Shown here: positions 1 to 64,000 of the stretch, one piece after another
Numbering within the stretch: position 1 is the first letter of the stretch
How the letters are laid out: each line of letters starts with the position of its first letter
Origin: a bacterium
GTDB lineage: Bacteria > Omnitrophota > Gorgyraeia > Aquiviventales > Aquiviventaceae
Length of the DNA stretch: 64,000 nt
Assembly: GCA_036396895.1 (NCBI GenBank)
Contig: DASWKB010000008.1
Coordinates: forward strand, 1,796 to 65,795
Direction of reading: 5' to 3'
Made by a program: the position numbers and the translations under genes
Notes under the pieces: model-generated
The model's database searches: none
Told to the model about the DNA's origin: nothing
Seen by the model: the letters and a program-made list of their open reading frames with translations, nothing else

Positions 1-1042
1 GGAGTTTCGCGATGGCCTGCTCGCAGCGCCGGCGCATCTCCTTCATCTGCGTGGGGTTGTTCAGCGCGTCGACGTCCACCTTTTTGAGGTTCAATTCCTG
101 CACCAGCCGCTCGTGGACGCGCCGTTTGAGGTTGACGATCTCGTCTTCGCGCTGGCCGGATTCTTCCCCGATGTCGAGCGATTCCTCGCCGAGGAGCTGA
201 GTGGTCAGCTCGTCAACCGGGGTCCCCGCCGCGCCCCGGGTGACCTCCAGATGGGCCAGGAACAGCGCCGGACCGTTCACCAGCGTATCCGCGAGCTTCT
301 TGAATCCTTCCGAGATCTTCGACAACCCGTAGAGGGACACGACCGGCGTCCCCTGGTTCACCGCAAACCCCATCGCCCGCCCGTCGGAGGGGAGTTCGGC
401 GATGATTTCGCACGGCATGGCCATGCGCGCGTCCTGCGATCCGACGCCGCCCCGGCTCTGCGCCCGGTTCAGCACCCCCTTCATCAGCTGGGGAGGAAAC
501 AGAAAGCTCTCCAGCAGGTCCATCGCGCGCTTCGTCTGATAGAGCGACACGACGTCGGGCGTCGTGACGAACAAGATGAGATTCGACGCGTCGCAGGCGC
601 TGATCAGATGGTCGCTGAGCACTTTCGTGTCCACGACGACGTAGGCGTATTGGGACTTGAGGAGGTTGAAGAACGGACGGAGCACGTCCCGGGTCAGCTT
701 CTGTGCCTGCCGGGGATCCTGGGTGGCCTGAACGACGGTCACGCCCGATTCGTGCTGGACGGCCACGCTGCCGATGGCGAAGCGGCCCTCGGTCTCGCTC
801 CCGGCCAGCTGCGTTGACACATCCGCCAGCGACTGCTTCAGGGTGAGCCCGAGCATCCGCGCGACGTCCCCGGTGCCCGTGACGTCGAGATCGACCAGGC
901 AGACCGGCGCGTGCGTGCGCTGGGCAAGCGAGACGGCCAGGTTCACCGCGACCACGGTCTTGCCGACGCCGCCTTTGGTATTGAAGACGACGATGCACCG
1001 GCCGTCGATCGTCTCGGACGGCGGTTCAATGGGGTCCACCAT
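1..1042 (-). CDS. ParA/MinD-family ATPase of the CpaE/TadZ type. The 3-prime end runs off the window. The last ~50 codons look like the N-terminal helical region of a CpaF/TadA ATPase.
   Basis: Own reverse-strand translation from the ATG at 1042-1040: MVDPIEPPSETIDGRCIVVFNTKGGVGKTVVAVNLAVSLAQRTHAPVCLVDLDVTGTGDVARMLGL... (KGGVGKT Walker A). The frame stays open to position 1, so it is absent from the ORF track. It ends ...EDEIVNLKRRVHERLVQELNLKKVDVDALNNPTQMKEMRRRCEQAIAKL. Confidence 0.75.
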   Translation of the reverse strand, partial: MVDPIEPPSETIDGRCIVVFNTKGGVGKTVVAVNLAVSLAQRTHAPVCLVDLDVTGTGDVARMLGLTLKQSLADVSTQLAGSETEGRFAIGSVAVQHESGVTVVQATQDPRQAQKLTRDVLRPFFNLLKSQYAYVVVDTKVLSDHLISACDASNLILFVTTPDVVSLYQTKRAMDLLESFLFPPQLMKGVLNRAQSRGGVGSQDARMAMPCEIIAELPSDGRAMGFAVNQGTPVVSLYGLSKISEGFKKLADTLVNGPALFLAHLEVTRGAAGTPVDELTTQLLGEESLDIGEESGQREDEIVNLKRRVHERLVQELNLKKVDVDALNNPTQMKEMRRRCEQAIAKL

Positions 1043-1148
1043 AGCACTCCGCTATGTTTTATTGAGAGCCGTTATGCCGCTTTCACAACCTTTGGCGCAT
1101 ACAAGTATGCCCGATGAGCCCGCTGAAAGCAACGTGCGCCAGCATTTC

Positions 1149-1480
1149 GGGGCGGGGGGCGGGGGGGCGTGGTGAGGGGCGGAAACATGTACCGCGTACG
1201 ATGGCGTTCATTGGTCTGAAGCTGGAAGCCAGACGCTGGAAGCTGGAACGTCCAATCCAGAGTTTCGTCTATACCGTCTTTTCCGTCAATCCGTCTATTC
1301 CGTCGGGACACCTCGGCTTGTTGACGGACAGACGGAAATGACAGGACTGACGGAATGGACGAGCCGGCGTTCCAGCCTCTAGCTTCCTGCTTCGAGCTTC
1401 AGACCTGTTCGGCGGGATGTCCCTTGTTGCCTATCGATTGTGGCTGCGTGGACGGTGGACGGTGGTCTGTGGACCGTGGA
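1149..1480. repeat. Composite intergenic mosaic element, copy 1. Order: G-tract, GCTGGAA-word hairpin enclosing a CCGTC-word hairpin, then a GTGGAC heptamer array.
   Basis: G-tract at 1149-1182. Outer arms 1213-1250 and 1368-1405 are about 80% complementary. Inner arms are 1267-1304 and 1323-1360. The array gtggacg gtggacg gtggtct gtggacc gtggact lies at 1448-1480. Homologous to 6877-7150. Confidence 0.85.
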
Positions 1481-1487
1481 CTCGAAA

Positions 1488-3164
1488 TTACGGGCGGAAG
1501 ACGACGGGGACTTCGAGCCAGAGCTCCTGCTCGGGGAGCTCTTCGGGAAACGCCGGATACGGCGCCTGCATCTCCGCGGCCTTGATGCTCTCGATATCCA
1601 GCGCGTCGACGCCGGAGGATTCCGAGAGCATGACCTCCTGGAGGGTGCCGTCGGAGAGGAGGTGGAGCCGGATGCGGACGGTCCCTCCGAGCTTGAGCCC
1701 CTTCTCGCGCTCGGGGTAGTGGATGGACTTGGCCACCCGCTCCTGGATGTTCAGCGCGTACCGCAACCGGGGATTCTGACTGGTCGGGGTGACGCCGGTG
1801 ATCGCGCGCGCCCGTTCCAGCGCCTGCCGGTAGGCCGCTTCCTTGCCCTTGTCCAGCACGAGCTCAGGCGTGACGGCGATGATGAGCTCCCGGTCCTGCG
1901 TCTGGGTCTCGGGCGAACGGAACAGCCGGCCGAGGATCGGCATGCCGCCCAATCCGGGCACCTGGTTCACGCTCTTTTGGTCCGTCAGTTCGAGCAGCCC
2001 CGCGATGACGATCGTTTCCCCCGGAAGCGTGGTCACCTCGGTATTGGCCTCCCGGACCCTGAATCCGGGCACGAGAATCGTCTGCGTCCCGACCGGGACG
2101 CTCAAGCCCACGGACGTGTCCACCGAGGACACCTCCGCCTGCACGGTCGTGGTAATGCGCCAGTCGGTCTTCGGCCGGTGGACGAGCGGCGTCATCTTGA
2201 GCAGGACGCCCGTTTCGCGGAATTCGATGCTCGCGCTCACCGAGGCGGTGTTGGAGCTGACGGAGGTCGCCGAGAGAATCGGCACCTCCACGCCGATGAA
2301 GCTGGACGCCTCTTTCCCGCTCGCCGTCACGAGGCGCGGCTCCGAGAGCACCCGGGCTTTGTTGCTCTGGACGAGGGCGTTGATCGTCGCCGAGGCGCCG
2401 GAGCGGAACAGCGTGCCGATCCGGAACGGTTCGCCCGCCCGCTTGATGAGCGATTCGCCCAGCGTGTCCACCAGCGATTCGGTGGGGATGGGTTCGCCCG
2501 CCCGGGACGCAAACGGCATCTCCGTAAATCCGATCGAATCGGTCCAGTCGACGCCCAGGCGTTTCAAGTCCGTCCGGTTCAGCTCGATCACCTGCACGGA
2601 CAGCTCGACCATGGGCACCGCCTCTTCGGACACCATCGGCGGGCTGAACGTCGCCAGGTTGATCACCAGCGGAAACGCCGCGCTGAGCTGCTCCAGCATC
2701 TCCATGTCGGTCTCGCGCGAGACGCTGCCGATCACGAAGATCTTGTCGCCCCGCAGCTCGGCGGTCACGCCGCTGAGCCCCGAACGGCTCAGGAGGTCGG
2801 CGATCTCATCCCGGATGACCCACGGCCTGGGGTCGACGACTGTGATGTTGAGCTCGTGCTGCCCGATCTTGTCCCAGATGAGCAGATTCGTCACGCCCGG
2901 GGATCTCGCCTGGATCATGATCTGCTCCTGCGAGACGATCGTGACGTCCGCCACGGCGGGATTGCCGATCGCCACGCGCTGGACCTGCCTCGCCGGCACC
3001 GTCCGGACCTGTCCGGGGGACATGAGGATGGAATTGGCGAGGGTCGCGGCGTCCGGCGCCGGCGGCTTGGGCGCCTCGGCGGCGACCACCGCCGCGGGCG
3101 TCCACGCCAGCAGCAGGGCCGCCACGCAAGCGGCGAATCGGCGCAGCACGGCGCGTCGGCTCAT
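1488..3164 (-). CDS. cpaC: Flp/Tad-type secretin (CpaC/RcpA-like) with a C-terminal TonB-C-like domain
   Basis: 558-aa ORF with a signal peptide (MSRRAVLRRFAACVAALLLAWTPAAVVAAEA). Secretin core motifs are present (VPGLGGMPILGRLFRS...RELIIAVTPELV). The C-terminus YPEREKGLKLGGTVRIRLHLLSDGTLQEVMLSESSGVDALDIESIKAAE..PYPAFP matches the TonB_C pattern. ATGA overlap with cpaB at 3161-3164. Confidence 0.85.
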   Translation of the reverse strand: MSRRAVLRRFAACVAALLLAWTPAAVVAAEAPKPPAPDAATLANSILMSPGQVRTVPARQVQRVAIGNPAVADVTIVSQEQIMIQARSPGVTNLLIWDKIGQHELNITVVDPRPWVIRDEIADLLSRSGLSGVTAELRGDKIFVIGSVSRETDMEMLEQLSAAFPLVINLATFSPPMVSEEAVPMVELSVQVIELNRTDLKRLGVDWTDSIGFTEMPFASRAGEPIPTESLVDTLGESLIKRAGEPFRIGTLFRSGASATINALVQSNKARVLSEPRLVTASGKEASSFIGVEVPILSATSVSSNTASVSASIEFRETGVLLKMTPLVHRPKTDWRITTTVQAEVSSVDTSVGLSVPVGTQTILVPGFRVREANTEVTTLPGETIVIAGLLELTDQKSVNQVPGLGGMPILGRLFRSPETQTQDRELIIAVTPELVLDKGKEAAYRQALERARAITGVTPTSQNPRLRYALNIQERVAKSIHYPEREKGLKLGGTVRIRLHLLSDGTLQEVMLSESSGVDALDIESIKAAEMQAPYPAFPEELPEQELWLEVPVVFRP

Positions 3165-4069
3165 TCTTGGACGGACACCACGTCCCGTTCGAGACCTTTG
3201 AAGACTTCGACCGCGTGCGGCGACGCGGCCTGCGGCACGGCCGTGACGTCTTCGCCATACACGGCCTTCATCAGCGAGCTCTTGTCCGCCGGAATCACGG
3301 CCACCCGGCGGCCCTCATCATCCTCGGCGCGGAGGCTCATCTGGACTAGCCCCTGCGTGCGCGCGTACAACAGGAGCGCCGTTTCCTGCGGTGTCAGGGC
3401 CAGCGTCACCGTAAACTTGCTCCGCGGCGCCGCGGGCGCGGCCGCGCCGGCGGCCTGCGCGGCGTCCGGCGCCGCCTGGCCCAGCATCTGGGTATCGACC
3501 GCCAGGACCTCGACGTCCTGGAACAATGACATCGTCACCGGCTCGTTCCCGCGCCCTGCGGCGGCGGCGCCCCGGATATCGAACGTCCAGAGCAGGTCCA
3601 CGCGGTCGCCGGGACGAACGAACCCGCCGACGCCGGTGATCGGATCGGCCTCGATCGTGACGGCGCGTTTGCCGCTCGGAGTCACATCGGACAGTTTTGA
3701 CGCCACGGTCTTCGGCCCCTTCGCGACTTGCTCGGGAGGAACGACCTTATTGCGCTGGACCTGCTCCCCCCGCGCCAGCGGCGCCAGGGTCGCCATGCCG
3801 AGCAGCTGCTCCGGGCGGCTGGTCGCCGTCGGCTGGACGAGCTTTTCGGGCACGGCGAGCAGGGCGAGGTCCTCCGGCGCGAGCACGTGCTGCTCGGGGA
3901 GATTGCGGCTGGCAACGATCACATCCACTGGTTTGCCGTACTGGGCGGCGCGCTCTTCGTACTGCTTCTGCAGGGCGGCGCGCTGCTGTTCGAGCCAGAC
4001 TTTGGCCATGCCGGCCGCGACCAGCGCGAACCCCAGCGCAACCACAATCGGCAGCAGCCGCTTGATCAC
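3161..4069 (-). CDS. cpaB: Flp pilus assembly protein CpaB/RcpC (SAF-domain protein)
   Basis: 302 aa with an N-terminal TM helix (MIKRLLPIVVALGFALVAAGMA). The SAF-like segment reads VDVIVASRNLPEQHVLAPEDL...LARGEQV. GTG start overlaps the upstream stop (GTGA at 4066-4069). Confidence 0.8.
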   Translation of the reverse strand: MIKRLLPIVVALGFALVAAGMAKVWLEQQRAALQKQYEERAAQYGKPVDVIVASRNLPEQHVLAPEDLALLAVPEKLVQPTATSRPEQLLGMATLAPLARGEQVQRNKVVPPEQVAKGPKTVASKLSDVTPSGKRAVTIEADPITGVGGFVRPGDRVDLLWTFDIRGAAAAGRGNEPVTMSLFQDVEVLAVDTQMLGQAAPDAAQAAGAAAPAAPRSKFTVTLALTPQETALLLYARTQGLVQMSLRAEDDEGRRVAVIPADKSSLMKAVYGEDVTAVPQAASPHAVEVFKGLERDVVSVQE

Positions 4070-5064
4070 CTGGCGAGATCCTCCAACCGGTCAGGATAGC
4101 GTTCGACGGCCGCTTGTTCCGATAACCCGCGGATCGCCTCCTGCAGCCGCCGCACCAACAGTTCATTCTGGATCGCGTCCCACACCTGCGAGAGAGGGAT
4201 CTGCTCGCCCTCCTGGCGTTCCACCAGCTGGAAGATGTGGTAGCGGTTGTCGGCGCCCTTCACGTACGAGCTGTACCCGCCGACCTGGTCGATCGCGAAC
4301 ACGGCGGCCTCAAGCGACGGATCCAGCGTGAGGATGCCCGCCGCTTCGGCTTCGGCGGCCGTCTGGGCGATGAGGGGCCGTTCCGCGGCCCGCACCACCC
4401 ATCCCGGCAGGAGCCCGCCGTTGTCGGCGTCCGGACCCAGCGAGCTTTGCTGCGCCAGGGATTCCATCTTGACCGTGTCGCTCAAGAGCTGCGCCAGCGC
4501 CTGGCGGGCCTCGTCCTGCGTCGCGAGCATCACTTGCCGGACCCGCATCCGTTCGGGCGAGCGGAATCCCGCCTTGAACTGCTCATAATACGCCTCGACC
4601 TCGCTCGGTTCAACGCTGAGCCGCTCCTGCTGCCACCTGAGCCACTCCTGCGAGAGGAACCCGCGCCGCACGAACGACCACCGGCGCTGCGCCTCGAGCG
4701 TCTGATCCAGGCCGCGCCCCGCGGCGTCTTGGCTCAGGAGTTCCGCGTTGATGAGCTCCTCCAGCACCGCCTGCAGATCCTCCGGCCGCAACGGCGTCCA
4801 GGGCTGGCCCATGCCCTCGATGATGGCCCGCAGCTCCTGCACGCGCAGCTCGACGTCCTGCTTCGAGAGCGTCACGCCGTTGACGCGCGCCACGACGTCC
4901 TCCGGCGCCACCGGCACCATCGGCGCGCGCGTCGACGGCGCGGCGGATCCCGCCACGGGGCTGCGCTCAGTGTCCCCGCCGCCGAGCAGCGAGCTGATCT
5001 GGTCGCAGCCGCCGAGCGCGACCGCGAGCGCCGCCGCGGCCGCCGCCTGCCACGACCGCCTCAT
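4066..5064 (-). CDS. Lipoprotein with a SurA-N-like and parvulin (PpiC) type peptidyl-prolyl isomerase architecture
   Basis: I use the internal start MRRSWQAAAAAALAVALGGC (lipobox LGGC) at 5064, which overlaps the cpaF stop (ATGA at 5061-5064). The body reads ...RVRQVMLATQDEARQALAQL...GGLLPGWV..., parvulin-like. The 420-aa track ORF carries an Arg-rich upstream extension that I reject. Confidence 0.65.
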   Translation of the reverse strand: MRRSWQAAAAAALAVALGGCDQISSLLGGGDTERSPVAGSAAPSTRAPMVPVAPEDVVARVNGVTLSKQDVELRVQELRAIIEGMGQPWTPLRPEDLQAVLEELINAELLSQDAAGRGLDQTLEAQRRWSFVRRGFLSQEWLRWQQERLSVEPSEVEAYYEQFKAGFRSPERMRVRQVMLATQDEARQALAQLLSDTVKMESLAQQSSLGPDADNGGLLPGWVVRAAERPLIAQTAAEAEAAGILTLDPSLEAAVFAIDQVGGYSSYVKGADNRYHIFQLVERQEGEQIPLSQVWDAIQNELLVRRLQEAIRGLSEQAAVERYPDRLEDLAR

Positions 5065-6353
5065 CCGGTCACCCAACCCGGCGGCTGCACGTTGTGCAGC
5101 CGGAACTTGGACAGGACCCGCGGGCGCGCGCCCGTATAGCGGTGCGTTCCGTGCATCTCTCCGTCGGCCGAATAGTCTCCTGTCTCGAACACGAAAAGTT
5201 CTTCCAATTCGAATCCCTCCTGCGAGACGCCGTGCACCTGCGTGATGGTCTCCACGCGGCGGCTGCCGTCGACAAACCGCCCCACGTGAACCACGAGGTC
5301 CACGGCGCTGGCGATCTGCATCCGGCACGCCGCCGGCGGCAAGTCCAGTCCGCTCATGAGCATCATGGTCTCCAGGCGCTCGAGCGCCGCGCGGGCGCTG
5401 TTGGCGTGGAGCACCGTGATGAAGCCGTCATGTCCCGTGTGCATCGCCTGGACGACGTCCAGCGCTTCCCCGCCCCGGGCCTCCCCGAGGATGATCCGGT
5501 CGGGTCGCATCCGGAGCGCGTTTTTCACGAGCGCGCGCAGCGGCACGTTGCCCCGGCTGTCGGCGTTGCCTTCCCGGGCCACCATGCGGATCCAGTGCTC
5601 CCGCCCTGGCAGCTCCAGCTCCGGCACGTTCTCGATGGTGATGATCCGGTTGTCCTTCGGCATGAACGTCGAGAGGATGGTCACCAGGGTGGTCTTGCCG
5701 GTGGAGGTCCCGCCGGAAATGATGATGTTCACGCGCGCCCGGACGCACGATTGGAGGAACTCCGCCGCCTGCGCGCTGAGCACGCCGAGCTGGACGAACT
5801 CCTCCATCGTCCAGTCGCGGACCTTCTTGCGGATGGTCACGACCGGACCGTTGAGCACGATGGGGGGGATGGCCACGTTGATGCGGGAGCCGTCGGGCAG
5901 CGTCGCGTCGCACAAGGGATCCGCCTCGTTCACGCCGCGCCCGATCGGGGCCAGCATCCGCTCGATCACGTGCAGGAGGTGCTGGGTGTCCCGGAACGAC
6001 GCGTCGATCCGCTCCATCCGCCCATCCCGCTCGACGTAGATGTCCTTGGGGCCGTTGACCATAATTTCGCTCAGGGTGGGATCGGCGAGGAGCGGATCGA
6101 GGGGGCCCAGGCCGACCACCTCGTCCATGACTTCGCGGATGAGCTGGTCTGTCGCATCGCCGGCGAGATCGATGCGCTGGCGGAGATCGTCGGGCAGGCC
6201 TTGCAGCTCGCGCCGGAGGACCTCCTCCGCGGCCTGGCGCTGCGCCCCGGGCCGCCCCGGATCGAGCTCCTCGTTCGCCTCGACGAAGTCGGCCAGGCGC
6301 ATCTTCAGCCTGGTCTTCACGCGGTCGTACGGATTCTCGATGTCTCGATTCAT
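5061..6353 (-). CDS. cpaF: CpaF/TadA-type (VirB11-like) pilus assembly ATPase
   Basis: Start at MNRDIENPYDRVKTRLKMRL (ATG at 6353). Walker A GGTSTGKTT, Asp/His boxes (IILGEARGGEALDVVQAMHTGHDG) and VNGPKDIYVERDG are present. Confidence 0.9.
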   Translation of the reverse strand: MNRDIENPYDRVKTRLKMRLADFVEANEELDPGRPGAQRQAAEEVLRRELQGLPDDLRQRIDLAGDATDQLIREVMDEVVGLGPLDPLLADPTLSEIMVNGPKDIYVERDGRMERIDASFRDTQHLLHVIERMLAPIGRGVNEADPLCDATLPDGSRINVAIPPIVLNGPVVTIRKKVRDWTMEEFVQLGVLSAQAAEFLQSCVRARVNIIISGGTSTGKTTLVTILSTFMPKDNRIITIENVPELELPGREHWIRMVAREGNADSRGNVPLRALVKNALRMRPDRIILGEARGGEALDVVQAMHTGHDGFITVLHANSARAALERLETMMLMSGLDLPPAACRMQIASAVDLVVHVGRFVDGSRRVETITQVHGVSQEGFELEELFVFETGDYSADGEMHGTHRYTGARPRVLSKFRLHNVQPPGWVTG

Positions 6354-6455
6354 AGGCGCGGAGAGCTCAGGCGCGCGGTCGCGACCGGCTCGCATACCAG
6401 TATAGCATGGACGCGCGCGGCACCCAGCGCGTTTCCTCGTTCCAGATAATGAAAC

Positions 6456-6485
6456 GAGCAAAGGCACCATGCGGTGCCTTTGCTC
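6456..6485 (-). terminator. Perfect 13-bp stem / 4-nt loop hairpin downstream of tRNA-Glu; candidate intrinsic terminator
   Basis: gagcaaaggcacc-atgc-ggtgcctttgctc. On the minus strand it is followed by GTTTCATTATCT, which is only moderately T-rich. Confidence 0.4.
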
Positions 6486-6622
6486 CTGGTCCAACGGCAT
6501 GGGAACGAGGACGGGATACGTGTGCACTGCGCGCTCTCCGATCGGCCTGGGGTACGCTCACCCGTCTCCCCTTATATGCGCTCCGGAACTTCGCGTCGCA
6601 TGGTTTCAGCGCCGAGCAACCC

Positions 6623-6697
6623 TAGCCCCAACCGGATTTGAACCGGTGTCTTCAGGCTGAGAACCTGACGTCCTAGGCCGGGCTAGACGATGGGGCC
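6623..6697 (-). tRNA. tRNA-Glu (anticodon CTC); no encoded CCA
   Basis: Reverse complement: GGCCCCATCGTCTAGCCCGGCCTAGGACGTCAGGTTCTCAGCCTGAAGACACCGGTTCAAATCCGGTTGGGGCTA. Acceptor GGCCCCA pairs with TGGGGCT. Anticodon stem TCAGG/CCTGA with loop TTCTCAG. T-arm ACCGG-TTCAAAT-CCGGT. Confidence 0.85.
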
Positions 6698-6786
6698 CAA
6701 TCCGGTGCCTTGCGCGCTGCTGACCCGCCCGTGCTGACTGGCGCATCCGTCGCCGGCTCGCCCCGTCCGTGCCATTGCGCAGACAT

Positions 6787-6815
6787 TTTGTAGCATATGC
6801 GTCTTGTAAGGTCAA
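6787..6815 (-). promoter_or_regulatory. Candidate sigma70-type promoter upstream of tRNA-Glu
   Basis: Minus strand reads TTGACC - 17 nt - TACAAA, about 90 nt upstream of the tRNA 5-prime end. Confidence 0.3.
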
Positions 6816-6836
6816 GCGCTTTCGGGGGTTATCGTG

Positions 6837-7150
6837 ACGACCAACAACAAGCAACCAGAGACCAGCAACCAGAGACGGGGGGAGAGGGGCGAGAGGCGGG
6901 GGGCGGGGGACATAATCGTGTACCGTCGTACTACGGCGTTCACTGGTCTGAAGCTGGAAGCAAGACGCTGGAAACTGGAATGATCAGGGGGACCTCCCCG
7001 CTTGTTCCATCCTCTAGCTTCCAGCTTCGAGCTTCAGACTTGTTTGGCAGGATGTCCCTTGTTGCTTGTCGCTTGTTGCTTGTCGCTTGTTGCTTGTCGC
7101 TTGTCGCTTGTTGCTGCGTGGACGGTGGACTGTGGACTATGGACTGCGGA
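6837..7150. repeat. Composite intergenic mosaic element, copy 2. CAACCAG-word and CTTGTYG-word outer arms enclose a G-tract and a GCTGGAA-word hairpin, followed by a GTGGAC array.
   Basis: 6837-6876 (acgaccaacaacaagcaaccagagaccagcaaccagagac) is complementary in word content to the 7-nt array at 7054-7115 (cttgttg cttgtcg ...). G-tract at 6877-6909. Hairpin arms at 6945-6982 and 7007-7040. It lies immediately 3-prime of pilT. Confidence 0.85.
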
Positions 7151-7156
7151 GTCCGG

Positions 7157-8293
7157 TTACTTGCTCGGAGGCTGGTCCTTGCCGATGAGCATGTGGAACT
7201 CGGCGGGGCTCTTGACCCGGCTCATCGCGGTCTCGTACGAGATGACCTTGCGCTCGAACAGCTGCTTGATGCTGGCGTCCATCGTGCACATGCCGTACTG
7301 GGCGCCGGTCTGCAGGGCGGTCATGATCTGCTCGGTCGCGTGATCGCGGACGATGTTGCGCACCGCGGACGTCCCGATCATGATTTCATAGGCTAGCACC
7401 CGGCCCGGCCGGTCGGACCGCGGCAGGAGCTGCTGCGACACGACGCCCTGGAGGCAGTCCGCGAGCTGGATCTGGATCTGCGACTGCTGGTTCGGCGGGA
7501 ACACGTCGATGACGCGGTCAACCGTCTGGGCGGCGTCGGGCGTGTGCAGCGTCGCCATCACGAGGTGTCCGGTCTCGGCGGCCGTGATGGCCGTGGCGAT
7601 GGTCTCCAGGTCCCGCATTTCCCCGATGGCGATGACGTCGGGGTCCTGCCGGAGCGCGCGCACGAGCGCGGTGGAGAACGATTTCGTGTCAGCGTACACC
7701 TCGCGCTGCTTGATGATGGAGCGGCGGTTCTGGTGGATGAACTCGATCGGATCTTCGATGATCACGATCACCCTCCGCCGCTCCTGGTTGATGAGGTTCA
7801 CCATCGCGGCCATGGTCGTCGACTTGCCGACGCCGGTCGGGCCCGTGATGAGCAAAAGCCCGTTCGGCTTGCGCGTGAGCTCGGCGATCACCGGCGGCAG
7901 CCCCAGCTCCGCGATGGTCGGGATCCGAGACGGGATCAGCCGAAACGCCGCTTCGACGCTGCCCCGCTGGAAATGGACGTTGACCCGGAACCGTCCCAGT
8001 TCGTGCACGTGCACCGAAATGTCGAGCTCCAGATCCCGCTCGAACTGCGCCTTCTGGCGGTCCGTCAGAAAGCTGTAGACCAGCCGCTTCGTGTCCTCGC
8101 GCGTCAGCGGCGCAAGCTCCGTGGGCGACAATTCGCCGTCGATCCGCAGCATGGGCGGGCTGCTCTCGGTCAGGTGGATATCCGAGGCGCGCCGGGCGAA
8201 CGCGAGCTGAAACAGCTCGCGCATGTGCCCGATGGCCATGCCCGGCACGATCGGCGTCTCCGGCGCCGGCGGGGGGGATTCAACCTCTGGCAT
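7157..8293 (-). CDS. pilT: Type IV pilus retraction ATPase PilT
   Basis: 378 aa with ASDIHL, Walker A GPTGVGKSTT, DPIEF, GEMRDLETI and ATLHT motifs. The start could instead be the internal Met at 8239. Confidence 0.9.
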   Translation of the reverse strand: MPEVESPPPAPETPIVPGMAIGHMRELFQLAFARRASDIHLTESSPPMLRIDGELSPTELAPLTREDTKRLVYSFLTDRQKAQFERDLELDISVHVHELGRFRVNVHFQRGSVEAAFRLIPSRIPTIAELGLPPVIAELTRKPNGLLLITGPTGVGKSTTMAAMVNLINQERRRVIVIIEDPIEFIHQNRRSIIKQREVYADTKSFSTALVRALRQDPDVIAIGEMRDLETIATAITAAETGHLVMATLHTPDAAQTVDRVIDVFPPNQQSQIQIQLADCLQGVVSQQLLPRSDRPGRVLAYEIMIGTSAVRNIVRDHATEQIMTALQTGAQYGMCTMDASIKQLFERKVISYETAMSRVKSPAEFHMLIGKDQPPSK

Positions 8294-9374
8294 CGCGTCC
8301 CGATCGGATCTCCTGCAGCGCCAGCTGGAGCTCTTCCGGGCTGTCGGCGAACCGCATCGCCTCCTCGACGGCGATCTCTCCGCGCTTGCAGCGCTGGTAC
8401 AGGGCCTGCGTGAACGTCTGCATCCCGTCCATCGCGCCGTCCTGGATCGCCAACGGCACCGCCCCGGTGTCGCCCGTGCGCACGAGCTCGCGCACCCGCG
8501 GAGTCGCCGCGAGCAGTTCGCAGACGGGCAGCCGTCCCCCGCCGTCGCGCCTCGGCACCAGGCGCAGCGACACGATGCCCCGGAGCACGACGGCGAGCCG
8601 GATCCGGATGAGCCCGTGCTGATGCGGAGGAAAGAAGCCGATGACGCGCTCGATCGTCGTCACGACGTTCGTCGTGTGCAGGCACGTGAGCACGAGCTGG
8701 CCGGATTCCGCGGCGAACAGCGCGGATTCCATCGTCTCCAGATCCCGGACGTCGCTCAGGAACAGGACATCCGGGCTCTGCCTGAGGACGTGCTTCAGCC
8801 CCTCGGTGAACGTCAGCGTGTCGGTGCCGACTTCCCGCTGGTTGATCACCGCCTGGATTTCCTCGAACTGGAACTCGACCGGATCCTCGAGCGTCACGAT
8901 GTGCACCGGATGAGCGTGATTGAGCGTGTTGAGCATGGCGGCGACGGTGGTGGATTTTCCCGACCCGGTCGCGCCCGTCACGAGGATCAGCCCCTGGCGC
9001 GCCTCCAGGAGCGTGCGCAGCGGCTCGGCGGGCAGGTGCAGCTCCTCCAGCGTTGCGAGGGCCCGGGGCACGCGGCGGATCACCATCGCCATCGTCCCCC
9101 GCTGCCACAGGACGTTGGCGCGGAACCGCCCCGACGGAGGGCGCTCGAACGCGAAATTGATCTCGCGCGACTGCTCAAACTGCCGCCGGCGCGCCTTGCC
9201 CATGAGTTCCGACGCCGCGCGCGCGATGGCCTCCTCGTCCGCGCGGGTCTCGCCGATGGGCACCAGCTTGCCGTTCACGCGCATGAACGGATGCGCCCCG
9301 GCCTTGAGGATTAGGTCGCTGCCTTCATGCTCGACCATCACGGTGAGCAGCTGCTCGAGTTCGATCGCGCTCAT
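8280..9374 (-). CDS. Second PilT/PilU-family ATPase
   Basis: Start at MSAIELEQLLTVMVEHEGSDLILKAG (ATG at 9374). Walker A GATGSGKSTT, then EDPVEF, LSDVRDLETM and TCLHT. Confidence 0.85.
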   Translation of the reverse strand: MSAIELEQLLTVMVEHEGSDLILKAGAHPFMRVNGKLVPIGETRADEEAIARAASELMGKARRRQFEQSREINFAFERPPSGRFRANVLWQRGTMAMVIRRVPRALATLEELHLPAEPLRTLLEARQGLILVTGATGSGKSTTVAAMLNTLNHAHPVHIVTLEDPVEFQFEEIQAVINQREVGTDTLTFTEGLKHVLRQSPDVLFLSDVRDLETMESALFAAESGQLVLTCLHTTNVVTTIERVIGFFPPHQHGLIRIRLAVVLRGIVSLRLVPRRDGGGRLPVCELLAATPRVRELVRTGDTGAVPLAIQDGAMDGMQTFTQALYQRCKRGEIAVEEAMRFADSPEELQLALQEIRSGRDARG

Positions 9375-9440
9375 GGCATCTCCCGCGCCGCCAGCGACGC
9401 GTCCGGCGATGCGCCGTCTATGCAACAACGCGTAAGTTTA

Positions 9441-9470
9441 AGTATATCTGAGCGCGGGAGCTAAACTCAA
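9441..9470 (-). promoter_or_regulatory. Candidate promoter for the pilT pair
   Basis: Minus strand reads TTGAGT - 18 nt - TATACT, about 65 nt upstream of the ATG at 9374. Confidence 0.35.
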
Positions 9471-9492
9471 GCCGTCGGCTTCTCCGCCAAGT

Positions 9493-9594
9493 GATGAACG
9501 GATGACATGGATGTGACTGGATGACACGGATTCAAACGATTACACGGAATGGCAGGCCGCCAATCCGTGTAATCCGTCGAACATCCGTGAAATC
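9493..9594. repeat. ACGGATT-word hairpin module
   Basis: The 5-prime arm ...gatgacacggattcaaacgattacacggaatgg pairs with the 3-prime arm aatccgtgtaatccgtcgaacatccgtg. The same word family occurs at 18448-18550 and 48843-48880. Confidence 0.75.
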
Positions 9595-9607
9595 AGATGG
9601 AGTTGAT

Positions 9608-10054
9608 CTACGATGAAGGCTCAAGCGAAGGCTCCTGCTCCGGAGCCTCTTCGACCTCGAAGAGCGTGCGCGCCTGCGTATCGAGGACGTGCCGTTTCTC
9701 CAAATCCAGTCCGTACGTGCTGCTCAGCTGCTCGTTGAGCTCCGCGAGCCTCGCCTGCTCCTCGGACCAGTACGCGCGCAGCACCGCCATGCGCGCCATC
9801 GTGCCCTGGCGCTGCTGCCAGATGGAGGCGAACCCCTGAATTTCCTCGTCGTTCTCGAACTGGTGGACGACGTTCCGCTCGCCCGGGACGGCTTCGGAAC
9901 CCCCCGGGGCTGCCGGCGCGGATTCTTCTGCGGCCGGCTGGCTTTGCGCCGTGTCCTTGCGGCCCCAGCTCCATCCGAGCACGATCCCAACGGCCAGACA
10001 CCCTACGACGATCCAGAGCGCGGTGCGCCCCGCCACGTCACGTCCGGTGTTCAT
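9608..10054 (-). CDS. Hypothetical single-pass membrane protein
   Basis: Start at MNTGRDVAGRTALWIVVGCLAVGIVLGW, preceded by GGAAGGAG 8 nt upstream. It has an acidic C-terminus. I recognise no family. Confidence 0.5.
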   Translation of the reverse strand: MNTGRDVAGRTALWIVVGCLAVGIVLGWSWGRKDTAQSQPAAEESAPAAPGGSEAVPGERNVVHQFENDEEIQGFASIWQQRQGTMARMAVLRAYWSEEQARLAELNEQLSSTYGLDLEKRHVLDTQARTLFEVEEAPEQEPSLEPSS

Positions 10055-10161
10055 TCCGTGAGCTCCTTCCGCTATTCCAGTCTCCATCAACGCGTGCCTT
10101 GCTTAAGGAGCGTAGCGCGCCTTCCCGTTCGCGTCAAGCCCGCAGCAATGAAGGACCAGGA

Positions 10162-10290
10162 CGGGGCATGGGGCGTGCCAAGTGCGGAGTGTGGAATCTG
10201 TGCAAAATGCGGAATTGGGAATTCGGAATTTGGAATGTCAAACCGCAGGTGATTCCGCATTCCGCATTCCACATTCCGCATTTGGCACGG
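10162..10290. repeat. GGAATTS / ATTCCGC heptamer-word hairpin module
   Basis: ...gcaaaatgcggaattgggaattcggaatttggaatg ... gattccgcattccgcattccacattccgcatttggcac. Related to 18885-18968 and 20252-20335. Confidence 0.8.
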
Positions 10291-10316
10291 AGACTGATCA
10301 TAAGGTGGACTCCTCA

Positions 10317-11294
10317 TCAAATCCGATCAAGAAGCGGCGCCGGACAGTACGCCGCCATGTCGGGCGGCGGAAGCGCGGTGACCGCCACCGGGGCGCCGGT
10401 TGAGGGGTGCCGGAACGTCAGACGGAACGCGTGCAGCTGCTGCCGCCCGATCCCGCGGCCCTGCCAGTCGGACGCGGAGCGCCGCCCATACGTCGTATCG
10501 CCCGCCACGGGATGCCCCACGTGCGCCAGATGCACGCGGATCTGATGCGTCCGCCCGGTCCCGAGGCGCAGGTGAAGCAGCGTGCACGGCAGCGTGTGAA
10601 TTGCCAGTCTCGCGAGCACGCGGAAATGCGTGACCGCGTGGCGGCCGCCGAGCATCCGGACCGACATGGTCTTCCGGTGCGTGGCGTGGCGGGCGATCCC
10701 CGCTTCGATCGTCCCGGCGTCGCGGGCCAGGTGCCCTTCCGCCAGCGCGAGATATTCCCGGCTGAGCGTGCGGGCCTTGAGCTGCTTGGCCAGCGCCAGA
10801 CGGGCCCGGGCGGTCTTGGCGACCAGCAGCAGCCCCGAGGTGTCTTTGTCGAGCCGGTGGACGATGCCGGCGCGCGGCAGCGGCTCCGGAGCGCTCTCGC
10901 GCGCCTGCTGCGCCTTGACGTAATAGCCGAGAATGGCGTTGACCAGCGTGCCGTCCCAGTGGCCGGGAGCGGGGTGCGTGACCATGCCGGCGGGCTTGTT
11001 CACGACCAGCACCGCCCCGTCCTCATGGACCACCTCCAGCGGCAGGTCCTGCGGGACCGACGGCATGCGTTCGGGCCGCGGAGGCAGCGCCGTAAACTCC
11101 GCGCGGATCCGTTCCCCGCCCCGCAGTTTCAGGTGGGCTTTGGCGGGACGCCCATCCACGGTCACCTGCTGGGCCCTGATGGCGCGCTGGACGACGGTCC
11201 TCGAGAGCACCTCCGGCAGATGCCGTCCGAGGTACTGATCGAGCCGGAGCCCCGCTTCCGCCCGGCCCGTCAGGAGCTCATAAACCCGCGCCAT
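10317..11294 (-). CDS. rluD: RluD-family 23S rRNA pseudouridine synthase
   Basis: 325 aa with an S4-like N-terminus (LRLDQYLGRHLPEVLSR) and the catalytic HRLDKDTSGLLLVAKT motif. Confidence 0.9.
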   Translation of the reverse strand: MARVYELLTGRAEAGLRLDQYLGRHLPEVLSRTVVQRAIRAQQVTVDGRPAKAHLKLRGGERIRAEFTALPPRPERMPSVPQDLPLEVVHEDGAVLVVNKPAGMVTHPAPGHWDGTLVNAILGYYVKAQQARESAPEPLPRAGIVHRLDKDTSGLLLVAKTARARLALAKQLKARTLSREYLALAEGHLARDAGTIEAGIARHATHRKTMSVRMLGGRHAVTHFRVLARLAIHTLPCTLLHLRLGTGRTHQIRVHLAHVGHPVAGDTTYGRRSASDWQGRGIGRQQLHAFRLTFRHPSTGAPVAVTALPPPDMAAYCPAPLLDRI

Positions 11295-12061
11295 CAGCCG
11301 CTGCGCGCGCGGCCGGACGGCGACGCCGTCCGGAGCACGAGGCCCGCCGCGATCAGCGCCGCGCTGATGCCCTGCTGGAGCGTGAGGCCGGCGAGCCAGA
11401 TACCCTGGTCGCCTCGGAGGAATTCCATGCCGAAGCGCAAGAGCCCGTACGCGATCAGATACGCGCTCCCCACCCGCCCCCGGCGGACCGGTTGCCCGTC
11501 ACGCTGGAGACGGCGCAACAGGACGTAGCAGCCCAGGAGCCCGGCCGCCTCGATGAGCTGCGTCGGCAGCACGGGAGCCGGATGCCCAGGAAACGTGACG
11601 CCGAACCACGCCTCCGTCGGACGCCCGTAGCAGCAGCCGTTCAGGAAGCAGCCGAGGCGGCCGATCGCATGCCCCAGCGCGACGAACGGGGCCAGCTGAT
11701 CGAACGCGGCGATCCAGGATCGCCCGCGCCGCATGAGCCAACCCCCGGCGGCCAACATGCCGCCCAGGAGACCGCCGTACCAGACAAGCCCGCCTTCCCA
11801 GATGGCGAAGATCCGCCACGGAGCGTCTCGAAACACCTCCCAATAGAGCGCCGCAAAGAACAGCCGGCCTCCCGCGATGCCGCCCAGTAGCGCGATTGAC
11901 ACCAGATCCAGCAGCGCCTCCGCAGGCACCTCGACGGACTCCCGCGGCCACGCGCGCGCGGTCCGCGCCGCCAGCCACGTCGACACGACGAAGGCCAGGA
12001 TCAGCATCACCCCGTACGTGTGGATCGTCACCGGCCCCATTCTCACCAGCACGGGAAACAT
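11294..12061 (-). CDS. lgt: Prolipoprotein diacylglyceryl transferase
   Basis: 255 aa. MFPVLVRMGPVTIHTYGVMLILAF..., GRLGCFLNGCCYGRPT and multiple TM helices. Confidence 0.9.
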   Translation of the reverse strand: MFPVLVRMGPVTIHTYGVMLILAFVVSTWLAARTARAWPRESVEVPAEALLDLVSIALLGGIAGGRLFFAALYWEVFRDAPWRIFAIWEGGLVWYGGLLGGMLAAGGWLMRRGRSWIAAFDQLAPFVALGHAIGRLGCFLNGCCYGRPTEAWFGVTFPGHPAPVLPTQLIEAAGLLGCYVLLRRLQRDGQPVRRGRVGSAYLIAYGLLRFGMEFLRGDQGIWLAGLTLQQGISAALIAAGLVLRTASPSGRARSG

Positions 12062-12074
12062 CGCTCGCTCCTCA

Positions 12075-12600
12075 TGTCAAATGCGGAATGCGGAATTCGG
12101 AATTGGCCTTGTCCGGCCACGAAACGTGACGCTGGTGCATTGATGCATCATGGCAGCGCCTTGATCGTTGTCGGTCGCCATTGCCGTCTCGTCCATGTGT
12201 TCCGTCTGTCCGTCATCATTGGGGCATGGGCCACGGGGCACGGGGCGTGGGCCGTGTCGTGCGATCGTTGAACTGGTAGAAGGTGGAAGATGGAAGGTGG
12301 AAATGTTCCCTTGTACTTTCTACCTTCCATCTTCTACCTTCTATCTTCTATATGATGTGACGGTCATCCCCACGCCGTGCCCCGGAGCGAACGAAGTGAG
12401 CGGAGTCCTGAGCGAAGTCGAAGGACCCGCCCCGTTCCCCATGCCCCCCGTGCTGACGGAACAAACGGGCAGAACGGGCATGAACTTGTCACTTGTCACC
12501 TGTCACTTGTCACGCGTTTCTCTGGTCGCTGGTCTCTGGTCGCTGGTCGCTGGTCTCTGGTTGCTGGTTGCTGGTCGCCGGTCGCTGGCCGCTTGTCTGC
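12075..12600. repeat. Largest mosaic element in the window. Three-tier nested inverted repeat plus a conserved GAGCGAA core. Its last module overlaps the lspA 3-prime end.
   Basis: Tier 1: 12275-12303 pairs with 12317-12350 (GGTRGAA / CTTCYAT heptamers; 26 of 29 complementary). Tier 2: 12221-12254 pairs with 12369-12384 plus 12427-12448 (GGGGCAC words). Tier 3 is weaker: 12183-12214 with 12455-12485. A cttgtca array lies at 12488-12512 and a CTGGTYG array at 12515-12590. Confidence 0.85.
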
Positions 12601-13068
12601 GCGAAAGGAATGCCACAGCAGCAGCGCGACCCCGATCGTGATGGCCGAGTCTGCGATGTTGAACACGGGCCAAACGCGCAGGTCGATGAAATCGACGACG
12701 TAGCCGAAGCGGACCCGGTCGATCAAGTTGCCCGCGGCGCCTCCCAGGAGCAATCCCGACGCGGCCAGGACGGCCATCGGCTGCCGGCGCCGGCTGAGCA
12801 GCATCCAAGCGATCCAGAGCATCACCGTCGCCGAGAGCGCGATGAAGATGCCCAGCTGGCCGCGCAGCAGGCCGAACGCGGCCCCGGTGTTCTGGACGTA
12901 GGTGAGATGCAGGACGGAGGGAATCACCGGGAGGCTGTCCCCCGGCGCGAACCGGCCGAGGATCAACAGCTTGACGAGTTGGTCCGCGACGAGCACCGCA
13001 GCCCCGACCGCCCACGGCCACGCCAGCCGCGGAACCGCCGGCGCGGGAGGGTCCTCCTGAGCGGTCAT
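12496..13068 (-). CDS. lspA: Lipoprotein signal peptidase II with a repeat-encoded low-complexity C-terminal tail
   Basis: 190 aa with LTYVQNTGAAFG, GGAAGNLIDR and FNIADSAITIG. The tail ADKRPATGDQQPATRDQRPATRDQRPEKRVTSDR is encoded by the heptamer array at 12496-12600. Confidence 0.9.
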   Translation of the reverse strand: MTAQEDPPAPAVPRLAWPWAVGAAVLVADQLVKLLILGRFAPGDSLPVIPSVLHLTYVQNTGAAFGLLRGQLGIFIALSATVMLWIAWMLLSRRRQPMAVLAASGLLLGGAAGNLIDRVRFGYVVDFIDLRVWPVFNIADSAITIGVALLLWHSFRADKRPATGDQQPATRDQRPATRDQRPEKRVTSDR

Positions 13069-13096
13069 CTCGGGCGCTCCGCGGGAGCCCGGACGG

Positions 13097-13480
13097 TCAG
13101 GGCTTGCCCTTCTGCTCCTTGACCCGCTGGCACTCGATGCACATGAGCGCGTACGGCACGGCCTTCAGCCGGCTCATGGTGATCGCCTTGCCGCACGCCT
13201 GGCACACCCCGTAGCTCCCGTCATCGATCCGCTTGAGCGCGTCATCGATCTGGTAGAGCAGTTCGCGTTCGTTGGAGGCGACGTTCATCGACAGTTCCCG
13301 CTCGTGCGTGTCGGTCGCCATGTCCGCCATGTGCACCGTGTAGCCCGACAGGTCGCCTGAGGCGTCCCGCGGGGTCTTCAGGGCGTCCTGGGCCAGCGAG
13401 CGCAGCTCGCCGACAATCCGCTCGCGCTCCGTAATGAGCAGTTGTTTGAAGTGCTTGAGCTGGTCCTTCGTAATCGCCAT
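13097..13480 (-). CDS. DksA/TraR-family C4 zinc-finger protein
   Basis: Start at MAITKDQLKHFKQLL (ATG at 13480). Zinc finger CQACGKAITMSRLKAVPYALMCIECQ. The 300-aa track ORF is an artefactual extension into ileS. Confidence 0.8.
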   Translation of the reverse strand: MAITKDQLKHFKQLLITERERIVGELRSLAQDALKTPRDASGDLSGYTVHMADMATDTHERELSMNVASNERELLYQIDDALKRIDDGSYGVCQACGKAITMSRLKAVPYALMCIECQRVKEQKGKP

Positions 13481-13494
13481 GAGTCCGTCGTTGG

Positions 13495-16332
13495 TTACTC
13501 GGTTGCGTGAGTGCCTGGCAGCGTCGGCATGCCCGCCACGGCCTGGACGCACCGCGCGCACAGCTGCGGATGGTCCGCATGCGCTCCGACGCTGTCCAGG
13601 TGCTTCCAGCACCGCCCGCACTTGGCGCCCGGCGCGCGGCTGATCCGGATGCCGGCCAATCCCGGCACGCCGGTCTCGTCCGCGTCCTGCGGCCCCGCGG
13701 CGGCCACGGCGACCTCCGACACCACGAACGCCTCCGCGAGCGTGTCGCGATGCGCGTGCAGGTCCCGCAGGAGCTCCGGGTCGCGCGCGCTGAGCGTCAC
13801 GCGGGCCTCCAGCGGGCTGCCGATCACCCGCTTGAGCCGTTCGGCTTCGAGCGCCTTCATCACGGCGCCGCGCACCGCGAAGAACGTGTCCCAGCGCGCG
13901 GCCGCCGCCGCATCCAGCGCCCCGCCCTCCGGAGCCGTCCAGGCGCCGAGCCCGGCGAAGGGTTCGCTCACCCACTGCGCCTCGCGCATGAACTGCCACA
14001 CCTCATCCGTCGTCACGACGAGGACGGGCGCCAGGGTCGCCACAAGCGCGCGCAGTATAGCATAGAGCGCGGTTTGCGCACAGCGCCGTTTCGCCGAGTC
14101 CGCAGGCTCCGTGTACAGGCGGTCCTTCAGGGCGTCCAGGTAGCACGACGAGAGGTCCTGTACGCAGAACCGGTAGACGGCCCGAATCGCGTCGTGAAAC
14201 TGGTACGCCTCGTAGGCGCGCGTCACGTCCTCGCACAGGGCAGCGGTCCGGTGGAGAGCCCACCGGTCCAGCTCGCCGAGCTGCCGCGCCGGCACCGCCG
14301 CGCGGGGATGAAAATCGAACAGGTTCGCCAGCAAATACCGGAACGTGTTGCGGATCTTCCGGTACGATTCGGCTGTCTGCTCGAGAATCTCGTCCGAAAT
14401 CCGCACGTCTTCGCGGTAATCCGACGAGGCGACCCACAGCCGCAGGATGTCGGCGCCGTAGCGTGCCGTCACCTCCTGCGGCGCGATGACATTGCCCAGG
14501 CTCTTGGACATCTTGCGCCCGTCTCCATCCACGACAAACCCGTGCGTGAGCACCTGACGGTACGGCGGCGCGCCCTTGAGCGCCGCGGCCGTGATCAGCG
14601 AGACTTGGAACCACCCCCGGTGCTGATCCGACCCTTCAAGATACAGATCCGCCGGCCAGCGCAGGCCCGGCCACGTCTCAGGCCGCAGCACCGCGGCATG
14701 GCTGACCCCGGAATCGAACCACACGTCCAGGATATCCGGATCCTTCCTGAGCTCCCTTCCGCCGCAGTCCGGGCACGCCAGCCCCGGCGCGAGCTGCGCG
14801 GGCGTCTCGGTGAACCAGGCCTCGAGGCCGCGCTCGGCGAGCGCGGCCTCGATCCGCTCGATGGCCGCGACGTCGAGCAGCGGGCGTTCGCAGGCGGCGC
14901 AGTGCAGCACCGGAATCGGGCTGCCCCAGTACCGCTGCCGGGACAGGCACCAGTCGGGACGGGACTGCAGCATGCCCGCGATGCGTCCGAGCCCCGCGTC
15001 CGGCACCCAGCGCACGCCGCGGACGGCCTCGAGCAGCATCGCGCGGAACGGGTCGGTCACGCGCAGAAACCACTGCGGCGTCGCGCGGAAAATGACCGGC
15101 TGTTTGCACCGCCAGCAGTGGGGATAGGAGTGCTCCAGGGGCTCCTCCCGTAGCAGGAGGCCCCGGGCCGTCAGATCCCGGATGATGTCGGGCGTCGCGT
15201 CCCATACCGTCCGGCCCGCCCACGCCGGCACCTCCTGCGTGAACCGCCCGCGCTCGTCCACCGGCGAGAGCACCTCGAGCCCCGCCGAGCGGCCGATGAG
15301 GAAGTCTTCATGCCCGTGTCCGGGCGCGATGTGGACCACGCCCGTGCCCTCGGTCAGCGAGACCCCGGCATCGAACACGGCGCGCGACCCGCGCGCCGCC
15401 AGCGGCGCCCGGCAGACCATGCCGTCCAGGGCGCGCCCGTCGAACTCGGCGACCCGCGCGGCGCCGGGCGCCCCGAGCTTGGCCAGGAACGCCTCGGCGA
15501 CGTCGGAGGCGACCACCAGCTGGCTCGTCCAGCGCGCGTCCGTGAACACCGCATACCGGGCGTCCGGATGGAAGCACAGCGCCACGTTCGCCGGCAGCGT
15601 CCAGGGCGTCGTCGTCCAGGCCACCACCGCCGTCGGGCGGCCGAACGCGTCCCGCGCGTCTGCCGGCAGTCCCGCCGGCGCGCGCTCGACCGGGAACGCC
15701 ACGTAGATCGACGCGTCGCGGCGGTCCTCGTACTCGACCTCCGCCTCCGCCAGCGCGGTTTCGCACGTCGCGCACCAGTACACCGGCTTCATGTCGCGCA
15801 CGATGTATCCCCTGCGCACGAGCTCCTTGAACGACCGGAGCACCGTCATCCCGTACTCGGCCGACATCGTGAGGTACGGGCGCGCCCAGTCCCCGACCAC
15901 GCCAAGCCGCTTGAACTGCTCCCGCTGGATGCCGACGTATCGCTCCGCGTACGCGCGCGCGAGGCCGCGGAACTCATGCTGGGCGATGTCGCGCTTGGTG
16001 AGCTTCCGCTCCTTGAAGAGCTGGTGCTCGATCGGCATCCCATGGCAGTCCCAGCCCGGCACATACGGCGCGTCGTAGCCCCGGAGCACCTTGTAGCGCA
16101 CGATGACGTCCTTGAGGATCTTATTCAGGGCGTGCCCGATATGGATATCCCCGTTGGCGTACGGCGGGCCGTCATGCAGCACGAACGTCTCGGCGCCGGC
16201 GCGCGCGCGGCGCATCAGTCCGTACAGGTCCTCGGAGTCCCATCGGGCCAGGAACGCCGGCTCGCGCTCCGGAAGATTGGCCTTCATCGGAAACGTCGTC
16301 TTCGGAAGATTCAACGTGGTTTTATAGTCCAT
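13495..16332 (-). CDS. ileS: Isoleucyl-tRNA synthetase
   Basis: 945 aa with the HIGH motif (PYANGDIHIGH), KMSKS, and a C-terminal zinc-binding CxxC pair. Confidence 0.95.
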   Translation of the reverse strand: MDYKTTLNLPKTTFPMKANLPEREPAFLARWDSEDLYGLMRRARAGAETFVLHDGPPYANGDIHIGHALNKILKDVIVRYKVLRGYDAPYVPGWDCHGMPIEHQLFKERKLTKRDIAQHEFRGLARAYAERYVGIQREQFKRLGVVGDWARPYLTMSAEYGMTVLRSFKELVRRGYIVRDMKPVYWCATCETALAEAEVEYEDRRDASIYVAFPVERAPAGLPADARDAFGRPTAVVAWTTTPWTLPANVALCFHPDARYAVFTDARWTSQLVVASDVAEAFLAKLGAPGAARVAEFDGRALDGMVCRAPLAARGSRAVFDAGVSLTEGTGVVHIAPGHGHEDFLIGRSAGLEVLSPVDERGRFTQEVPAWAGRTVWDATPDIIRDLTARGLLLREEPLEHSYPHCWRCKQPVIFRATPQWFLRVTDPFRAMLLEAVRGVRWVPDAGLGRIAGMLQSRPDWCLSRQRYWGSPIPVLHCAACERPLLDVAAIERIEAALAERGLEAWFTETPAQLAPGLACPDCGGRELRKDPDILDVWFDSGVSHAAVLRPETWPGLRWPADLYLEGSDQHRGWFQVSLITAAALKGAPPYRQVLTHGFVVDGDGRKMSKSLGNVIAPQEVTARYGADILRLWVASSDYREDVRISDEILEQTAESYRKIRNTFRYLLANLFDFHPRAAVPARQLGELDRWALHRTAALCEDVTRAYEAYQFHDAIRAVYRFCVQDLSSCYLDALKDRLYTEPADSAKRRCAQTALYAILRALVATLAPVLVVTTDEVWQFMREAQWVSEPFAGLGAWTAPEGGALDAAAAARWDTFFAVRGAVMKALEAERLKRVIGSPLEARVTLSARDPELLRDLHAHRDTLAEAFVVSEVAVAAAGPQDADETGVPGLAGIRISRAPGAKCGRCWKHLDSVGAHADHPQLCARCVQAVAGMPTLPGTHATE

Positions 16333-16450
16333 GACAATTATGCGGCTGAGACCGGCGAGCGATCATGCCGGCGCGGGAGAGCAGACGTGCATGTGTGCAT
16401 TCGTGCAGAGCTTCGATTGTTGATGCCACTGCATCCCCGAGAAGCCGAAA

Positions 16451-16545
16451 GTGGAAGCTGGATGTCGTCGTGGTGTATCGGCGTTGCCATGTTACTTGTT
16501 GCTTCTTGCTGGTTGCTTGTTGCTGGTCGCTAGCCCTTTGTCGCT
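16451..16545. repeat. Short mosaic element (GCTGGAW word plus a CTTGTTG/CTGGTTG array) just 3-prime of yggT
   Basis: gtggaagctggatg at 16451-16464. gttacttgttgcttcttgctggttgcttgttgctggtcgctag at 16491-16533. Confidence 0.7.
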
Positions 16546-16846
16546 AGCCAAGGCGATGCGACAGGTCGTAGAGGGACGCCACGAGGAACAGCCGGAGAAA
16601 CCAGATGCCCAGGAGCGCCGCCAGCGGCGAAAGATCCAGCATGCCCACGACCGTAAACGGCAGCGTGCGGCGGATCCAGGCGAACACCGGCTCGGTCACC
16701 GCCCGCAGGAATTGCACGACCGGGTTGTACGGATCCGGACTGACCCATGAAATCATCACCGAGACGAAGATGACGAAACTGTAGATCCACAGGACCCGGT
16801 CGATGATGACCGCAGTCGCCTGCAAGAGATTGCCGAGCACGAACAT
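16544..16846 (-). CDS. yggT: YggT-family membrane protein
   Basis: 100 aa reading ...ISWVSPDPYNPVVQFLRAVTEPVFAWIRR.., the typical YggT motif. Confidence 0.8.
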   Translation of the reverse strand: MFVLGNLLQATAVIIDRVLWIYSFVIFVSVMISWVSPDPYNPVVQFLRAVTEPVFAWIRRTLPFTVVGMLDLSPLAALLGIWFLRLFLVASLYDLSHRLG

Positions 16847-16879
16847 CGCGATCCCTCCGTTCGCCTGCTCCGCGCCACG

Positions 16880-17722
16880 CTACCGCGCGGCGCGCGACAA
16901 GGCCCGCGAGCGCGCCGCCGCCGCCCGCACGGCACCGACGATGGCGGCATGCGCGCGGCGGGCCGCCAGCACCTTGAGCGCCGCCTCGGTCGTGCCCCGT
17001 TTGGACGCGACGGTGGCGATCCACTCGTCAGGGTCCCGCCCGCCCCGTTCAAGCAGCGCCAGCGCGCCGCGCAGCGTCGCGGTAACCGCGCGGGCCGCGA
17101 GCGGCGCCGGCAGCCCGAGAGATACCGCCGCCTCCCTCCACGCGCGCACGAGGTACAACACGTACGCGGGCCCGGACCCGCTGACGGCCGTGACCGCGTC
17201 GAAGTGCGACTCCGGCAGCTCGACGACCTCGCCCACCGTGGCGAAGATCGCCGCCACCGCGCGCCGGTGGCGCGCGGTGCACCGACGGCCGAACGCGAGC
17301 GCGGCGAATCCGGCTCCCGCCGTCGCCGGCAAGTTCGGCATGACCCGCGCCACGGGCATGCCGGGCAGCCGGGATTCGAGCCACCCGAGCCGGATGCCCG
17401 CCGCGATCGAGATGACGAGCGTCCGGCGATCCATCGCGCCCGCGAGATCCCTCAGCGCGCCGGCAAGCTGCTGGGGCTTGACCGCCAGCACCAGCACCCG
17501 GCACTGGCGCGCCACCGCGCGGTTGTCCCGCGTGACGGATGCGCCCGAGCGCCTGAGCGCGCGGCGCGCCGCGGCCGAGGGATCCGCGACCCAGAGCCGG
17601 CCCGCCGGCATGCCCGCCGCCCGCAGGCCCACCGCCAGGGCGCGGCCCATGGTTCCGCCTCCGATCACGCCGACGCTCGTCGTCCTGAGCTGCGCCGGCA
17701 CGGACGCGCGAGGCGCCGTCAT
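16880..17722 (-). CDS. proC: Pyrroline-5-carboxylate reductase
   Basis: Start at MTAPRASVPAQLRTTSVGVIGGGTMGRAL (ATG at 17722; ATGA overlap with the yggS stop). Also contains LAVKPQQ and SGSGPAYV. The C-terminus reads KRGTTEAAL. Confidence 0.85.
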   Translation of the reverse strand: MTAPRASVPAQLRTTSVGVIGGGTMGRALAVGLRAAGMPAGRLWVADPSAAARRALRRSGASVTRDNRAVARQCRVLVLAVKPQQLAGALRDLAGAMDRRTLVISIAAGIRLGWLESRLPGMPVARVMPNLPATAGAGFAALAFGRRCTARHRRAVAAIFATVGEVVELPESHFDAVTAVSGSGPAYVLYLVRAWREAAVSLGLPAPLAARAVTATLRGALALLERGGRDPDEWIATVASKRGTTEAALKVLAARRAHAAIVGAVRAAAARSRALSRAAR

Positions 17723-18432
17723 GCTCCGAGCGCCGTCCGCGCGCCGAATATCGCCGTCCCGATCCTCACGATGTCCGCTCCCTCTTCCACGGCCACGTCG
17801 AAATCCTCGGACATCCCCATCGACAGCGCAAGCGACGTCGCCGGCCATCCGAGCCCGGCGGCGATCTCGTCGCGAAGCTCCCGCATCCGGCGAAAGACAG
17901 GACGCGCCGACTCGGGATCGTCCGACCAGGGCGCGATGGCCATCAACCCGGCCAGGCGAAGGTGCGCGGAACCCGCCGCCCGGCTGGCGAGCGGCTCCGC
18001 CAACTGAGGCGCGCAGCCGTGCTTCGCGGGCTCGCCCGCCACGTTCACTTGGATGAAGACGTCAAGCGTGCCCGCCTGAGGCGCGGCAGCGCGGTGCGCC
18101 TCGAGCGCGTCGATAAGCTCCCCGGAGTCCGCCGAGTGCACCGCATCGAACAGGACCGCCGCGAGCTTGGCTTTGTTGCGCTGCAGATGCCCGATCAGAT
18201 GCCAGCGGCCGCGCCGGCCTTCGCCCCGGCCGAGGAGCTCGAGCTTGCTCCTGGCCTCTTGGACCCGGCTTTCGCCGAACGCGTCCAGGCCCAGCGCCGC
18301 GGCCGCCCGGATCCGCTCAAGCGGCACGCCCTTCGTGACGGCCAGCAGGGTGACGGACGCCGGATCGCGGCCCGCCCGGCGGCAGGCTTCGCCGACGCGC
18401 CGGCGAACTTCGGCCACGTTGGACGCCAGCAT
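17719..18432 (-). CDS. yggS: YggS-family pyridoxal-phosphate homeostasis protein
   Basis: Start at MLASNVAEVRRRVGEACRRAGRDPASVTLLAVTKGVP. Also contains HLIGHLQRNK and MGMSEDF. Confidence 0.85.
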   Translation of the reverse strand: MLASNVAEVRRRVGEACRRAGRDPASVTLLAVTKGVPLERIRAAAALGLDAFGESRVQEARSKLELLGRGEGRRGRWHLIGHLQRNKAKLAAVLFDAVHSADSGELIDALEAHRAAAPQAGTLDVFIQVNVAGEPAKHGCAPQLAEPLASRAAGSAHLRLAGLMAIAPWSDDPESARPVFRRMRELRDEIAAGLGWPATSLALSMGMSEDFDVAVEEGADIVRIGTAIFGARTALGA

Positions 18433-18439
18433 GCGGAGT

Positions 18440-18445
18440 ATTTTA
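18440..18445 (-). promoter_or_regulatory. TAAAAT -10-like hexamer 7 nt upstream of the yggS ATG; possible leaderless transcript
   Basis: Minus strand reads gcTAAAATactccgcATG. Confidence 0.25.
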
Positions 18446-18447
18446 GC

Positions 18448-19008
18448 ATACGGATTACACGGATTCAGATTGGATTGCACGGATTCAAAGAGGATGACAC
18501 AGATTGACGATTCAATCCGTATAATCCGTTGTGAATCCGTATAATCCGGCAGTGAAAAACCCGGGACTGTCCCGGGTTTTAATTGGGGACTGTCCCGGGT
18601 TTCCCCGGGTTTTCCAGCTCAAACGCGGGGACAGCCCCGAGGACCACATTCGCGTACCGTGCACCGGAACGCAATTCGCAGTGTCGCGTAACGCGCAACG
18701 CGTAACGTGGGTCTCAAGCGTGATACATGCGGGCCAGTTCCCGAGGTGCCATCCCGCCGGAAGCGGGGTGGCTCCGAGGGGGCTGGGCCGCTCGAAATGA
18801 GGTCAAAGCTGGTCGGAAGCTGGAAGCTGAACGTCGAAGGGGCATGGGGCGCGGGGCGAGGGGCGGGGGAACTGGGGAGCTATGGCAAAATTCGGAATTC
18901 AGAATTGGGAATTCGGAATCGGACGCTCGTCATTCCGCATTTCGAACTCCGCATTCCGAATTTGGCACAGTTGCTGGTCCCTTGTTGCTGGTAGCTTGTC
19001 GCTTGTTG
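18448..19008. repeat. Repeat-only spacer between ftsA and yggS. Order: ACGGATT hairpin, CCCGGGAC palindromes, ACGCGTW words, GCTGGAA words, G-tract, GGAATTC hairpin, CTTGTTG array.
   Basis: Modules at 18448-18550, 18555-18615, 18672-18710, 18808-18838, 18839-18878, 18885-18968 and 18968-19008. No credible ORF is present. Confidence 0.85.
18555..18615. terminator. Tandem A-tract / CCCGGGAC-N-GTCCCGGG / T-tract palindromes; candidate bidirectional intrinsic terminators downstream of ftsA
   Basis: gaaaaacccgggactgtcccgggtttt at 18555-18580, with a degenerate second copy at 18585-18615. The same element occurs at 62038-62103. Confidence 0.55.
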
Positions 19009-20148
19009 CTAGAAATACTCAACGAGGACGGCTTTGGCGCGCTCGAGCACGCGGCCGAGCGGGCCGCCCGGCGAAGCCAAGGCCGCTCCGGCGCGCGGGC
19101 GCGAGGCGAGCTCGAGGAGTCCGATGGCCGGGCAGAGCGCGAGTTGCCGGGAGAGGTCGGCGGAGCGGTGCGTGCGCGGGCTCCGGCAGAGCGCCGTCGG
19201 GATTCCGAGCGTGCGCTCCACCCATTCGACGAAGCCGTCCATCAGCGCCGCGCGTCCGGCCACCAGCACGAGGTCGGGCTTGGGTTCGCCTCCGAGCACG
19301 GTCCTGATCCCCTCTTCCAAGCGAGCCCAGGCCGCGTCCAAATGGGCCCGGACGCGCTCTTCACGGCTGGCGGTGCCTTCCCGGATTGAGGCGGTGGCCT
19401 GCTCGAGCGTCACGTCAAGCTCCCGGGCGAGATCCCGCGCCAGGCTCACGCCGCCCCACGGCTCGACCCGGCAGGCGGTCAGCACCCCTGCCTCGAACAC
19501 CGCGAGATCGATCGAGAGCCCTCCGAGATCGATGACGAGCACTCGCCCACCCGCGGACCGTTCGTCCGCCGCCCCGGCCAACGCGGCCGCCGGAGCGTAC
19601 CGAACGTCCAATGCTTCCAGCCCGACCGATTCCACCGCTTCCAGGAGCGTCCGGCGCACGGCCACCGGCATCGTCACCAGAAGGAAGTCCCCCTGGAGGC
19701 GCGTCGCGCAAAGCCCTCGGGGATCGCCGACACGCGCGAACCCGTTGCCGGCGTAGCCCAGACATTCCATATGCAGCACGTCCCGGTCAATCGCCAGCGA
19801 CTGGTTGAGGGCCGCAGTCCGCAACCGCGCGACGTCCCGCGCCTTGACCGCCACGGGCTCGTCAGCGATCGGCACCGCCGCCCGCACCCGTTCGCTCTGG
19901 AGCGCCGGGTGGGACAGGCAGACGAGCGCGCGGGTCAGTTCCGCGGTGACGCCGGTCGCGTCGATCGCCGCTTCGATCGCGCGCGCCACGACAAGCGGAT
20001 CCGGCACGCCCGAGTCGTTCGGCGCCGGATACGGCTCGACGCCGCTGCCGAGCAGTTCCCAGCCCGGCGTGCGCTCGTGGCTGAGGCCGATGGCGCAGGC
20101 GACCTTGGTCCATCCGATGTCCAACGCCACCACCGGCTTCGCCGTCAT
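19009..20148 (-). CDS. ftsA: Cell division protein FtsA (actin-like ATPase)
   Basis: 379 aa with VVALDIGWTKVACAIG, VLVIDLGGLSIDLAVF and an amphipathic C-terminus (RVLERAKAVLVEYF). Confidence 0.85.
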   Translation of the reverse strand: MTAKPVVALDIGWTKVACAIGLSHERTPGWELLGSGVEPYPAPNDSGVPDPLVVARAIEAAIDATGVTAELTRALVCLSHPALQSERVRAAVPIADEPVAVKARDVARLRTAALNQSLAIDRDVLHMECLGYAGNGFARVGDPRGLCATRLQGDFLLVTMPVAVRRTLLEAVESVGLEALDVRYAPAAALAGAADERSAGGRVLVIDLGGLSIDLAVFEAGVLTACRVEPWGGVSLARDLARELDVTLEQATASIREGTASREERVRAHLDAAWARLEEGIRTVLGGEPKPDLVLVAGRAALMDGFVEWVERTLGIPTALCRSPRTHRSADLSRQLALCPAIGLLELASRPRAGAALASPGGPLGRVLERAKAVLVEYF

Positions 20149-20180
20149 CCCGCATTCTCGTGCGTGCTCATCCCACTTCC

Positions 20181-20418
20181 GTCAACATTGGGCATGGGAC
20201 ACGTTATGGTACGGAGCACGGGGCGAGGGGCGGGGTAACTGGGGAGCGATTGCAAAATTCGGAATTCGGAATTGGGAATTCGGAATCGGACGCTCGTCAT
20301 TCCGCATTCCGAACTCCGCATTCCGAATTTGGCACAGTTGCTGGTCTCTGGTTGCTTGTCGCTTGTCGCTTGTTGCTTGTCGCTTGTTGCTCGTTGCTTG
20401 TCGCTCGTTGCTTGTTGC
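20181..20418. repeat. Mosaic element between ftsQ and ftsA (G-tract, GGAATTC hairpin, long CTTGTYG array)
   Basis: 20219-20346 matches 18852-18979 with 5 mismatches over 128 nt, in direct orientation. Confidence 0.9.
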
Positions 20419-20450
20419 GATCGTCTTGAAAATGTTTCGAAGCCCATGTG

Positions 20451-21245
20451 CTATGTGCGGGGCGCCACAACCGGATCGTCGAATCGCAGATCGATGTACC
20501 GGACCGCCAGGTCCCGACGCCCGATGGCCGCCATCGTGTCCCGCAGGCGGCGCAGGTTCACCGCCAGCTCCGCTTCGGACCCGCAGCGGATTTCGGTGCT
20601 GTCATCGATCAGAAACCGCAGCTGCCGGGGGTTGGAGACGTCCAGCTCGCTGAGCCGGCGGTCCGCCAGCGCCGGCGCACGGCGCAGCTGCTCCAGCACC
20701 CGCAGCGCCAGCTGCAGCCGCTCATCCGCGTTGCGGCGTCCGACGTGCAGCGCCGCGCCCAGGCGTCCGACGCCGTGCACCCGCGGCAATCCCTCGTCGG
20801 CCTCCGTCCCCTCGGGCAGGATGAAGCCTTCCGCATCGACCGGAAGCCAGCCGTTCACCCGCACGAACGCCACCGGTTCCCGCTCGATGACGTCGATGCG
20901 AATCCGGTCGGGCAGGTCCCGAATCACCCGCACGTGCTTGAGCGTGGGCCGCTGGCGCTCAAGCGCCCGGGCGAGCTGACCGATGTCCACCTGCCAGATA
21001 TTGCTGCCCATGAGCGAAGGATCAATCGTCAGCCCCGAGCCCGGCGGCATCGTCACGCGCGTCACCCGGAACGCCTCCGCGCGGTTCGTATGGTCCCACA
21101 ACAGCCAGACGGCGGCCGCCGTCAGGGCGCAGCCGGCCGCCAGCGACGGGTGCTGCCAGAGCCACCGCACGCCGCCCCAGAGCCATCCGCCGAACCGCGG
21201 GATCACGCCCACGACGGACCGCCGCCGTATCCGTCTGCTGGCCAT
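20451..21245 (-). CDS. ftsQ: Cell division protein FtsQ (POTRA domain)
   Basis: Start at MASRRIRRRSVVGV (ATG at 21245, overlapping the ddl stop as TGATG). One TM helix, then FRVTRVTM... and VRVIRDLPDRIRIDVIEREPVAFV. Confidence 0.75.
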   Translation of the reverse strand: MASRRIRRRSVVGVIPRFGGWLWGGVRWLWQHPSLAAGCALTAAAVWLLWDHTNRAEAFRVTRVTMPPGSGLTIDPSLMGSNIWQVDIGQLARALERQRPTLKHVRVIRDLPDRIRIDVIEREPVAFVRVNGWLPVDAEGFILPEGTEADEGLPRVHGVGRLGAALHVGRRNADERLQLALRVLEQLRRAPALADRRLSELDVSNPRQLRFLIDDSTEIRCGSEAELAVNLRRLRDTMAAIGRRDLAVRYIDLRFDDPVVAPRT

Positions 21246-22219
21246 CAGCGCCCGCCTTCGCCTGCCGCCGCGGCCGCCGCCGGCAGCCAGGCCAGCTGCA
21301 CCAGCGTCTCGCAGAGGGCGCCGTAAGACAGCCCCACGCAGGCCGCCGCTTTCGGCAGCAGGCTCGTCGGAGTGAATCCGGGAATCGTGTTCACCTCGAG
21401 GACCACGGGCGTGCCGTCCTCGCGCAGGATGAGATCGGTCCTCGAGAAGTGCCGCGCCCCGATCGCGCGGTGCGCCAGCCAACCGGCGTCCTGCACCCGC
21501 CGGGCGGACGCCTCATCCAGCGCCGCCGGCACCTCGTACCGGGTCTCGCCCGCGGTGTACTTCGCGTCGAAATCAAAGAAGGCATGACGCGGGACCACGC
21601 CCACGACCGGCAACACGCGCTCGCCCACCACGCCGACGGTCAGCTCCCGGCCGCGGACATACTCCTCGATGAGCACCGGCGCGCCGAACGCGGCCGCCGC
21701 CTCCACGGCCCGCGCCCACTCCTCGGGACGCTCCACCAGCGACACGCCGAGGCTCGAGCCTTGATTCGACGGCTTGACGACCGCCGGCAGTTCCCCTTCG
21801 CGCGGCCACCCGGCCGTTTCGGCCGCGCCCGGCGCCAGCACGCGGCAGCGCGGCACCGCCAACCCCGCCGCGGTAAACGCGGCGCGCGAGGCGATCTTGT
21901 CCATCCCCAGCCGGCTGGCCGCCACCTCGGAGCCCGTGTAGGCGATGTGCAACTCCTCGCAGACCTCCTGAATGGTGCCGTCCTCGCCGAAGGGCCCGTG
22001 CAGCGCAATGAACGTGACGTCGGGGCGGCGCTGCGTCATGTGGCGCCGGACGGCGTCCGCCGCGTCGGCGGCCGTGCCGTGCCGCGGCAGTTCAAGCGTT
22101 TCAACGTCCCAGCCGAGCTCCGCGAGCGCCAGCGCGACCCCCCGTCCGCTCTTCAGGGAGATGCCGTGCTCGCCCGACGGCCCGCCCATGAGGACGGCGA
22201 CGGAGCCGTGCGCGCTCAT
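21245..22219 (-). CDS. ddl: D-alanine--D-alanine ligase
   Basis: 324 aa with VAVLMGGPSGEHGISLKSG, FIALHGPFGEDGTIQ and EVNTIPGFT. Confidence 0.9.
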   Translation of the reverse strand: MSAHGSVAVLMGGPSGEHGISLKSGRGVALALAELGWDVETLELPRHGTAADAADAVRRHMTQRRPDVTFIALHGPFGEDGTIQEVCEELHIAYTGSEVAASRLGMDKIASRAAFTAAGLAVPRCRVLAPGAAETAGWPREGELPAVVKPSNQGSSLGVSLVERPEEWARAVEAAAAFGAPVLIEEYVRGRELTVGVVGERVLPVVGVVPRHAFFDFDAKYTAGETRYEVPAALDEASARRVQDAGWLAHRAIGARHFSRTDLILREDGTPVVLEVNTIPGFTPTSLLPKAAACVGLSYGALCETLVQLAWLPAAAAAAGEGGR

Positions 22220-23145
22220 CGCAGGGCTTCCGCCTCGGCCGCCGGCTGCGGCAGCCGCCAGGACTCGCCGAGGATCCGGATCTCCGGGAGCAGCTCGACG
22301 CCGAAGCTCATCCGCACGGACCGCTGCGCGTGCTCCATGAGCGCGAGCACGTCCGCGCAGGTGGCCGCGCCCACGTTGACGATGAAGTTCGCGTGCCGCT
22401 CGGAAATCCGCGCATCGCCGATCCGGGCGCCTTTGAGCCCCGCGGCGTCCAGCAGCCGGCCGGCCGGCGAGCCCGCCTCCGGCGGATTGCGGAACGCGCA
22501 GCCGGCCGACGGCAGCCGCAGCTCCTGCGTGAGGTTCCGCCGCTTGAGCACGGCATCGATGCGCGCGGCGGCCTCATCCGCGGACACCCGGGGGAACTCC
22601 AGCAGCACGTCGGTGATGATGCCCGTTGGGAGCGGCGTATACCGGTATCGGAACTCGAGGCGCTCCCGCGGCAGGCGGTGCAGCGTGCCGTCGAAGCCGA
22701 CGAGCCGCACCTCGCGGACGAACCGGCCGATCCCCTGGGCGTTCATCGCCACCGCCCCGCCCACCTGACCGGGCAGCCCCGCCAGCGTCTCCACCCCGCC
22801 CCAGCCGCGCACGGCCGCCAGCGTCACCACCCGCTGGGTGAGCAGCGCCGCGCCGCAGAGCACCTGCGCCTCGGGCGCCCCCGGCCGCGCGAGCTCCTCC
22901 ACCCGGCGGAACCCCAGCCCCAGCTTTACGACGAGCCCGCGGACGCCGCGGTCGGCGGCGAGCGTGTTGGTCCCGCCCCCCAGCACCGACACCGGCAGCT
23001 GCAGGCGCGCCGCGCCGCGCAGCGCATCCATCAGCTCCTGCGGATGCTGCGGCTCCGCGAACCATTCCGCCGGTCCGCCGATGCGGAAGCTGGTGTGGTT
23101 GGCGAGCGGTTCGTTACGACGGACGCACGTCGGCGGCCAGGTCAT
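22216..23145 (-). CDS. murB: UDP-N-acetylenolpyruvoylglucosamine reductase
   Basis: LANHTSFRIGGPAEWF, GGGTN and SERHANFIVN are present. I prefer the start at the Met of MTWPPTCVRRNEPL; the track start at 23217 would overlap murC by about 100 nt. Confidence 0.85.
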   Translation of the reverse strand: MTWPPTCVRRNEPLANHTSFRIGGPAEWFAEPQHPQELMDALRGAARLQLPVSVLGGGTNTLAADRGVRGLVVKLGLGFRRVEELARPGAPEAQVLCGAALLTQRVVTLAAVRGWGGVETLAGLPGQVGGAVAMNAQGIGRFVREVRLVGFDGTLHRLPRERLEFRYRYTPLPTGIITDVLLEFPRVSADEAAARIDAVLKRRNLTQELRLPSAGCAFRNPPEAGSPAGRLLDAAGLKGARIGDARISERHANFIVNVGAATCADVLALMEHAQRSVRMSFGVELLPEIRILGESWRLPQPAAEAEALR

Positions 23146-24478
23146 GGCAGAGCTCTCCGATATCGCCGGCTCCAAGCACGTAGATCGTGTCCCCCGATGA
23201 CATGACCCGCCGGACATAGGTCGTCAGATCGGGCTTGGGCACGTAGTGCACCCAGGGATGCCCCTGGGCGCGGATCAGCGCGGCGAGCCGCTCGCCGCTC
23301 ACCCCGGGAATCGGGGATTCGAACGCCGGGTAGATGTCCGTCACGATGACGCCGTCCGCCCGGTCGAAACAGCGCGTGAATTCCTGCTCCAGACTCTGCG
23401 TGCGGGAATAGCGGTGCGGCTGGAAGACGACCAGCCGGTGCCTCCCGTCGAGCGCGCCGGAGGCCAGCGTGGCGCGGATTTCCGACGGGTGATGCGCGTA
23501 ATCCTCCACGAGCACGATGTCGCCGGGCAGGCGCGTCGCCTGGAAGCGCCGCTGGGTGCCCTGGTAGCGTCCGAGGGCGTCCCGGACGGTCACCATCGGG
23601 ATCTCAAGCGTGAGGGCCATGCTCATGACGCCCAGCGCGTTCGCGATGTTGTGCGCGCCCGGCACCTGAAGCTGGAAGCCTCCCAGATCCCGGCCCCGGT
23701 AGCGCGCGCGGAACCGGCTGCCGTGCCCGACGAAGCGGATGCGCTCCGCGGTCACGTCCGACGCGCTCGAGAGGCCGTAGGTCAGCCGATGGAGGCCGGC
23801 GAACGCCGTGCGGATCACCGGATCGTCCCAAGAGACGATCAGGGCGCCCTGGGGATCGAGCTGTCCCGCGAAGGTCTGGAACGCCACGATGAGCCGGTCG
23901 AACGTCTGGTAGTAATTCAGATGCTCGCGGTCGATGTTCGTGATGATCGCGACGTGCGGCGACAGTTCCAGGAACGAGCCGTCCGACTCGTCCGTTTCGG
24001 CCACCAGATACCGCCCCTGTCCCGCGTGCGCGTTCGTGCCCAGCGAGCGCATGACGCCCCCGACGACGACCGTCGGATCCCAGCCCGCTTCCAGGCAGAT
24101 CTGGGCGGCCATGCCGGATGTCGTGGTCTTGCCGTGGGCGCCCGCGACGGCGATCAGCCGCCGGTCGCGCGAGAGCTCCGCGAGCAGCCGCCCGCGGCTC
24201 ACCGTCCGCACGCCCCGGGCGATGGCTTCGCACAGCTCCGGCGACTGGGTCGGCACCGCCGAGGTGTGGACGAGCAGGTCCACCGGCCCATCGAGATGAC
24301 GCGGGTGGTGCCCGCGCGCAACACTGACCCCCTTGCCCGCCAGCGCCTCGACCTGGGGGCCGCGCCCCGTGTCGCAGCCGGAGACTTCCAAGCCCCTCGC
24401 GCGGCAGATCTCGGCCAGGCCGCTCATCCCGATGCCGCCGATCCCCATGAAGTGCACGCGCGCGCCCGCCTCAAGCAT
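23114..24478 (-). CDS. murC: UDP-N-acetylmuramate--L-alanine ligase
   Basis: 454 aa with HFMGIGGIGMSGLAE, GAHGKTTT and DYAHHPSEI. Confidence 0.9.
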   Translation of the reverse strand: MLEAGARVHFMGIGGIGMSGLAEICRARGLEVSGCDTGRGPQVEALAGKGVSVARGHHPRHLDGPVDLLVHTSAVPTQSPELCEAIARGVRTVSRGRLLAELSRDRRLIAVAGAHGKTTTSGMAAQICLEAGWDPTVVVGGVMRSLGTNAHAGQGRYLVAETDESDGSFLELSPHVAIITNIDREHLNYYQTFDRLIVAFQTFAGQLDPQGALIVSWDDPVIRTAFAGLHRLTYGLSSASDVTAERIRFVGHGSRFRARYRGRDLGGFQLQVPGAHNIANALGVMSMALTLEIPMVTVRDALGRYQGTQRRFQATRLPGDIVLVEDYAHHPSEIRATLASGALDGRHRLVVFQPHRYSRTQSLEQEFTRCFDRADGVIVTDIYPAFESPIPGVSGERLAALIRAQGHPWVHYVPKPDLTTYVRRVMSSGDTIYVLGAGDIGELCHDLAADVRPS

Positions 24479-25613
24479 GGACGATCACCGGGTCCGGTGC
24501 TCGGCGCGGCGGCGCCTGCAGGTCCGCGTCGGCTTCCCCGACGATGATCCGGGCCAGCCGCTCGGCCGCGTCGCTCCTGGCGAGCCCGCGCATCCGAGCC
24601 GCCATGCCCTCAAGGCGCAGCCGGTCCCGCGCCAGCGTCCGAATGAGATCCGCCAACCGCGCCGACACGTCCGGGGACTCCTCCAGCACGATGCCGCCGC
24701 CAGCGGCTTCGACCCACCGGGCGTTCGCCACCTGATGGGCGCCTGCGTGCGGATACGGGATCAGGATCGCCGGCGTGCCGGTCTGCGCGAGCTCCGCAAC
24801 GGTGGCCGCGCCCGCGCGCGCAATCGCCAGCGTCGCGCCCGCATACACGCTCGCCATGTCATCCCGAAACGGCTCGATCCGCCCGGCGACGCCCGCCTGC
24901 CTGTACGCGGCTTCCACGGCGCGGACGTCGTCCGTGCCCGTGAGATGCCGCAGCGTCCAGCGCGCCCGCTCCTCCTTCGAGAGCTCCGGCAGCATCCCGC
25001 AGACGATCCGGTTCACGGCCCGCGAGCCCTGGCTGCCTCCCAGCACGACGAGCGCGAACGTCTGGGCGGCCGGACGCGCGGCGGGATCCGGCGCGGGCCA
25101 GGCCCGCACCGGCATGCCCGTGACGACCGGCTCCACTCCGTGCGGCACGCCCTGCGTACCGGGAAACGACACCGCGACCACGTCGGCGCGGCCGGCGAGC
25201 CAGCGGTTCGCCCGGCCCATGACGACGTTCTGCTCATGGATGATCGTCCGCGCCCGGCCCCGGGCCGCAAGGATCACGGGCACACAGACGCCTCCGCCGA
25301 ATCCCACGACGGCCGCAGGCCGGTGCGCGCGGATCCAGCGCCGCGCCGACCCCCACAGCCGCGCGGCGGCCAGCCACCGGAGCGTCCCGGATCCCGAGGG
25401 AATCGCGACCGGCTCGCACGCGAGCCCGTCCGCCGACGCCCGCGCCACGAGGACGTCGGTCAGCGACGCGCTGCGCCCCCGGCGGGCGTACCACACCGTC
25501 ACCGGGACGCCCGAGGCCCGCACGAGCCGGGCGGCCTCGAGCGCCGGCACGAGGTGCCCGCCGCTGCCTTCAGTCACGAAGAGCACCGGAGATCCCCGTT
25601 CGCGCGCCGTCAT
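24471..25613 (-). CDS. murG: Undecaprenyldiphospho-muramoylpentapeptide beta-N-acetylglucosaminyltransferase
   Basis: 380 aa with GGSGGHLVPALE, VLGGSQGS and RAGAATVAELA. Confidence 0.9.
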   Translation of the reverse strand: MTARERGSPVLFVTEGSGGHLVPALEAARLVRASGVPVTVWYARRGRSASLTDVLVARASADGLACEPVAIPSGSGTLRWLAAARLWGSARRWIRAHRPAAVVGFGGGVCVPVILAARGRARTIIHEQNVVMGRANRWLAGRADVVAVSFPGTQGVPHGVEPVVTGMPVRAWPAPDPAARPAAQTFALVVLGGSQGSRAVNRIVCGMLPELSKEERARWTLRHLTGTDDVRAVEAAYRQAGVAGRIEPFRDDMASVYAGATLAIARAGAATVAELAQTGTPAILIPYPHAGAHQVANARWVEAAGGGIVLEESPDVSARLADLIRTLARDRLRLEGMAARMRGLARSDAAERLARIIVGEADADLQAPPRRAPDPVIVHA

Positions 25614-26685
25614 GACTCGCCTTGAAGATGAGCGCGCAGGCCACGAGATTCATCACCATGGAGGTCCCGCCGTACGAGATGAGCGGCAACGGCAGCCCCT
25701 TCGTCGGCAGCATGCCCGTCACGACGCCGATATTGACCATCGCTTCCAGGCCGATCATGGCGACCAGGCCGCAGGTCAGATATTTCCCGAACCGGTCCTC
25801 GATGAGCATCGCCATGCGGAACCCCAGGATGAGAAACAGCGCGAACGCCAGGAGGACCGCCGTCGTGCCCACCAAGCCCAGCTCCTCTCCGATGATCGCC
25901 AGGATGAAATCGGTATGCGCGCTCGGCAGGTAGAAGAGCTTCTGCACGGACCCGCCCACGCCCAATCCGATCAGCCCTCCGCTGGCGAGCGCGAAATACG
26001 ACTGCAGGATCTGATAGCCGCTGCCGTAGGGGTCGTTCCACGGATCCAGGAACGCGAAGATGCGCCGGCGCCGGTACTCCGCGCCCATGATCAACACGAC
26101 GAGCAGCGCCGCCGCGGCGCCCAAGAGGCCGAGCACGTGCTGCGGCTTGGCGTTGGCGACGATCAGGAGCAGCATCGCCACGGCGCCCATGACGGTGGCC
26201 GTGCCGAGATCCGGCTGCAGCAGCACGAGCCCCGCGCACAATCCCGTCACGGCCACCGCGGGGAGCACGCCCTTGCGGAATTCCCTGATGAACCCGGCCT
26301 TGCGCGCCAGGAGATCGGCCAGGTACACGACCAGCGCCAGCTGGGCGAACTCGGAGGGCTGCAGGCTGAGCCGGCCCAGCCTGAACCAGCGCCGGGCGCC
26401 TCCGATTTCCTGCCCGGCGACGAGCACCAGCACCAGGAGCGCCAGACTCAGCAGGATCGCCCACCGGCTGCCCGCGCGCAGCCGCGCATAGGGCACGGCC
26501 AGGCACGCGCCGGCCAGCGCGGCGCCGCAGCCGATCGCCACCAGGTGCTGCTTCACGAAATGGAAGCCGTCCCCGTACGCGAACTCCGCGGCGAGCGTGC
26601 TGGAGGAGTACACGGCGACGGTCCCGATCCCCAGCAGGAACAGGAGGACCAAGAGCAGCGACTGTCGCAGTTGTGTCGGCGTCAT
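25570..26685 (-). CDS. ftsW: SEDS-family cell division protein FtsW
   Basis: 371 aa, polytopic, with LQPSEFAQLALV, HTDFILAIIGEELG and LPLISYGGTS. Confidence 0.9.
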   Translation of the reverse strand: MTPTQLRQSLLLVLLFLLGIGTVAVYSSSTLAAEFAYGDGFHFVKQHLVAIGCGAALAGACLAVPYARLRAGSRWAILLSLALLVLVLVAGQEIGGARRWFRLGRLSLQPSEFAQLALVVYLADLLARKAGFIREFRKGVLPAVAVTGLCAGLVLLQPDLGTATVMGAVAMLLLIVANAKPQHVLGLLGAAAALLVVLIMGAEYRRRRIFAFLDPWNDPYGSGYQILQSYFALASGGLIGLGVGGSVQKLFYLPSAHTDFILAIIGEELGLVGTTAVLLAFALFLILGFRMAMLIEDRFGKYLTCGLVAMIGLEAMVNIGVVTGMLPTKGLPLPLISYGGTSMVMNLVACALIFKASHDGARTGISGALRD

Positions 26686-26713
26686 GGAAGGTCTCGCGTC
26701 CCCGTTCGTCCGC

Positions 26714-27595
26714 TCACCGCTCGGCCTGCACCGCGAGGTCTCCCACGCGCATCGCCTCGCCCGTCAGCACGTCGCACGCCGCCAGGCGGTTCCGGACCCG
26801 GATCGTCCGCACCTGCCCGACCGGCAGCGACGCGCGCAGGACGTCGAAGATCGTGCCGATGCGCACCCCGTCCTTGCTGCCGCGATTGACGACCACGAAC
26901 TGGTGCTGGTCATTCACTTCGATCAGGCGTCCGTGCACGGGACTCGCCTGGACGCCCTCCACGCGCACCGTCGCGAGCTCGACCGCGCCGCCCGCAACGC
27001 TGTCCATGAGCGCCGCGGTGTCCAGCTTCGGCCCCTGGCTGCTGTCCGCCAGTACCTCCACGCCGGTCACCGGAGGCGGCTCGCTCCCGCGCTCGAGATG
27101 CTCGATGGACTTGCGGTAATCCCGCTCGTACATCGCCAGCTGACTGCGGACGTTCCGGATATCCCGCTCCATCTCCCGGACTTCCGCCGACGCGTGCTCC
27201 GCCGCCGCCTGCGCCGCGTCCCGCTCCGCCCGAACGAATTCCAGCTCCGATTGCAGCCGGGCCTGCTCGCCGTCCAGCCGCTCATGGTCCTGCAGGGTGG
27301 CGCTGAGCGTGCCGCGCACCCCTTCCAGATTGGCGACCATCTCCTCCAGCTGTCGATCCAGACCCTGCACGCGATCCGACAGCGCGTCCCGTTCCGTATC
27401 CAGCGCCGCGCGCTGCTCGTCGAGTTCGATATTCTTGGCCCGTAGCGCGGCGATGTTGGATTTCGCCGTGTCGATCTGGCCGGTCAGCACCTTCGCCCGG
27501 CTCACGTGCTCGCGCGAGGACAAATAGCCCACCGTGCCAAGGCCGCCGAAGCCGACCAGGAGCGCCCCGAGCACCACCAGCACCAGTCGCTTCAT
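26714..27595 (-). CDS. Membrane-anchored coiled-coil protein with a C-terminal small beta-barrel-like domain; inserted between murD and ftsW
   Basis: Start at MKRLVLVVLGALLVGFGGLG (ATG at 27595). About 180 aa follow with a heptad-like charged sequence (..NIELDEQRAALDTERDALSDRVQGLDRQLEEM..). The C-terminus is VVVNRGSKDGVRIGTIFDVL...VGDLA. I recognise no family. Confidence 0.6.
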   Translation of the reverse strand: MKRLVLVVLGALLVGFGGLGTVGYLSSREHVSRAKVLTGQIDTAKSNIAALRAKNIELDEQRAALDTERDALSDRVQGLDRQLEEMVANLEGVRGTLSATLQDHERLDGEQARLQSELEFVRAERDAAQAAAEHASAEVREMERDIRNVRSQLAMYERDYRKSIEHLERGSEPPPVTGVEVLADSSQGPKLDTAALMDSVAGGAVELATVRVEGVQASPVHGRLIEVNDQHQFVVVNRGSKDGVRIGTIFDVLRASLPVGQVRTIRVRNRLAACDVLTGEAMRVGDLAVQAER

Positions 27596-27686
27596 CCCGC
27601 CCCCCCGCCGCCCCTGCGGGAGCCGTCCGTCCGCCGCGTTCGCGCCGCCCCTGCGCGGATCGGGCGGCGCCCGCGCCGTGCGCCGC

Positions 27687-29123
27687 TCACGTCCGGTCCC
27701 CGCCGGCGCCCGCCGCGAGGCTCGCCGCCAACGCGGCGACGCCAAGGCGCGCCACGACCGCCTTGAACGCGGCGCCCCGCGCCTCGAAATTCCTGAACAT
27801 GTCGAAGCTCGCGCATGCCGGAGAAAAGAGCACCGTCGCGCCAGGTCCGGCCAGGCCGCGCGCGGTCTCCACCGCCTCCTCGAGCGTGCCGGCTTCCCGC
27901 ACCGGAGGCGCGCCGCCTCCCGCGGAGCCCAGCAGCGCGCACAGCTCCGCGCGCGCTTCGCCGATCAGCACGACGCCCCGCACGCGCGGGTCCGATAACA
28001 GCGGCACCATCGGAGAGAGATCGAGCCCCTTATTCCGTCCGCCGATGATCGGGACGACCGGCCCTCGCGTCCGTCTCAGCGCGTACATGAGGCTCTCCGG
28101 CGTGGTGGACTTCGCGTCGTTGACGAACGTCACGCCGCGCACGCGTCCGGCGGGCTCCATCCGATGCTCCAACCCGCGAAACGCGCGCACCTGCTGCCAG
28201 GTGAACGCGTCGGGAATCCCGAAGATTCTCGCCGCCTGGAGCACCGCCTGCACGCTCGGCCCGATCGCCCCCTGCGTCTGCGGCGCGAGCGCGAACGCCG
28301 GCGCGTTGACGGCGCCGCGCCCGAACCACACGCTCCGGGCGGTGAGCCCCGCCCCTCGCGCCGCGATCTCGGGATCGCCGGCATTCAGGACGGCCCAATC
28401 CTCCCGGGTCTGCCGGGCGAACAGGCGCATCTTGGCCTGCACGTACGCGAGGTGATCGTGATGCCGATCCAGATGATTGGCGCCGATGATGAGGAGCATG
28501 CCCACGGAGGGGCGGAAGCGCTCGCAGCCCAACAGCTGGAACGAGCTCACCTCGACCACCGCGACCCCCTCCGGCGGCAGCGCCTCAACGACGCTGCTGA
28601 ACGGCGTGCCAAGATTCCCGCACGCCACCGCGGCCCGCCGCGCCGCCCGCAGGATGGCCGTCAGCAGCGTCACGGCGGAGCTCTTGCCGTTGGTGCCGGT
28701 CACCGCGACCACCGGCGCGCGGCAAAAATGGAACGCGAGCTCGATCTCGCTGATGACCGGAAGCTGCCGCGCGCGGGCCCAGGCCAGCGCCGGCGTGTCC
28801 TCATGGATGCCGGGGCTCGTGACGATGAGATCCGCCGCCTCGACGGCCCGCGTCGTGTGCCCGCCCAGCTCGACGTCCGCGGCGCCGTACTCCAGCAGCG
28901 CCTCGCGCGCCGCCCGCAGCACCGGTGAGTCCTGCGCATCCGTCACGCGGACCTCGCAGCCCAGCCGGCACAGGAGCTCCGCGGCGGCCCGGCCGCTCTT
29001 CCCCAGGCCGACGACGGTCACCCGCCGGCCCTTCCATGAGCAGCCGAAGACGTCCACCGAGGCGGGCCGCGCCGCCGAGGCGTCGGCGCTCGGGCGCGTC
29101 TGCGACACGGCCACCGGCGTCAT
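27687..29123 (-). CDS. murD: UDP-N-acetylmuramoylalanine--D-glutamate ligase
   Basis: Start at MTPVAVSQ (ATG at 29123; ATGA overlap with the mraY stop). VVGLGKSGRAAAELL and GTNGKSS are present. Confidence 0.9.
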   Translation of the reverse strand: MTPVAVSQTRPSADASAARPASVDVFGCSWKGRRVTVVGLGKSGRAAAELLCRLGCEVRVTDAQDSPVLRAAREALLEYGAADVELGGHTTRAVEAADLIVTSPGIHEDTPALAWARARQLPVISEIELAFHFCRAPVVAVTGTNGKSSAVTLLTAILRAARRAAVACGNLGTPFSSVVEALPPEGVAVVEVSSFQLLGCERFRPSVGMLLIIGANHLDRHHDHLAYVQAKMRLFARQTREDWAVLNAGDPEIAARGAGLTARSVWFGRGAVNAPAFALAPQTQGAIGPSVQAVLQAARIFGIPDAFTWQQVRAFRGLEHRMEPAGRVRGVTFVNDAKSTTPESLMYALRRTRGPVVPIIGGRNKGLDLSPMVPLLSDPRVRGVVLIGEARAELCALLGSAGGGAPPVREAGTLEEAVETARGLAGPGATVLFSPACASFDMFRNFEARGAAFKAVVARLGVAALAASLAAGAGGDRT

Positions 29124-30118
29124 GGCCACCACCCCGCCGTCGCCACCCCCGCGGACGCCAGCAGCGCACCCGCGATCCAGAAGCGCACCATCAGTTTCGG
29201 CTCGGGCGTGCCCCCCAGTTGAAAATGGTGGTGCAGCGGCGCCACGCGGAAGACCCGCCGCCCGCCGCGCCACCGGTACGACGCCACCTGCACGATCACC
29301 GATCCGGCCTCCGCCACGAAGACGCCGCCGACCACGACGAACCAGAGCGCCGCCTGGCTCAACAGCGCGATGGCCCCCAGGGCGGCTCCCAATCCCAGCG
29401 CCCCGACGTCGCCCAGGAACACCGACGCCGGGTACCCGTTAAACCAGAGAAATCCGGCGCACGCGCCCGCGAACGCGGCGCACCACGGCAGCAGCCGACG
29501 GTCGGCCGCCGGATCCAAGAGCAGCCACACCGCCAACGCCGCGAACGCGACGGTCCCGCATCCCGCCGCCAGGCCGTCCATCCCATCGGTCAGATTCACC
29601 GCATGCGCCGACGCGGCCATGACCAGCATCGCAAACGGCACGCACAGCGGCCCGAGCGCCGCGGCGCGTCCGCTCCAGGGCAGCGCCACCGCCGCCCGCT
29701 CCGCCGGCCCTACCGCCAGCGCCGCGCCGACCGCCGCGCCCACGCCCAGCGCCACCGCCAGTTTCGGCGCGGTCCGGACGCCCAGCGCCTGCGGGCGGCG
29801 CAGCTTCAGCACGTCATCCAGGAGTCCGAGCGCGGCCAGCGCCGCGACCGACCCGAGGACGATCCAGCCGTCCGCGTGCCGCAGTCCGCCCCCGCACGCC
29901 GCCGCGACGGCGGCCGCGGCCAGCACCAGCACGCCGCCCATCGTCGGCGTGCCCGCCTTGTGCGCATGCAGCTCCTGCAGCGGCGGGCAATCGCCGTGGC
30001 GGAGCGGCTGCACCATCTGCGCGCGGGCCAGCCGCCGGATGGTGGCGCGCCCGGCGAGCAGGCACAGCCCGGCGGAGACCACGAACACGCCCGCCGCCTG
30101 GCTCAGCGCGTCCCGCAT
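29120..30118 (-). CDS. mraY: Phospho-N-acetylmuramoyl-pentapeptide transferase
   Basis: 332 aa with KAGTPTMGG, NLTDGMDGLA and APLHHHFQL. Confidence 0.9.
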   Translation of the reverse strand: MRDALSQAAGVFVVSAGLCLLAGRATIRRLARAQMVQPLRHGDCPPLQELHAHKAGTPTMGGVLVLAAAAVAAACGGGLRHADGWIVLGSVAALAALGLLDDVLKLRRPQALGVRTAPKLAVALGVGAAVGAALAVGPAERAAVALPWSGRAAALGPLCVPFAMLVMAASAHAVNLTDGMDGLAAGCGTVAFAALAVWLLLDPAADRRLLPWCAAFAGACAGFLWFNGYPASVFLGDVGALGLGAALGAIALLSQAALWFVVVGGVFVAEAGSVIVQVASYRWRGGRRVFRVAPLHHHFQLGGTPEPKLMVRFWIAGALLASAGVATAGWWP

Positions 30119-30158
30119 GCCTGCACGGCCGTTTCCCGCCTCCCGGCCTCCGCCGGCT

Positions 30159-31595
30159 TCACCACGCCGCTCCGAGCCGCCGTGGATGTGTTGCCGTCTG
30201 CCGCTCGAGCAGACACTGCGTCACGTGTTCGAGATTGAGCTTGCGCGATCCCTTGATGAGCACGCTGTCGCCGGGCTCCAGGAGCTCCTGCAGCGCCCCG
30301 ACGAGCTCCTCGACCGTCCGGTAGATGGTCACCCCGTCCGAGCGGGCTTCGCGCACCCCATCCGCCACGCACTCCGCGTACTCGCCGACCGCCAGGACCC
30401 GATCGATGCCCAGCTGCGCCGCCAGCCTCCCGATCGCTTGATGCGCGGCCCGGGAGTAGGTTCCCAGCTCAAGCATGTCGCCTACGACCGCGATCCGGCG
30501 GCGGGCCGCGAGCCCCCGCAGGGTCTCCAGGGCGCGCGCGAACGACAGCGGATTGGCGTTGTAGCAGTCGTTGAGAATCGTGACATCGCGGCACTGCAGG
30601 ATTTCCGACCTCAGCGGCAGCGGCGCCGCCATCGCCAGGCGCTCGCGCACCAGCGAGAGCGGGACGCCGAGCGCCCACGCGGTCGCGATCGCCGCGAGCG
30701 CGTTCTCCACGTTATGCGACCCGACCAGCGGAATGCTCCACTGGCCGTGCATGTCGCGCAGCCGGACGAGCATCCCGTTCGCCGTCCGCTGGATGTCCGT
30801 CGCCTGGATGTCGCACCGGTCCGTCGAGCCGAAGGTCACCACGCGCACGCCGGGCGCCAGGTGCCGCGGCGCCTCAAGACACACGTCCAGCTGATCACCC
30901 GGCAGGACCGCCGTTCCGTCGGGCGGCAGGGCGTCCAGCAGCGAGAGCTTCTCCTGCATCACCATCAGCATGGACCCGAAGAACTCCAGGTGCGCCGGGC
31001 CGATGTTGGTCACGACCCCGACGGTCGGCTGGGCGAGAGAGGCGAGGTAGGAGATTTCGCCGGGGTGGTTGCTCCCCAGCTCGACGACCGCGGCCTCATG
31101 CCGCGGGTGCATCCCGAGCAGCGTGAGCGGCACGCCGATGTGGTTGTTCTGCGTCCCGAAGCTCTTGAGAATCGTGCCGTCCGGGCCGAGCACGCGGCCG
31201 ATGAGGTCTTTGGTCGTGGTCTTCCCGCAGGAGCCCGTAACCGCGACGACCGGATAGCCCATGCGGCCGCGGTGATAGCGGGCCAGGCGCCCCAGGGCGG
31301 CGGTCGTGTCGTCCACCAGCACGGCGGGCCCTGCGTCCGGCCCCGACCCGGCCGCGGCGGCGTCGGCCACCACGACGCAGGCGGCGCCGCGTTGGGCGGC
31401 CTCCGCGGCGAACGCGTGGCCGTCATAGTTCGCGCCGCGGATCGCGACGAAGGCCTCGCCGGGCCGCAGCCGCCGGGAATCGATCGCGATGCCGCTCGCG
31501 ACCGCGTTCGGCACTCCGCCCAGCAGCCGCCCGCCCGATGCGTCCAGGATGTCGGCGATCGTCCACACGGCGCCGGCGGCGCGCGCCGGCCTCAT
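30159..31595 (-). CDS. murF: UDP-N-acetylmuramoyl-tripeptide--D-alanyl-D-alanine ligase
   Basis: Start at MRPARAAGAVWTIADIL (ATG at 31595; ATGA overlap with the murE stop). GSCGKTTTK and NDCYNANP are present. Confidence 0.9.
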   Translation of the reverse strand: MRPARAAGAVWTIADILDASGGRLLGGVPNAVASGIAIDSRRLRPGEAFVAIRGANYDGHAFAAEAAQRGAACVVVADAAAAGSGPDAGPAVLVDDTTAALGRLARYHRGRMGYPVVAVTGSCGKTTTKDLIGRVLGPDGTILKSFGTQNNHIGVPLTLLGMHPRHEAAVVELGSNHPGEISYLASLAQPTVGVVTNIGPAHLEFFGSMLMVMQEKLSLLDALPPDGTAVLPGDQLDVCLEAPRHLAPGVRVVTFGSTDRCDIQATDIQRTANGMLVRLRDMHGQWSIPLVGSHNVENALAAIATAWALGVPLSLVRERLAMAAPLPLRSEILQCRDVTILNDCYNANPLSFARALETLRGLAARRRIAVVGDMLELGTYSRAAHQAIGRLAAQLGIDRVLAVGEYAECVADGVREARSDGVTIYRTVEELVGALQELLEPGDSVLIKGSRKLNLEHVTQCLLERQTATHPRRLGAAW

Positions 31596-33091
31596 GAAGC
31601 CACCGCCGCATGGTGCTGCGCGGCGAGCCATCGCTGCACCACATCCCGGTCGACGAACGGCACGGAGATATTCCCGAAGATCTGGTACGTCTCGTGCCCC
31701 TTGCCCGCAATCAGCACGGTGTCCTCCGGATGCGCGAGATAGAGGGCGCTCGAGATCGCCTGCTCGCGGTCCGCCAGGATTTGGTACTCGCGGAATGCCC
31801 GCGGGAATCCCGCTTCGATCTCCCGGATGATGGCCAGCGGATCTTCGGACCTGGGATTATCCGACGTCAGGATGACGTGGTCCGCCAAGAGGCCGGCGAT
31901 CCGGCCCATCTCCGCCCGTTTCTGCCGGTCGCGGTCCCCGCCGCAGCCGAACACGACGATGACCCGGCCGCTCGTCAGCTCGCGGATGGAATCCAGCACC
32001 AACTGCAGCGCGTCCGCCGTGTGGGCGTAGTCGATGAGGATATTGAGTCCCAGATCGTTCGGCACCCGCTCCAGCCGGCCCGGCACGTCGGCCAGCGCGG
32101 CCAGTCCCTGCTGGACCGTCTCCGGCCCGATGCCCAGGGCGACCGCGGCGGCCGTGGCCGCGGCGATGTTCCAGGCGTTGTGCCGGCCCAGCATCGGCGT
32201 CGAGATCGGAATGATGCCCCAGGGCGTCATCAGGCTGCAGCTCAGCCCGCGCCAGGAGTAGCCGAGGCCTCGCACCGTGACGTCCGCCGGGCCCCGGACG
32301 CCGAAGGTCACGATCCGGCGGTTCGGAATGGTCTGGGCGAGCGTGCGTCCGAACGGGTCGTCGACGTTCACCACCGCATAGCCCCCTTCCCGGACGTGCT
32401 CGAAGAGGCGCCGCTTCGCGGCCCCGTACTCGGCGCGGGTCCGGTGGTAGTCCAGGTGATCGCTCCCCAGATTCGTGAACAGGCCGACTTCAAAGGTCAG
32501 GCCCTCGGTCCGGGCCTGCGCGAGGGCGTGGGAGGACACCTCCATGACGCACCACTCGAGTCCCTCCCCGACCATTTGGGCGCAGTACCGCTGGAGGTCC
32601 AGGGGGCCTGGCGTCGTGTTCATCGACGGCAGCACCCGGCTGCCGATCTGGTAGACGATGGTGCCCAGCATGCCGACCCCGCCTCCGGTCTGCTCCAGGA
32701 CTGATTTGAGCAGGTAGGTCGTCGTCGTCTTGCCGTTGGTGCCGGTGATGCCGAGCAGGCGCAGCTTCTCCGTCGGATGGCCGTAGAACCGCGCGGCCAT
32801 CACGGCCAGCGCCCGGCGCGTATCCGACACGGTGACGCAGGGGCACGTCCGCCACTGGCTGCCCTCCCGCGTGGCGGCGCCGTAGCGAACGGGCAGATGG
32901 CCGGCCACCACCGCGGACGCCCCGCGGGTGATGGCTTCATCAATATAGGTGTGCCCGTCCATGGATTCGCCCTGGATCGCGACGAACACGTCGCCCGGCC
33001 GCACTTGCTTCGAATGGCACACCAACCCCCGAATCGGCACCGCCGCCACAGGCTCCGCCGTCAGCCCCCGCAACAATTCCCGCAGCGTCAT
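31592..33091 (-). CDS. murE: UDP-N-acetylmuramoyl-L-alanyl-D-glutamate--2,6-diaminopimelate ligase
   Basis: Start at MTLRELLRGLTAEP (ATG at 33091; ATGA overlap with the ftsI stop). GITGTNGKTTT and DYAHTADAL are present. The DNPR motif (TSDNPRSEDP) suggests meso-DAP specificity. Confidence 0.9.
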   Translation of the reverse strand: MTLRELLRGLTAEPVAAVPIRGLVCHSKQVRPGDVFVAIQGESMDGHTYIDEAITRGASAVVAGHLPVRYGAATREGSQWRTCPCVTVSDTRRALAVMAARFYGHPTEKLRLLGITGTNGKTTTTYLLKSVLEQTGGGVGMLGTIVYQIGSRVLPSMNTTPGPLDLQRYCAQMVGEGLEWCVMEVSSHALAQARTEGLTFEVGLFTNLGSDHLDYHRTRAEYGAAKRRLFEHVREGGYAVVNVDDPFGRTLAQTIPNRRIVTFGVRGPADVTVRGLGYSWRGLSCSLMTPWGIIPISTPMLGRHNAWNIAAATAAAVALGIGPETVQQGLAALADVPGRLERVPNDLGLNILIDYAHTADALQLVLDSIRELTSGRVIVVFGCGGDRDRQKRAEMGRIAGLLADHVILTSDNPRSEDPLAIIREIEAGFPRAFREYQILADREQAISSALYLAHPEDTVLIAGKGHETYQIFGNISVPFVDRDVVQRWLAAQHHAAVAS

Positions 33092-34863
33092 TCGTCCTCC
33101 CCGGCGCGTCCAAGCTGGGCGAGCCGGCGCGGCGCGGATTCCGCCGGCCGCGACGGGGCACGCCGGACCATCGCAGGCTCGGCGGTCCGCTCCAGCTCCC
33201 AATACCCCATGAGGCGTTCCACCACCCTCCGGAACATGGGCGCCGCGACCGACCCGCCGTAGTACACGGGCCGGGGCTCGTCCATGTTCACGACAATGAC
33301 GACAGACGGATCGGGCACCGGCGCAAAGCCGACGAAGGAGGCAACGAACCGGCTGTGGGAGTAGCGGCCGTTCGGCTCGATCTTCTGAGCCGTCCCGGTT
33401 TTTCCGGCCGCCGTGAGGCCCTGGACATTCGCCAGCCGGCCGGTGCCCGACCCGACAACACTGACCAACAGTTCCTGCATGACCCGCGCGGTCTCGGCGC
33501 TCAGGACCCGGACCGGCGGCGCCGATGCCGGGACGCGCACCACCGCCCCGTCGGCGTCTTGAATTCGCTCGACCACGCGCGGCGTGACCCTCCAGCCGCC
33601 GTTGGCGATCACCGAGGTCATGACCGCCAGCTGGATCGGCGTGACCGCGATTTCCTGCCCGATCGGAAGGATGAACGGCGAGAGCCTGGACCACCGCCCG
33701 GGCGGGCGCAGGATGCCCGAAATTTCCCCCGGCACGTCGATGCCGGTCGGCTCCCCGAATCCGAACGCCCGGATGTAGCGGTACAGCTCCTCCGGCGTCA
33801 GCCGTTGCGCCGCCTTCGCCACGCCGATGTTCGAGGAAAGCCGGATGACGTCCGCGAACGACAGCGTCCCGTAGCCGTGATGGTCATGCAGCACGTGCCG
33901 CGCCACCGTCGGATACTCGCCGTGCTCGCAGAAGATCGTCTCCTCGGGCGAGATCCGCCCTTCCTCCAGGAGCGCCGAAGCGGCCACGATCTTGAAGATG
34001 CTGCCGGGCTCGAACAGGTCGGTGACCGTGCGGTTGCGGCGCGTCTCGGGGCGCGCGCGGCCGGGATCGTTGGGGTCGTAGTTCGGCCAGGTCGCCATGG
34101 CGAGGACCGCCCCCGTCGCCGGATCCATGACGATGACGGAGCCGCCCTTGGCGTTGAACGTTTCGACACCCCAGTCCAGCGTCTCTTCCGCGACTTGCTG
34201 GACCACCGCGTCGATCGTGAGCACGAGATCGTGCCCCGCGGTGGGGAGCGCCTCGGTCGTCCACGGCCCGACTAGATACTGGCCTTGCCCGTCCCGAAGC
34301 GTGCGGCGCCATCCGTCGTATCCCCGCAGCGCGCCGTTGAACGCCAGCTCCAGCCCCTCCAGCCCCTGATGATCGATGTCCACGAACCCCATGAGATGTC
34401 CGCCGAGCGTCCCGTGTGGGTAGACCCGCTTCAGCTCATCGCGCACGCCCACGCCCGCGCGCCGCAGCGACGCCAGCTCCGCCCGCGCCTGGGGCGCGAT
34501 CTGGCGCGCGATCCACACGAATCCCCGATCCTCCTGCCCCAGTCGGGCCCGCACGAGCGCCGGGTCCGCGCCGGTCACGTCCGCGAGCCGGTGCGCCGTT
34601 TCCGCTCCGCCCGCGACATGCCGCGGATCGGCGAACACCGATGGCGCCTGAACGCTCATCGCCAGAATCCTCTCGCGGCAGTCGAGAATGCGTCCGCGCT
34701 TCCCGAGCAGCGGCTCGAGATGCTGCTGCTGGCGCTGCGCGATGGCCCGGGACTGCCGCGCGCCGAGCGCCTGCAGCCACACGAGGCGCAGCTCGAGCAC
34801 GGCGAGCAGGAGGAGACAGCCTGCCAGGACGAGCACCATGCGGTCATTCGTCGTCCGTGCCAT
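33088..34863 (-). CDS. ftsI: Penicillin-binding protein 3-type transpeptidase FtsI
   Basis: 591 aa with an N-terminal TM helix. EPGSIFK carries the SxxK motif; SSN and KTGTA are also present. Confidence 0.9.
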   Translation of the reverse strand: MARTTNDRMVLVLAGCLLLLAVLELRLVWLQALGARQSRAIAQRQQQHLEPLLGKRGRILDCRERILAMSVQAPSVFADPRHVAGGAETAHRLADVTGADPALVRARLGQEDRGFVWIARQIAPQARAELASLRRAGVGVRDELKRVYPHGTLGGHLMGFVDIDHQGLEGLELAFNGALRGYDGWRRTLRDGQGQYLVGPWTTEALPTAGHDLVLTIDAVVQQVAEETLDWGVETFNAKGGSVIVMDPATGAVLAMATWPNYDPNDPGRARPETRRNRTVTDLFEPGSIFKIVAASALLEEGRISPEETIFCEHGEYPTVARHVLHDHHGYGTLSFADVIRLSSNIGVAKAAQRLTPEELYRYIRAFGFGEPTGIDVPGEISGILRPPGRWSRLSPFILPIGQEIAVTPIQLAVMTSVIANGGWRVTPRVVERIQDADGAVVRVPASAPPVRVLSAETARVMQELLVSVVGSGTGRLANVQGLTAAGKTGTAQKIEPNGRYSHSRFVASFVGFAPVPDPSVVIVVNMDEPRPVYYGGSVAAPMFRRVVERLMGYWELERTAEPAMVRRAPSRPAESAPRRLAQLGRAGEDE

Positions 34864-34929
34864 TGATCCATTCCGTCCGCATCAGGATTCGGCCGTCCCT
34901 GGAACGTTCCGGAGCCATGCGCGGGCGTC

Positions 34930-35232
34930 TCATGGGTCCCGCGCCGCCGCCAGGCGGAGGTATGCGCCCTCCCCCTGCGAACCGGGTTCGGCCATCGACC
35001 AGGCGACGAGGTCCAGCTTCCGGCCGGCTCGCTCGGCGGCCAGCCGGACCGGAGAATGCAATCGCACGACGTCGGATTCCAGCCACGCCATCGCCGAGGC
35101 GCGCATGTCCGCCTGCGCCATCTTCCGTCCGAGCCCGTACCCGCGCTCGATGACCGCCGCGCGCTCGGCGACCTTCACGCAGCCGACCGCCACCAGCACG
35201 CCGATCGCCGCCGCCAGACGCGATGTGCGCAT
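34930..35232 (-). CDS. ftsL: FtsL-like small bitopic division protein, called tentatively on position and topology
   Basis: Start at MRTSRLAAAIGVLVAVGCVKVAE (ATG at 35232, overlapping the rsmH stop as TGATG). About 100 aa, located between rsmH and ftsI. Confidence 0.5.
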   Translation of the reverse strand: MRTSRLAAAIGVLVAVGCVKVAERAAVIERGYGLGRKMAQADMRASAMAWLESDVVRLHSPVRLAAERAGRKLDLVAWSMAEPGSQGEGAYLRLAAARDP

Positions 35233-36191
35233 CACGGCAGCCGCTCGAGCGCGCGGAGCTTCGCCGAGCGCGAACGGGGATTCGAGGCCACTTCGTCGGC
35301 GTCCGGACGGACGGGTTTCTTGGTCAGCACGCGCCCCCACCCTTGCCGCGCGGCGTCGAGGAACGCCCGCTTGACCAGCCGGTCCTCGAGGGAATGAAAA
35401 CTGATGATCACGGCGCGTCCACCGGGCGCCAGCAGGTCCGGCAACGCCGCCAGGAGCGTTCGGAGTGCACCCAACTCATCGTTCACCGCCAGGCGCAGCG
35501 CCTGGAACGTCCGGGTCGCCGGATGCAACCGGCGCGAGGCGCGCGCCCCCGGGGTTGCGCCGGCGACGATGCCCGCGAGTTCCCGTGTGGTCTCGATCGG
35601 TCCGCTCGAGCGCGCGCGCTCGATGGCGCGCGCGATCCGGCTCGCATAGCGGTCTTCCCCGTACTCGCGGATGACCTGCGCCAGCTCGTCGGACGGCCAG
35701 GTGTTCACGGCTTCCCGCGCGGTCAGCGCCCGCCGCCGGTCCATGCGCATGTCCAGCGGGCCGTCCTGCAAAAAACTGAATCCCCGCTCCGGACGATCGA
35801 CGTGCATGCTCGAGAGGCCCAGATCCAGGAGCAGGCCGTCGAGGCGCGGGAGCCCCAGCTCCGCCGACACCTGAGCGAGATCCTGAAACGGGGCGCGGAT
35901 GAGCCGGACGGCCTCGCCGTACTCGTCCAGCCGCTCGACGGCGAGCGCAAGCGCGTCGTCGTCCCAATCCAGCCCAAGGAGCCTGCCGCCCGGCGCCAGC
36001 CGCGCCGCCAGCTCGGCCGCGTGCCCGCCCGCGCCCACCGTGCCGTCGGCGATGACGGCGCCTGGACGCGCCGCGAGGTAGTGCAGCACCGCGGTCGTCA
36101 GGACAGGCCGGTGCGGCATGCCGCCGCCGCGCTCCTCATGCGTCCGATCCGGCTCGTCCGTCACCACCGCGCCCCCGTTGTGCCCCCACAT
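35232..36191 (-). CDS. rsmH: 16S rRNA (cytosine1402-N4)-methyltransferase
   Basis: HRPVLTTAVLHYL, DGTVGAGGH, LLDLGLSS and IISFHSLEDR are present. The true start may be the Met of MPHRPVL at 36119. Confidence 0.9.
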   Translation of the reverse strand: MWGHNGGAVVTDEPDRTHEERGGGMPHRPVLTTAVLHYLAARPGAVIADGTVGAGGHAAELAARLAPGGRLLGLDWDDDALALAVERLDEYGEAVRLIRAPFQDLAQVSAELGLPRLDGLLLDLGLSSMHVDRPERGFSFLQDGPLDMRMDRRRALTAREAVNTWPSDELAQVIREYGEDRYASRIARAIERARSSGPIETTRELAGIVAGATPGARASRRLHPATRTFQALRLAVNDELGALRTLLAALPDLLAPGGRAVIISFHSLEDRLVKRAFLDAARQGWGRVLTKKPVRPDADEVASNPRSRSAKLRALERLP

Positions 36192-36210
36192 GCGACCCGC
36201 GCTCCCCGCT

Positions 36211-36648
36211 CTACTCCAGCATCACGCGTTCGGCGATGTCTTCAAAGCTCGGCCGCGACGCCTCGTAGAACGCCTGCCATTTCTCCTTCGCCCAGATCTC
36301 GATGCGGTTCGAGACCCCGACGATGACGACGTCCTGCTGGATCTGCGCGAACTCCTTCAACGGCCTCGGCACGAGAATGCGCCCAAGGCCGTCGACTGAG
36401 ACTTCCGCCGCCCCGGAGAACAGCAGCCGGTTGAACTTGCGGCCTTCGCTCTTGGTGAACGGGATCTGCTTGAACCGGGCTTCCGTCATCCGCCATTCGG
36501 ATTCCGGAAACAGGAAGAGACAGCCGTCGAGCCCGCGGGTGAGGAACAGCGTGGCGATCTGGTGGTCCTTGAGGGGTTGGCGGAACCTTGCGGGGATAAT
36601 GAGGCGGCCTTTGCGGTCGAGGGCGTGTTCGTATTCCCCATAAAACAT
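36211..36648 (-). CDS. mraZ: Transcriptional regulator MraZ
   Basis: 145 aa. MFYGEYEHALDRKGRLIIPARFR and a second SpoVT-AbrB half (VDGLGRILVPRPL). Confidence 0.9.
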   Translation of the reverse strand: MFYGEYEHALDRKGRLIIPARFRQPLKDHQIATLFLTRGLDGCLFLFPESEWRMTEARFKQIPFTKSEGRKFNRLLFSGAAEVSVDGLGRILVPRPLKEFAQIQQDVVIVGVSNRIEIWAKEKWQAFYEASRPSFEDIAERVMLE

Positions 36649-36676
36649 CGGCCGTCACCCGTTGGTAGGAGAGATA

Positions 36677-36700
36677 CCACTTTCTCCCACTATCCCCCAC
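36677..36700 (-). promoter_or_regulatory. Three GTGG(G) direct repeats at exact 10-nt spacing; candidate MraZ operator
   Basis: Minus strand reads GTGGGGGATA GTGGGAGAAA GTGGTATCTC, between the -10 hexamer and the mraZ ATG. Confidence 0.6.
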
Positions 36701-36712
36701 AAGGACGACCAA

Positions 36713-36742
36713 ACTATACCCTCGAAGCGCTAAGGTTGTCAA
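36713..36742 (-). promoter_or_regulatory. dcw-cluster promoter (Pmra-like)
   Basis: Minus strand reads TTGACA - 18 nt - TATAGT, with an A/T-rich tract (aaaaaaaagcttaaaattcgtgaattatc) immediately upstream. This is the only AT-rich patch in the neighbourhood. Confidence 0.7.
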
Positions 36743-36793
36743 GATAATTCACGAATTTTAAGCTTTTTTTTACGTCGCAACTGGCAGGAATCG

Positions 36794-37828
36794 CTAGCAG
36801 TTAGGCCAACGGACAGACTTCAGAAGACGCCGAGCGCGGCCCGCGTCGCGCCGGATCTGTTTCGCCAGCGCCTGGGGGCTGGGAAAGCACCGCTCTCCGC
36901 GGAGCCGGGCCAGCACCGCCACGGCCAACTCGCGTCCGTACAGGCTCCCGGAAAACCCGAACAGATGCACTTCGCACACCACGCGGCCCGCGCCGAACGT
37001 GGGCCTCACCCCGAAGTTCATGACCCCGCGCCAGGCGCGCCGCCAAGGCGTCGACGCGCTGGCGCGCCCGTCCGGACATGCGGCCATGACGGCGTAGACG
37101 CCTTCCGGAGGCACGATCTGCGGCGGCAGGGCCAGATTCGCCGTCCGGACGCCCACGCGGCGCCCGCCTCGCCCGCTGCCGCGGATCACCCGCCCGTACA
37201 GCATGGGGGGGCGACCCGACAATCGGGCCGCGGCGCTGAGCCGTCCCTCGCCGATCAGCGTCCGGATGCGGGAGCTGGACACGGGCCGCCCGCCGCGCAT
37301 GACCGGCGGGACCGCGATCACGCGCATGCCGGTCTTGAGCCCGGCGCGGGCCAACAGATCCGGATCGCCCGCCCCGCCGCGGCCGAAGGCGAATCCAACG
37401 CCTACCACCACGACGCGCGCCGCGAGCTGCTCGATCAGCACCTGCCGGATAAACTCGCGGGCGCTCAGCCCGGCGAAGGCTCGGGTGAACGGGATGACCC
37501 AGACGCGCTCGATACCCAGCGCGTGGAGGATGCGGCAGCGCACCGGAACGGGCATGAGCGCCAGCGGCGCGCGTTGCGGAGCGAGCACCTCGTGAGGATC
37601 GGGATCGAACGTCACGGCGACGCTGGTGCCGCCGATCGCGGCCGCGCGCGCCACCGTGTCCCGGATGAGACGCCGGTGGCCGACGTGCACTCCGTCGAAC
37701 ACGCCGACGGTCACGACCGCGCGGGGCGGCGGCGAGGAGAACGGAACGCGGCCTCGAACCAGCCAAGAAGGCCGGCGGCGCGCCTTGGCGGCGACGCCTT
37801 GGCGGCGCGCGCGGGCGGCATCACGCAT
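36794..37828 (-). CDS. ribF: Bifunctional riboflavin kinase / FMN adenylyltransferase
   Basis: VTVGVFDGVHVGHRRLI in the N-terminal part and a riboflavin kinase C-terminal half (GVMNFGVRPTF...VHLF). Overlaps the truB stop by 8 nt. Confidence 0.85.
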   Translation of the reverse strand: MRDAARARRQGVAAKARRRPSWLVRGRVPFSSPPPRAVVTVGVFDGVHVGHRRLIRDTVARAAAIGGTSVAVTFDPDPHEVLAPQRAPLALMPVPVRCRILHALGIERVWVIPFTRAFAGLSAREFIRQVLIEQLAARVVVVGVGFAFGRGGAGDPDLLARAGLKTGMRVIAVPPVMRGGRPVSSSRIRTLIGEGRLSAAARLSGRPPMLYGRVIRGSGRGGRRVGVRTANLALPPQIVPPEGVYAVMAACPDGRASASTPWRRAWRGVMNFGVRPTFGAGRVVCEVHLFGFSGSLYGRELAVAVLARLRGERCFPSPQALAKQIRRDAGRARRLLKSVRWPNC

Positions 37829-38528
37829 CGGCGCCGCCGTGGGGCGCGGGCTCGACGGGCCGGACCTGTCCGGCGACGGCGTCCGGCTCGGCCCCGCGAA
37901 TCCACTCGAGCGTCCGGGCCTCCTCGAGCCGCCAGTCGCCGATGGTGAGGCGCACCAGCGCGCCCAGATGGCCCGCGGTGCCGAGCCGCTCCGCGATGGA
38001 TTCGGCGAGCGTGCGCACGTAGGTCCCGGCCGAGCATCGCACCCGGAACCGGATCGTGTCGGGCCCGAACGAGAGCAGCGCGAGCTCCCGGATCTCGACC
38101 GCCCGCGCCGCCAGCGTGACGGGCCGCTGCTGCCGCGCCCACCAGTAGGCAGGCCGGCCCCGCACCTTGACCGCGCTGTAGGCCGGCGGCGTCTGCATCA
38201 GCCGGCCGCGGAACGGCTCGAAGGCCCGTTCGATCGCCGCCGTGTCGAGCGACGGCACGGGAGCCTCCCGCACGACCGCGCCGGAGGCGTCGCCCGTGTC
38301 CGTCTGGCGGCCGAGCCTGACCACGCCCTCGTAGGTCTTGTCGCGGCGCTGGCATTCGCGCTGGCTCTTGGTGGCTCCTCCGATGAGGAGCACGAGGAGC
38401 CCCTCGGCGTCGGGGTCCAGCGTGCCCGTGTGGCCGATCCGGCGGATGCGCAGCTTCCGGCGGACGAGTTGCACGACGTCGTGCGAGGTCAGACCGGCGG
38501 GCTTGTTGACGAGCAGGACTCCGTCCAT
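37821..38528 (-). CDS. truB: tRNA pseudouridine-55 synthase
   Basis: 235 aa. MDGVLLVNKPAGLTSHDVV..IGHTGTLDP. Confidence 0.9.
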   Translation of the reverse strand: MDGVLLVNKPAGLTSHDVVQLVRRKLRIRRIGHTGTLDPDAEGLLVLLIGGATKSQRECQRRDKTYEGVVRLGRQTDTGDASGAVVREAPVPSLDTAAIERAFEPFRGRLMQTPPAYSAVKVRGRPAYWWARQQRPVTLAARAVEIRELALLSFGPDTIRFRVRCSAGTYVRTLAESIAERLGTAGHLGALVRLTIGDWRLEEARTLEWIRGAEPDAVAGQVRPVEPAPHGGADA

Positions 38529-38903
38529 TCAGGCCGTTGCCGGCGGCTCCTCGTCGTGGGGCGGCGTCTCGTGAAGCCGCTCAAGCGTGTCCGACATGGC
38601 GATGGACGCCTCGATGGACGGATCGTAGAGAAAGACCAGTGCCGGAATGATCTTGAGTGTCAGCCGCTTCTTGATGAGCCCGCGGATGAACGGCGCGGAG
38701 TCATCCAGCGCCGCCTGGGACCGCGCCCGGTCCTCCTCTCCGCCGAGGCAGCTGTAGGACACTTTGGCGTGGGAGAGGTCGTTCGAGAGCTTCACCCACG
38801 TCACCGTCACGAACCCGAGACGAGGATCTTTCACCTCTCGATGGATGATCATGGCGATTTCCTGGCGCAGCTGCTGCGCCAGCCGTACGGCCCGGATGCC
38901 CAT
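38529..38903 (-). CDS. rbfA: Ribosome-binding factor A
   Basis: 124 aa. RLAQQLRQEIAMIIHREVKDPRLGFVTVTWVKLSNDLSHAKV. Confidence 0.9.
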   Translation of the reverse strand: MGIRAVRLAQQLRQEIAMIIHREVKDPRLGFVTVTWVKLSNDLSHAKVSYSCLGGEEDRARSQAALDDSAPFIRGLIKKRLTLKIIPALVFLYDPSIEASIAMSDTLERLHETPPHDEEPPATA

Positions 38904-38907
38904 GAGA

Positions 38908-39189
38908 TTACCAGCACTCCTGTTCGACCGTGATCAGGACAATCCCGCGGCCCATCCGGGCCCAGTCCGTCACCTGGCGCAGCGTCGCTTCCACTCGCGC
39001 TGCGTTGTCGCCGACCGTTGAGACGGCCACGGTCGCGCGCTGCCACTTGTCGTTCGCGTCCACTTCCGCGACGGCCACGTTGAACCGGCTGCGCATCTGC
39101 TCCTTGAGCCGCGTCACGGCCGAGCGCTTGTCTTTGAGCGACTGCGCCTCCGGCACGTGGAGTTCAAGGCGGAGCGCCCCGACGATCAT
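38908..39189 (-). CDS. DUF503 (YlxP-like) protein
   Basis: Start at MIVGALRLELHVPEAQSLKDKRSAV (ATG at 39189; ATGA overlap with the upstream stop). 93 aa. The 277-aa track ORF is an artefactual extension. Confidence 0.75.
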   Translation of the reverse strand: MIVGALRLELHVPEAQSLKDKRSAVTRLKEQMRSRFNVAVAEVDANDKWQRATVAVSTVGDNAARVEATLRQVTDWARMGRGIVLITVEQECW

Positions 39190-39980
39190 CGCGGAGCCGC
39201 CAGCAGTTCCGCCAGCGCGCGGTAACACGCGCGCGGGCGCGGCTCTTCCGCCATGCGCAGGATCTCCCGTTGGATCCGCCCGGCGTTCAGCCGGCCGAGC
39301 CAGCCGGCCCGGAGCGCGCCGTCGAGCGCCCGCCTGGTGGCGGGGGCCCAGCGCAGTCCGAACCGCGCGGCGAACCGGACGCCGCGCAGGATCCGGCTGG
39401 GATCGTCGCGAAAGCTGGCCGCGTGCAGAATTCGCAGCCAGCGCCCGCGCAGATCCCGGAACCCTCCGAACGGATCGGCCATCAGCCCGAATCTGTCCGG
39501 GTGCAGGGCCAGCGCCATGGCGTTGATCGTGAAATCCCGGCGCCGGAGATCGTCCGCCAGCGTGCCCGGCGACACCTGCGGGTAGGCCGCGACGTCGGTA
39601 TAGCGCTCCCGCCGGCAGCTCGCGAAATCCACGCGGGCGCCGCCCACCAGCACCGTCGCCGTGCCGAACTGCGCGTGGATCTCCACGGGCGCCTGCAGGT
39701 CCTCCGCCGACGCGGCTGCCAGCTCGAGGCCGCGGCGCCACGGCCCGTCCGCCTGCTCCGAACGCCCAGCGGGATGCACCGTCACGTCAAGATCGCGCAG
39801 CCCCCGCGGCCCGCGGACGGCGATCCCCGCGTCTGTCAGGCACCAGTCCCTGACGCAGCCGCCCACGGCGTACGCCTCCAGCCCCCGCGCCGCCCCGAGC
39901 GCGCCGATGCGAGCGAGGATCTTCCCGACGGACGCCGGGACGCTCGCGCGCACACGTGGGGACGCCGGAGAACGTGCCAT
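39186..39980 (-). CDS. Short poly(A) polymerase / CCA-adding-enzyme family nucleotidyltransferase (head and neck domains only)
   Basis: Start at MARSPASPRVRA (ATG at 39980). AYAVGGCVRDWCL, DLDVTV and RRDFTINAMAL are present. About 264 aa, with no HD or tail domain. Confidence 0.7.
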   Translation of the reverse strand: MARSPASPRVRASVPASVGKILARIGALGAARGLEAYAVGGCVRDWCLTDAGIAVRGPRGLRDLDVTVHPAGRSEQADGPWRRGLELAAASAEDLQAPVEIHAQFGTATVLVGGARVDFASCRRERYTDVAAYPQVSPGTLADDLRRRDFTINAMALALHPDRFGLMADPFGGFRDLRGRWLRILHAASFRDDPSRILRGVRFAARFGLRWAPATRRALDGALRAGWLGRLNAGRIQREILRMAEEPRPRACYRALAELLAAPR

Positions 39981-40030
39981 CAACTCGTCTTCATCATAGC
40001 AAAGTTTCAGCGCCCGCGCGGCCCGATGTT

Positions 40031-40269
40031 CCGTCGGATTCGGGGCCTGGGGCACGGGGCGTGGGCCGTGTCGTGGGAGAGCTTGGATATGATCATGAAC
40101 CGTCCACCTTCTGCCATCAACCTTCTCCCCTGTAGGTACTTCCATCTTCCATCCTCTACCTTCTATCTTCTCTATGATGTCATGGTCATCTCCACGCCGT
40201 GCTCCGGAGCGAACGAAGTGAGCGGAGTCCTGAGCGAAGTCGAAGGGCGTGCCCCGTTCCCCGTGCCCC
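40031..40269. repeat. Mosaic element with GGGGCAC words, a CTTCYAT array and the conserved GAGCGAA core
   Basis: 40160-40269 aligns by eye at roughly 90% to 12338-12449. Confidence 0.85.
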
Positions 40270-40282
40270 GATCAAGCGTGCA

Positions 40283-41165
40283 TTACGGGCGGGGATGGAA
40301 CTGCTCGTGGACGGCTTTGAGGCGGGCGCGGTCGACGTGCGTGTAGCGTTGCGTCGTGCTGATATTCGCGTGCCCCAAGAGCTCCTGCACGGTCCGGAGG
40401 TCCGCGCCCCGCTCCAACAGATGCGTCGCGAACGAATGGCGCAGCGTGTGCGGCCCGATCGTTTTGCCGATCAACCCGGCGCGCGCGTAGCGGCGCAGCA
40501 GCTGAAACACCCGCTGCCGGGTCAGCCGCCGCCCGTAGCGGTTGACGAACACGGCCGGTTCGTTCGGCTTCCCGTCCACGAGGGCCGGACGCTGATGCCC
40601 GAGATACCGCTCGAGGACCGTCGTGGCCTGCCGTCCGAGCGGGACGATGCGCTCCTTGTTCCCCTTCCCGATGCAGCGGAGGAACCCGCCTTCGAGATTC
40701 AGGCTCGCCAGATTGAGCGACACCAGCTCCGAGACTCGAAGGCCCGTGCCGTAGAGCAGCTCGAGCATCGCCAGATCCCGCCCGCCGAGCCCATCGGCGT
40801 CGACGGCCGCGAGCATCCGCTCGACCTCGTCGAGGCGCAGCGTCTGGGGCAGCTTCCGCCAGGCCTTGGGCGTCTCGATGAATGCCGTCGGGTTGGCGTC
40901 GATCAGGCGCTCGCCTTCCAGGTACTTGTACAGCCCGCGCAAGGCGGCCAGCCGCCGCGCGACGGTGGTCGGGCCGTTGGCGGCCCCGCGGAGCGACCGG
41001 AGGAATTCCCGGACGTGCGTTTGCCGCGCGCCGCTAGGCGCACGCACGCCCGTCCGCGCCAGATAGGCCGAAAACAGCGTCAAATCCCGCTGATACGTGC
41101 TGAGCGTGGCGCTGCTCAGCCCCCGTTCCAGGCGCAGATAGGCGAGGTACGAATCGATCTGGGGG

Positions 41166-41169
<4 letters not shown>
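40283..41169 (-). CDS. xerD: XerD/XerC-type tyrosine recombinase with an unresolved start (apparent 1-nt frame problem in a C5 run)
   Basis: The body contains ...HTLRHSFATHLLERGADLRTVQELLGHANISTTQRYTH. The conserved N-terminus PQIDSYLAYLRLERGLSSATLSTYQRDL lies in frame upstream of the track TTG start (41083). It has no ATG, GTG or TTG of its own. The ATGA-coupled ATG at 41169 is one base out of frame. Confidence 0.8.
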
Positions 41170-44502
<3,333 letters not shown>

Positions 44503-44529
44503 GACCCGCGGTCCGACGGCGGAGGGAGG

Positions 44530-44838
44530 TCAATAGTAGCGGATGGAGAAGTCGTTGAATGTGCCGGTCGCGGCGCTCCAGGTCGCATCGATCTGCCCGA
44601 TGAAGTTCTTCATCGGCCCGGTCCGCACCGCTTCGAGGAACCGCTCGAGGCGCTCCTGCGGAGCTTCCGCGACCAGTTCCACCCGCCCGTCCCGGAGATT
44701 CCGCACCCAGCCGACGACCTCCAGGGTCTGCGCGATCTCCTCGACCGTGATGCGGAACCCGACTCCCTGCACGCGGCCCGTATAAAACACATGGACCCGC
44801 TTCGCGTCATGCCTGGGCCCCTTGGTGCTGATCCGCAT
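44530..44838 (-). CDS. Acylphosphatase
   Basis: Start at MRISTKGPRHDAKRVHVFYTGRVQGVGFR...GWVRNLRDGRVE (ATG at 44838). Confidence 0.8.
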   Translation of the reverse strand: MRISTKGPRHDAKRVHVFYTGRVQGVGFRITVEEIAQTLEVVGWVRNLRDGRVELVAEAPQERLERFLEAVRTGPMKNFIGQIDATWSAATGTFNDFSIRYY

Positions 44839-45112
44839 TCTTACGCGGTCCGCGTCGCGTTCAGGAGCGGACACCGGATTCCCTCGGAGACGCCCCATTC
44901 GGAAGGCATGCCCCCGTTCGCACCGGAGAATCTGGGGATCTGTGCATGAGCGAACTCGCGATCGATCGTGACGTGCGCCGCGTCGTCGCCTGCGCGCCGG
45001 CGAGCAGTATCCCGTATCCTGTCAACTATGCAATGGCCGTGATGGTCTATCCGGTTCGTTCCTGACATGACACATCGCACATGGCACAGTGGCGCGACGC
45101 AACACACGTGAC

Positions 45113-45218
45113 GGGTCGGGGAGGTGGGATGTGAACCCACGACCTCCGATTTCTGAGAACAACCAATGCCGCGCAACGTGCAACGCGGAACGCGGAACGT
45201 GCGATCGTACCACTCCTA
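45113..45218 (-). pseudogene. Decayed tRNA-Pro-derived relic
   Basis: 45115-45146 matches the 3-prime acceptor and T-arm of the adjacent tRNA-Pro at 31 of 32 nt. The AGGAGTGG remnant of the 5-prime end is at about 45211-45218. The D and anticodon arms are replaced by ACGCG-word repeat sequence. Confidence 0.55.
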
Positions 45219-45258
45219 AGTTCATCACGTTACGCGTTACGCGTTTCGCGTGACACGT
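45171..45258. repeat. ACGCGKW heptamer-word hairpin
   Basis: gcgcaacgtgcaacgcggaacgcggaacgtgcg ... cacgttacgcgttacgcgtttcgcgtgacacg. The same words occur at 18672-18710. Confidence 0.75.
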
Positions 45259-45261
45259 CGT

Positions 45262-45339
45262 TGGTCGGGGAGGTGGGATTTGAACCCACGACCTCTTGGT
45301 CCCGAACCAAGCGCTCTAGCCAAGCTGAGCCACTCCCCG
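45262..45339 (-). tRNA. tRNA-Pro (anticodon CGG) with encoded CCA
   Basis: Reverse complement: CGGGGAGTGGCTCAGCTTGGCTAGAGCGCTTGGTTCGGGACCAAGAGGTCGTGGGTTCAAATCCCACCTCCCCGACCA. Anticodon stem CTTGG/CCAAG with loop TTCGGGA. Confidence 0.9.
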
Positions 45340-45353
45340 TCGTCTTGCCCCTG

Positions 45354-45398
45354 AAGGAGTGGCGAAGTCCTGAGCCTGTCGAAGGGCTGAGCCACTCC
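45354..45398. repeat. Hairpin upstream of tRNA-Pro whose 3-prime arm duplicates the tRNA 5-prime end and whose loop resembles the GAGCGAA core
   Basis: ggagtggc-gaagtcctgagcctgtcgaaggg-ctgagccactcc. Compare the tRNA 5-prime region gctgagccactcc at 45324-45336. Confidence 0.6.
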
Positions 45399-45463
45399 CT
45401 GAGAAATCAGTGAAATACTTTCGCTTCATGCGTGAAACGTGGAAGTTAGTTTAGCACAAATGG

Positions 45464-45490
45464 TTGGCGAATCCAAGATTATGGTATACT
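45464..45490 (+). promoter_or_regulatory. Candidate promoter of the plus-strand TPR / pilin-fusion operon
   Basis: TTGGCG - 15 nt - TATACT, with an extended -10 (TGgTATACT). The SD GAGGAG lies 5 nt before the ATG at 45519. Confidence 0.4.
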
Positions 45491-45518
45491 CGGCTTTGAG
45501 CACACATGAGGAGTGCCG

Positions 45519-46394
45519 ATGCTGCAATTGCTTGGCATACTGTTGGTTATCGCAGGCTGGATGGCCCCGGCCACCGCGGAAACTCCGAGCGCCGCGCTCG
45601 AGCGCGGAGGCGTGCTGAGAGCCGGGTGGGAGGCCTATCAGCGCGGGGATTTCCCCTCCGCGGCGTCCGCCTACCGGAAGGCGCTCGAATCCGACGCGGG
45701 TAATCCCGTCCTGTGGTACAACCTGGGATGCCTTGAGGCGCTCGGCGGCAATCTCGACGAGGCGGAAACGGCGCTCGAGCGAGCGCTGAGCGCGGATCCC
45801 CGAGTCGCCGGCGCGCATGACGCGCTGGGGCAAATCGCGGAGCTCCGCGGGAACCGGTCCGCCGCGCGGACGCGCTATGCCGAGGCCGACCGGCTCAAAC
45901 CCGGCACTCCCGCTTTCCTCAGCCATCTGCTGCGCGTCGATCTGACGGTGTCAGAGCCCGGCGCGCTCAGGGATACGGCCTCCCGCCTGCTCGCCGTGGC
46001 GCCGGATCACGCCGACGCGCGCCTCGCGCTCGGCGTCGCGCATCTGAAACTCGAGGCCCCGGACCTGGCGATTCACGAGCTGCGCCGGGCCCTTGAATTG
46101 AATCCTGAGGCGACGACGGCCTGGAACGCGCTGGCGCTGGCCTACGCGCAGACGGGCGAGTTCGACGCGGCCCGCGAGGCGATGGCGAAGGCCCGCGCCG
46201 GCTCCCCCGATGACGCCGGCACGCTGACCAATGCCGGCGTCGTCGAAGCCTACCAGCAGCGCTGGGACGACGCGCGGCGCGCATGGGAAGCCGCGCTGGC
46301 CGCCCGGCCGGGATTCGCCCCTGCCCGGCAGAACCTCGAGGCGCTGGACACGCTGCTATCGGCGGAATCCTCGGGCGGGGAGGGCAACCCATGA
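45519..46394 (+). CDS. Secreted TPR-repeat protein
   Basis: MLQLLGILLVIAGWMAPATA signal peptide, followed by several TPR-like units (..AYRKALESDAGNPVLWYNLG.., ..ALELNPEATTAWNALALAY..). The track GTG start is at 45513. Confidence 0.75.
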   Translation: MLQLLGILLVIAGWMAPATAETPSAALERGGVLRAGWEAYQRGDFPSAASAYRKALESDAGNPVLWYNLGCLEALGGNLDEAETALERALSADPRVAGAHDALGQIAELRGNRSAARTRYAEADRLKPGTPAFLSHLLRVDLTVSEPGALRDTASRLLAVAPDHADARLALGVAHLKLEAPDLAIHELRRALELNPEATTAWNALALAYAQTGEFDAAREAMAKARAGSPDDAGTLTNAGVVEAYQQRWDDARRAWEAALAARPGFAPARQNLEALDTLLSAESSGGEGNP

Positions 46395-47542
46395 GTCTTT
46401 CCCGCGCGCGTAGCCGGGCGTTTACGCTGCTTGAGCTCCTGCTGGTCGTGGTCATTGTGGGCACGCTCGCGGCCATCGCCTTGCCCATGTACCGCAAGTC
46501 GGCGGAGTACTCGCGAGCGACGGAAGCCCTCTCCACCATGGCGAAGATCCGGCAGGGCGAGATCGTCCACCGGTCGGTCCATGGGACGTTCGTCGATGCC
46601 GTCGGCATCCCGGAGATCAACGCGGCGCTGGATCTCGAGCTCAGCGCGAACTACTTCGACTATGCAATCGACGCCGCGGACGATGAGCAGTTCCTCATCC
46701 TGGCCACGAGCCGGACCGCCGGCAGCCCGCTCGGCACCGGAAGCCGCCTGCGCATCTCGATGGATCAGGCGGGCCGCATCGATTTCCTCCAGCCGGGAGG
46801 AGGAGGCGGCGGCGGCGGAGGCGGAGGCGGATTCGGCGGAGGCGGAAGCGGCGGCGGAGGCGGCGGAATCGGCGTGGGGCCCGACCCGGGTACCGGCGGA
46901 GGCGGCACGATCACCGAGCCGCCGGAACCGATCACGGGCGTGTCGCCCCTGGCATCGCTGTCCTATATCCTTCCCGGCGCCGACATCTGGACGAATTGGC
47001 CCGATGTCACTCAGATCAACATTACCGGCACGGTCGGCACCGCAACGCTGGCGGCGGCGTTTGACATCGTGGCGAGCCTGACGCCGTTCAACATGATCAC
47101 CGACGCGCTCTATGCCAAGGGCATTCCGATTTCATTCGGGGACGCCTCTGATTTCACCGGACCGACGGAGAACGCGATCGCCTTCTTCGCGCCGGAAGGC
47201 ATCGCCAACGTGCCGAACACGCCGGTCCCGACGCCCTACATCAAGTTCAATCCGGCCTATCTCAGCGAAGATCCCGTCACGCTCGCGGCGGTCCTCGTCC
47301 ATGAGGGCACGCATTTCCAGCAGATGCTCGACGGCGCGCTGATCGAGTATCTGCTCGGGGACCTGACGATCGTCGACGTGGAGTTCCGCGCCTGGTGGAA
47401 CGAGGCGGCGTTCTGGCAGGAAGTCCGCCTCTCCCAGGTCCCGTTCGATACGGCCCTGGAGCAGGAAGTCGAGTTCGCCTACCAGACGGCGCTCCAGGGC
47501 GAGCAGGCCATGCGCGACCTGATCACGCAGCTGTACACCTGA
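46391..47542 (+). CDS. Type IV pilin-like protein fused via a poly-Gly linker to a C-terminal HExxH (putative zinc metallopeptidase-like) domain
   Basis: ATG at 46391 overlaps the TPR-gene stop (ATGA). Prepilin motif MSLSRARSRA/FTLLELLLVVVIVGTLAAIALPMY. A pilin globular part of about 130 aa is followed by the linker GGGGGGGGGGGFGGGGSGGGGGGIGVGPDPGTGGGG. The C-terminal domain of about 215 aa contains VLVHEGTHFQQM. Confidence 0.75.
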   Translation: MSLSRARSRAFTLLELLLVVVIVGTLAAIALPMYRKSAEYSRATEALSTMAKIRQGEIVHRSVHGTFVDAVGIPEINAALDLELSANYFDYAIDAADDEQFLILATSRTAGSPLGTGSRLRISMDQAGRIDFLQPGGGGGGGGGGGGFGGGGSGGGGGGIGVGPDPGTGGGGTITEPPEPITGVSPLASLSYILPGADIWTNWPDVTQINITGTVGTATLAAAFDIVASLTPFNMITDALYAKGIPISFGDASDFTGPTENAIAFFAPEGIANVPNTPVPTPYIKFNPAYLSEDPVTLAAVLVHEGTHFQQMLDGALIEYLLGDLTIVDVEFRAWWNEAAFWQEVRLSQVPFDTALEQEVEFAYQTALQGEQAMRDLITQLYT

Positions 47543-47552
47543 GGGCCCCGCG

Positions 47553-48245
47553 ATGCGCGGGCGCGTTCCCATTCGGGTCGTCATTGCCGCCGTGGCGGCG
47601 GGTGTCGCCGCCGCCGGCCTGTGGCTCGTGTCGCGACCGTCGGCGGGACGGGATGCGGCTCATGTCCGTGAACCGGAAGCCCCGGTCGCCGCCGAGCCCG
47701 CCATGAGGCAGCCGCCCATGACCCGAGACCGGTACGAGGGATCCGACCTGGGCTTCCCGGCGGCCTTCGACATCCCCTCCGGATGGAAACTCGAGCATGA
47801 GCGCGGAACGATCGACCCGTACGCGCAGATCAGGCTGCTGGGGCCGCGGAACGCCGATGACACCTTCCGCGCCATGCTCGCCGTCCGGGCGTACCCGCGC
47901 GAATCCGGTCCCCCGCAGCACGACAGCGCCGGCGCCTGGCTCGCGCACCTGAAGGCGCACCTGCCCCCCGGCGCCATGATCGAGCGTGAGCTCACGCGCG
48001 ACGTCGCCGGCCGGCCCGCGACGGACCTGACCGCGGCGTACGTCATCCCGCCCCTGCACCGGCCGGGGCTGCCCGCCGTCGAGATTCCCGTCCGGATGCG
48101 GACGATCGTGACGCAGACCGGCGGCCACGTGGTTGAAGTGATGGGGTCGTCGGACGCGCGGGAGTTCGAGTGGCTGGCGCCGCGCTTGGACGCGCTGCTC
48201 CGGAGCCTTGAGCTCGCCGAGCCGGACGGAATCCGGAGCCGCTAG
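47553..48245 (+). CDS. Membrane-anchored hypothetical protein; its periplasmic domain is reminiscent of the PsbP/DcrB/DUF1795 fold (tentative)
   Basis: 230 aa with an N-terminal TM helix (IRVVIAAVAAGVAAAGLWLV). It contains FPAAFDIPSGWKLEHE... It starts 10 nt after the pilin-fusion stop. Confidence 0.5.
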   Translation: MRGRVPIRVVIAAVAAGVAAAGLWLVSRPSAGRDAAHVREPEAPVAAEPAMRQPPMTRDRYEGSDLGFPAAFDIPSGWKLEHERGTIDPYAQIRLLGPRNADDTFRAMLAVRAYPRESGPPQHDSAGAWLAHLKAHLPPGAMIERELTRDVAGRPATDLTAAYVIPPLHRPGLPAVEIPVRMRTIVTQTGGHVVEVMGSSDAREFEWLAPRLDALLRSLELAEPDGIRSR

Positions 48246-48832
48246 CGCCGCAGCAGCTGCCGGATGAGCTTCGCGAAGTAATCCGCCTCCAGATTCACCC
48301 GGTCCCCCGGCTGGAGATGCCCGAGCGCCGTCCGGCGCAGCGTCTCCGGAATCAGATGGACCGTGAAGGTCCCGCGCCCCAGCACGGCGCCGACGGTCAG
48401 GCTGACTCCATCGACCGCGATCGGCCCCTTCGGCACCAGGAGCGGGCGGATCTCCCGCGGCGCGCGAATCGTCAGCGCGACCTCCCCCGCCGACCGGCGC
48501 CGGCCGGTGACCGTGCCGGCACCGTCCACGTGTCCGAAGACCAGATGCCCGTGGAACCGGTCGGTCACGCCGAGACTCGGCTCCAGATGCACCGGCGAGC
48601 CCACCCGGCACGCCCCGAGGCTGGTCCGCCGCCGCGTCTCCGGAATCATCTCACACGCCAGCCGCCCGCCGCCGGAGGCGACCGCCGTCAGGCACACGCC
48701 GTGCACGGCGACGCTGTCGAGGGGCTGAACCAGCGCCGCCGTCTTGGGCGCATCCAGCTCCATCCGGACGACGCCGCCGCGCGTGGCAAGACGCGCCACC
48801 GTGCCGACTTCTCTGATGATCCCGGTGAACAT
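48242..48832 (-). CDS. ribE: Riboflavin synthase alpha chain
   Basis: 196 aa. MFTGIIREVGTV and a duplicated lumazine-binding half (VAVDGVSLTV). Confidence 0.9.
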   Translation of the reverse strand: MFTGIIREVGTVARLATRGGVVRMELDAPKTAALVQPLDSVAVHGVCLTAVASGGGRLACEMIPETRRRTSLGACRVGSPVHLEPSLGVTDRFHGHLVFGHVDGAGTVTGRRRSAGEVALTIRAPREIRPLLVPKGPIAVDGVSLTVGAVLGRGTFTVHLIPETLRRTALGHLQPGDRVNLEADYFAKLIRQLLRR

Positions 48833-48884
48833 GGCGGTCTCCGTGTACGCCGTTCAAATCCGTGTAAGCAGATCGTGTCACGCG

Positions 48885-49997
48885 CTATAACGGATAGCGC
48901 ACCCGCCCGGTGACGCACCAATCGCGCCCGGCACGCGTCACCGTGCACGACGAGAGCCTGACGGCGCGCGCCAGCGTCGGCGCGCCTGCGCCGCCGACGG
49001 CGCTGGGCGAGCGCCGCCCGCCGAGCAGGACCGGCGCGATCCACCAGCGCACCTCATCCACCACGCGCTCCGCCAGCGCGCCGGCCAGGAGCTCCCCCCC
49101 GCCTTCCAGGAGGACGCGCCGGACGCCGCGCCGGACGAGGATCCGGCCGAGCGCGCGCAGCGACACGCGCCCGCCGCGTCCGGGCGCGTAGACGACCGAC
49201 GCGCCCCGGCGGCGCAGCGCCGCTTCCGCCGCGGGACGCCGCACGCAGGCGGCCACCACCGCCGCGCCTCCCGCGAGGCATCGCGCCCGCACGGGCGTGC
49301 GCAGCCGGCTGTCGACGATCACCCTGAGCGGCTGGCGGCTTGCCCCGACGCGCGCACTCAGACGCGGGTCATCGCGCAGCACCGTATTGATCCCGACCAT
49401 CACCGCGTCCGATTCGGCTCGCCACCGGTGCGAGAGCCGCCGGGCCGCCGCGCCGGTGATCCACTTCGACTGCCCGCCGGCAGCGGCGATTTTTCCATCG
49501 AGACTCTGGGCGATCTTCGCGACGACGTAGGGTTGCCCCGTGCGCATGGCTTTTTCGAACCCCGGGTTGAGCCGGCGAGCCTCCGCCGCCAGCACGCGCG
49601 TCCTCACGCGGACCCCGGCCCGCCGCAGCGTCCGGTACCCGCGCCCCGACACAAGGGGGTTCGGGTCGTCCGCGGCCGCCACGACCCGGGTGATCCCGGC
49701 GCGGATGACGGCGTCGGCGCACGGCGGCGTCCGCCCGTAATGCGCGCACGGCTCGAGCGTCACATAGAGCGTCGCTCCGCGCGCCCGGACGCCGGCCCGG
49801 CGCAGGGCGATGAGTTCCGCGTGCGGGCCGCCCGCGCGCCGGTGAAATCCCTCCCCGACGATGCGTCCCGCCTTCACCACCACGGCGCCGACGGCGGGGT
49901 TCGGCGAGGTCCGCCCGGCGCCGCGCCGCGCCAGCGACAGCGCGAGCGCCATCATGCGCTCATCGGGGGAGCGATGGGGGTGCCGGGCGCGCGCCAT
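48885..49997 (-). CDS. ribD: Bifunctional riboflavin biosynthesis deaminase/reductase
   Basis: Start at MARARHPHRSPDERMMALALSLARRGAGRTSPNPAVGAVVV. HAELIAL and TLEPCAHYGRTPPC are present. Confidence 0.85.
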   Translation of the reverse strand: MARARHPHRSPDERMMALALSLARRGAGRTSPNPAVGAVVVKAGRIVGEGFHRRAGGPHAELIALRRAGVRARGATLYVTLEPCAHYGRTPPCADAVIRAGITRVVAAADDPNPLVSGRGYRTLRRAGVRVRTRVLAAEARRLNPGFEKAMRTGQPYVVAKIAQSLDGKIAAAGGQSKWITGAAARRLSHRWRAESDAVMVGINTVLRDDPRLSARVGASRQPLRVIVDSRLRTPVRARCLAGGAAVVAACVRRPAAEAALRRRGASVVYAPGRGGRVSLRALGRILVRRGVRRVLLEGGGELLAGALAERVVDEVRWWIAPVLLGGRRSPSAVGGAGAPTLARAVRLSSCTVTRAGRDWCVTGRVRYPL

Positions 49998-50026
49998 ACG
50001 CGGAATCCGATACCGCGCCGATGGAA

Positions 50027-50866
50027 TCAGGCCGCGGCCCGGTGCGACGCGTGCCAGCGCCGCAGGGCCTCCAGGCACGCGTACGGCGCCCGCGCCGCGC
50101 CGACGGCCGCGCCTTCCTTGTGCCCGACGCCGTGAAAGTCGCTGCCGCCGGTCTTCAGGAGCCCCAGGTCATCCGCCATCCGCTCGTACCGGCGCACCTG
50201 CTCCGGCGTGTGGCTGGAGTGGTGCGTTTCCAGTCCCGCGAGTCCCTGCGACGCGAAGCGCGCGATCATGTCGTCCCGCTTCACGTAGACCGGGTGCGCC
50301 AGGACCGGCACTCCGCCGGCCTCGCGGATCAGCGCGATGATCGTCGCGGGCGCGACCGTGGAGCCGGGAATGAACCCGGGGTTGCCCGGGCCGATGAACC
50401 GCTCGAACGCCTCGGACGTCGAGGACACGTAGCCGTGCTTGCGGAGCACCCGGGCCACGTGCGGGCGGCCCACGGTGCCCTTGCCCGCCAGCGCGAGCAC
50501 TTCCTCCGCGGAAATCTCGACCCCGACGCTCCGCAGCCGGGCGGCGGTCTCATGCACCCGCCGCACCCGGCGCGCCTGCTGCCGCTCGAGGTGCGCGCGG
50601 AAGGCCGCGTGCGCCGGATCGAACAGATAGCCCAGGATGTGGACTTCGATGCCGTCCTCGCTGGAGGACATCTCGATCCCCGGAATCAGCTCGATGCCCC
50701 GGGCCGCCGCCGCGGCCTCGGACTCGCTCAGCGCGTCGATATTGTCGTGATCGGTGATGGCCGCGGCCGCGAGCCCCGCGCCCCGCGCGAGCTCAAGCAC
50801 CGCCTCCGGCGCTTCCGTCCCATCGGAATAGTGCGTGTGCAGGTGCAGGTCCACCAGGCGTTCCAT
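50027..50866 (-). CDS. PHP-domain phosphoesterase (TrpH/YciV-like)
   Basis: 279 aa. MERLVDLHLHTHYSDGT...ITDHD...GSDFHG. Confidence 0.8.
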   Translation of the reverse strand: MERLVDLHLHTHYSDGTEAPEAVLELARGAGLAAAAITDHDNIDALSESEAAAAARGIELIPGIEMSSSEDGIEVHILGYLFDPAHAAFRAHLERQQARRVRRVHETAARLRSVGVEISAEEVLALAGKGTVGRPHVARVLRKHGYVSSTSEAFERFIGPGNPGFIPGSTVAPATIIALIREAGGVPVLAHPVYVKRDDMIARFASQGLAGLETHHSSHTPEQVRRYERMADDLGLLKTGGSDFHGVGHKEGAAVGAARAPYACLEALRRWHASHRAAA

Positions 50867-50999
50867 GATCAGGCTCGGCTCCTTCGGCCACCATCCACGT
50901 CATGCCTCGACCGGCGAGTGCGGCGCCCGTCCTGACGACGCGCGCGGTTCATGCTTCGATTGATGACTGCCGCGCAGCGACATGCATGCGACGCGGCAT

Positions 51000-51419
51000 T
51001 CAGACGGACGCGCCCTCCTGCGGCCGCTTGTGGATGGCGTCCAGCACTCCGTTGATGAATTTGCCGGAATCCGCGGCCCCGAATCGCTTGGCGAGCTCGA
51101 TGGCTTCGTTGATGCAGACCGACGGCGGCGCGTCGCGCCGGAAGACGAGCTCACACGCGCCGAGTCGCAGGATGTTCCGGTCCACGACCGCCATGCGCTT
51201 GAGATTCCAGTTTTCGGCGTGCGCGGTGATCAGGCGGTCGATATCGTCCAGATGCTCCACCGTCTCCGTCACCAGGGCCGAGGCGAAGTCCCGGGATTCC
51301 TGGACCGCCTCATGATCCCTCCAGAACTCCGCGAGCAGCGTGCGGGCGTCGGCGCGGCGGATGTCGCTCTGGTAGAGGATTTGGAGCGCGTATTCTCTGG
51401 CTTTGGTTCGTTTGCGCAT
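51000..51419 (-). CDS. nusB: Transcription antitermination factor NusB
   Basis: Start at MRKRTKAREYALQILYQ (ATG at 51419). Also ...VDRNILRLGACEL.... Confidence 0.85.
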   Translation of the reverse strand: MRKRTKAREYALQILYQSDIRRADARTLLAEFWRDHEAVQESRDFASALVTETVEHLDDIDRLITAHAENWNLKRMAVVDRNILRLGACELVFRRDAPPSVCINEAIELAKRFGAADSGKFINGVLDAIHKRPQEGASV

Positions 51420-51432
51420 GCGGGATGCTCGG

Positions 51433-51933
51433 TTACCGGCGTCGCCGGCGTCGCGCCGCCGCGGACCGGCGGCCGGTGATGGTCGCAAACACGCGCAACA
51501 CGGCGAGCGCCGCCAGCGCGGCTTCCGCCCCGCGGTTGCCCTCGCGGCCCCCCGCGCGCGCGCGGGCCTGCGCGAGGCTCTCGGCGAGGACCACGCCCGA
51601 GGTCACGGGCAGCAGCCGCTGAATGGCGATCTGCTCCAGGCCCTGCGCCACCGCCTGGGCGAGCACTTCGTGCTGGCGGGTTTGGCCGCGGACCAGCACG
51701 CCCAGGGCGATGATCGCGGAGGGACGCCGACGGCTTGACGCCGCGAGGCGCGCGGCCGCGACGGGCAGCTCGAACGCCCCTGGCACCCAGTAGCGCTCGA
51801 TCGCGCCGGGCGGCACGCCATGGCGAAGGAGCGCGCGTTCGGCGCCGCGGATGAGCACCTGGGTGATCGGGCGGTGGAACTCCGAGGCGACGAGCGCGAA
51901 ACGCTTGCGCGTGAGCCAGGCGGGGGTCGTCAT
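51433..51933 (-). CDS. ribH: 6,7-dimethyl-8-ribityllumazine synthase
   Basis: Start at MTTPAWLTRKRFALVASEFH (ATG at 51933). WVPGAFELP and IALGVLVRGQTRQHE are present. Confidence 0.85.
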   Translation of the reverse strand: MTTPAWLTRKRFALVASEFHRPITQVLIRGAERALLRHGVPPGAIERYWVPGAFELPVAAARLAASSRRRPSAIIALGVLVRGQTRQHEVLAQAVAQGLEQIAIQRLLPVTSGVVLAESLAQARARAGGREGNRGAEAALAALAVLRVFATITGRRSAAARRRRRR

Positions 51934-51956
51934 CGCACCGGGGCCCCTGGCCGGCC

Positions 51957-53174
51957 CTAGCCGACCATGGCGTCCAGCCAGTGCCCGAGTTTCTCCCGCT
52001 TCGTCTCGAGGTATTTCCAGTTCTTCGGGCCCGGAGGAATCTGGATGGGGACGCGCTCGACCACGTGCAGACCGTAGCCGTCGAGCCCGACGATCTTGCG
52101 GGGATTGTTCGTCAGGAGGCGCAGCTGCTTCAACCCCAGGTCCACCAGGATCTGCGCGCCGATGCCGTAGTCGCGCAGGTCGGCGCCGAACCCGAGCGCG
52201 CGGTTCGCCTCCACGGTGTCCATCCCCTGGTCCTGCAGGGCGTACGCCCTGAGCTTGTTCGCGAGCCCGATCCCCCGGCCTTCCTGGCAGACGTAGAGCA
52301 GGACACCCCGCCCCTCCTCGGCGATCATCTCCATCGCCCGGATGAGCTGCGGACCGCAATCGCAGCGCTGGCTGCCGAAGACCTCGCCCGTCACGCACTG
52401 GGAATGCACCCGCACGAGCGCGGGCTCCCCGTCATCCACCTTGCCCTTGATGAGCGCCAGATAGTGGCGGTCGTCCACGCTCGTCTCGTACAGCACGAGG
52501 TCGAACTCGCCGATCGGGACGGGCAACCGGGTGCGCACCACACGCGAAATGAGCTTCTCGAAGCGGCGGCGGTATTCGATGAGACTCGCGATCGTGCAGA
52601 TTTTCAAGCCGTGCAGCCGGGCGAACGCCGCCAGCTCCGGCACCCGCGCCATGCAGCCGTCCTGGTTCATGATCTCGCAGATGACCCCGGCCGGAGCCAG
52701 GCCCGCGAGGCGCGCCAGATCGACGGCCGCCTCGGTGTGCCCCGCCCGGCGGAGCACGCCCCCCGGCTTGGCGCGCAGCGGAAACACGTGCCCCGGACGC
52801 GTGAAGTCGGCGGGCACCGCGGCGGCATCGAGGAGCGTCCGGATCGTGTGCGCCCGGTCCGCCGCCGAGATCCCCGTCGACACGCCGCGCCTGGCGTCCA
52901 CGGAGATCGTCCAGTCGGTCTTCATCGGGTCTTCCGACGGGGACACCATGGGGTGCAGGCCCAGCGCCTCGAGCCGTCTGCCCTCCATCGGGACGCAGAC
53001 GATCCCGCGCCCGTGGGTCACCATGAAGTTGATGACCTCGGGCGTCACGAACGAGGCGCCCAGCACGAGATCCCCCTCGTTCTCGCGGTCGTCGTCGTCC
53101 ACCACGATCACCAGGCGGCCGGCTTTGACCTCCTCGAGGACGTCGGGTATGGAGTCGAAGGTGTGGTCTGCCAT
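51957..53174 (-). CDS. ribBA: Bifunctional 3,4-dihydroxy-2-butanone-4-phosphate synthase / GTP cyclohydrolase II
   Basis: 405 aa with [23 protein letters not shown] and the cyclohydrolase motif [18 protein letters not shown]. Confidence 0.9.
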
Positions 53175-53185
53175 CGAAGTACGCC

Positions 53186-53214
53186 AGTATAGCCCTGCCG
53201 GTTACGCCGGTCAA
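53186..53214 (-). promoter_or_regulatory. Candidate rib-operon promoter lying almost against the ribBA start codon
   Basis: Minus strand reads TTGACC - 17 nt - TATACT - 11 nt - ATG (53174). There is no room for a conventional leader. Confidence 0.45.
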
Positions 53215-53223
53215 GCCACGCTA

Positions 53224-53513
53224 CGGGGGCGGGAGACGAGGGACTTCACTGGTCGGAAGCTGGATGCTAGAAGCTGGACGCTGGAATATTCGTTCGTCTA
53301 TTCCGTCTGGTCCGCCATTTCCGTCTGTCCGTCAACGCTGGGGCATGGAGCATGGGTAATAGCATGAGAGGATGGAAGGTAGAAGATGGAAGGTAGAAGG
53401 TAGAATTGCTACCTTCTCTTTTCCATCTTCTATCTTCTATCTTCTATCTTCCATCTTCCATCTTCCATCTTCCACCTTCTCATGGTAATCCCCACGCCAT
53501 GCCCCACGCCCCG
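53224..53513. repeat. Mosaic element with the clearest heptamer array
   Basis: GCTGGAW words at 53245-53285 and CCGTC words at 53293-53333. The hairpin has arms 53370-53405 (ggatggaaggtagaagatggaaggtagaaggtagaa) and 53409-53480 (ctaccttctcttttccatctt ctatctt ctatctt ctatctt ccatctt ccatctt ccatctt ccacctt). The outer GGGGCAT / ATGCCCC arms lie at 53340-53357 and 53490-53513. Confidence 0.9.
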
Positions 53514-53524
53514 TCTCGGGAATG

Positions 53525-56500
53525 TTACGCGGGAGAAGCGGCGGACACGGGCTGTTGGGCGGGCTTGCCGTTGGCGAACTTGGCGGAGAGCACGCGGGAA
53601 ATGCCCGGTTCCGCCATCGTCACGCCGTAGAGGCTGTCGGCGTTCGTGATCGTCTTCTTGTTGTGCGTGATGAGGATGAACTGGGACAGCTCCAGGAACT
53701 CTTCGAGCACCCGGGTGAAGCGGTCGACGTTGGCCTCATCGAGGGGGGCATCGATTTCGTCCAGAATGCAGAACGGGGACGGCCGCACCTTGAACAGCGC
53801 GAAGAGCAGCGCGATGGCGGTCAGCGCGCGCTCGCCCCCGGAGAGCAGGCTGATGTTCTGCAGACGCTTCCCCGGCGGACGCGCGACGATGTCGATCCCG
53901 GATTCCAGGACGTCGCCCTCGTCCATGAGCGCCAGGTCCGCCTGCCCTCCGTTGAAGAGCCGGGCGAAATAGCCCTGGAACTCCTGCTTGATGCGCTCGA
54001 ACGTTTCCTTGAACTGCGTGCGGGCGGTCTTGTTGATCTGCGCGATCGAGGCCTTGAGATCGTCGCGCGCCTGGATCAGGTCCTGCTGCTGCGACTGCAG
54101 GAACTCATGGCGTCGCTTGAGCTCGTCATACTCTTCGACGGAGCCCAGGCTCACCGGCCCGAGCCCTTCGAGCTTCTTGCGCAGCTGCAGCACCTCCTCC
54201 GCCATCGGCGCGCGCTGCTCCTCCGGGATCGGCTCGCCCTCCACCGCCAGCTCCGCCTCGATGGCCGCCTCGTCGATCTGGTACAGCTCCCGCAGCCGCT
54301 CGATCAGGTGGCTCCGGCGGTAGCCGCGCTCGGAGCGCTGCTGCAGGCACTCCTGCGTCTCCCGGGCGAGCGAGGCCAGCTGCTGCTCCACCTCGAGCAC
54401 GCGCGGCAGCACCTGGTCCCGGGCCGACTCCTCCTGCTGGAGCGCCTCGGCGATGCCCGAGGCGTCCGTTTCCAGCGCCGCGCGCCGCTCGATGTGCTGT
54501 TCGCGGCCGGCCTGATGGGCGTCCCGCTGTCCGGCGAGCTCCTCGCAGCGCGCCGAGGCGTCACGACGCTGAGCCCGCTTCGTTTCGAGCTGCTGCGCGA
54601 GCGACGTCCGCTCCGCCTCCGCCTCGCGCCGCGACGCGCCGGCGGCGTCCGCCCGGTCGATCAGCGCGCGCAGCGCCGCGTCCGTCTGCGCCCGCGCCAC
54701 CAGCACCTGCTCCCGCCGCCGGCCGTGAGAGTCCCGCGCCGTCTGCGCCTCCTGCAGCGCCTGCTGGATCCGCCCGTGCCGCGCTTCGGCCTCGCGAACC
54801 GCCTGTTCCGCGGACGCGAGCGCGTGCCGGAGCCCGCCCTGCTCTGCGGCGAGCTCCTGGATCTCCAGATCGCGCCCGCGCTGCTCCTCGTCGATGCGCG
54901 CCAGCTCGTGCTCCAGCCTGAGCGCGTGCGCGTCGATCTTATGCAGGCTCGGCGCCAGATGCGCGAGCTCCCCTTTCAGCGATTCCTGCGCGGTCACCGC
55001 CGCCTGCCAGGCCTGCTCCGCCTCGCGCGCCTGCTGATCGAGCGCCCGCACGTCCTGCTCGAGCGCCTGCACGCGCGCCGCGCCCTGCTCCCAGCGCTGC
55101 CGGCGCCCGACGCGACGGCCCGACACGTCGTCATCCGGCGCGCCCTGCGGGGCGTGCTGTCCCGTCAGCCGCCACGACCGCCGGTCCCACCGCTCGCCGC
55201 GCAGGCTCACGAGCCGCGAGTCGGGCAGCCGCCCGGCGTCGGCCAGGAGCGGGTGGAGATCCTCGACCATCCATGAATCGTTGAGCAGCCAGTCCACGAG
55301 CGGCCGGTAGAGCGGATCGACCCTGACCAGTTCCCGGACGGACGCGCGCGCGTCCGCCTGGCGCGCCTCCGCCCCGGCGGGCGCTTCCGCCGGGCAGTCC
55401 GACAGCACGAGGAACCGCGCGCCTTCGAGCGTCCGCGCGCTCAACTGCTCACGGCAGCGCATCATCACCTCGCGGTCCCGGACGACCAGCGCATCCGCCA
55501 GCGGCCCGAGCGCCGCCTCGACAACGTCCTCGTAGCCGGGCGCCGCCTGCACGAGATCCGCCAGCGGGCCGAACAGCCCCTCCACGGGCTCCTGCATCAG
55601 TGCCCGGACCGTATCGGAGAACCCGTCGTAGCGCCGCCACAGCTCTTCCAGCAGCCGCGCGTGGGTGCGCTCGCCGGCCAGCTGATCCCTGAGCTGATGC
55701 AACCGGCCCTGGAGCTCGTGGCGACGCGCGCCCGCCGCGTCCAGCCCCTGCTGCGCCTCGGCCGAGCGCCGCTCGAGCGCCTCGTGCTGCGTCCGGACGG
55801 CGCTGTGCTCCTCGCGGGCCGCCGCGAGGCGCGCGCGCACGTCCTCGATGCCCGCGGCCTGTTGCGACCGCTGGCCTTCGAGCCGGCCGAGCTGCCCCTC
55901 GACGGACCGCAGCCGCGAGGCCGCGTCCGTAAACTCATTGCGCTGGTGCGTCGCCTCCGACGCGGCCGCGAACAGGTCCGTCTTGATGCCGCCCAGCGCC
56001 GACTCGGCCTCGCGCAGCGCCGCGTCCAGCCCCGCGAGGTCCGCGTCGTGCTGCGCAAGCTGCGGCTCGATCCCGCTGCGCTGCGCGTGGATCTCGGCCT
56101 CCGCGCCCGACAGGCGCTCAAGCTGCGCGCTCAACTGTTCGACGCGGCCCGACAACTGCAGCTCGTCCTGCTCCAGCTGGACGAGCTGCGCCTTCAGCTC
56201 CTCGATCCACCGGCCCTTGAGCTCGAACTGGCTCTCATGCTGCTCGATCTGGCTCGCGCATTCGACGATCTGCGTCCTGGCGTCCTGGAGCCGCTGCTGG
56301 ACCGCCGACACCGCGGCGTTGCACGCCTCGAGCGACCGGACATGCTCCTGCTTGCGCGACTCCAGCGTCTCCTGCGTCGCAGTCAGCTGCTGTAGGCGCC
56401 GCTCGAGCTCGCCCGAGCGGGACCGTCCCTGGCGGAGCTCATCCACGGTGAGCCTGAGCTCCAGCGACTTGAGCCGCTCCCACTGCGTCTGGTACTGGCG

Positions 56501-57142
56501 GGCCTTGTTCGCCTGGCGCTCCAGCGCCGACACCTGCCGCCTGACTTCGCCGGTGATGTCCGCGATCCGCACCAGGTGCTCCTCGACTTCGTCGAGCCGG
56601 CGGATCGTTTCCTGCTTTTTCGTGAGGTATTTCGCGATGCCGCTGGCCTCTTCGAAGACCACCCGCCGCTCCTCCGGCTTCGAGGAGAGCACCATATCGA
56701 TGTGCCCCTGCTCGATGATCGCGTAGGTCCCGCCGCCTAAGCCCGTGCCCATGAAGAGCTCCCGGATATCGCGCAGCCGGCACGGCGCCTGGTTGATGAA
56801 GCATTCCGTCTCGCCCGAGCGGAACACCCGGCGCGTGATGGTCACCTCGCTGAAGGCGATGGGCAGCAGGCCGGCTTCGTTCGAGATGGTCAGGTGCACT
56901 TCGGCGACGGAGAGGGGGGCCTTGGTGTCGGTCCCGTTGAAGATGACGTCTTCCAGGCGGGGCGCGCGGACGTCCCGGGGGTTGTGCTCCCCGAGGACCC
57001 AGCGGATGCTGTCCACGATGTTGGACTTCCCGCTTCCGTTGGGGCCGACGATCGCGGTGACGCCGGGCTCGAAGTGAACCGTCGTCTTATTGCAGAAGGA
57101 TTTGAATCCGAAGATTTCGAGTTTCTTAAACCGCATGGCCAA
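53525..57142 (-). CDS. smc: Chromosome partition protein SMC
   Basis: 1205 aa with an N-terminal Walker A (GPNGSGKSN), long coiled coils, a hinge, and a C-terminal signature LSGGERALTA plus Walker B ILDEIDAPLD. Confidence 0.95.
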   Translation of the reverse strand: MAMRFKKLEIFGFKSFCNKTTVHFEPGVTAIVGPNGSGKSNIVDSIRWVLGEHNPRDVRAPRLEDVIFNGTDTKAPLSVAEVHLTISNEAGLLPIAFSEVTITRRVFRSGETECFINQAPCRLRDIRELFMGTGLGGGTYAIIEQGHIDMVLSSKPEERRVVFEEASGIAKYLTKKQETIRRLDEVEEHLVRIADITGEVRRQVSALERQANKARQYQTQWERLKSLELRLTVDELRQGRSRSGELERRLQQLTATQETLESRKQEHVRSLEACNAAVSAVQQRLQDARTQIVECASQIEQHESQFELKGRWIEELKAQLVQLEQDELQLSGRVEQLSAQLERLSGAEAEIHAQRSGIEPQLAQHDADLAGLDAALREAESALGGIKTDLFAAASEATHQRNEFTDAASRLRSVEGQLGRLEGQRSQQAAGIEDVRARLAAAREEHSAVRTQHEALERRSAEAQQGLDAAGARRHELQGRLHQLRDQLAGERTHARLLEELWRRYDGFSDTVRALMQEPVEGLFGPLADLVQAAPGYEDVVEAALGPLADALVVRDREVMMRCREQLSARTLEGARFLVLSDCPAEAPAGAEARQADARASVRELVRVDPLYRPLVDWLLNDSWMVEDLHPLLADAGRLPDSRLVSLRGERWDRRSWRLTGQHAPQGAPDDDVSGRRVGRRQRWEQGAARVQALEQDVRALDQQAREAEQAWQAAVTAQESLKGELAHLAPSLHKIDAHALRLEHELARIDEEQRGRDLEIQELAAEQGGLRHALASAEQAVREAEARHGRIQQALQEAQTARDSHGRRREQVLVARAQTDAALRALIDRADAAGASRREAEAERTSLAQQLETKRAQRRDASARCEELAGQRDAHQAGREQHIERRAALETDASGIAEALQQEESARDQVLPRVLEVEQQLASLARETQECLQQRSERGYRRSHLIERLRELYQIDEAAIEAELAVEGEPIPEEQRAPMAEEVLQLRKKLEGLGPVSLGSVEEYDELKRRHEFLQSQQQDLIQARDDLKASIAQINKTARTQFKETFERIKQEFQGYFARLFNGGQADLALMDEGDVLESGIDIVARPPGKRLQNISLLSGGERALTAIALLFALFKVRPSPFCILDEIDAPLDEANVDRFTRVLEEFLELSQFILITHNKKTITNADSLYGVTMAEPGISRVLSAKFANGKPAQQPVSAASPA

Positions 57143-57170
57143 GGTCCACGGGCGCCCGCGCGAAGCGGCC

Positions 57171-57962
57171 TCACCCGGTGATGTCCTCCCCGCCGTCCAC
57201 GCCGATGACGTTCCCGGTCATCCAGCCCATGCCAGGATCCGACAGCACGGCGATGGCCTTCGCCACGTCCTGCGGCGTCGTGAGCCGGCGGTGCGGGTTG
57301 CGCATCCTGGCGATCTCCATCATGTGCTCGTTCCCGGGGATCTTCCGCAGCGCCGGGGTGTCCGTAACGCCCGCGCGGATCGTGTTCGCCGTCGCGCCGA
57401 TGGGCGCCAGCTCAAGCGCGAGCTGCCGGATATGCGACTCCAGAGCCGCCTTCGCCGCGGAGACCGCGCCGTAGAACGGCCACACCCGCGCGCCGCCGGA
57501 GCTCGTCATGGCGTAGACCCGTCCGCCCCGCCCCAGGAGCTTGCGCCCGAGGAGGTCCTGGGTCCAGTAGACGAGCGTGTGCGCCATCACGTCGACCGTC
57601 ATTTCCATCTGGTCCTTCGTCAGCTGGTCCTTCGGGTCGTCCGTCAGGTAGGGCTTGAGCGTGCCGAAGGCGAGCGAATGCATCAGGACGGCGACGCCGT
57701 TCTCGCCGATCTCCGGGGCGGACTGATCCAGGACCTCGCGCCGCTTTTCCGAATCGGCCGCGTTGACGTTGCAGTAGCGCACCGTGACCTTCGCCGTCTT
57801 CAACTCGGCGATGAGCTGTTCCACGGCCGGCAGCGTCGCCCGGCGGTCGAGGTGAACGCCCAGGATGTGCATCCCGGTGTTCGCCAGCTCCCGCGCCGTC
57901 GCGGCTCCGAACCCGCTCGAGGCGCCGAGAATGACCGCCCACTTGCCCGCCTGTCCAGCCAT
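57171..57962 (-). CDS. Short-chain dehydrogenase/reductase; FabL-like enoyl-ACP reductase is a tentative assignment
   Basis: 263 aa with ILGASSGFGAA (Rossmann fold) and the YGAVSAAKAAL catalytic Y..K. Confidence 0.65.
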   Translation of the reverse strand: MAGQAGKWAVILGASSGFGAATARELANTGMHILGVHLDRRATLPAVEQLIAELKTAKVTVRYCNVNAADSEKRREVLDQSAPEIGENGVAVLMHSLAFGTLKPYLTDDPKDQLTKDQMEMTVDVMAHTLVYWTQDLLGRKLLGRGGRVYAMTSSGGARVWPFYGAVSAAKAALESHIRQLALELAPIGATANTIRAGVTDTPALRKIPGNEHMMEIARMRNPHRRLTTPQDVAKAIAVLSDPGMGWMTGNVIGVDGGEDITG

Positions 57963-58093
57963 GCGCGTTCCGCTCCTTGGGTTGCTCCATCACGTGCCCC
58001 GGCCGGCCGTCAGCCTCGGCCGTCGTCGTCACAATGGCCGTAGCTTAACACTCAGCCGCGAAGCGGCGCAACTGCCTTTTCTCTCCTTCCGCC

Positions 58094-58407
58094 GAAGCAA
58101 CCAGCAACCAGAGACCAGCGACCAGTCTTGTACCATCACGAAACATCACGTTTGTGCAGGGGTGTATCTGTCAAAGCTTCCGTTGTTCCTGTTCGTGCGT
58201 TCCGTCCATTCCGTCATTGATCATTCCAGCTTCCAGCTTCTAGCCTCCAGCTTCCGACCACTGAACGCAGCGATGCACGGTACACGGTTCACGGTACTCG
58301 CACGTTGCGCCTCGCCCCGAAGCGAACGGAGTGAGCGAAGTCCTGAGCGAAGCCGAAGGACCCGCCCCGTGCCCCAGCGTTGACGGACAGCCGGAATCGG
58401 CGAATCG
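58094..58407. repeat. Mosaic element 3-prime of the second secretin
   Basis: CAACCAG words at 58094-58125, CCGTC words at 58196-58218, the TTCCAGC arm at 58221-58260, the GAGCGAA core at 58311-58375 and the GACGG arm at 58381-58407. Confidence 0.85.
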
Positions 58408-58465
58408 CCCCCCCTGTGCCATCTGTGGTGTCGGCGCCGTGGTCGCGTGCGCTGTGCCTCTGTGC

Positions 58466-60307
58466 CTACCAGCCCTCGTACTCCACGGCGAGCCGGAAGC
58501 GCACCTGCGTCGCTCCCGCGCCCTCGGGAAACGGCGGGAACGGCCCGGCGGCCGCCAACGCGGCGTGCGCCGCCGCGACGTACGCGTCGCCGCCGGAACT
58601 GGTGATCTCCTCGACCGACTCGACGGTCCCGTCGTGGCGCAGGACGAAGGCCACCGTCACCGATCCGGGCTCCAGCTTCGCCTCCTGGAACGCGCTGATG
58701 AGGTGGGCCCGCAGCCGCTGCCGGACATCCTGCTGGTAGCCCGCCGGGATCGGATCCCGCAGCACGATGCCGGGCGCGTCCCCCGGCTGGCCCTCCCCGG
58801 GGCCCGCGGCGGCGGTGACGGCCGTCCCGTCGGGACGGGTGATCGTCGGCGTGAGGAACACCACCAGCTCGCGCTTGGACTTGGTGTCCGTCAGGCCGCG
58901 GAACGGGGCCCCCAGAATGGGGATATCGCCCAGCCCCGGCACCCGGCGGTCCGTGCGCTGGTTCGTCACGTCGATGAGGCCGCCGATGACGAGCGTCACG
59001 CCGCTGTTCACCAGCACCGTCGTCTCCGCTTCGGTCGTCGTCACGATCGGCACGCGGCTGTCCGCGAACTCCTCGATGGTGGCCGTGCTCACCTCCGGAC
59101 GGATCTTGAGCTGGACCTGCCGCTCTCCCCGGATCTCGGGCGTCACGAAGAGCTTCGTCCCGACGTCCACGTACTGAATCTCCGGCGCCGTGACGACGCT
59201 ACCCGAGGCCGGCACGGTGGTCGTCACGGTGACGGCGGCCTGCCTCGTGCCGATGAGAATGCGCGCTTCCTGGCGGTTGGACACCATGATCCGGGGATTG
59301 GAGAGCGTTTCGGTCCGGCCCAGCACCTTGAGCGCCTCGAGCACGATCCGGGTGTTCCCGCCCGGCGCGGAGAGCAGGCTGAGCGCGCCGCCCGTCGCCG
59401 TCCCGCCCACCACGTCTCCGAGGACGCGGAAGTTCGACCGCGCGCGCGCGTCGATGCCGCCCAGGACCCGCTCCCAGTCGATGCCGAGACTCAAGTCATC
59501 GCTGAGGAGCACGGAGATGATCTTCGCCTCGATGAGCACCTGGCCGTCCGGGATGTCGAACGCCCGGACGATCTGGTCCAGGCGTTCCAGGCGCTCCGGC
59601 ATGTCCCTGACGATGATGCGGTTGGTGCGCGCGTCGACCGTCGCCGTGCCGACCGGCGTGAGCAGCTCGACGAACTTTTCCCCGATCTTCTCCGCGTCGG
59701 CGTACTGGAGCCGATAGACGCGCGACTCCGTCGGCCGGTCGAGGTTCTCGATCAGCCGGCGCATGTCCGCCAGGTGGCCCACGGTGTCCCGCAGCACGAG
59801 GGTGTTCGTCGTCTCGTCCGCGACGATGCGCCCGACGGCCGACTTCACCTGGTTGAGGATCGCCACCACCTGCACCACGCTGGCGTGCTTGAGCGGCAGC
59901 GCGACCTGCCTGGTCGGCTCCTGGAACCGCTGGCCGTAGTTGAGCTCGTAATCGCGCGCCGTCATCACGCTGATCATGTCGCCCCGGATGTCATAGGCCA
60001 GATCGTTCGCGTCGACGATAAGCTCGAACGCGTCCCAGACGTCCACGTCCTTGGCGAAAATGGTCACCCGGCCGCTGACGTTCTGCCCGGCCACGAAGTT
60101 CAGCTCGCCCTTCTGCGAGAGGAGCTTCAGGACGTCGATGATATCGACGCCCTTCAGGTCGAGCGAGATGAGCTCGCCCGTCTTGAACGAGCCGTCGTCC
60201 GCATGCTGCAACTGCGCCCGCGCGCCCGGCGCGCACAGGAGTGCCGCGGCGGCCCACGCCGCCGCCAGCCGTCCCGGTTCCCACCCGTGCCGCCGCCTGC
60301 GTCTCAT
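58466..60307 (-). CDS. PilQ/MshL/GspD-type secretin with a C-terminal TonB-C-like domain
   Basis: Start at MRRRRRHGWEPGRLAAAWAAAALLCAPGARA (ATG at 60307). N0/N1-like domains are present (VDIIDVLKLLSQKGELNFV..., two secretin_N-like repeats). The secretin core contains VPGLGDIPILGAPFRG..RELVVFLTPTI. The C-terminus is GSVTVAFVLRHDGTVESVEEITSSGGDAYVAAAHAALAAAGPFPPFP. Confidence 0.85.
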   Translation of the reverse strand: MRRRRRHGWEPGRLAAAWAAAALLCAPGARAQLQHADDGSFKTGELISLDLKGVDIIDVLKLLSQKGELNFVAGQNVSGRVTIFAKDVDVWDAFELIVDANDLAYDIRGDMISVMTARDYELNYGQRFQEPTRQVALPLKHASVVQVVAILNQVKSAVGRIVADETTNTLVLRDTVGHLADMRRLIENLDRPTESRVYRLQYADAEKIGEKFVELLTPVGTATVDARTNRIIVRDMPERLERLDQIVRAFDIPDGQVLIEAKIISVLLSDDLSLGIDWERVLGGIDARARSNFRVLGDVVGGTATGGALSLLSAPGGNTRIVLEALKVLGRTETLSNPRIMVSNRQEARILIGTRQAAVTVTTTVPASGSVVTAPEIQYVDVGTKLFVTPEIRGERQVQLKIRPEVSTATIEEFADSRVPIVTTTEAETTVLVNSGVTLVIGGLIDVTNQRTDRRVPGLGDIPILGAPFRGLTDTKSKRELVVFLTPTITRPDGTAVTAAAGPGEGQPGDAPGIVLRDPIPAGYQQDVRQRLRAHLISAFQEAKLEPGSVTVAFVLRHDGTVESVEEITSSGGDAYVAAAHAALAAAGPFPPFPEGAGATQVRFRLAVEYEGW

Positions 60308-60311
60308 GCCG

Positions 60312-60920
60312 TTAGAGCACCAACTCCAGGGTTTGACCGTGCAGATCCAGCACCGCGCGGTTCTCCAGGATGTCGCGCAGGACCGCCTCGCCCGCCACGG
60401 TCTGCCCGACGGTGACAAAATACGTCTTCTGCGTCTGGCTGTCGCCGATGATCGCCTGCGGCGGATCCCCTGAGACGATCCCCATCAGGGTGAGCCGCGA
60501 CGCCAGCGCCTGCGACGCGCCCGGCGCTGCGCCGCTGCCCTGGGCCGTTTCGCGCGCCGGGGCCGCGAACACCGCCCGCGGCGCTTCGGCCTCCAGCAAC
60601 GGCAGCGCGTCCAGGTCCGGCAGCGCCGCGCCGGAATCGCGCGCCGGCTGCAGCGCGGGAAGGACCGCCGCGCCGTCCAGCGGGTCCCGCGCCAGCTCGA
60701 CGCCGAGCACGACGACTTCCGCGGCGACCGCCGCGGCGAGCGCGCCGAGCAGGACACGCCCCCACGGCCACGACGGACGCGCGGCCCCGCCCCCCGCCAG
60801 CACGGCCGACATCCCACCCATCGCGGGCGGCTCGGCGCGCGGCGCCTTCGGCTTCGGCCGGATCAGGCGCAGGAGCCGCTCTTCAGGCGTAGGCGTCAGC
60901 GTGGGTCCAGCGGGATTCAT
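60312..60920 (-). CDS. GspC/PilP/MshK-like secretin-interacting protein
   Basis: 202 aa with a TM helix (VLLGALAAAVAAEVVVLGV). The C-terminal HR-type domain is LTLMGIVSGDPPQAIIGDSQTQKTYFVTVGQTVAGEAVLRDILENRAVLDLHGQTLEL. The start is uncertain because the ORF overlaps the upstream gene by 38 nt. Confidence 0.65.
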   Translation of the reverse strand: MNPAGPTLTPTPEERLLRLIRPKPKAPRAEPPAMGGMSAVLAGGGAARPSWPWGRVLLGALAAAVAAEVVVLGVELARDPLDGAAVLPALQPARDSGAALPDLDALPLLEAEAPRAVFAAPARETAQGSGAAPGASQALASRLTLMGIVSGDPPQAIIGDSQTQKTYFVTVGQTVAGEAVLRDILENRAVLDLHGQTLELVL

Positions 60921-61722
60921 CCCGGGTCAGCTCCTGGATCATCGGCGCGTCGACGTGCCGCCGCTCGTGCATGACCAGCGCCTCCAGCGCGCTGTGGCAC
61001 AACAGCGCGATGCGGCGCGGGTACCCCTGCGTCGCGTGATAGATGGCCCGGACCGCGTCGGCCCCGAAGAGCGCCTCGGGATCCCGGCACCCCGCAGAGC
61101 GGAGCCGGAACCGGATCAGCGAGCCGGTCTCCTCCTCATCGAGCGGATTGATGATGTACTTGAATGCCGCCCGGTCGAGGAAGTTGCGGATGCGCGCCAG
61201 GCGCGCCAGCAGCTCCATCTGGGCGAAGATGACCACCTGCAGCAGCTTGTACTCGTTCGTCTCGAAATTGAGCAGCATCCGGAGATTTTCCAGCATGTCC
61301 ACCGACAGCTTCTGCCCCTCGTCGATCACGAGGATGGTGGTCGCGCCGTCCTGCACGCCGCGCTGGAACAGCTGGTGCTCGATCGCTTCGCGGCAATCCA
61401 GGACGGACTTGAACGAGGGCGCAAGACCGAGGAGGCGCGCCACGTGCGCGAGGAACTGAAACTCCGATCCGAAGGAGGGGTCGAGCACCATGTGCAGCGC
61501 GAAGTCTTCCTCACGCCCGAGGGAGCTGAAGAGCGTCCGCGCCAGCGTCGTCTTGCCGGTGCCGACATCGCCGAGGATCAGCGCCAGCCCGCGCCGGAGC
61601 CGCACCGCGATCTCGATGCGGTTCAGCGCCGCCAGATGCGAGGTCGAGCCGAAAAAGAACGCGGGGTCGGGACTGGTCGAAAACGGCTCCTTGGCGAGGC
61701 CGAGCGCGGCATAGTAGCTCAT
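60883..61722 (-). CDS. ExeA/GspA/MshM-family AAA ATPase
   Basis: 279 aa. LGLAKEPFSTSPDPAFFF, Walker A GDVGTGKTTL and Walker B LVIDEGQ. Confidence 0.8.
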   Translation of the reverse strand: MSYYAALGLAKEPFSTSPDPAFFFGSTSHLAALNRIEIAVRLRRGLALILGDVGTGKTTLARTLFSSLGREEDFALHMVLDPSFGSEFQFLAHVARLLGLAPSFKSVLDCREAIEHQLFQRGVQDGATTILVIDEGQKLSVDMLENLRMLLNFETNEYKLLQVVIFAQMELLARLARIRNFLDRAAFKYIINPLDEEETGSLIRFRLRSAGCRDPEALFGADAVRAIYHATQGYPRRIALLCHSALEALVMHERRHVDAPMIQELTRDESRWTHADAYA

Positions 61723-61976
61723 GCGCCGCGCCCGGATTCGGCGGGCGCGCCCGTGAGGGCCATGATCTCGGCGAGCCGCTTCCCTTCGCGCTGCCAGGCG
61801 CGGATGTGCGCGAGCCGTTCCAGCGTCGCATCGGTGAAATAGCGGAAGCGCGTGGCGGGACTGCGGCCTGTTTCCCGGATGAGGCCGAGCTTGAGGTAAT
61901 ACTTGAGGGTATAGATGGAGTGCCCGCTGAGGCGAGCTAAGTCTTTAAGCAGGTAGAAATTGCCATCAATCGGCAT
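61719..61976 (-). CDS. Small MerR-type helix-turn-helix protein, translationally coupled to the ExeA-like gene
   Basis: Start at MPIDGNFYLLKDLARLSGHSIYTLKYYLKLGLI (ATG at 61976). ATGA overlap at 61719-61722. The track start at 62021 would run through the predicted promoter. Confidence 0.65.
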   Translation of the reverse strand: MPIDGNFYLLKDLARLSGHSIYTLKYYLKLGLIRETGRSPATRFRYFTDATLERLAHIRAWQREGKRLAEIMALTGAPAESGRGA

Positions 61977-61983
61977 GGGCTGC

Positions 61984-61999
61984 TCTCTATCTAGAGAGT
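61984..61999. promoter_or_regulatory. Perfect palindrome CTCTCTA-TC-TAGAGAG between the -10 hexamer and the HTH gene start; candidate operator
   Basis: Read directly from the sequence: 7-bp arms and a 2-nt spacer, located 8 nt upstream of the ATG at 61976. Confidence 0.45.
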
Positions 62000-62001
62000 G
62001 A

Positions 62002-62030
62002 TCGTACCGCCAGCCTCTCACCCCGTCAAG
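62002..62030 (-). promoter_or_regulatory. Candidate promoter of the HTH / exeA-like / gspC-like / secretin operon
   Basis: Minus strand reads TTGACG - 17 nt - TACGAT. Confidence 0.45.
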
Positions 62031-62037
62031 CGAATTC

Positions 62038-62103
62038 CAAAAACCCGGGACAGTCCCGGGTTTTTCCCGGGTTTTTCAAAATCCGGGACAGTCCCGGGTT
62101 TTT
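62038..62103. terminator. Two tandem A-tract / CCCGGGAC-N-GTCCCGGG / T-tract palindromes directly after the pilO-like stop; bidirectional intrinsic terminator candidates
   Basis: aaaaacccgggacagtcccgggttttt at 62038-62065 and aaaatccgggacagtcccgggttttt at 62077-62103. The second abuts the stop codon at 62103-62105. Confidence 0.65.
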
Positions 62104-62630
62104 CACAAGCGATGGTGTTTCACGATGAGCGTGGCGCGGAGGAGCTGGTTCTGCCCCGGCGAGGCGGACATGTGCACCCGCGGCACGCTGATGAGTCTGG
62201 GCAGCCGCAGCACCTCGTCCACGAAGCGCAGGACCGACGCCTGCTCGCCCTGGACTTCGAGCTCGAGCGCGAATGCCTCCGTCGCCCGCGCGGCGCCCTG
62301 CCGGGGCCGCAATCCGATCGTCAGGGCCGCGCTGCGCGCGCGCGATTCGAGCTCCGTCAGCAGCTCCCGCTGCGACCCGGCTTCCGCGGGATCCGCCAGA
62401 TAGGCGGCTGCGGCCCGATACGCCTCCTCGGCGCCTGCCGGGTCCCCCACGGCGCGTTCCATGCCGGCCAGTCGGGCGCGGAGCCGGTCCACGTCCGCGC
62501 TCAGCTCACCCGCGCGCTCCCAGAGCGGCTGCAGCACCGACGCGAGCAGCGCCCAGCAGCCGACGAGCAGCGCCGCGAACACGCCCAGCTGCCGCTCTCT
62601 CGAGGACCATCGCGGCCCCGGGGCGCTCAT
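62103..62630 (-). CDS. PilO/GspM/MshJ-like inner-membrane pilus assembly protein
   Basis: 175 aa with a TM helix (LGVFAALLVGCWALLASVL), a coiled segment and a C-terminal ferredoxin-like segment (FALELEVQGEQASVLRFVDEV). ATGA-type overlap with the upstream gene at 62627-62630. Confidence 0.6.
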   Translation of the reverse strand: MSAPGPRWSSRERQLGVFAALLVGCWALLASVLQPLWERAGELSADVDRLRARLAGMERAVGDPAGAEEAYRAAAAYLADPAEAGSQRELLTELESRARSAALTIGLRPRQGAARATEAFALELEVQGEQASVLRFVDEVLRLPRLISVPRVHMSASPGQNQLLRATLIVKHHRL

Positions 62631-64000
62631 CTGTCCGCACCCTCCTTCGCCACCAGCTCGAAGTCCGTGCGCGCCGCGCCGCCGGGCAGCGTCCGGTTCC
62701 GCGTGTAGCGCAGCTGGACCCCGCCGATGCCCTCGAGCGCCGTGATCGATTCCACGTACGCGAGCACGGTCTGGGTGGAGGACGCATGGCCCCGCACCGT
62801 CGTTTCGCCGCGTTCGCCTTCGACGGTCACGGCCTCAAGGCGCACGGCCTCGGGCGTGGCGCCGAGGATGCCTCCCAAGACGACCGCCAAGCGCCTGCGC
62901 CCGCGGAGCAGGCCGGCCACCGTCTCCAGCGCGTGTTTCCGCGTCTTCGCGTCTTCGGCCCGCGGCGTGATCTCGTCTAGCGCGCGTTGCAGCCCGCCGG
63001 CCGCGCGCTCCAACCGGCTCACGCGAGCCTGCAGCACGGCGAACGCCAGCGCAAACGCGGTGACCAGCAGCGCGCCCGCCAGGCCGAGCTCCCTCGCCTG
63101 CGCCTCGTGGCGCGCCCGCGCGCGACGCTCCGGCGGGGCGAGGTTCGGGATCTCCTCCGGCCCGGAGACCGCCAGCCCTTCCGCCACGATGGACGCGCCG
63201 TCCCCGCCCGTCCGGCCGGCCTCCATCACCGTCACCGGCACGCCCAGCCGGCGCGAGACCGCGTCCGCCCACGCCGGCGGGATCCCGACGCCGGCCAGCA
63301 CGGCCGCGCGAAGCTCCAGGTCAGGAAGGTCTTTGCGCGCCGTCGCGACGCTGCGCTCCGCCTCCAGCGCCACCAGCTCCCTCGCATCCGCTTGCGAGGC
63401 CCAGTCCGACGCGCCTTGCGCCAGCCCGCGGCTCGACATCAGACGGCGCTCCGCGATGACGGTGAAATCCGTCCGCGTCTCATCGATGTGGATGACCAGC
63501 GTCGGCTCCGCAGATTCGGCCCGCAGCCGGTACCATCCCCAGACGCCCCAGGAGCTGACCGCCACCGACGCCGACGGCAGCCCCGCCTGGTTGAGCCAGG
63601 CCAGCTCCCGCTCGATCGCGTCGTGCTGCGCCGCCACCACCGCCACGCGGGCGAACCCCCCGTGCCGCCCCAGAACAGAAAAGCCCACCACCACCTGCTC
63701 GCGCGGATACGGGAGGTTCGCGCGGGCGTACAACTCGACCATCTGCGCGAGCTCCCGGGCCTCCTCGGAGGGAAACGACACCGTTCTCACCAGCACCTGC
63801 TCGCGGGGCAGCACCGCCACGACGCGCGCGCCGGCGGGTTTCAGGGGCGCGATGAGCCGGCGCAGGAGCTGCGCCTCGTCGTCGCCGTCGGCGACCGGCG
63901 CGCTCCGCGCCGCCTCGACGCGCCAGCGGCGGCCCCGGCGCGACGCAAGCGCGACGCGGATCGAGCGGCGCGTCCGCTCGACGACGATCTGCCGCGTCAT
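62627..64000 (-). CDS. PilM-PilN fusion (GspL/MshI-like): cytoplasmic actin-like domain, TM helix and periplasmic PilN-like domain
   Basis: 457 aa in the window. The ATG occupies the last 3 nt, so the true start may lie outside. VIHIDETRTDFTVI is actin-fold-like. The TM helix is LGLAGALLVTAFALAFAVLQ. The C-terminus reads ..AVRLEAVTVEGE... Confidence 0.65.
   Translation of the reverse strand: MTRQIVVERTRRSIRVALASRRGRRWRVEAARSAPVADGDDEAQLLRRLIAPLKPAGARVVAVLPREQVLVRTVSFPSEEARELAQMVELYARANLPYPREQVVVGFSVLGRHGGFARVAVVAAQHDAIERELAWLNQAGLPSASVAVSSWGVWGWYRLRAESAEPTLVIHIDETRTDFTVIAERRLMSSRGLAQGASDWASQADARELVALEAERSVATARKDLPDLELRAAVLAGVGIPPAWADAVSRRLGVPVTVMEAGRTGGDGASIVAEGLAVSGPEEIPNLAPPERRARARHEAQARELGLAGALLVTAFALAFAVLQARVSRLERAAGGLQRALDEITPRAEDAKTRKHALETVAGLLRGRRRLAVVLGGILGATPEAVRLEAVTVEGERGETTVRGHASSTQTVLAYVESITALEGIGGVQLRYTRNRTLPGGAARTDFELVAKEGADR

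Follow-up and report, generated by a model that had tools for sequence, protein, structure and literature searches.

Direct repeats on both sides of ftsA as probable copies of a dispersed, modular heptamer repeat

Heptamer repeats of the (GGGAATC)n/(GGGANTN)n type number about 185 per genome in Xanthomonas, with about 90% of them intergenic, mostly between co-oriented ORFs and near the upstream ORF (Rehm et al., 2015; PMC4692102). They form convergent inverted pairs in 70-75 cases and their function is unknown, and in Nostoc the heptamer repeat is GGGGA(C/T)T (PMC4692102). The Xanthomonas GGGAATC repeat is the closest published analogue of the repeats described here, and the REP/BIME sequences and the Rickettsia palindromic elements (RPE) are looser ones. 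REP/BIME are known to have side effects on mRNA stability and termination.

Here, two direct repeats flanking an ftsA-like gene were analyzed within a 64-kb stretch of DNA (the window, i.e., the whole stretch analyzed). The genes concerned are the following:

17719-18432, minus strand: yggS (PLP-binding, Ala_racemase_N fold; assigned by Pfam and synteny), the gene next after ftsA
19009-20148, minus strand: ftsA-like gene, 379 aa, Pfam SHS2_FTSA and FtsA above gathering score, product identical to NCBI HEX9779795.1
20451-21482, minus strand: ftsQ, start codon uncertain, Pfam POTRA_1 and FtsQ_DivIB_C

The best solved-structure matches of the 19009-20148 minus-strand product were FtsA (PDB, E 8e-17). 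A protein search with FtsA gave no match more than 54% identical besides its own record, two relatives of 48-50% identity carry the label Candidatus Omnitrophica, and the search of genome contigs for close relatives returned only a Chlorobiota match, 30% identical. Downstream of ftsA, Pfam recognized yggS, with ATG 18432 as its probable start (preceded by TGcTAAAAT and 7 nt), followed by proC, yggT and ileS. In distant relatives whose FtsA is about 50% identical, the order is murC-murB-ddl-ftsQ-ftsA-yggS-proC-yggT-ileS, likewise without ftsZ and with junctions of 4-84 nt; moreover, neither the tubulin/FtsZ signature GGGTG[ST]G in six frames of the 64 kb nor an FtsZ/Tubulin domain among the window ORFs scanned was found. 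Since the relatives share the ftsZ-less order, the missing ftsZ is a lineage trait unconnected with the repeats, which displaced no ftsZ gene. The first-pass annotation of this DNA had described long spacers interrupting a canonical ftsQ-ftsA-ftsZ order: the spacers are real and lineage-specific, but they are not junctions of such a disrupted order, as it is yggS-proC-yggT-ileS that follows ftsA here and in the relatives. The ftsQ-ftsA junction measures 302 nt as compared to 4-13 nt or an overlap in relatives, the ftsA-yggS junction at least 528 nt as compared to 46-83 nt, the yggT-ileS junction 211 nt as compared to 17-22 nt, and the lspA-lgt junction 434 nt as compared to 4-5 nt.

The two repeat copies, termed A and B, occupy parts of the two spacers next to ftsA, and the rest of the ftsA-yggS spacer carries further elements:

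18846-19010, plus strand: repeat copy A, 165 nt, composed of a tract of G-rich heptamers, the GGAAT-heptamer hairpin and the beginning of the CTKGTYG array
20213-20377, plus strand: repeat copy B, 165 nt, module order as in copy A, between the ftsQ stop and the ftsA start
18433-18845, no strand assigned: rest of the ftsA-yggS spacer, likewise a repeat mosaic
18451-18548: hairpin of ACGGATT units in the ftsA-yggS spacer
18555-18580: palindrome CCCGGGACTGTCCCGGG flanked by A5/T4, resembling a terminator on the minus strand (CCCGGGACAGTCCCGGG-U5 site)
18685-18707: CGCGTAA array in the ftsA-yggS spacer
18815-18829: GGAAGCT, two units, in the ftsA-yggS spacer

Direct alignment of 18852-18979 with 20219-20346 was gap-free and showed 123 of 128 positions identical, i.e., exactly the 5 mismatches behind the repeats of 128 nt and about 96% identity reported in the first-pass annotation. 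The probability of at least 123 matches in 128 for a single pair is about 6e-63, and the window holds about 2e9 possible pairs. Gapped local alignment extended the homology to 18846-19010 and 20213-20377, which are 165 nt long and agree at 154 of 165 positions (93%) with 0 gaps, the longest perfect blocks being 40 and 37 nt; a repeat search of the window reported the same pair as 170 nt at 92%. Both copies have the same orientation and identical module order, and the previously noted G tract, GGAATTC hairpin and start of a CTTGTTG array were located in each of them, on either side of ftsA. Copy A terminates on the ftsA stop codon (19009-19011), and copy B starts 64 nt upstream of the ftsA ATG (20148). 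What the first-pass annotation missed in treating A and B as a pair bracketing ftsA is that they belong to a modular repeat present in many copies throughout the genome.

Three heptamer modules make up the mosaic of each copy, namely a (GGGGCRN)n tract, a hairpin about 80 nt long and a (CTKGTYG)n array, and the arms of the hairpin consist of (SGGAATK)n opposite its own complement:

18838-18877, plus strand, which is the ftsA template strand: copy A (GGGGCRN)n array with a G-quadruplex motif at 18839-18877 (TRF, G4 regex)
18885-18966: copy A hairpin, arms 18885-18919 and 18932-18966, (SGGAATK)n, loop CGGACGCTCGTC, (MATTCCS)n
18970-19010, plus strand: (CTKGTYG)n array of copy A with about 5.4 units, directly adjoining the ftsA stop (TRF)
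20220-20244, plus strand: copy B tract of G-rich heptamers that contains a G-quadruplex motif (G4 regex)
20251-20334: copy B hairpin, arms 20251-20286 and 20299-20334, loop CGGACGCTCGTC as in copy A
20337-20418 (TRF 20340-20418), plus strand: (CTTGTYG)n array of copy B with about 11 units, its end 33 nt away from the ftsQ stop

A period of 7 was detected by TRF in the hairpin arms (18889-18923, 18931-18962, 20256-20290 and 20298-20329) as well as in the G-rich tract of copy A (18838-18869) and the CTKGTYG arrays. In their periodicity, and in the way their units vary, the arrays match heptamer repeats prone to slippage. The G-quadruplexes are predicted from sequence motifs, with GGGGCGAGGGGCGGGGTAACTGGGG as the candidate G-quadruplex sequence. 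In the predicted folds both hairpins have a stem of about 32 bp, with -48.4 kcal/mol for copy A (170-nt context) and -56.2 kcal/mol for copy B (z -5.2). Arm units in A and B are CGGAATT, GGGAATT, CGGAATC and AGAATTG, so that G2, G3, A4 and T6 are kept and G1 is variable, and the exact GGGAATC is absent from both copies. With the metagenome locus L063 as outgroup, copy A carries two derived substitutions in its stem (18901 and 18942), both of which weaken it. The two differences between the A and B hairpins do not lie in one base pair, hence no compensatory covariation was seen, and the fact that both are derived in A and weaken the stem fits drift. Across 75 hairpins the variable heptamer position was preferentially mismatched rather than paired, a statistic that is partly forced by the retrieval pattern.

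Modules of this kind are not confined to the surroundings of ftsA. A G tract, a hairpin with tandem-heptamer arms and then heptamer arrays also occur, in this order, in the window spacers 1051-1488, 6557-7157, 10102-10317, 12076-12496 and 16362-16544, most modules in the window sharing one orientation, and two of the elements were assigned in particular:

10174-10291, plus strand: third GGAAT-heptamer hairpin element (copy C), loop subfamily TCAAACCGCAGGTG, downstream of rluD
12080-12103, plus strand: single-arm (AATGCGG)n array, a member of the GGAAT-heptamer family (TRF)

In the right arm, copy C shares 77-79% identity with A and B. Further repeats of the same class in the window are the pair 1195-1445 and 6927-7080 (88-91%) and the set 12318-12447, 40140-40269 and 58308-58376 (90-93%). 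Heptamer arrays of at least four units number 12 in the window as compared to 0 in the syntenic relatives L002, L003, L005 and L006. The material compared comprised the 64 kb of the window and a set of metagenome loci whose sampling was biased. Among these loci, L063 matches copy B at 89% and copy A at 88% identity along 137 nt and has the identical loop, and L016, L045 and L059 are 82-92% identical to copy C; copies of 88-92% identity sit at unrelated loci of the metagenome Ga0214471, with unrelated flanking genes. Copy A, L063 and L016 have in common the module order CGCGTAA array, GGAAGCTGGAAG, G tract, hairpin and array. The hairpin core GGGAATTCGGAAT-N5-35-ATTCCGCATT was found in 83 metagenome contigs with a G+C content of 43-72%, in part within coding sequences, where it behaves like an insertion: it occurs as two in-frame inserts in rluD of the syntenic L064, which are missing from three homologues and show no visible target-site duplication, it splits the Response_reg domain of L067 at profile position 68, and it lies within a PMT_2/TPR protein of both L012 and L074.

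Comparison with the described systems shows both likeness and difference. As in Xanthomonas and Nostoc, the units are 7 nt long with a near-identical core (GGAAT) and many dispersed copies, and, as in Xanthomonas, A and B lie in spacers of co-oriented ORFs near a gene end, include convergent pairs able to form stem-loops, contain G-rich arrays with a G-quadruplex motif and differ in unit number among sites. In contrast to Xanthomonas, the first G is not conserved here (SGGAATK), which would make the hairpin arms poor G-quadruplex formers, and the G4 motif lies in a separate (GGGGCRN)n module; moreover, the elements are mosaics of fixed order, 137-320 nt long, copied as a unit and with unique loops, the host is a high-G+C MAG and not a xanthomonad, and the core also occurs in frame within genes of other metagenome contigs. 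The cyanobacterial STRR/TAACTGA heptamers (MacGregor, 2015; PMC4679880) share with the present repeats the intergenic tandem heptamers beside start and stop codons, several heptamer types per spacer, a heptamer common to distant phyla and spacers longer than in close relatives. However, those are mostly simple direct arrays, whereas here convergent arrays give long hairpins and composite units are duplicated together with unique sequence. The resemblance to REP/BIME of enterobacteria and REPINs of Pseudomonas lies in imperfect palindromes combined with short motifs as mosaics in operon spacers, with many copies per genome and subfamilies. On the other hand, the GTAG-type or GT(A/G)G head is missing, the hairpin being closed by GCAAAAT...ATTTGGC, the arms are about 35 nt of tandem heptamers instead of a unique palindrome of 20-40 nt, and no RAYT (Y1_Tnp) was found among about 40 ORFs scanned in the 64-kb window. 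With RPE the repeats have in common a palindrome that inserts both in intergenic DNA and in frame in genes, leaving the latter intact (the core in L064, L067 and L012/L074), but they are shorter (about 55-80 nt), have heptamer periodicity, are probably unrelated in sequence, and have a core that spans contigs of G+C 43-72% and not one genus, A and B themselves being intergenic. An integron cassette with attC was rejected: RYYYAAC...GTTRRRY cores do not occur at the hairpin ends, and ftsA is in a conserved syntenic position. A literature search with the heptamer strings returned primers only, and a phage/plasmid search gave one viral contig match and no plasmid match.

Taken together, these findings make it probable that A and B are copies of a dispersed modular intergenic heptamer repeat that expanded two junctions around ftsA in an ancestrally compact block. 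In such an element, a (GGGGCRN)n tract with the capacity to form a G-quadruplex would be followed by a long imperfect hairpin, in which two (SGGAATK)n arrays converge on a unique loop, and by a (CTKGTYG)n array; elements of this class would occupy the majority of operon junctions in the genome. High-identity copies of entire composite units (137-320 nt), with their non-repetitive loops and junctions, recur at unrelated loci, which implies spread by copying, possibly through transposition-like insertion or through recombination or gene conversion. No transposase or REP-associated tyrosine transposase was found among the window ORFs scanned, and the ends of the A/B homology fall inside repeat arrays. 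Neither sharp element ends nor a target-site duplication, the latter expected of a MITE together with terminal inverted repeats, could be defined. A and B are 96% identical, while any other copy seen is at most 89% identical to either; that they are each other's closest relatives points to a recent copy to the neighboring junction or to gene conversion between neighbors as the origin of the ftsA pair. Effects on ftsA would then be side effects, namely a lost translational coupling of ftsQ and ftsA, structured or G4-prone DNA and RNA, and a potential recombination substrate. As two copies of a scattered family, A and B are not special to ftsA, and a function of the repeats specific to this gene is not supported. 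The closeness of A and B, their abutment of gene ends and the shared orientation of the modules could also be produced by selection for a local function.

Such a function might be cis-regulatory: the hairpins of A and B, alone or together with the G-quadruplex/C-rich tract, would serve as attenuators, RNA-processing sites or 3'-end stabilizers uncoupling ftsA from ftsQ and yggS, both ends of ftsA requiring the same signal. REP/BIME and Correia elements are known for effects of this kind, and the reading would be in line with the stable hairpin predicted on the mRNA-sense strand (-56.2 kcal/mol, z -5.2 for copy B), with the A-tract and short U-tract bordering the stem, and with the position of both copies between co-oriented genes, where an array touches a stop codon. 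Xanthomonas heptamer repeats are, furthermore, transcribed (PMC4692102). We nevertheless consider this explanation unlikely, since the promoter/terminator scan called no canonical terminator or promoter at copy A or B, where the stem is A+T-rich and followed by a partly paired UUUU, unlike an intrinsic terminator, and since the ftsA-yggS spacer already possesses a separate canonical-looking terminator (CCCGGGACAGUCCCGGG then U5, minus strand, 18555-18580). Moreover, the direction from G tract to array is antisense to the genes in the window, whereas the mosaic has the opposite, sense orientation in L016 and L063, and both occur in L045; that the orientation relative to genes is not fixed argues against a strand-specific transcript function. 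The same loci ruled out a fixed order of stop codon, C-rich array, hairpin and C tract, as in a Rho-loading or terminator-promoter cassette. The occurrence of the hairpin core within coding sequences, the stem-weakening changes in copy A and the fact that relatives manage with junctions of 4-83 nt also speak against a regulatory role. Rfam 15 at gathering score recognized only tRNAs in the window, with only chance-level sub-threshold matches in 18400-20500.

That A and B are kept or work as a recombination module, RecA-dependent exchange yielding variants with ftsA deleted or amplified in tandem, appears very improbable, even though the direct repeats, 93% identical along 165 nt and containing perfect blocks of 40 and 37 nt, surpass the minimal RecA homology of E. 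coli, for which the minimal processing segment is roughly 25 nt. Recombination between A and B would thus be possible in principle. However, the position of ftsA is conserved in all relatives and the gene is probably essential, so that its deletion would probably be lethal and deletion variants would be lost; in addition, A and B mismatch about every 15-40 nt, and mismatches lower recombination via mismatch repair. Since the window contains many further pairs of this class, the A/B pair is not special in this respect either. Least credible of all is an assembly artifact, in which one copy would have arisen through collapse or duplication of a repeat or through a chimeric join: the contig comes from a MAG assembled from short reads, and repeats promote misassembly, but A and B differ at 11 of 165 positions as well as in flanks and array lengths, the ftsQ-ftsA-yggS order equals that of five independent relative contigs, and similar elements are present in independent assemblies.

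For ftsA itself, copies of a dispersed repeat would be of little consequence, the bracket being a by-product of a genome-wide repeat invasion. A housekeeping and cell-division block whose genes lie close together and are translationally coupled in relatives would here have been pried apart by heptamer mosaics prone to non-B DNA structures, with a hairpin core found across many environmental lineages and even in coding sequences. A further, and rather doubtful, reading would see in the (GGAATKC)n/(GMATTCC)n hairpin a mobile palindromic element, hitherto undescribed, that is widespread among uncultivated bacteria. It would be stop-free in six frames, have a conserved periodic mismatch every 7 bases and insert into spacers, tRNA-tRNA gaps and the apex of a structured element about 280 nt in length as well as, in frame, into proteins; in this lineage it might nucleate the larger heptamer mosaics by which compact operons such as the dcw cluster are broken up. 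The locus may offer a natural system for the spread of heptamer SSRs, their selfish or regulatory nature and their tolerance by essential operons, and it calls for caution in MAG assembly and gene calling, lspA being an example: in this genome the gene has gained an array-encoded tail.

Ungapped alignment of 18852-18979 with 20219-20346 gave 123 identities over 128 positions, which confirms the first-pass annotation in its observation of near-identical direct repeats on either side of ftsA. Gapped local alignment of both whole spacers yielded a single gapless block of 165 nt with 154 identities (18846-19010, copy A, on the yggS side of ftsA, against 20213-20377, copy B, on the ftsQ side), with longest perfect runs of 40 and 37 nt, and the repeat search of the window recovered the pair as 170 nt at 92%. 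A chance origin is excluded (about 6e-63 per pair vs. about 2e9 pairs). The end of copy A falls on the stop codon of the ftsA-like gene in between, and the start of copy B lies 64 nt upstream of the ATG. The composition of G tract, hairpin and heptamer array was also as previously described, judging from period-7 arrays, inverted arms and the fold, in which the arms of both copies are predicted to pair imperfectly over about 32 bp (-48.4 kcal/mol for copy A and -56.2 kcal/mol for copy B in 170-nt contexts).

Features of the two repeat copies
18838-18869, G-rich tract with a period of 7, copy A
18839-18877, G-quadruplex motif, copy A
20220-20244, G-quadruplex motif, copy B
18885-18919 and 18932-18966, inverted arms, copy A
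20251-20286 and 20299-20334, inverted arms, copy B
18970-19010, (CTKGTYG)n array, copy A
20337-20418, (CTKGTYG)n array, copy B

The interpretation attached to this observation was only partly supported. The enclosed ORF (19009-20148, minus strand) scores above the Pfam gathering thresholds for SHS2_FTSA and FtsA, has FtsA as its top solved-structure matches (E 8e-17) and encodes a protein identical to NCBI HEX9779795.1, from a MAG; at 377-379 aa, the FtsA-like protein is short in this lineage. According to Pfam, the minus-strand genes upstream of it are ftsQ, ddl, murB and murC, and those downstream are yggS, proC, yggT, ileS and dksA, not ftsZ. The tubulin signature GGGTG[ST]G was absent from every frame of the 64-kb window, and no FtsZ domain was found among the approximately 40 window ORFs scanned. 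The order murC-murB-ddl-ftsQ-ftsA-yggS-proC-yggT-ileS-dksA-lspA-lgt-rluD, without ftsZ, also occurs in five contigs of relatives whose FtsA is 49-54% identical to that of the window; therefore, the repeats do not interrupt a ftsQ-ftsA-ftsZ order, as had been proposed, and the missing ftsZ at this position is a lineage trait. The dcw cluster of the lineage (window 16544-24478; relatives L002-L006) thus reads murC-murB-ddl-ftsQ-ftsA with yggS-proC-yggT-ileS directly after.

The long spacers flanking ftsA are nevertheless real when set against the tight junctions of the relatives, and the content of the expanded junctions is almost wholly repeats. The murC, murB, ddl and ftsQ junctions overlap in the window and in the relatives alike.

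Expanded junctions, relatives compared with the window
ftsQ-ftsA: 4-13 nt or overlapping in relatives, 302 nt in the window
ftsA-yggS: 46-83 nt in relatives, at least 528 nt in the window
yggT-ileS: 17-22 nt in relatives, 211 nt in the window
lspA-lgt: 4-5 nt in relatives, 434 nt in the window

The short ftsA-yggS spacer of the relatives holds a conserved TTGACC-N17-TAGAGT promoter 7 nt ahead of the yggS start (L002 11138-11185, L004 11138-11220, L005 11135-11180), and the transcript from it looks leaderless. In the window, the yggS ATG at 18432 is preceded by TGcTAAAAT plus 7 nt (18433-18450), with an ACGGATT-unit hairpin in place of the -35 region. At 12496-12600 (minus strand), the lspA ORF runs for about 33 codons into a (CTGGTCG)n array, giving LspA an array-encoded C-terminal tail ...ADKRPATGDQQPATRDQRPATRDQRPEKRVTSDR; LspA of the metagenome locus L064 has no such tail and ends in ...LLLWQSLRRR, and the array has overrun or replaced the natural lspA stop codon.

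All expanded spacers share one plan. They combine a tract of G-rich heptamers with at least one hairpin, built from two tandem-heptamer arms that face in opposite senses, and with T/G-rich arrays of heptamers abutting a gene end; the hairpin unit varies by spacer (GGAATKC, CTGGAAG, GACGGAA, GGTGGAA or ACGGATT-like). The window contains 12 arrays with four or more heptamer units, against none in L002, L003, L005 and L006, and GGAAT-heptamer sites occur four times, with none expected by chance (copies A and B, a third copy spanning 10174-10291 and a lone arm at 12080-12103). Pairs or triplets of the same class are found at 1195-1445 and 6927-7080 and at 12318-12447, 40140-40269 and 58308-58376. 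A further pair lies at 12171-12237 and 53290-53356, dispersed pairs and triplets being 75-93% identical overall, and a CTGGAAG-unit hairpin pair brackets a Flp/Tad pilus gene group with tRNA-Glu. Within the 64 kb surveyed of this genome, the feature around ftsA is therefore ordinary. In the metagenome Ga0214471, a copy in L063 is 89% identical to copy B and 88% to copy A over 137 nt, with an identical loop (CGGACGCTCGTC). Copies in L016, L045 and L059 are 82-92% identical to the third copy; the genes around these four are unrelated to those of the window. Copy A, L063 and L016 have further left-hand modules in common, a CGCGTAACGCGNAACG array and GGAAGCTGGAAG, so the mosaic unit extends to about 320 nt. 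Unique loops and junctions at 88-96% identity cannot arise by independent slippage, so copying of the composite units is required. Copies A and B are mutually closest (96%, vs. at most 89% between either and any other copy seen), which points to recent copying to the neighbouring junction or to gene conversion; with L063 as outgroup, both differences between their hairpins are derived in copy A and weaken the stem.

A core pattern based on copies A and B (GGGAATTCGGAAT-N5-35-ATTCCGCATT) was present in 83 metagenome contigs from many samples with a G+C content of 43-72% and in one viral contig, with no match among the plasmids searched. L064 shares synteny with window 10614-16866 (67-77% nucleotide identity), and its rluD ORF continues in frame across two hairpins (5280-5360 and 5615-5687), which add insertions of 18-21 residues (NAECGMRNAELSGKEHSALRTPNSAL and NAECGMRNAELKPGIPNSEFPIPN); RluD of the window and of L002 and L005 lacks both. 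In L067 (364-1263; L071 and L080 identical), the receiver domain of a response regulator is interrupted by a hairpin at profile position 68, and another hairpin occupies the same place in diverged orthologues of a PMT_2/TPR membrane protein (L012 4207-6357, L074 281-2596). The core also lies in frame in a 1284-aa Prim-Pol ORF (L019 5071-8922, contig of 48% G+C). Read directly, neither the GGAATKC unit nor its complement contains a stop codon in any frame. GGAAT-heptamer hairpins are furthermore present in tRNA-tRNA spacers of two unrelated contigs (L018 9757-9869, L043 3061-3150). At seven loci (L014 132-472, minus strand; L027 20-355; L041 3154-3490, minus strand; L031 1505-1844, minus strand; L048 3991-4332; L030 84-425, minus strand; L025), such a hairpin forms the apical arm of a conserved structure about 280 nt long, with a closing stem of about 40 bp. 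Compensatory changes occur at 14 of 79 predicted pairs; no Rfam family matches the structure, which makes it a candidate undescribed structured RNA. Given its occurrence in genes, tRNA spacers and this apex, the core resembles Rickettsia palindromic elements (RPEs) in behaving as an insertion element. Position 6 of paired heptamers showed a T.C/G.A mismatch, giving a bulge every 7 nt, in 87 of 119 unit pairs (75 hairpins, window and L007-L090), or 32 of 44 vs. about 50% expected when innermost pairs are excluded, a figure partly forced by the A/B-derived retrieval pattern, which biases the hairpin statistics, so that a mismatch rule for every paired heptamer is only suggestive.

The window elements belong to the dispersed heptamer-SSR and palindromic intergenic repeats. 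Among published systems, the heptameric (GGGAATC)n/(GGGANTN)n repeats of Xanthomonas, with a related repeat in Nostoc, come closest. A Xanthomonas genome holds about 185 of them, some 90% intergenic and usually placed between co-oriented ORFs, close to the upstream gene, with convergent inverted pairs of stem-loop potential in 70-75 cases per genome; they are transcribed and form G-quadruplexes in vitro, and no function was found (PMC4692102). In contrast to that class, the window elements are a fixed-order mosaic copied as one unit, their G4 module is separate from the hairpin module, and the core also occurs in coding sequences of many lineages. Simple arrays of a similar kind, built of TAACTGA and other heptamers, occur in Beggiatoaceae, cyanobacteria and Bacteroidetes, where they too make spacers longer than in close relatives (PMC4679880). 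Functional analogues are found in REP/BIME mosaics and RPEs, whose sequences appear unrelated to the window elements; unlike REP/BIME, the latter have no GTAG head, and no RAYT gene was seen among the window ORFs scanned. The repeat class itself merits a census.

Neither a promoter or terminator consensus at copy A or B nor an Rfam match at the repeats was found. Relative to the flanking genes, the orientation of the mosaic is antisense in the window but sense in L016 and L063, and L045 has it both ways; a role tied to the transcript strand, for example as a Rho-loading site or terminator-promoter cassette, was therefore rejected as a general rule. Largely selfish or neutral structured repeats are the best-supported reading. 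Locally, the repeats would have abolished the ftsQ-ftsA translational coupling of the relatives, transcription of the ftsA region would pass a long hairpin and template DNA prone to G4 formation, and the A/B pair could serve as a direct-repeat recombination substrate.

The ftsA-yggS spacer also contains a terminator that looks canonical (CCCGGGACAGUCCCGGG with U5 after it; 18555-18580, minus strand), which is a member of another small repeat family, AAAA(A)CCCGGGACWGTCCCGGGTTTT(T), with further members at 62039-62064 and 62078-62103. These G+C-rich palindromes with A and T runs on their flanks look like bidirectional intrinsic terminators and were not listed by the consensus terminator scan of the window. 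Elsewhere in the window, a XerC/D-type tyrosine recombinase gene is located at 40283-41353, and ARAGORN reported an odd tRNA-like sequence at 49121-49215. For tRNA-Pro (45262-45339, minus strand), a second copy of the 3' part lies at a distance of 149 nt (45104-45146 vs. 45253-45295, 88% identity), resembling a remnant attachment site.

Follow-up and report, generated by a model that had tools for sequence, protein, structure and literature searches.

A predicted membrane-anchored coiled-coil protein with a small β-barrel, encoded between murD and ftsW, belongs to a large uncharacterized family of Omnitrophota

Introduction

The C-terminal domain of FlgT, the C-domains of TsaP and the barrels of MreC are all periplasmic docking modules, which bind envelope-spanning machines or peptidoglycan synthases. 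MreC is bitopic, with an N-terminal transmembrane (TM) helix and a coiled coil that lead into small β-barrels; this rod-shape protein is encoded in an mreB–mreC(–mreD) neighbourhood, with one orthologue per genome. FlgT, a protein of the Vibrio flagellar H ring, combines its C-domain (PF16538), a periplasmic ring or docking module, with N- and M-domains and a signal peptide. FtsB, DivIC and FtsL (PF04977), which are linked to the dcw cluster, are proteins of about 100 residues in which an N-terminal TM helix directly precedes a short leucine-zipper coiled coil, with no barrel. TsaP, the secretin-associated protein of the type IVa pilus, is soluble and periplasmic and begins with a LysM peptidoglycan-binding domain. 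Its two C-domains (CI and CII) are FlgT-like β-rolls that belt the PilQ secretin (bioRxiv 10.1101/2020.05.29.123786).

Our study concerns an open reading frame, ORF-X, in a 64-kb window (the whole stretch of DNA that was analysed). The FtsW protein of the window shares 62–68% identity with its counterpart in many Ca. Omnitrophota metagenome-assembled genomes (MAGs), and the window is placed in Ca. Omnitrophota because the closest relatives of its FtsW are found there. Most Omnitrophota are uncultured, many are ultra-small, and they may be predators or parasites; to our knowledge, almost nothing is known of their cell biology. The architecture of ORF-X is a variation on the known periplasmic scaffolds, and the family to which it belongs is uncharacterized.

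ORF-X is a native gene in the murD–ftsW junction

The minus strand of the window carries rsmH, ftsI, murE, murF, mraY, murD, ORF-X, ftsW, murG, murC, murB, ddl and ftsQ in this order, followed by a divergent ftsA and by yggS, proC and ileS. A gene between murD and ftsW had been noted from the sequence, and it is real, with both neighbours confirmed by their family models. The features of the junction are as follows.

27687..29273, minus strand: murD, upstream neighbour (TIGR01087, 355 bits against a cut-off of 212)
27596..27745, minus strand: possible 50-codon Arg/Gly-rich N-terminal extension of ORF-X, from TTG 27745; considered unlikely
27596..27686, minus strand: murD/ORF-X spacer, 91 nt, without a promoter-like or terminator-like site
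26714..27595, minus strand: ORF-X coding sequence, ATG start, 293 residues plus stop (294 codons)
25570..26685, minus strand: ftsW, downstream neighbour (TIGR02614, 374 bits against a cut-off of 337.5)

The length of 294 residues given in the original prediction is right as a count of codons including the stop, and the protein itself has 293. The true start of murD is probably inside its open reading frame, because the match to the TIGR01087 model begins at residue 84; ftsW starts 28 nt past the ORF-X stop. The exact ORF-X protein is on record as the NCBI MAG protein VGB20_01155, in a 343-residue version from the TTG start. This TTG is the only in-frame start between 27745 and 27595, and its use would take the gene 59 nt into the 3′ end of murD; the 50-codon extension gave no Pfam signal. 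The NCBI record also bears two precomputed Pfam labels, PF27605.1 and PF24161.2, neither of which is identifiable in the Pfam copy that we searched.

The GC content at third codon positions of ORF-X is 0.88 and its synonymous codon usage is mid-range among the neighbouring genes. This native composition, together with hundreds of homologues, establishes ORF-X as a real, native gene, and its reading as an artefact was rejected. A recent foreign insertion, which the original prediction had expected to betray itself by atypical codon usage and absence from relatives, was likewise rejected: composition is native, a homologue occupies the same slot in a related genome (described below), and we found neither direct repeats flanking ORF-X nor signs of a mobile element. 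The search for promoter-like and terminator-like sites around ORF-X gave none, and it is probably co-transcribed with murD and ftsW as part of the dcw operon, a reading drawn from missing consensus signals in a host that may use promoters other than the sigma-70 type.

Architecture of the ORF-X protein

The protein divides into four parts, which we delimited by hydropathy, heptad periodicity and an AlphaFold2 model computed from a 68-sequence alignment of the family described in the next section.

27524..27586, minus strand: TM anchor, residues ~4–24 (Kyte–Doolittle mean ~1.9–2.4)
27086..27508, minus strand: coiled-coil stalk, residues ~30–170 (heptad periodicity and AlphaFold2 helix)
26954..27082, minus strand: disordered linker, rich in Pro, Gly and Ser, residues 172–214 (pLDDT <50)
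26726..26935, minus strand: six-stranded C-terminal β-barrel, residues 221–290 (pLDDT ~97; FlgT-C/TsaP/MreC-like)

The N-terminal TM helix that had been anticipated is borne out by the hydrophobicity of residues 1–24 (Kyte–Doolittle mean ~1.9), and a hydrophobic N-terminal segment is found in the family (median 2.44 in 68 members). The coiled coil that had been proposed is confirmed, and is about 140 residues long rather than the suggested 180 or so. It comprises around 20 unbroken heptads, or ~22 nm at full extension, and its heptad power (period 3.5) of 3.33 was matched by none of 2,000 shuffles (0.18 ± 0.17). In the AlphaFold2 model, residues 2–171 form a single continuous helix with a pLDDT of ~97. 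The linker ends in VELATVRVEG, a divergent form of a family motif, VELPPIxVRK, and the nearly invariant positions of the barrel include G239, G243, G247, R268, A273, C274, G285 and D286.

A large family that appears specific to Omnitrophota

ORF-X is a member of a large uncharacterized family by profile match, architecture and length. A word-indexed homology search with the single sequence returned only the ORF-X protein itself and two relatives, and the same type of search with a profile of the C-terminal domain gave mainly short fragments; it was an exhaustive search with this profile that exposed the family, giving 2,053, 304 and 35 representative clusters at E-value limits of 1e-3, 1e-10 and 1e-30, respectively. 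The clusters are for the most part 300–360 residues long, with the domain at the extreme C terminus. ORF-X matches the profile with E 2.6e-37, a value that is partly circular as the profile consists of ORF-X and two relatives; full-length tblastn of ORF-X reaches E values down to 1e-43 with members that are encoded next to a ROK gene (see below). The best genomic match of the domain is an Omnitrophota MAG (L002), and most matches on genome contigs (Polaromonas and others), which cover the generic barrel motif only, were left out. The family appears to be lineage-specific to Omnitrophota, in agreement with the original prediction. The Pfam and NCBIfam libraries searched include no model for the family itself, in keeping with the description of the gene as uncharacterized, and no clear homology to an unrelated, well-characterized family emerged.

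Most family members carry a VELPPI(V/I)VRK block ahead of the barrel. Exactly one cysteine is present in 49 of 68 members, and this is the conserved one. The family as defined here is large and unnamed; its ROK partner gene is very stable, and type IV pilus genes are often nearby.

A barrel remotely related to those of FlgT, TsaP and MreC

The small MreC-like β-barrel that had been recognized at the C terminus is correct at the level of fold class: Foldseek returns MreC structures, and Pfam MreC is matched by 14 of 68 family members (best E 3.6e-6). FlgT_C (PF16538) is matched by 11 of 68 members (best E 1.8e-10), the best family-level Pfam match, which ORF-X itself lacks. Among PDB sequences, the family profile finds TsaP first (3jc8, E 4e-5) and MreC chains next (E 0.04–0.9). 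The top Foldseek match of the full-length model is FlgT of the LPHT ring (8z5n, E 4.9e-4); also returned are Listeria MreC (2j5u, E 2e-3, 25% identity), a second FlgT structure (3w1e, E 3.3e-3) and MreC structures 6zlv (32% identity) and 6zm0 (30% identity); the three MreC matches have E values of 2e-3 to 6e-3 over ~65 superposed columns. The fold is a generic one: N-terminal barrels of F1/V1-ATPases, which dominated the first Foldseek run and recur in large number, are unrelated and are taken as fold likeness rather than homology. Taken together, the barrel is distantly related to the FlgT C-domain and to the barrels of TsaP and MreC.

ORF-X shares with MreC its bitopic plan of TM helix, coiled coil and small barrel, the xxVNxGxxDGVxxG strand–turn–strand signature and a place among cell-wall synthesis genes. 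These likenesses, the weak match to PF04085 and the Foldseek results would be the case for an MreC identity of ORF-X, whether as an orthologue or as a copy that has degenerated. The Pfam match of ORF-X, however, reaches only 14–15.5 bits (E 0.015–0.043) against a cut-off of 28 and spans positions 7–54 of the 147 in the profile; the AlphaFold2 model has one barrel and not the two tandem barrels of MreC; the coiled coil is about twice as long and is followed by a disordered linker; and ORF-X does not adjoin mreB or mreD, with neither mreB nor mreC found in the 64-kb window. In addition, hhalign gives the family profile a probability of 23% against one Omnitrophota MreC, and a related Omnitrophota genome (L002) has a canonical MreC adjoining mreB (PF04085, E 2e-34, positions 1–145) as well as two family members. 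Membership in MreC was rejected on the score, the single barrel, the coexisting canonical MreC and the hhalign result, and we consider this identity scarcely conceivable.

The other known systems are likewise matched in part. The barrel resembles the FlgT C-domain, its best structural match, whereas ORF-X lacks the N- and M-domains and the signal peptide of FlgT, in place of which it carries a TM anchor and a coiled coil; flagellar genes were not seen in any of the contexts examined (window and family loci). TsaP, the best sequence match among solved structures, is soluble and has two FlgT-like C-domains, whereas ORF-X is TM-anchored through a long coiled coil and has one β-domain; Pfam scans found no LysM in ORF-X or the family. 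With FtsB, DivIC and FtsL, ORF-X has in common the TM helix directly before a coiled coil and the dcw linkage, and it differs from them in its 293 residues and its barrel; it scores 15 bits against PF04977, for which the cut-off is 28.9. DivIC is matched below threshold by 21 of 68 family members. Matches to FtsB/DivIC, ZapB, EzrA, DivIVA, SMC and the like are all under their cut-offs and were dismissed as generic coiled-coil noise. ORF-X also gives a sub-threshold Pfam match to DbpA.

Orientation and a candidate role as an envelope scaffold

Across the family, the positive-inside rule gives no preference (K+R mean 2.1 before the TM segment and 2.4 after it), so that charge does not favour an N-in orientation, and the three residues ahead of the TM segment in ORF-X (family median 12.5) are compatible with N-out. 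Both observations would fit a cytoplasmic orientation, with ORF-X as an EzrA-like coiled-coil protein that is tethered to the membrane and binds a partner in the cytoplasm through its barrel. Arguing against it, the proteins to which the barrel is related in sequence (FlgT C-domain, TsaP and MreC) are all periplasmic, and some family members have Arg-rich N-tails of 45–77 residues, for which translocation is unlikely. We hold the cytoplasmic orientation to be highly improbable and infer, because the relatives of the barrel are periplasmic, that the stalk and barrel of ORF-X would be periplasmic too.

The reading that we favour, and to which we give about an even chance, is that ORF-X is a native bitopic envelope scaffold, with a TM anchor, an oligomerizing stalk and a docking periplasmic barrel, co-transcribed with septal peptidoglycan genes. 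The short N terminus and single TM helix would anchor the protein in the inner membrane, and the coiled coil of ~140 residues, most likely a parallel oligomer of ~20 nm, would together with the flexible linker hold the barrel off the membrane. By analogy with FlgT-C, TsaP and MreC, the barrel would be the partner-binding end, and the coiled coil would act as spacer and oligomerizer. The placement in the dcw cluster suggests that ORF-X may here be made together with the septal peptidoglycan machinery. What the analysis shows is a real gene, its architecture, family membership and class of fold, and the range of genomic contexts of the family; the periplasmic orientation, the oligomerization, the co-transcription and any link to peptidoglycan synthesis or division are what we infer. 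Weighing against the envelope scaffold are the missing FlgT_C match of ORF-X itself, its sub-threshold MreC score, the hhalign probability of 23% for the family profile, the generic nature of the fold and the neutral charge rule.

The family is usually encoded next to a ROK gene

We examined the genomic context of family members in 51 metagenome loci and in two further genomes, L001 and L002. A ROK gene (winged helix–turn–helix and PF00480) lies directly upstream of the family gene in all of the approximately 40 loci with upstream DNA, and none of the 51 loci or the two genomes has dcw genes adjoining it. The default locus of the family is a ROK gene, then the family gene, then either genes like those of type IV pili and type II secretion systems (T4P/T2SS) or a LacI regulator. 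In the first type, the downstream genes encode a GspF/PilC homologue (T2SSF, E 5e-71), a pseudopilin, a T2SSJ-like protein, a T2SSK-like protein of 1,035 residues and a Big_13 protein. The second type begins with a LacI regulator, several biosynthetic genes and a distant paralogue with the same plan of TM helix, coiled coil and barrel, and ends with an EPSP_synthase-family (MurA-type) gene followed by mreB and mreC. ORF-X differs from the default in lying between murD and ftsW and not after a ROK gene, and none of these neighbours occurs in the window.

These neighbourhoods make pilus-associated and ROK-linked roles serious rivals to the envelope scaffold. Type-4a pili have been reported as frequent across all Omnitrophota classes (PMC10066038). 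A GspF/PilC homologue follows the family gene in 15 of 26 long loci, in several of which the N_methyl pseudopilin and the genes for the T2SSJ-like and 1,035-residue T2SSK-like proteins continue, and of all solved structures, TsaP from the type IVa pilus machine of Myxococcus matches best in sequence. ORF-X could then be an accessory of a T4P- or T2SS-like machine, a periplasmic connector to the secretin or platform in the manner of TsaP, PilP or GspC, and its dcw location would be an incidental rearrangement. Against this, the constant neighbour of the family is the ROK gene rather than pilus genes, the other type of locus has LacI and biosynthetic genes, the 64-kb window contains no pilus or T2SS genes, and ORF-X has neither the LysM domain nor the second FlgT-like domain of TsaP. 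Furthermore, the gene has stayed tightly packed within a dcw operon in each of two independent lineages. We judge a pilus accessory unlikely, though the likeliest of the alternatives.

The order of ROK gene and family gene is invariant in these ~40 loci, and the ROK proteins are 64–87% identical between loci, a conservation equal to that of core dcw proteins. This would agree with a role as a partner of ROK, for example as a membrane tether or signal-sensing partner of a ROK-type regulator or sugar kinase, from which the present copy has become separated. Yet the constant adjacency may mean a shared operon only, the window has no ROK gene or homologue, and with an N-tail of three residues ORF-X would offer little surface to a cytoplasmic partner if its N terminus is inside. 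A ROK partner seems to us very unlikely, and the envelope scaffold remains our preferred reading.

The murD–ftsW slot and the ftsZ gap in related dcw clusters

Nine related dcw clusters were fetched by way of their FtsW proteins. The tight murD–ftsW junction assumed in the original prediction is confirmed by eight of the nine, which have no gene between the two (a 4-nt overlap in six clusters, a distance of ~125 nt in two). The same insertion, proposed as something to look for in relatives, occurs in the ninth, L078 (GCA_975648395.1), where a 334-residue gene overlaps or abuts both neighbours; its product is homologous to ORF-X over the full length (32% identity, E 5e-29). In a minority of lineages, a family copy has been captured in an otherwise rigid junction, which is unusual.

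The relationship between the two dcw-linked copies was examined with trees. In a neighbour-joining tree, ORF-X and the L078 copy pair in 77 of 100 replicates, both on long branches. Over the last 95 residues, ORF-X is 51–55% identical to ROK-linked members as against 44% to the L078 copy. The VELPPI(V/I)VRK block has diverged in both (VELATVRVEG in ORF-X, VQLDPVTVAP in L078). A tree of 12 concatenated dcw proteins (4,303 columns) puts the window on the deepest branch relative to the nine relatives, and the window and L078 hosts are paired in only 7 of 200 replicates, showing that they are not sisters. One ancient recruitment with several losses, or two independent captures, are both possible origins of the gene in the dcw slot.

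No ftsZ follows ftsA in the window, as had been noted, and none follows it in any of the nine relatives, in which the genes after ftsA are usually yggS, proC, yggT and ileS. No tubulin signature was found in the window in any frame, nor in 560 kb of related loci, a sample too small to judge the presence of ftsZ genome-wide. The gap belongs to the way the dcw cluster is built in this group, where it consistently ends at ftsA, and does not show a genome without ftsZ. As a premise for a role of ORF-X it is weak: relatives with and without the insert alike show the gap, which is therefore independent of the insert, and ORF-X does not replace FtsZ.

This bears on the role first suggested for ORF-X, a lineage-specific division or elongation scaffold, in its stronger form a dedicated divisome or elongasome component that organizes FtsW–FtsI and compensates for missing FtsZ. 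Its location in the dcw operon directly upstream of ftsW, the homologue in the same slot of L078, the pairing of the two copies in the neighbour-joining tree, a plan of TM helix, coiled coil and MreC-like barrel that resembles MreC and periplasmic divisome components of the FtsB/DivIC type, and the absence of ftsZ after ftsA would all be in its favour. However, the eight clusters without the insert show the same gap, so the insert does not track it; the usual home of the family is unrelated to dcw, with about 50 other loci having no dcw neighbours; and the pairing may be long-branch attraction, given hosts that are not sisters. The DivIC and ZapB matches are sub-threshold. A published phyletic profile places Omnitrophota among phyla whose dcw genes are described as highly conserved (PMC12283558), which also speaks against it. 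The suggestion thus found no support beyond gene position. A divisome-specific role is possible, with position, in two of ten clusters, as its evidence; the dedicated scaffold that compensates for FtsZ we regard as doubtful, a little less likely than the pilus accessory and well below the native envelope scaffold.

We attach similarly low confidence to the narrower proposal that the dcw-linked copies of the window and L078 form a distinct orthologous subgroup, recruited as a new periplasmic division component. If it held, a membrane-anchored stalk of ~20 nm would link the septal FtsW–FtsI synthase with the peptidoglycan or the outer-membrane layer, in a lineage whose dcw cluster no longer has ftsZ; on a wider view, all members of the family would then represent a novel kind of envelope-spanning tether based on a FlgT-C-like barrel. 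In the related clusters, a separate small FtsL-like gene was seen after rsmH. Should the dcw copies have no part in division, the family would still be a candidate for a structural part of the envelope or of the pilus apparatus in Omnitrophota.

Genomic context of the family

The gene between murD and ftsW encodes a protein with a transmembrane helix, a coiled coil and a beta-barrel, and homologues with this plan occur in a strictly conserved pair, in which a ROK-family gene (winged helix-turn-helix plus PF00480) is followed immediately by the family gene (loci L001, L002 and L026-L076; for example, L002 8033-10243). The ROK-family proteins of these pairs share 64-87% identity between loci, a degree of conservation that equals that of core cell-wall enzymes and is not typical of regulators. 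L002 (approximately 14300-18557), L053, L056, L061, L068 and L073 also encode a distant paralogue of the same plan, positioned directly 5′ of an EPSP_synthase-family (MurA-type) gene that is followed by mreB and a canonical mreC. On the basis of this position, the distant paralogue therefore represents another branch of the superfamily that is linked to the elongation machinery.

The NCBI version of the window protein, P0001 (343 amino acids, window 26714-27745), carries the precomputed Pfam accessions PF27605.1 and PF24161.2 in the protein database, neither of which was found in scans of our local Pfam copy; one of the two may denote a family that was set up recently to cover this domain.

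Organization of the dcw cluster

Two reading frames of the division and cell-wall (dcw) cluster are as follows.

27687-29273, minus strand: longest murD open reading frame, starting about 83 residues ahead of the MurD model start
19009-20148, minus strand: ftsA-like gene, with SHS2_FTSA and FtsA Pfam domains

The longest murD frame overlaps the 3′ end of mraY (29120-30118), and the real murD start is probably internal to it. The ftsA-like gene is divergent, its TIGR01174 score of 86 bits lying below the 175.85 cut-off, and FtsA of the relatives likewise gives only weak or faint Pfam matches. No ftsZ was found after ftsA, where the cluster ends, either in the window (18480-20148) or in any of the nine related Omnitrophota clusters (L077-L085). 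Directly after ftsA, most of these clusters carry yggS, proC, yggT and ileS, the gene set found downstream of ftsZ in many other bacteria.

Tandem repeats and a large reading frame

Many intergenic regions of the window hold different 7-nt tandem arrays clustered side by side, at the following positions.

1218-1481
6850-7150
10175-10282
12080-12600
16490-16531
18452-19003
20256-20418
53255-53480
58224-58255

Examples include AATTCGG (5 copies), CATTCCG (4.6), GTTGCTT (10), TGTCGCT (9), CTGGTCG (11) and CTATCTT (10). Identical units recur at distant loci, local dips in GC content coincide with the array regions, and the linker of the family homologue P0002 contains a translated form of this repeat type (IRNSE...IPNSE). 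Omnitrophota may carry these arrays as a dispersed repeat element. AATTCGG and CATTCCG are near reverse complements, and such units could form long hairpins.

The window also contains a large reading frame with a strong coding signal.

53525-57142, minus strand: open reading frame of 1205 amino acids, GC3 0.92

Giant open reading frames are a known trait of Omnitrophota (PMC10066038).
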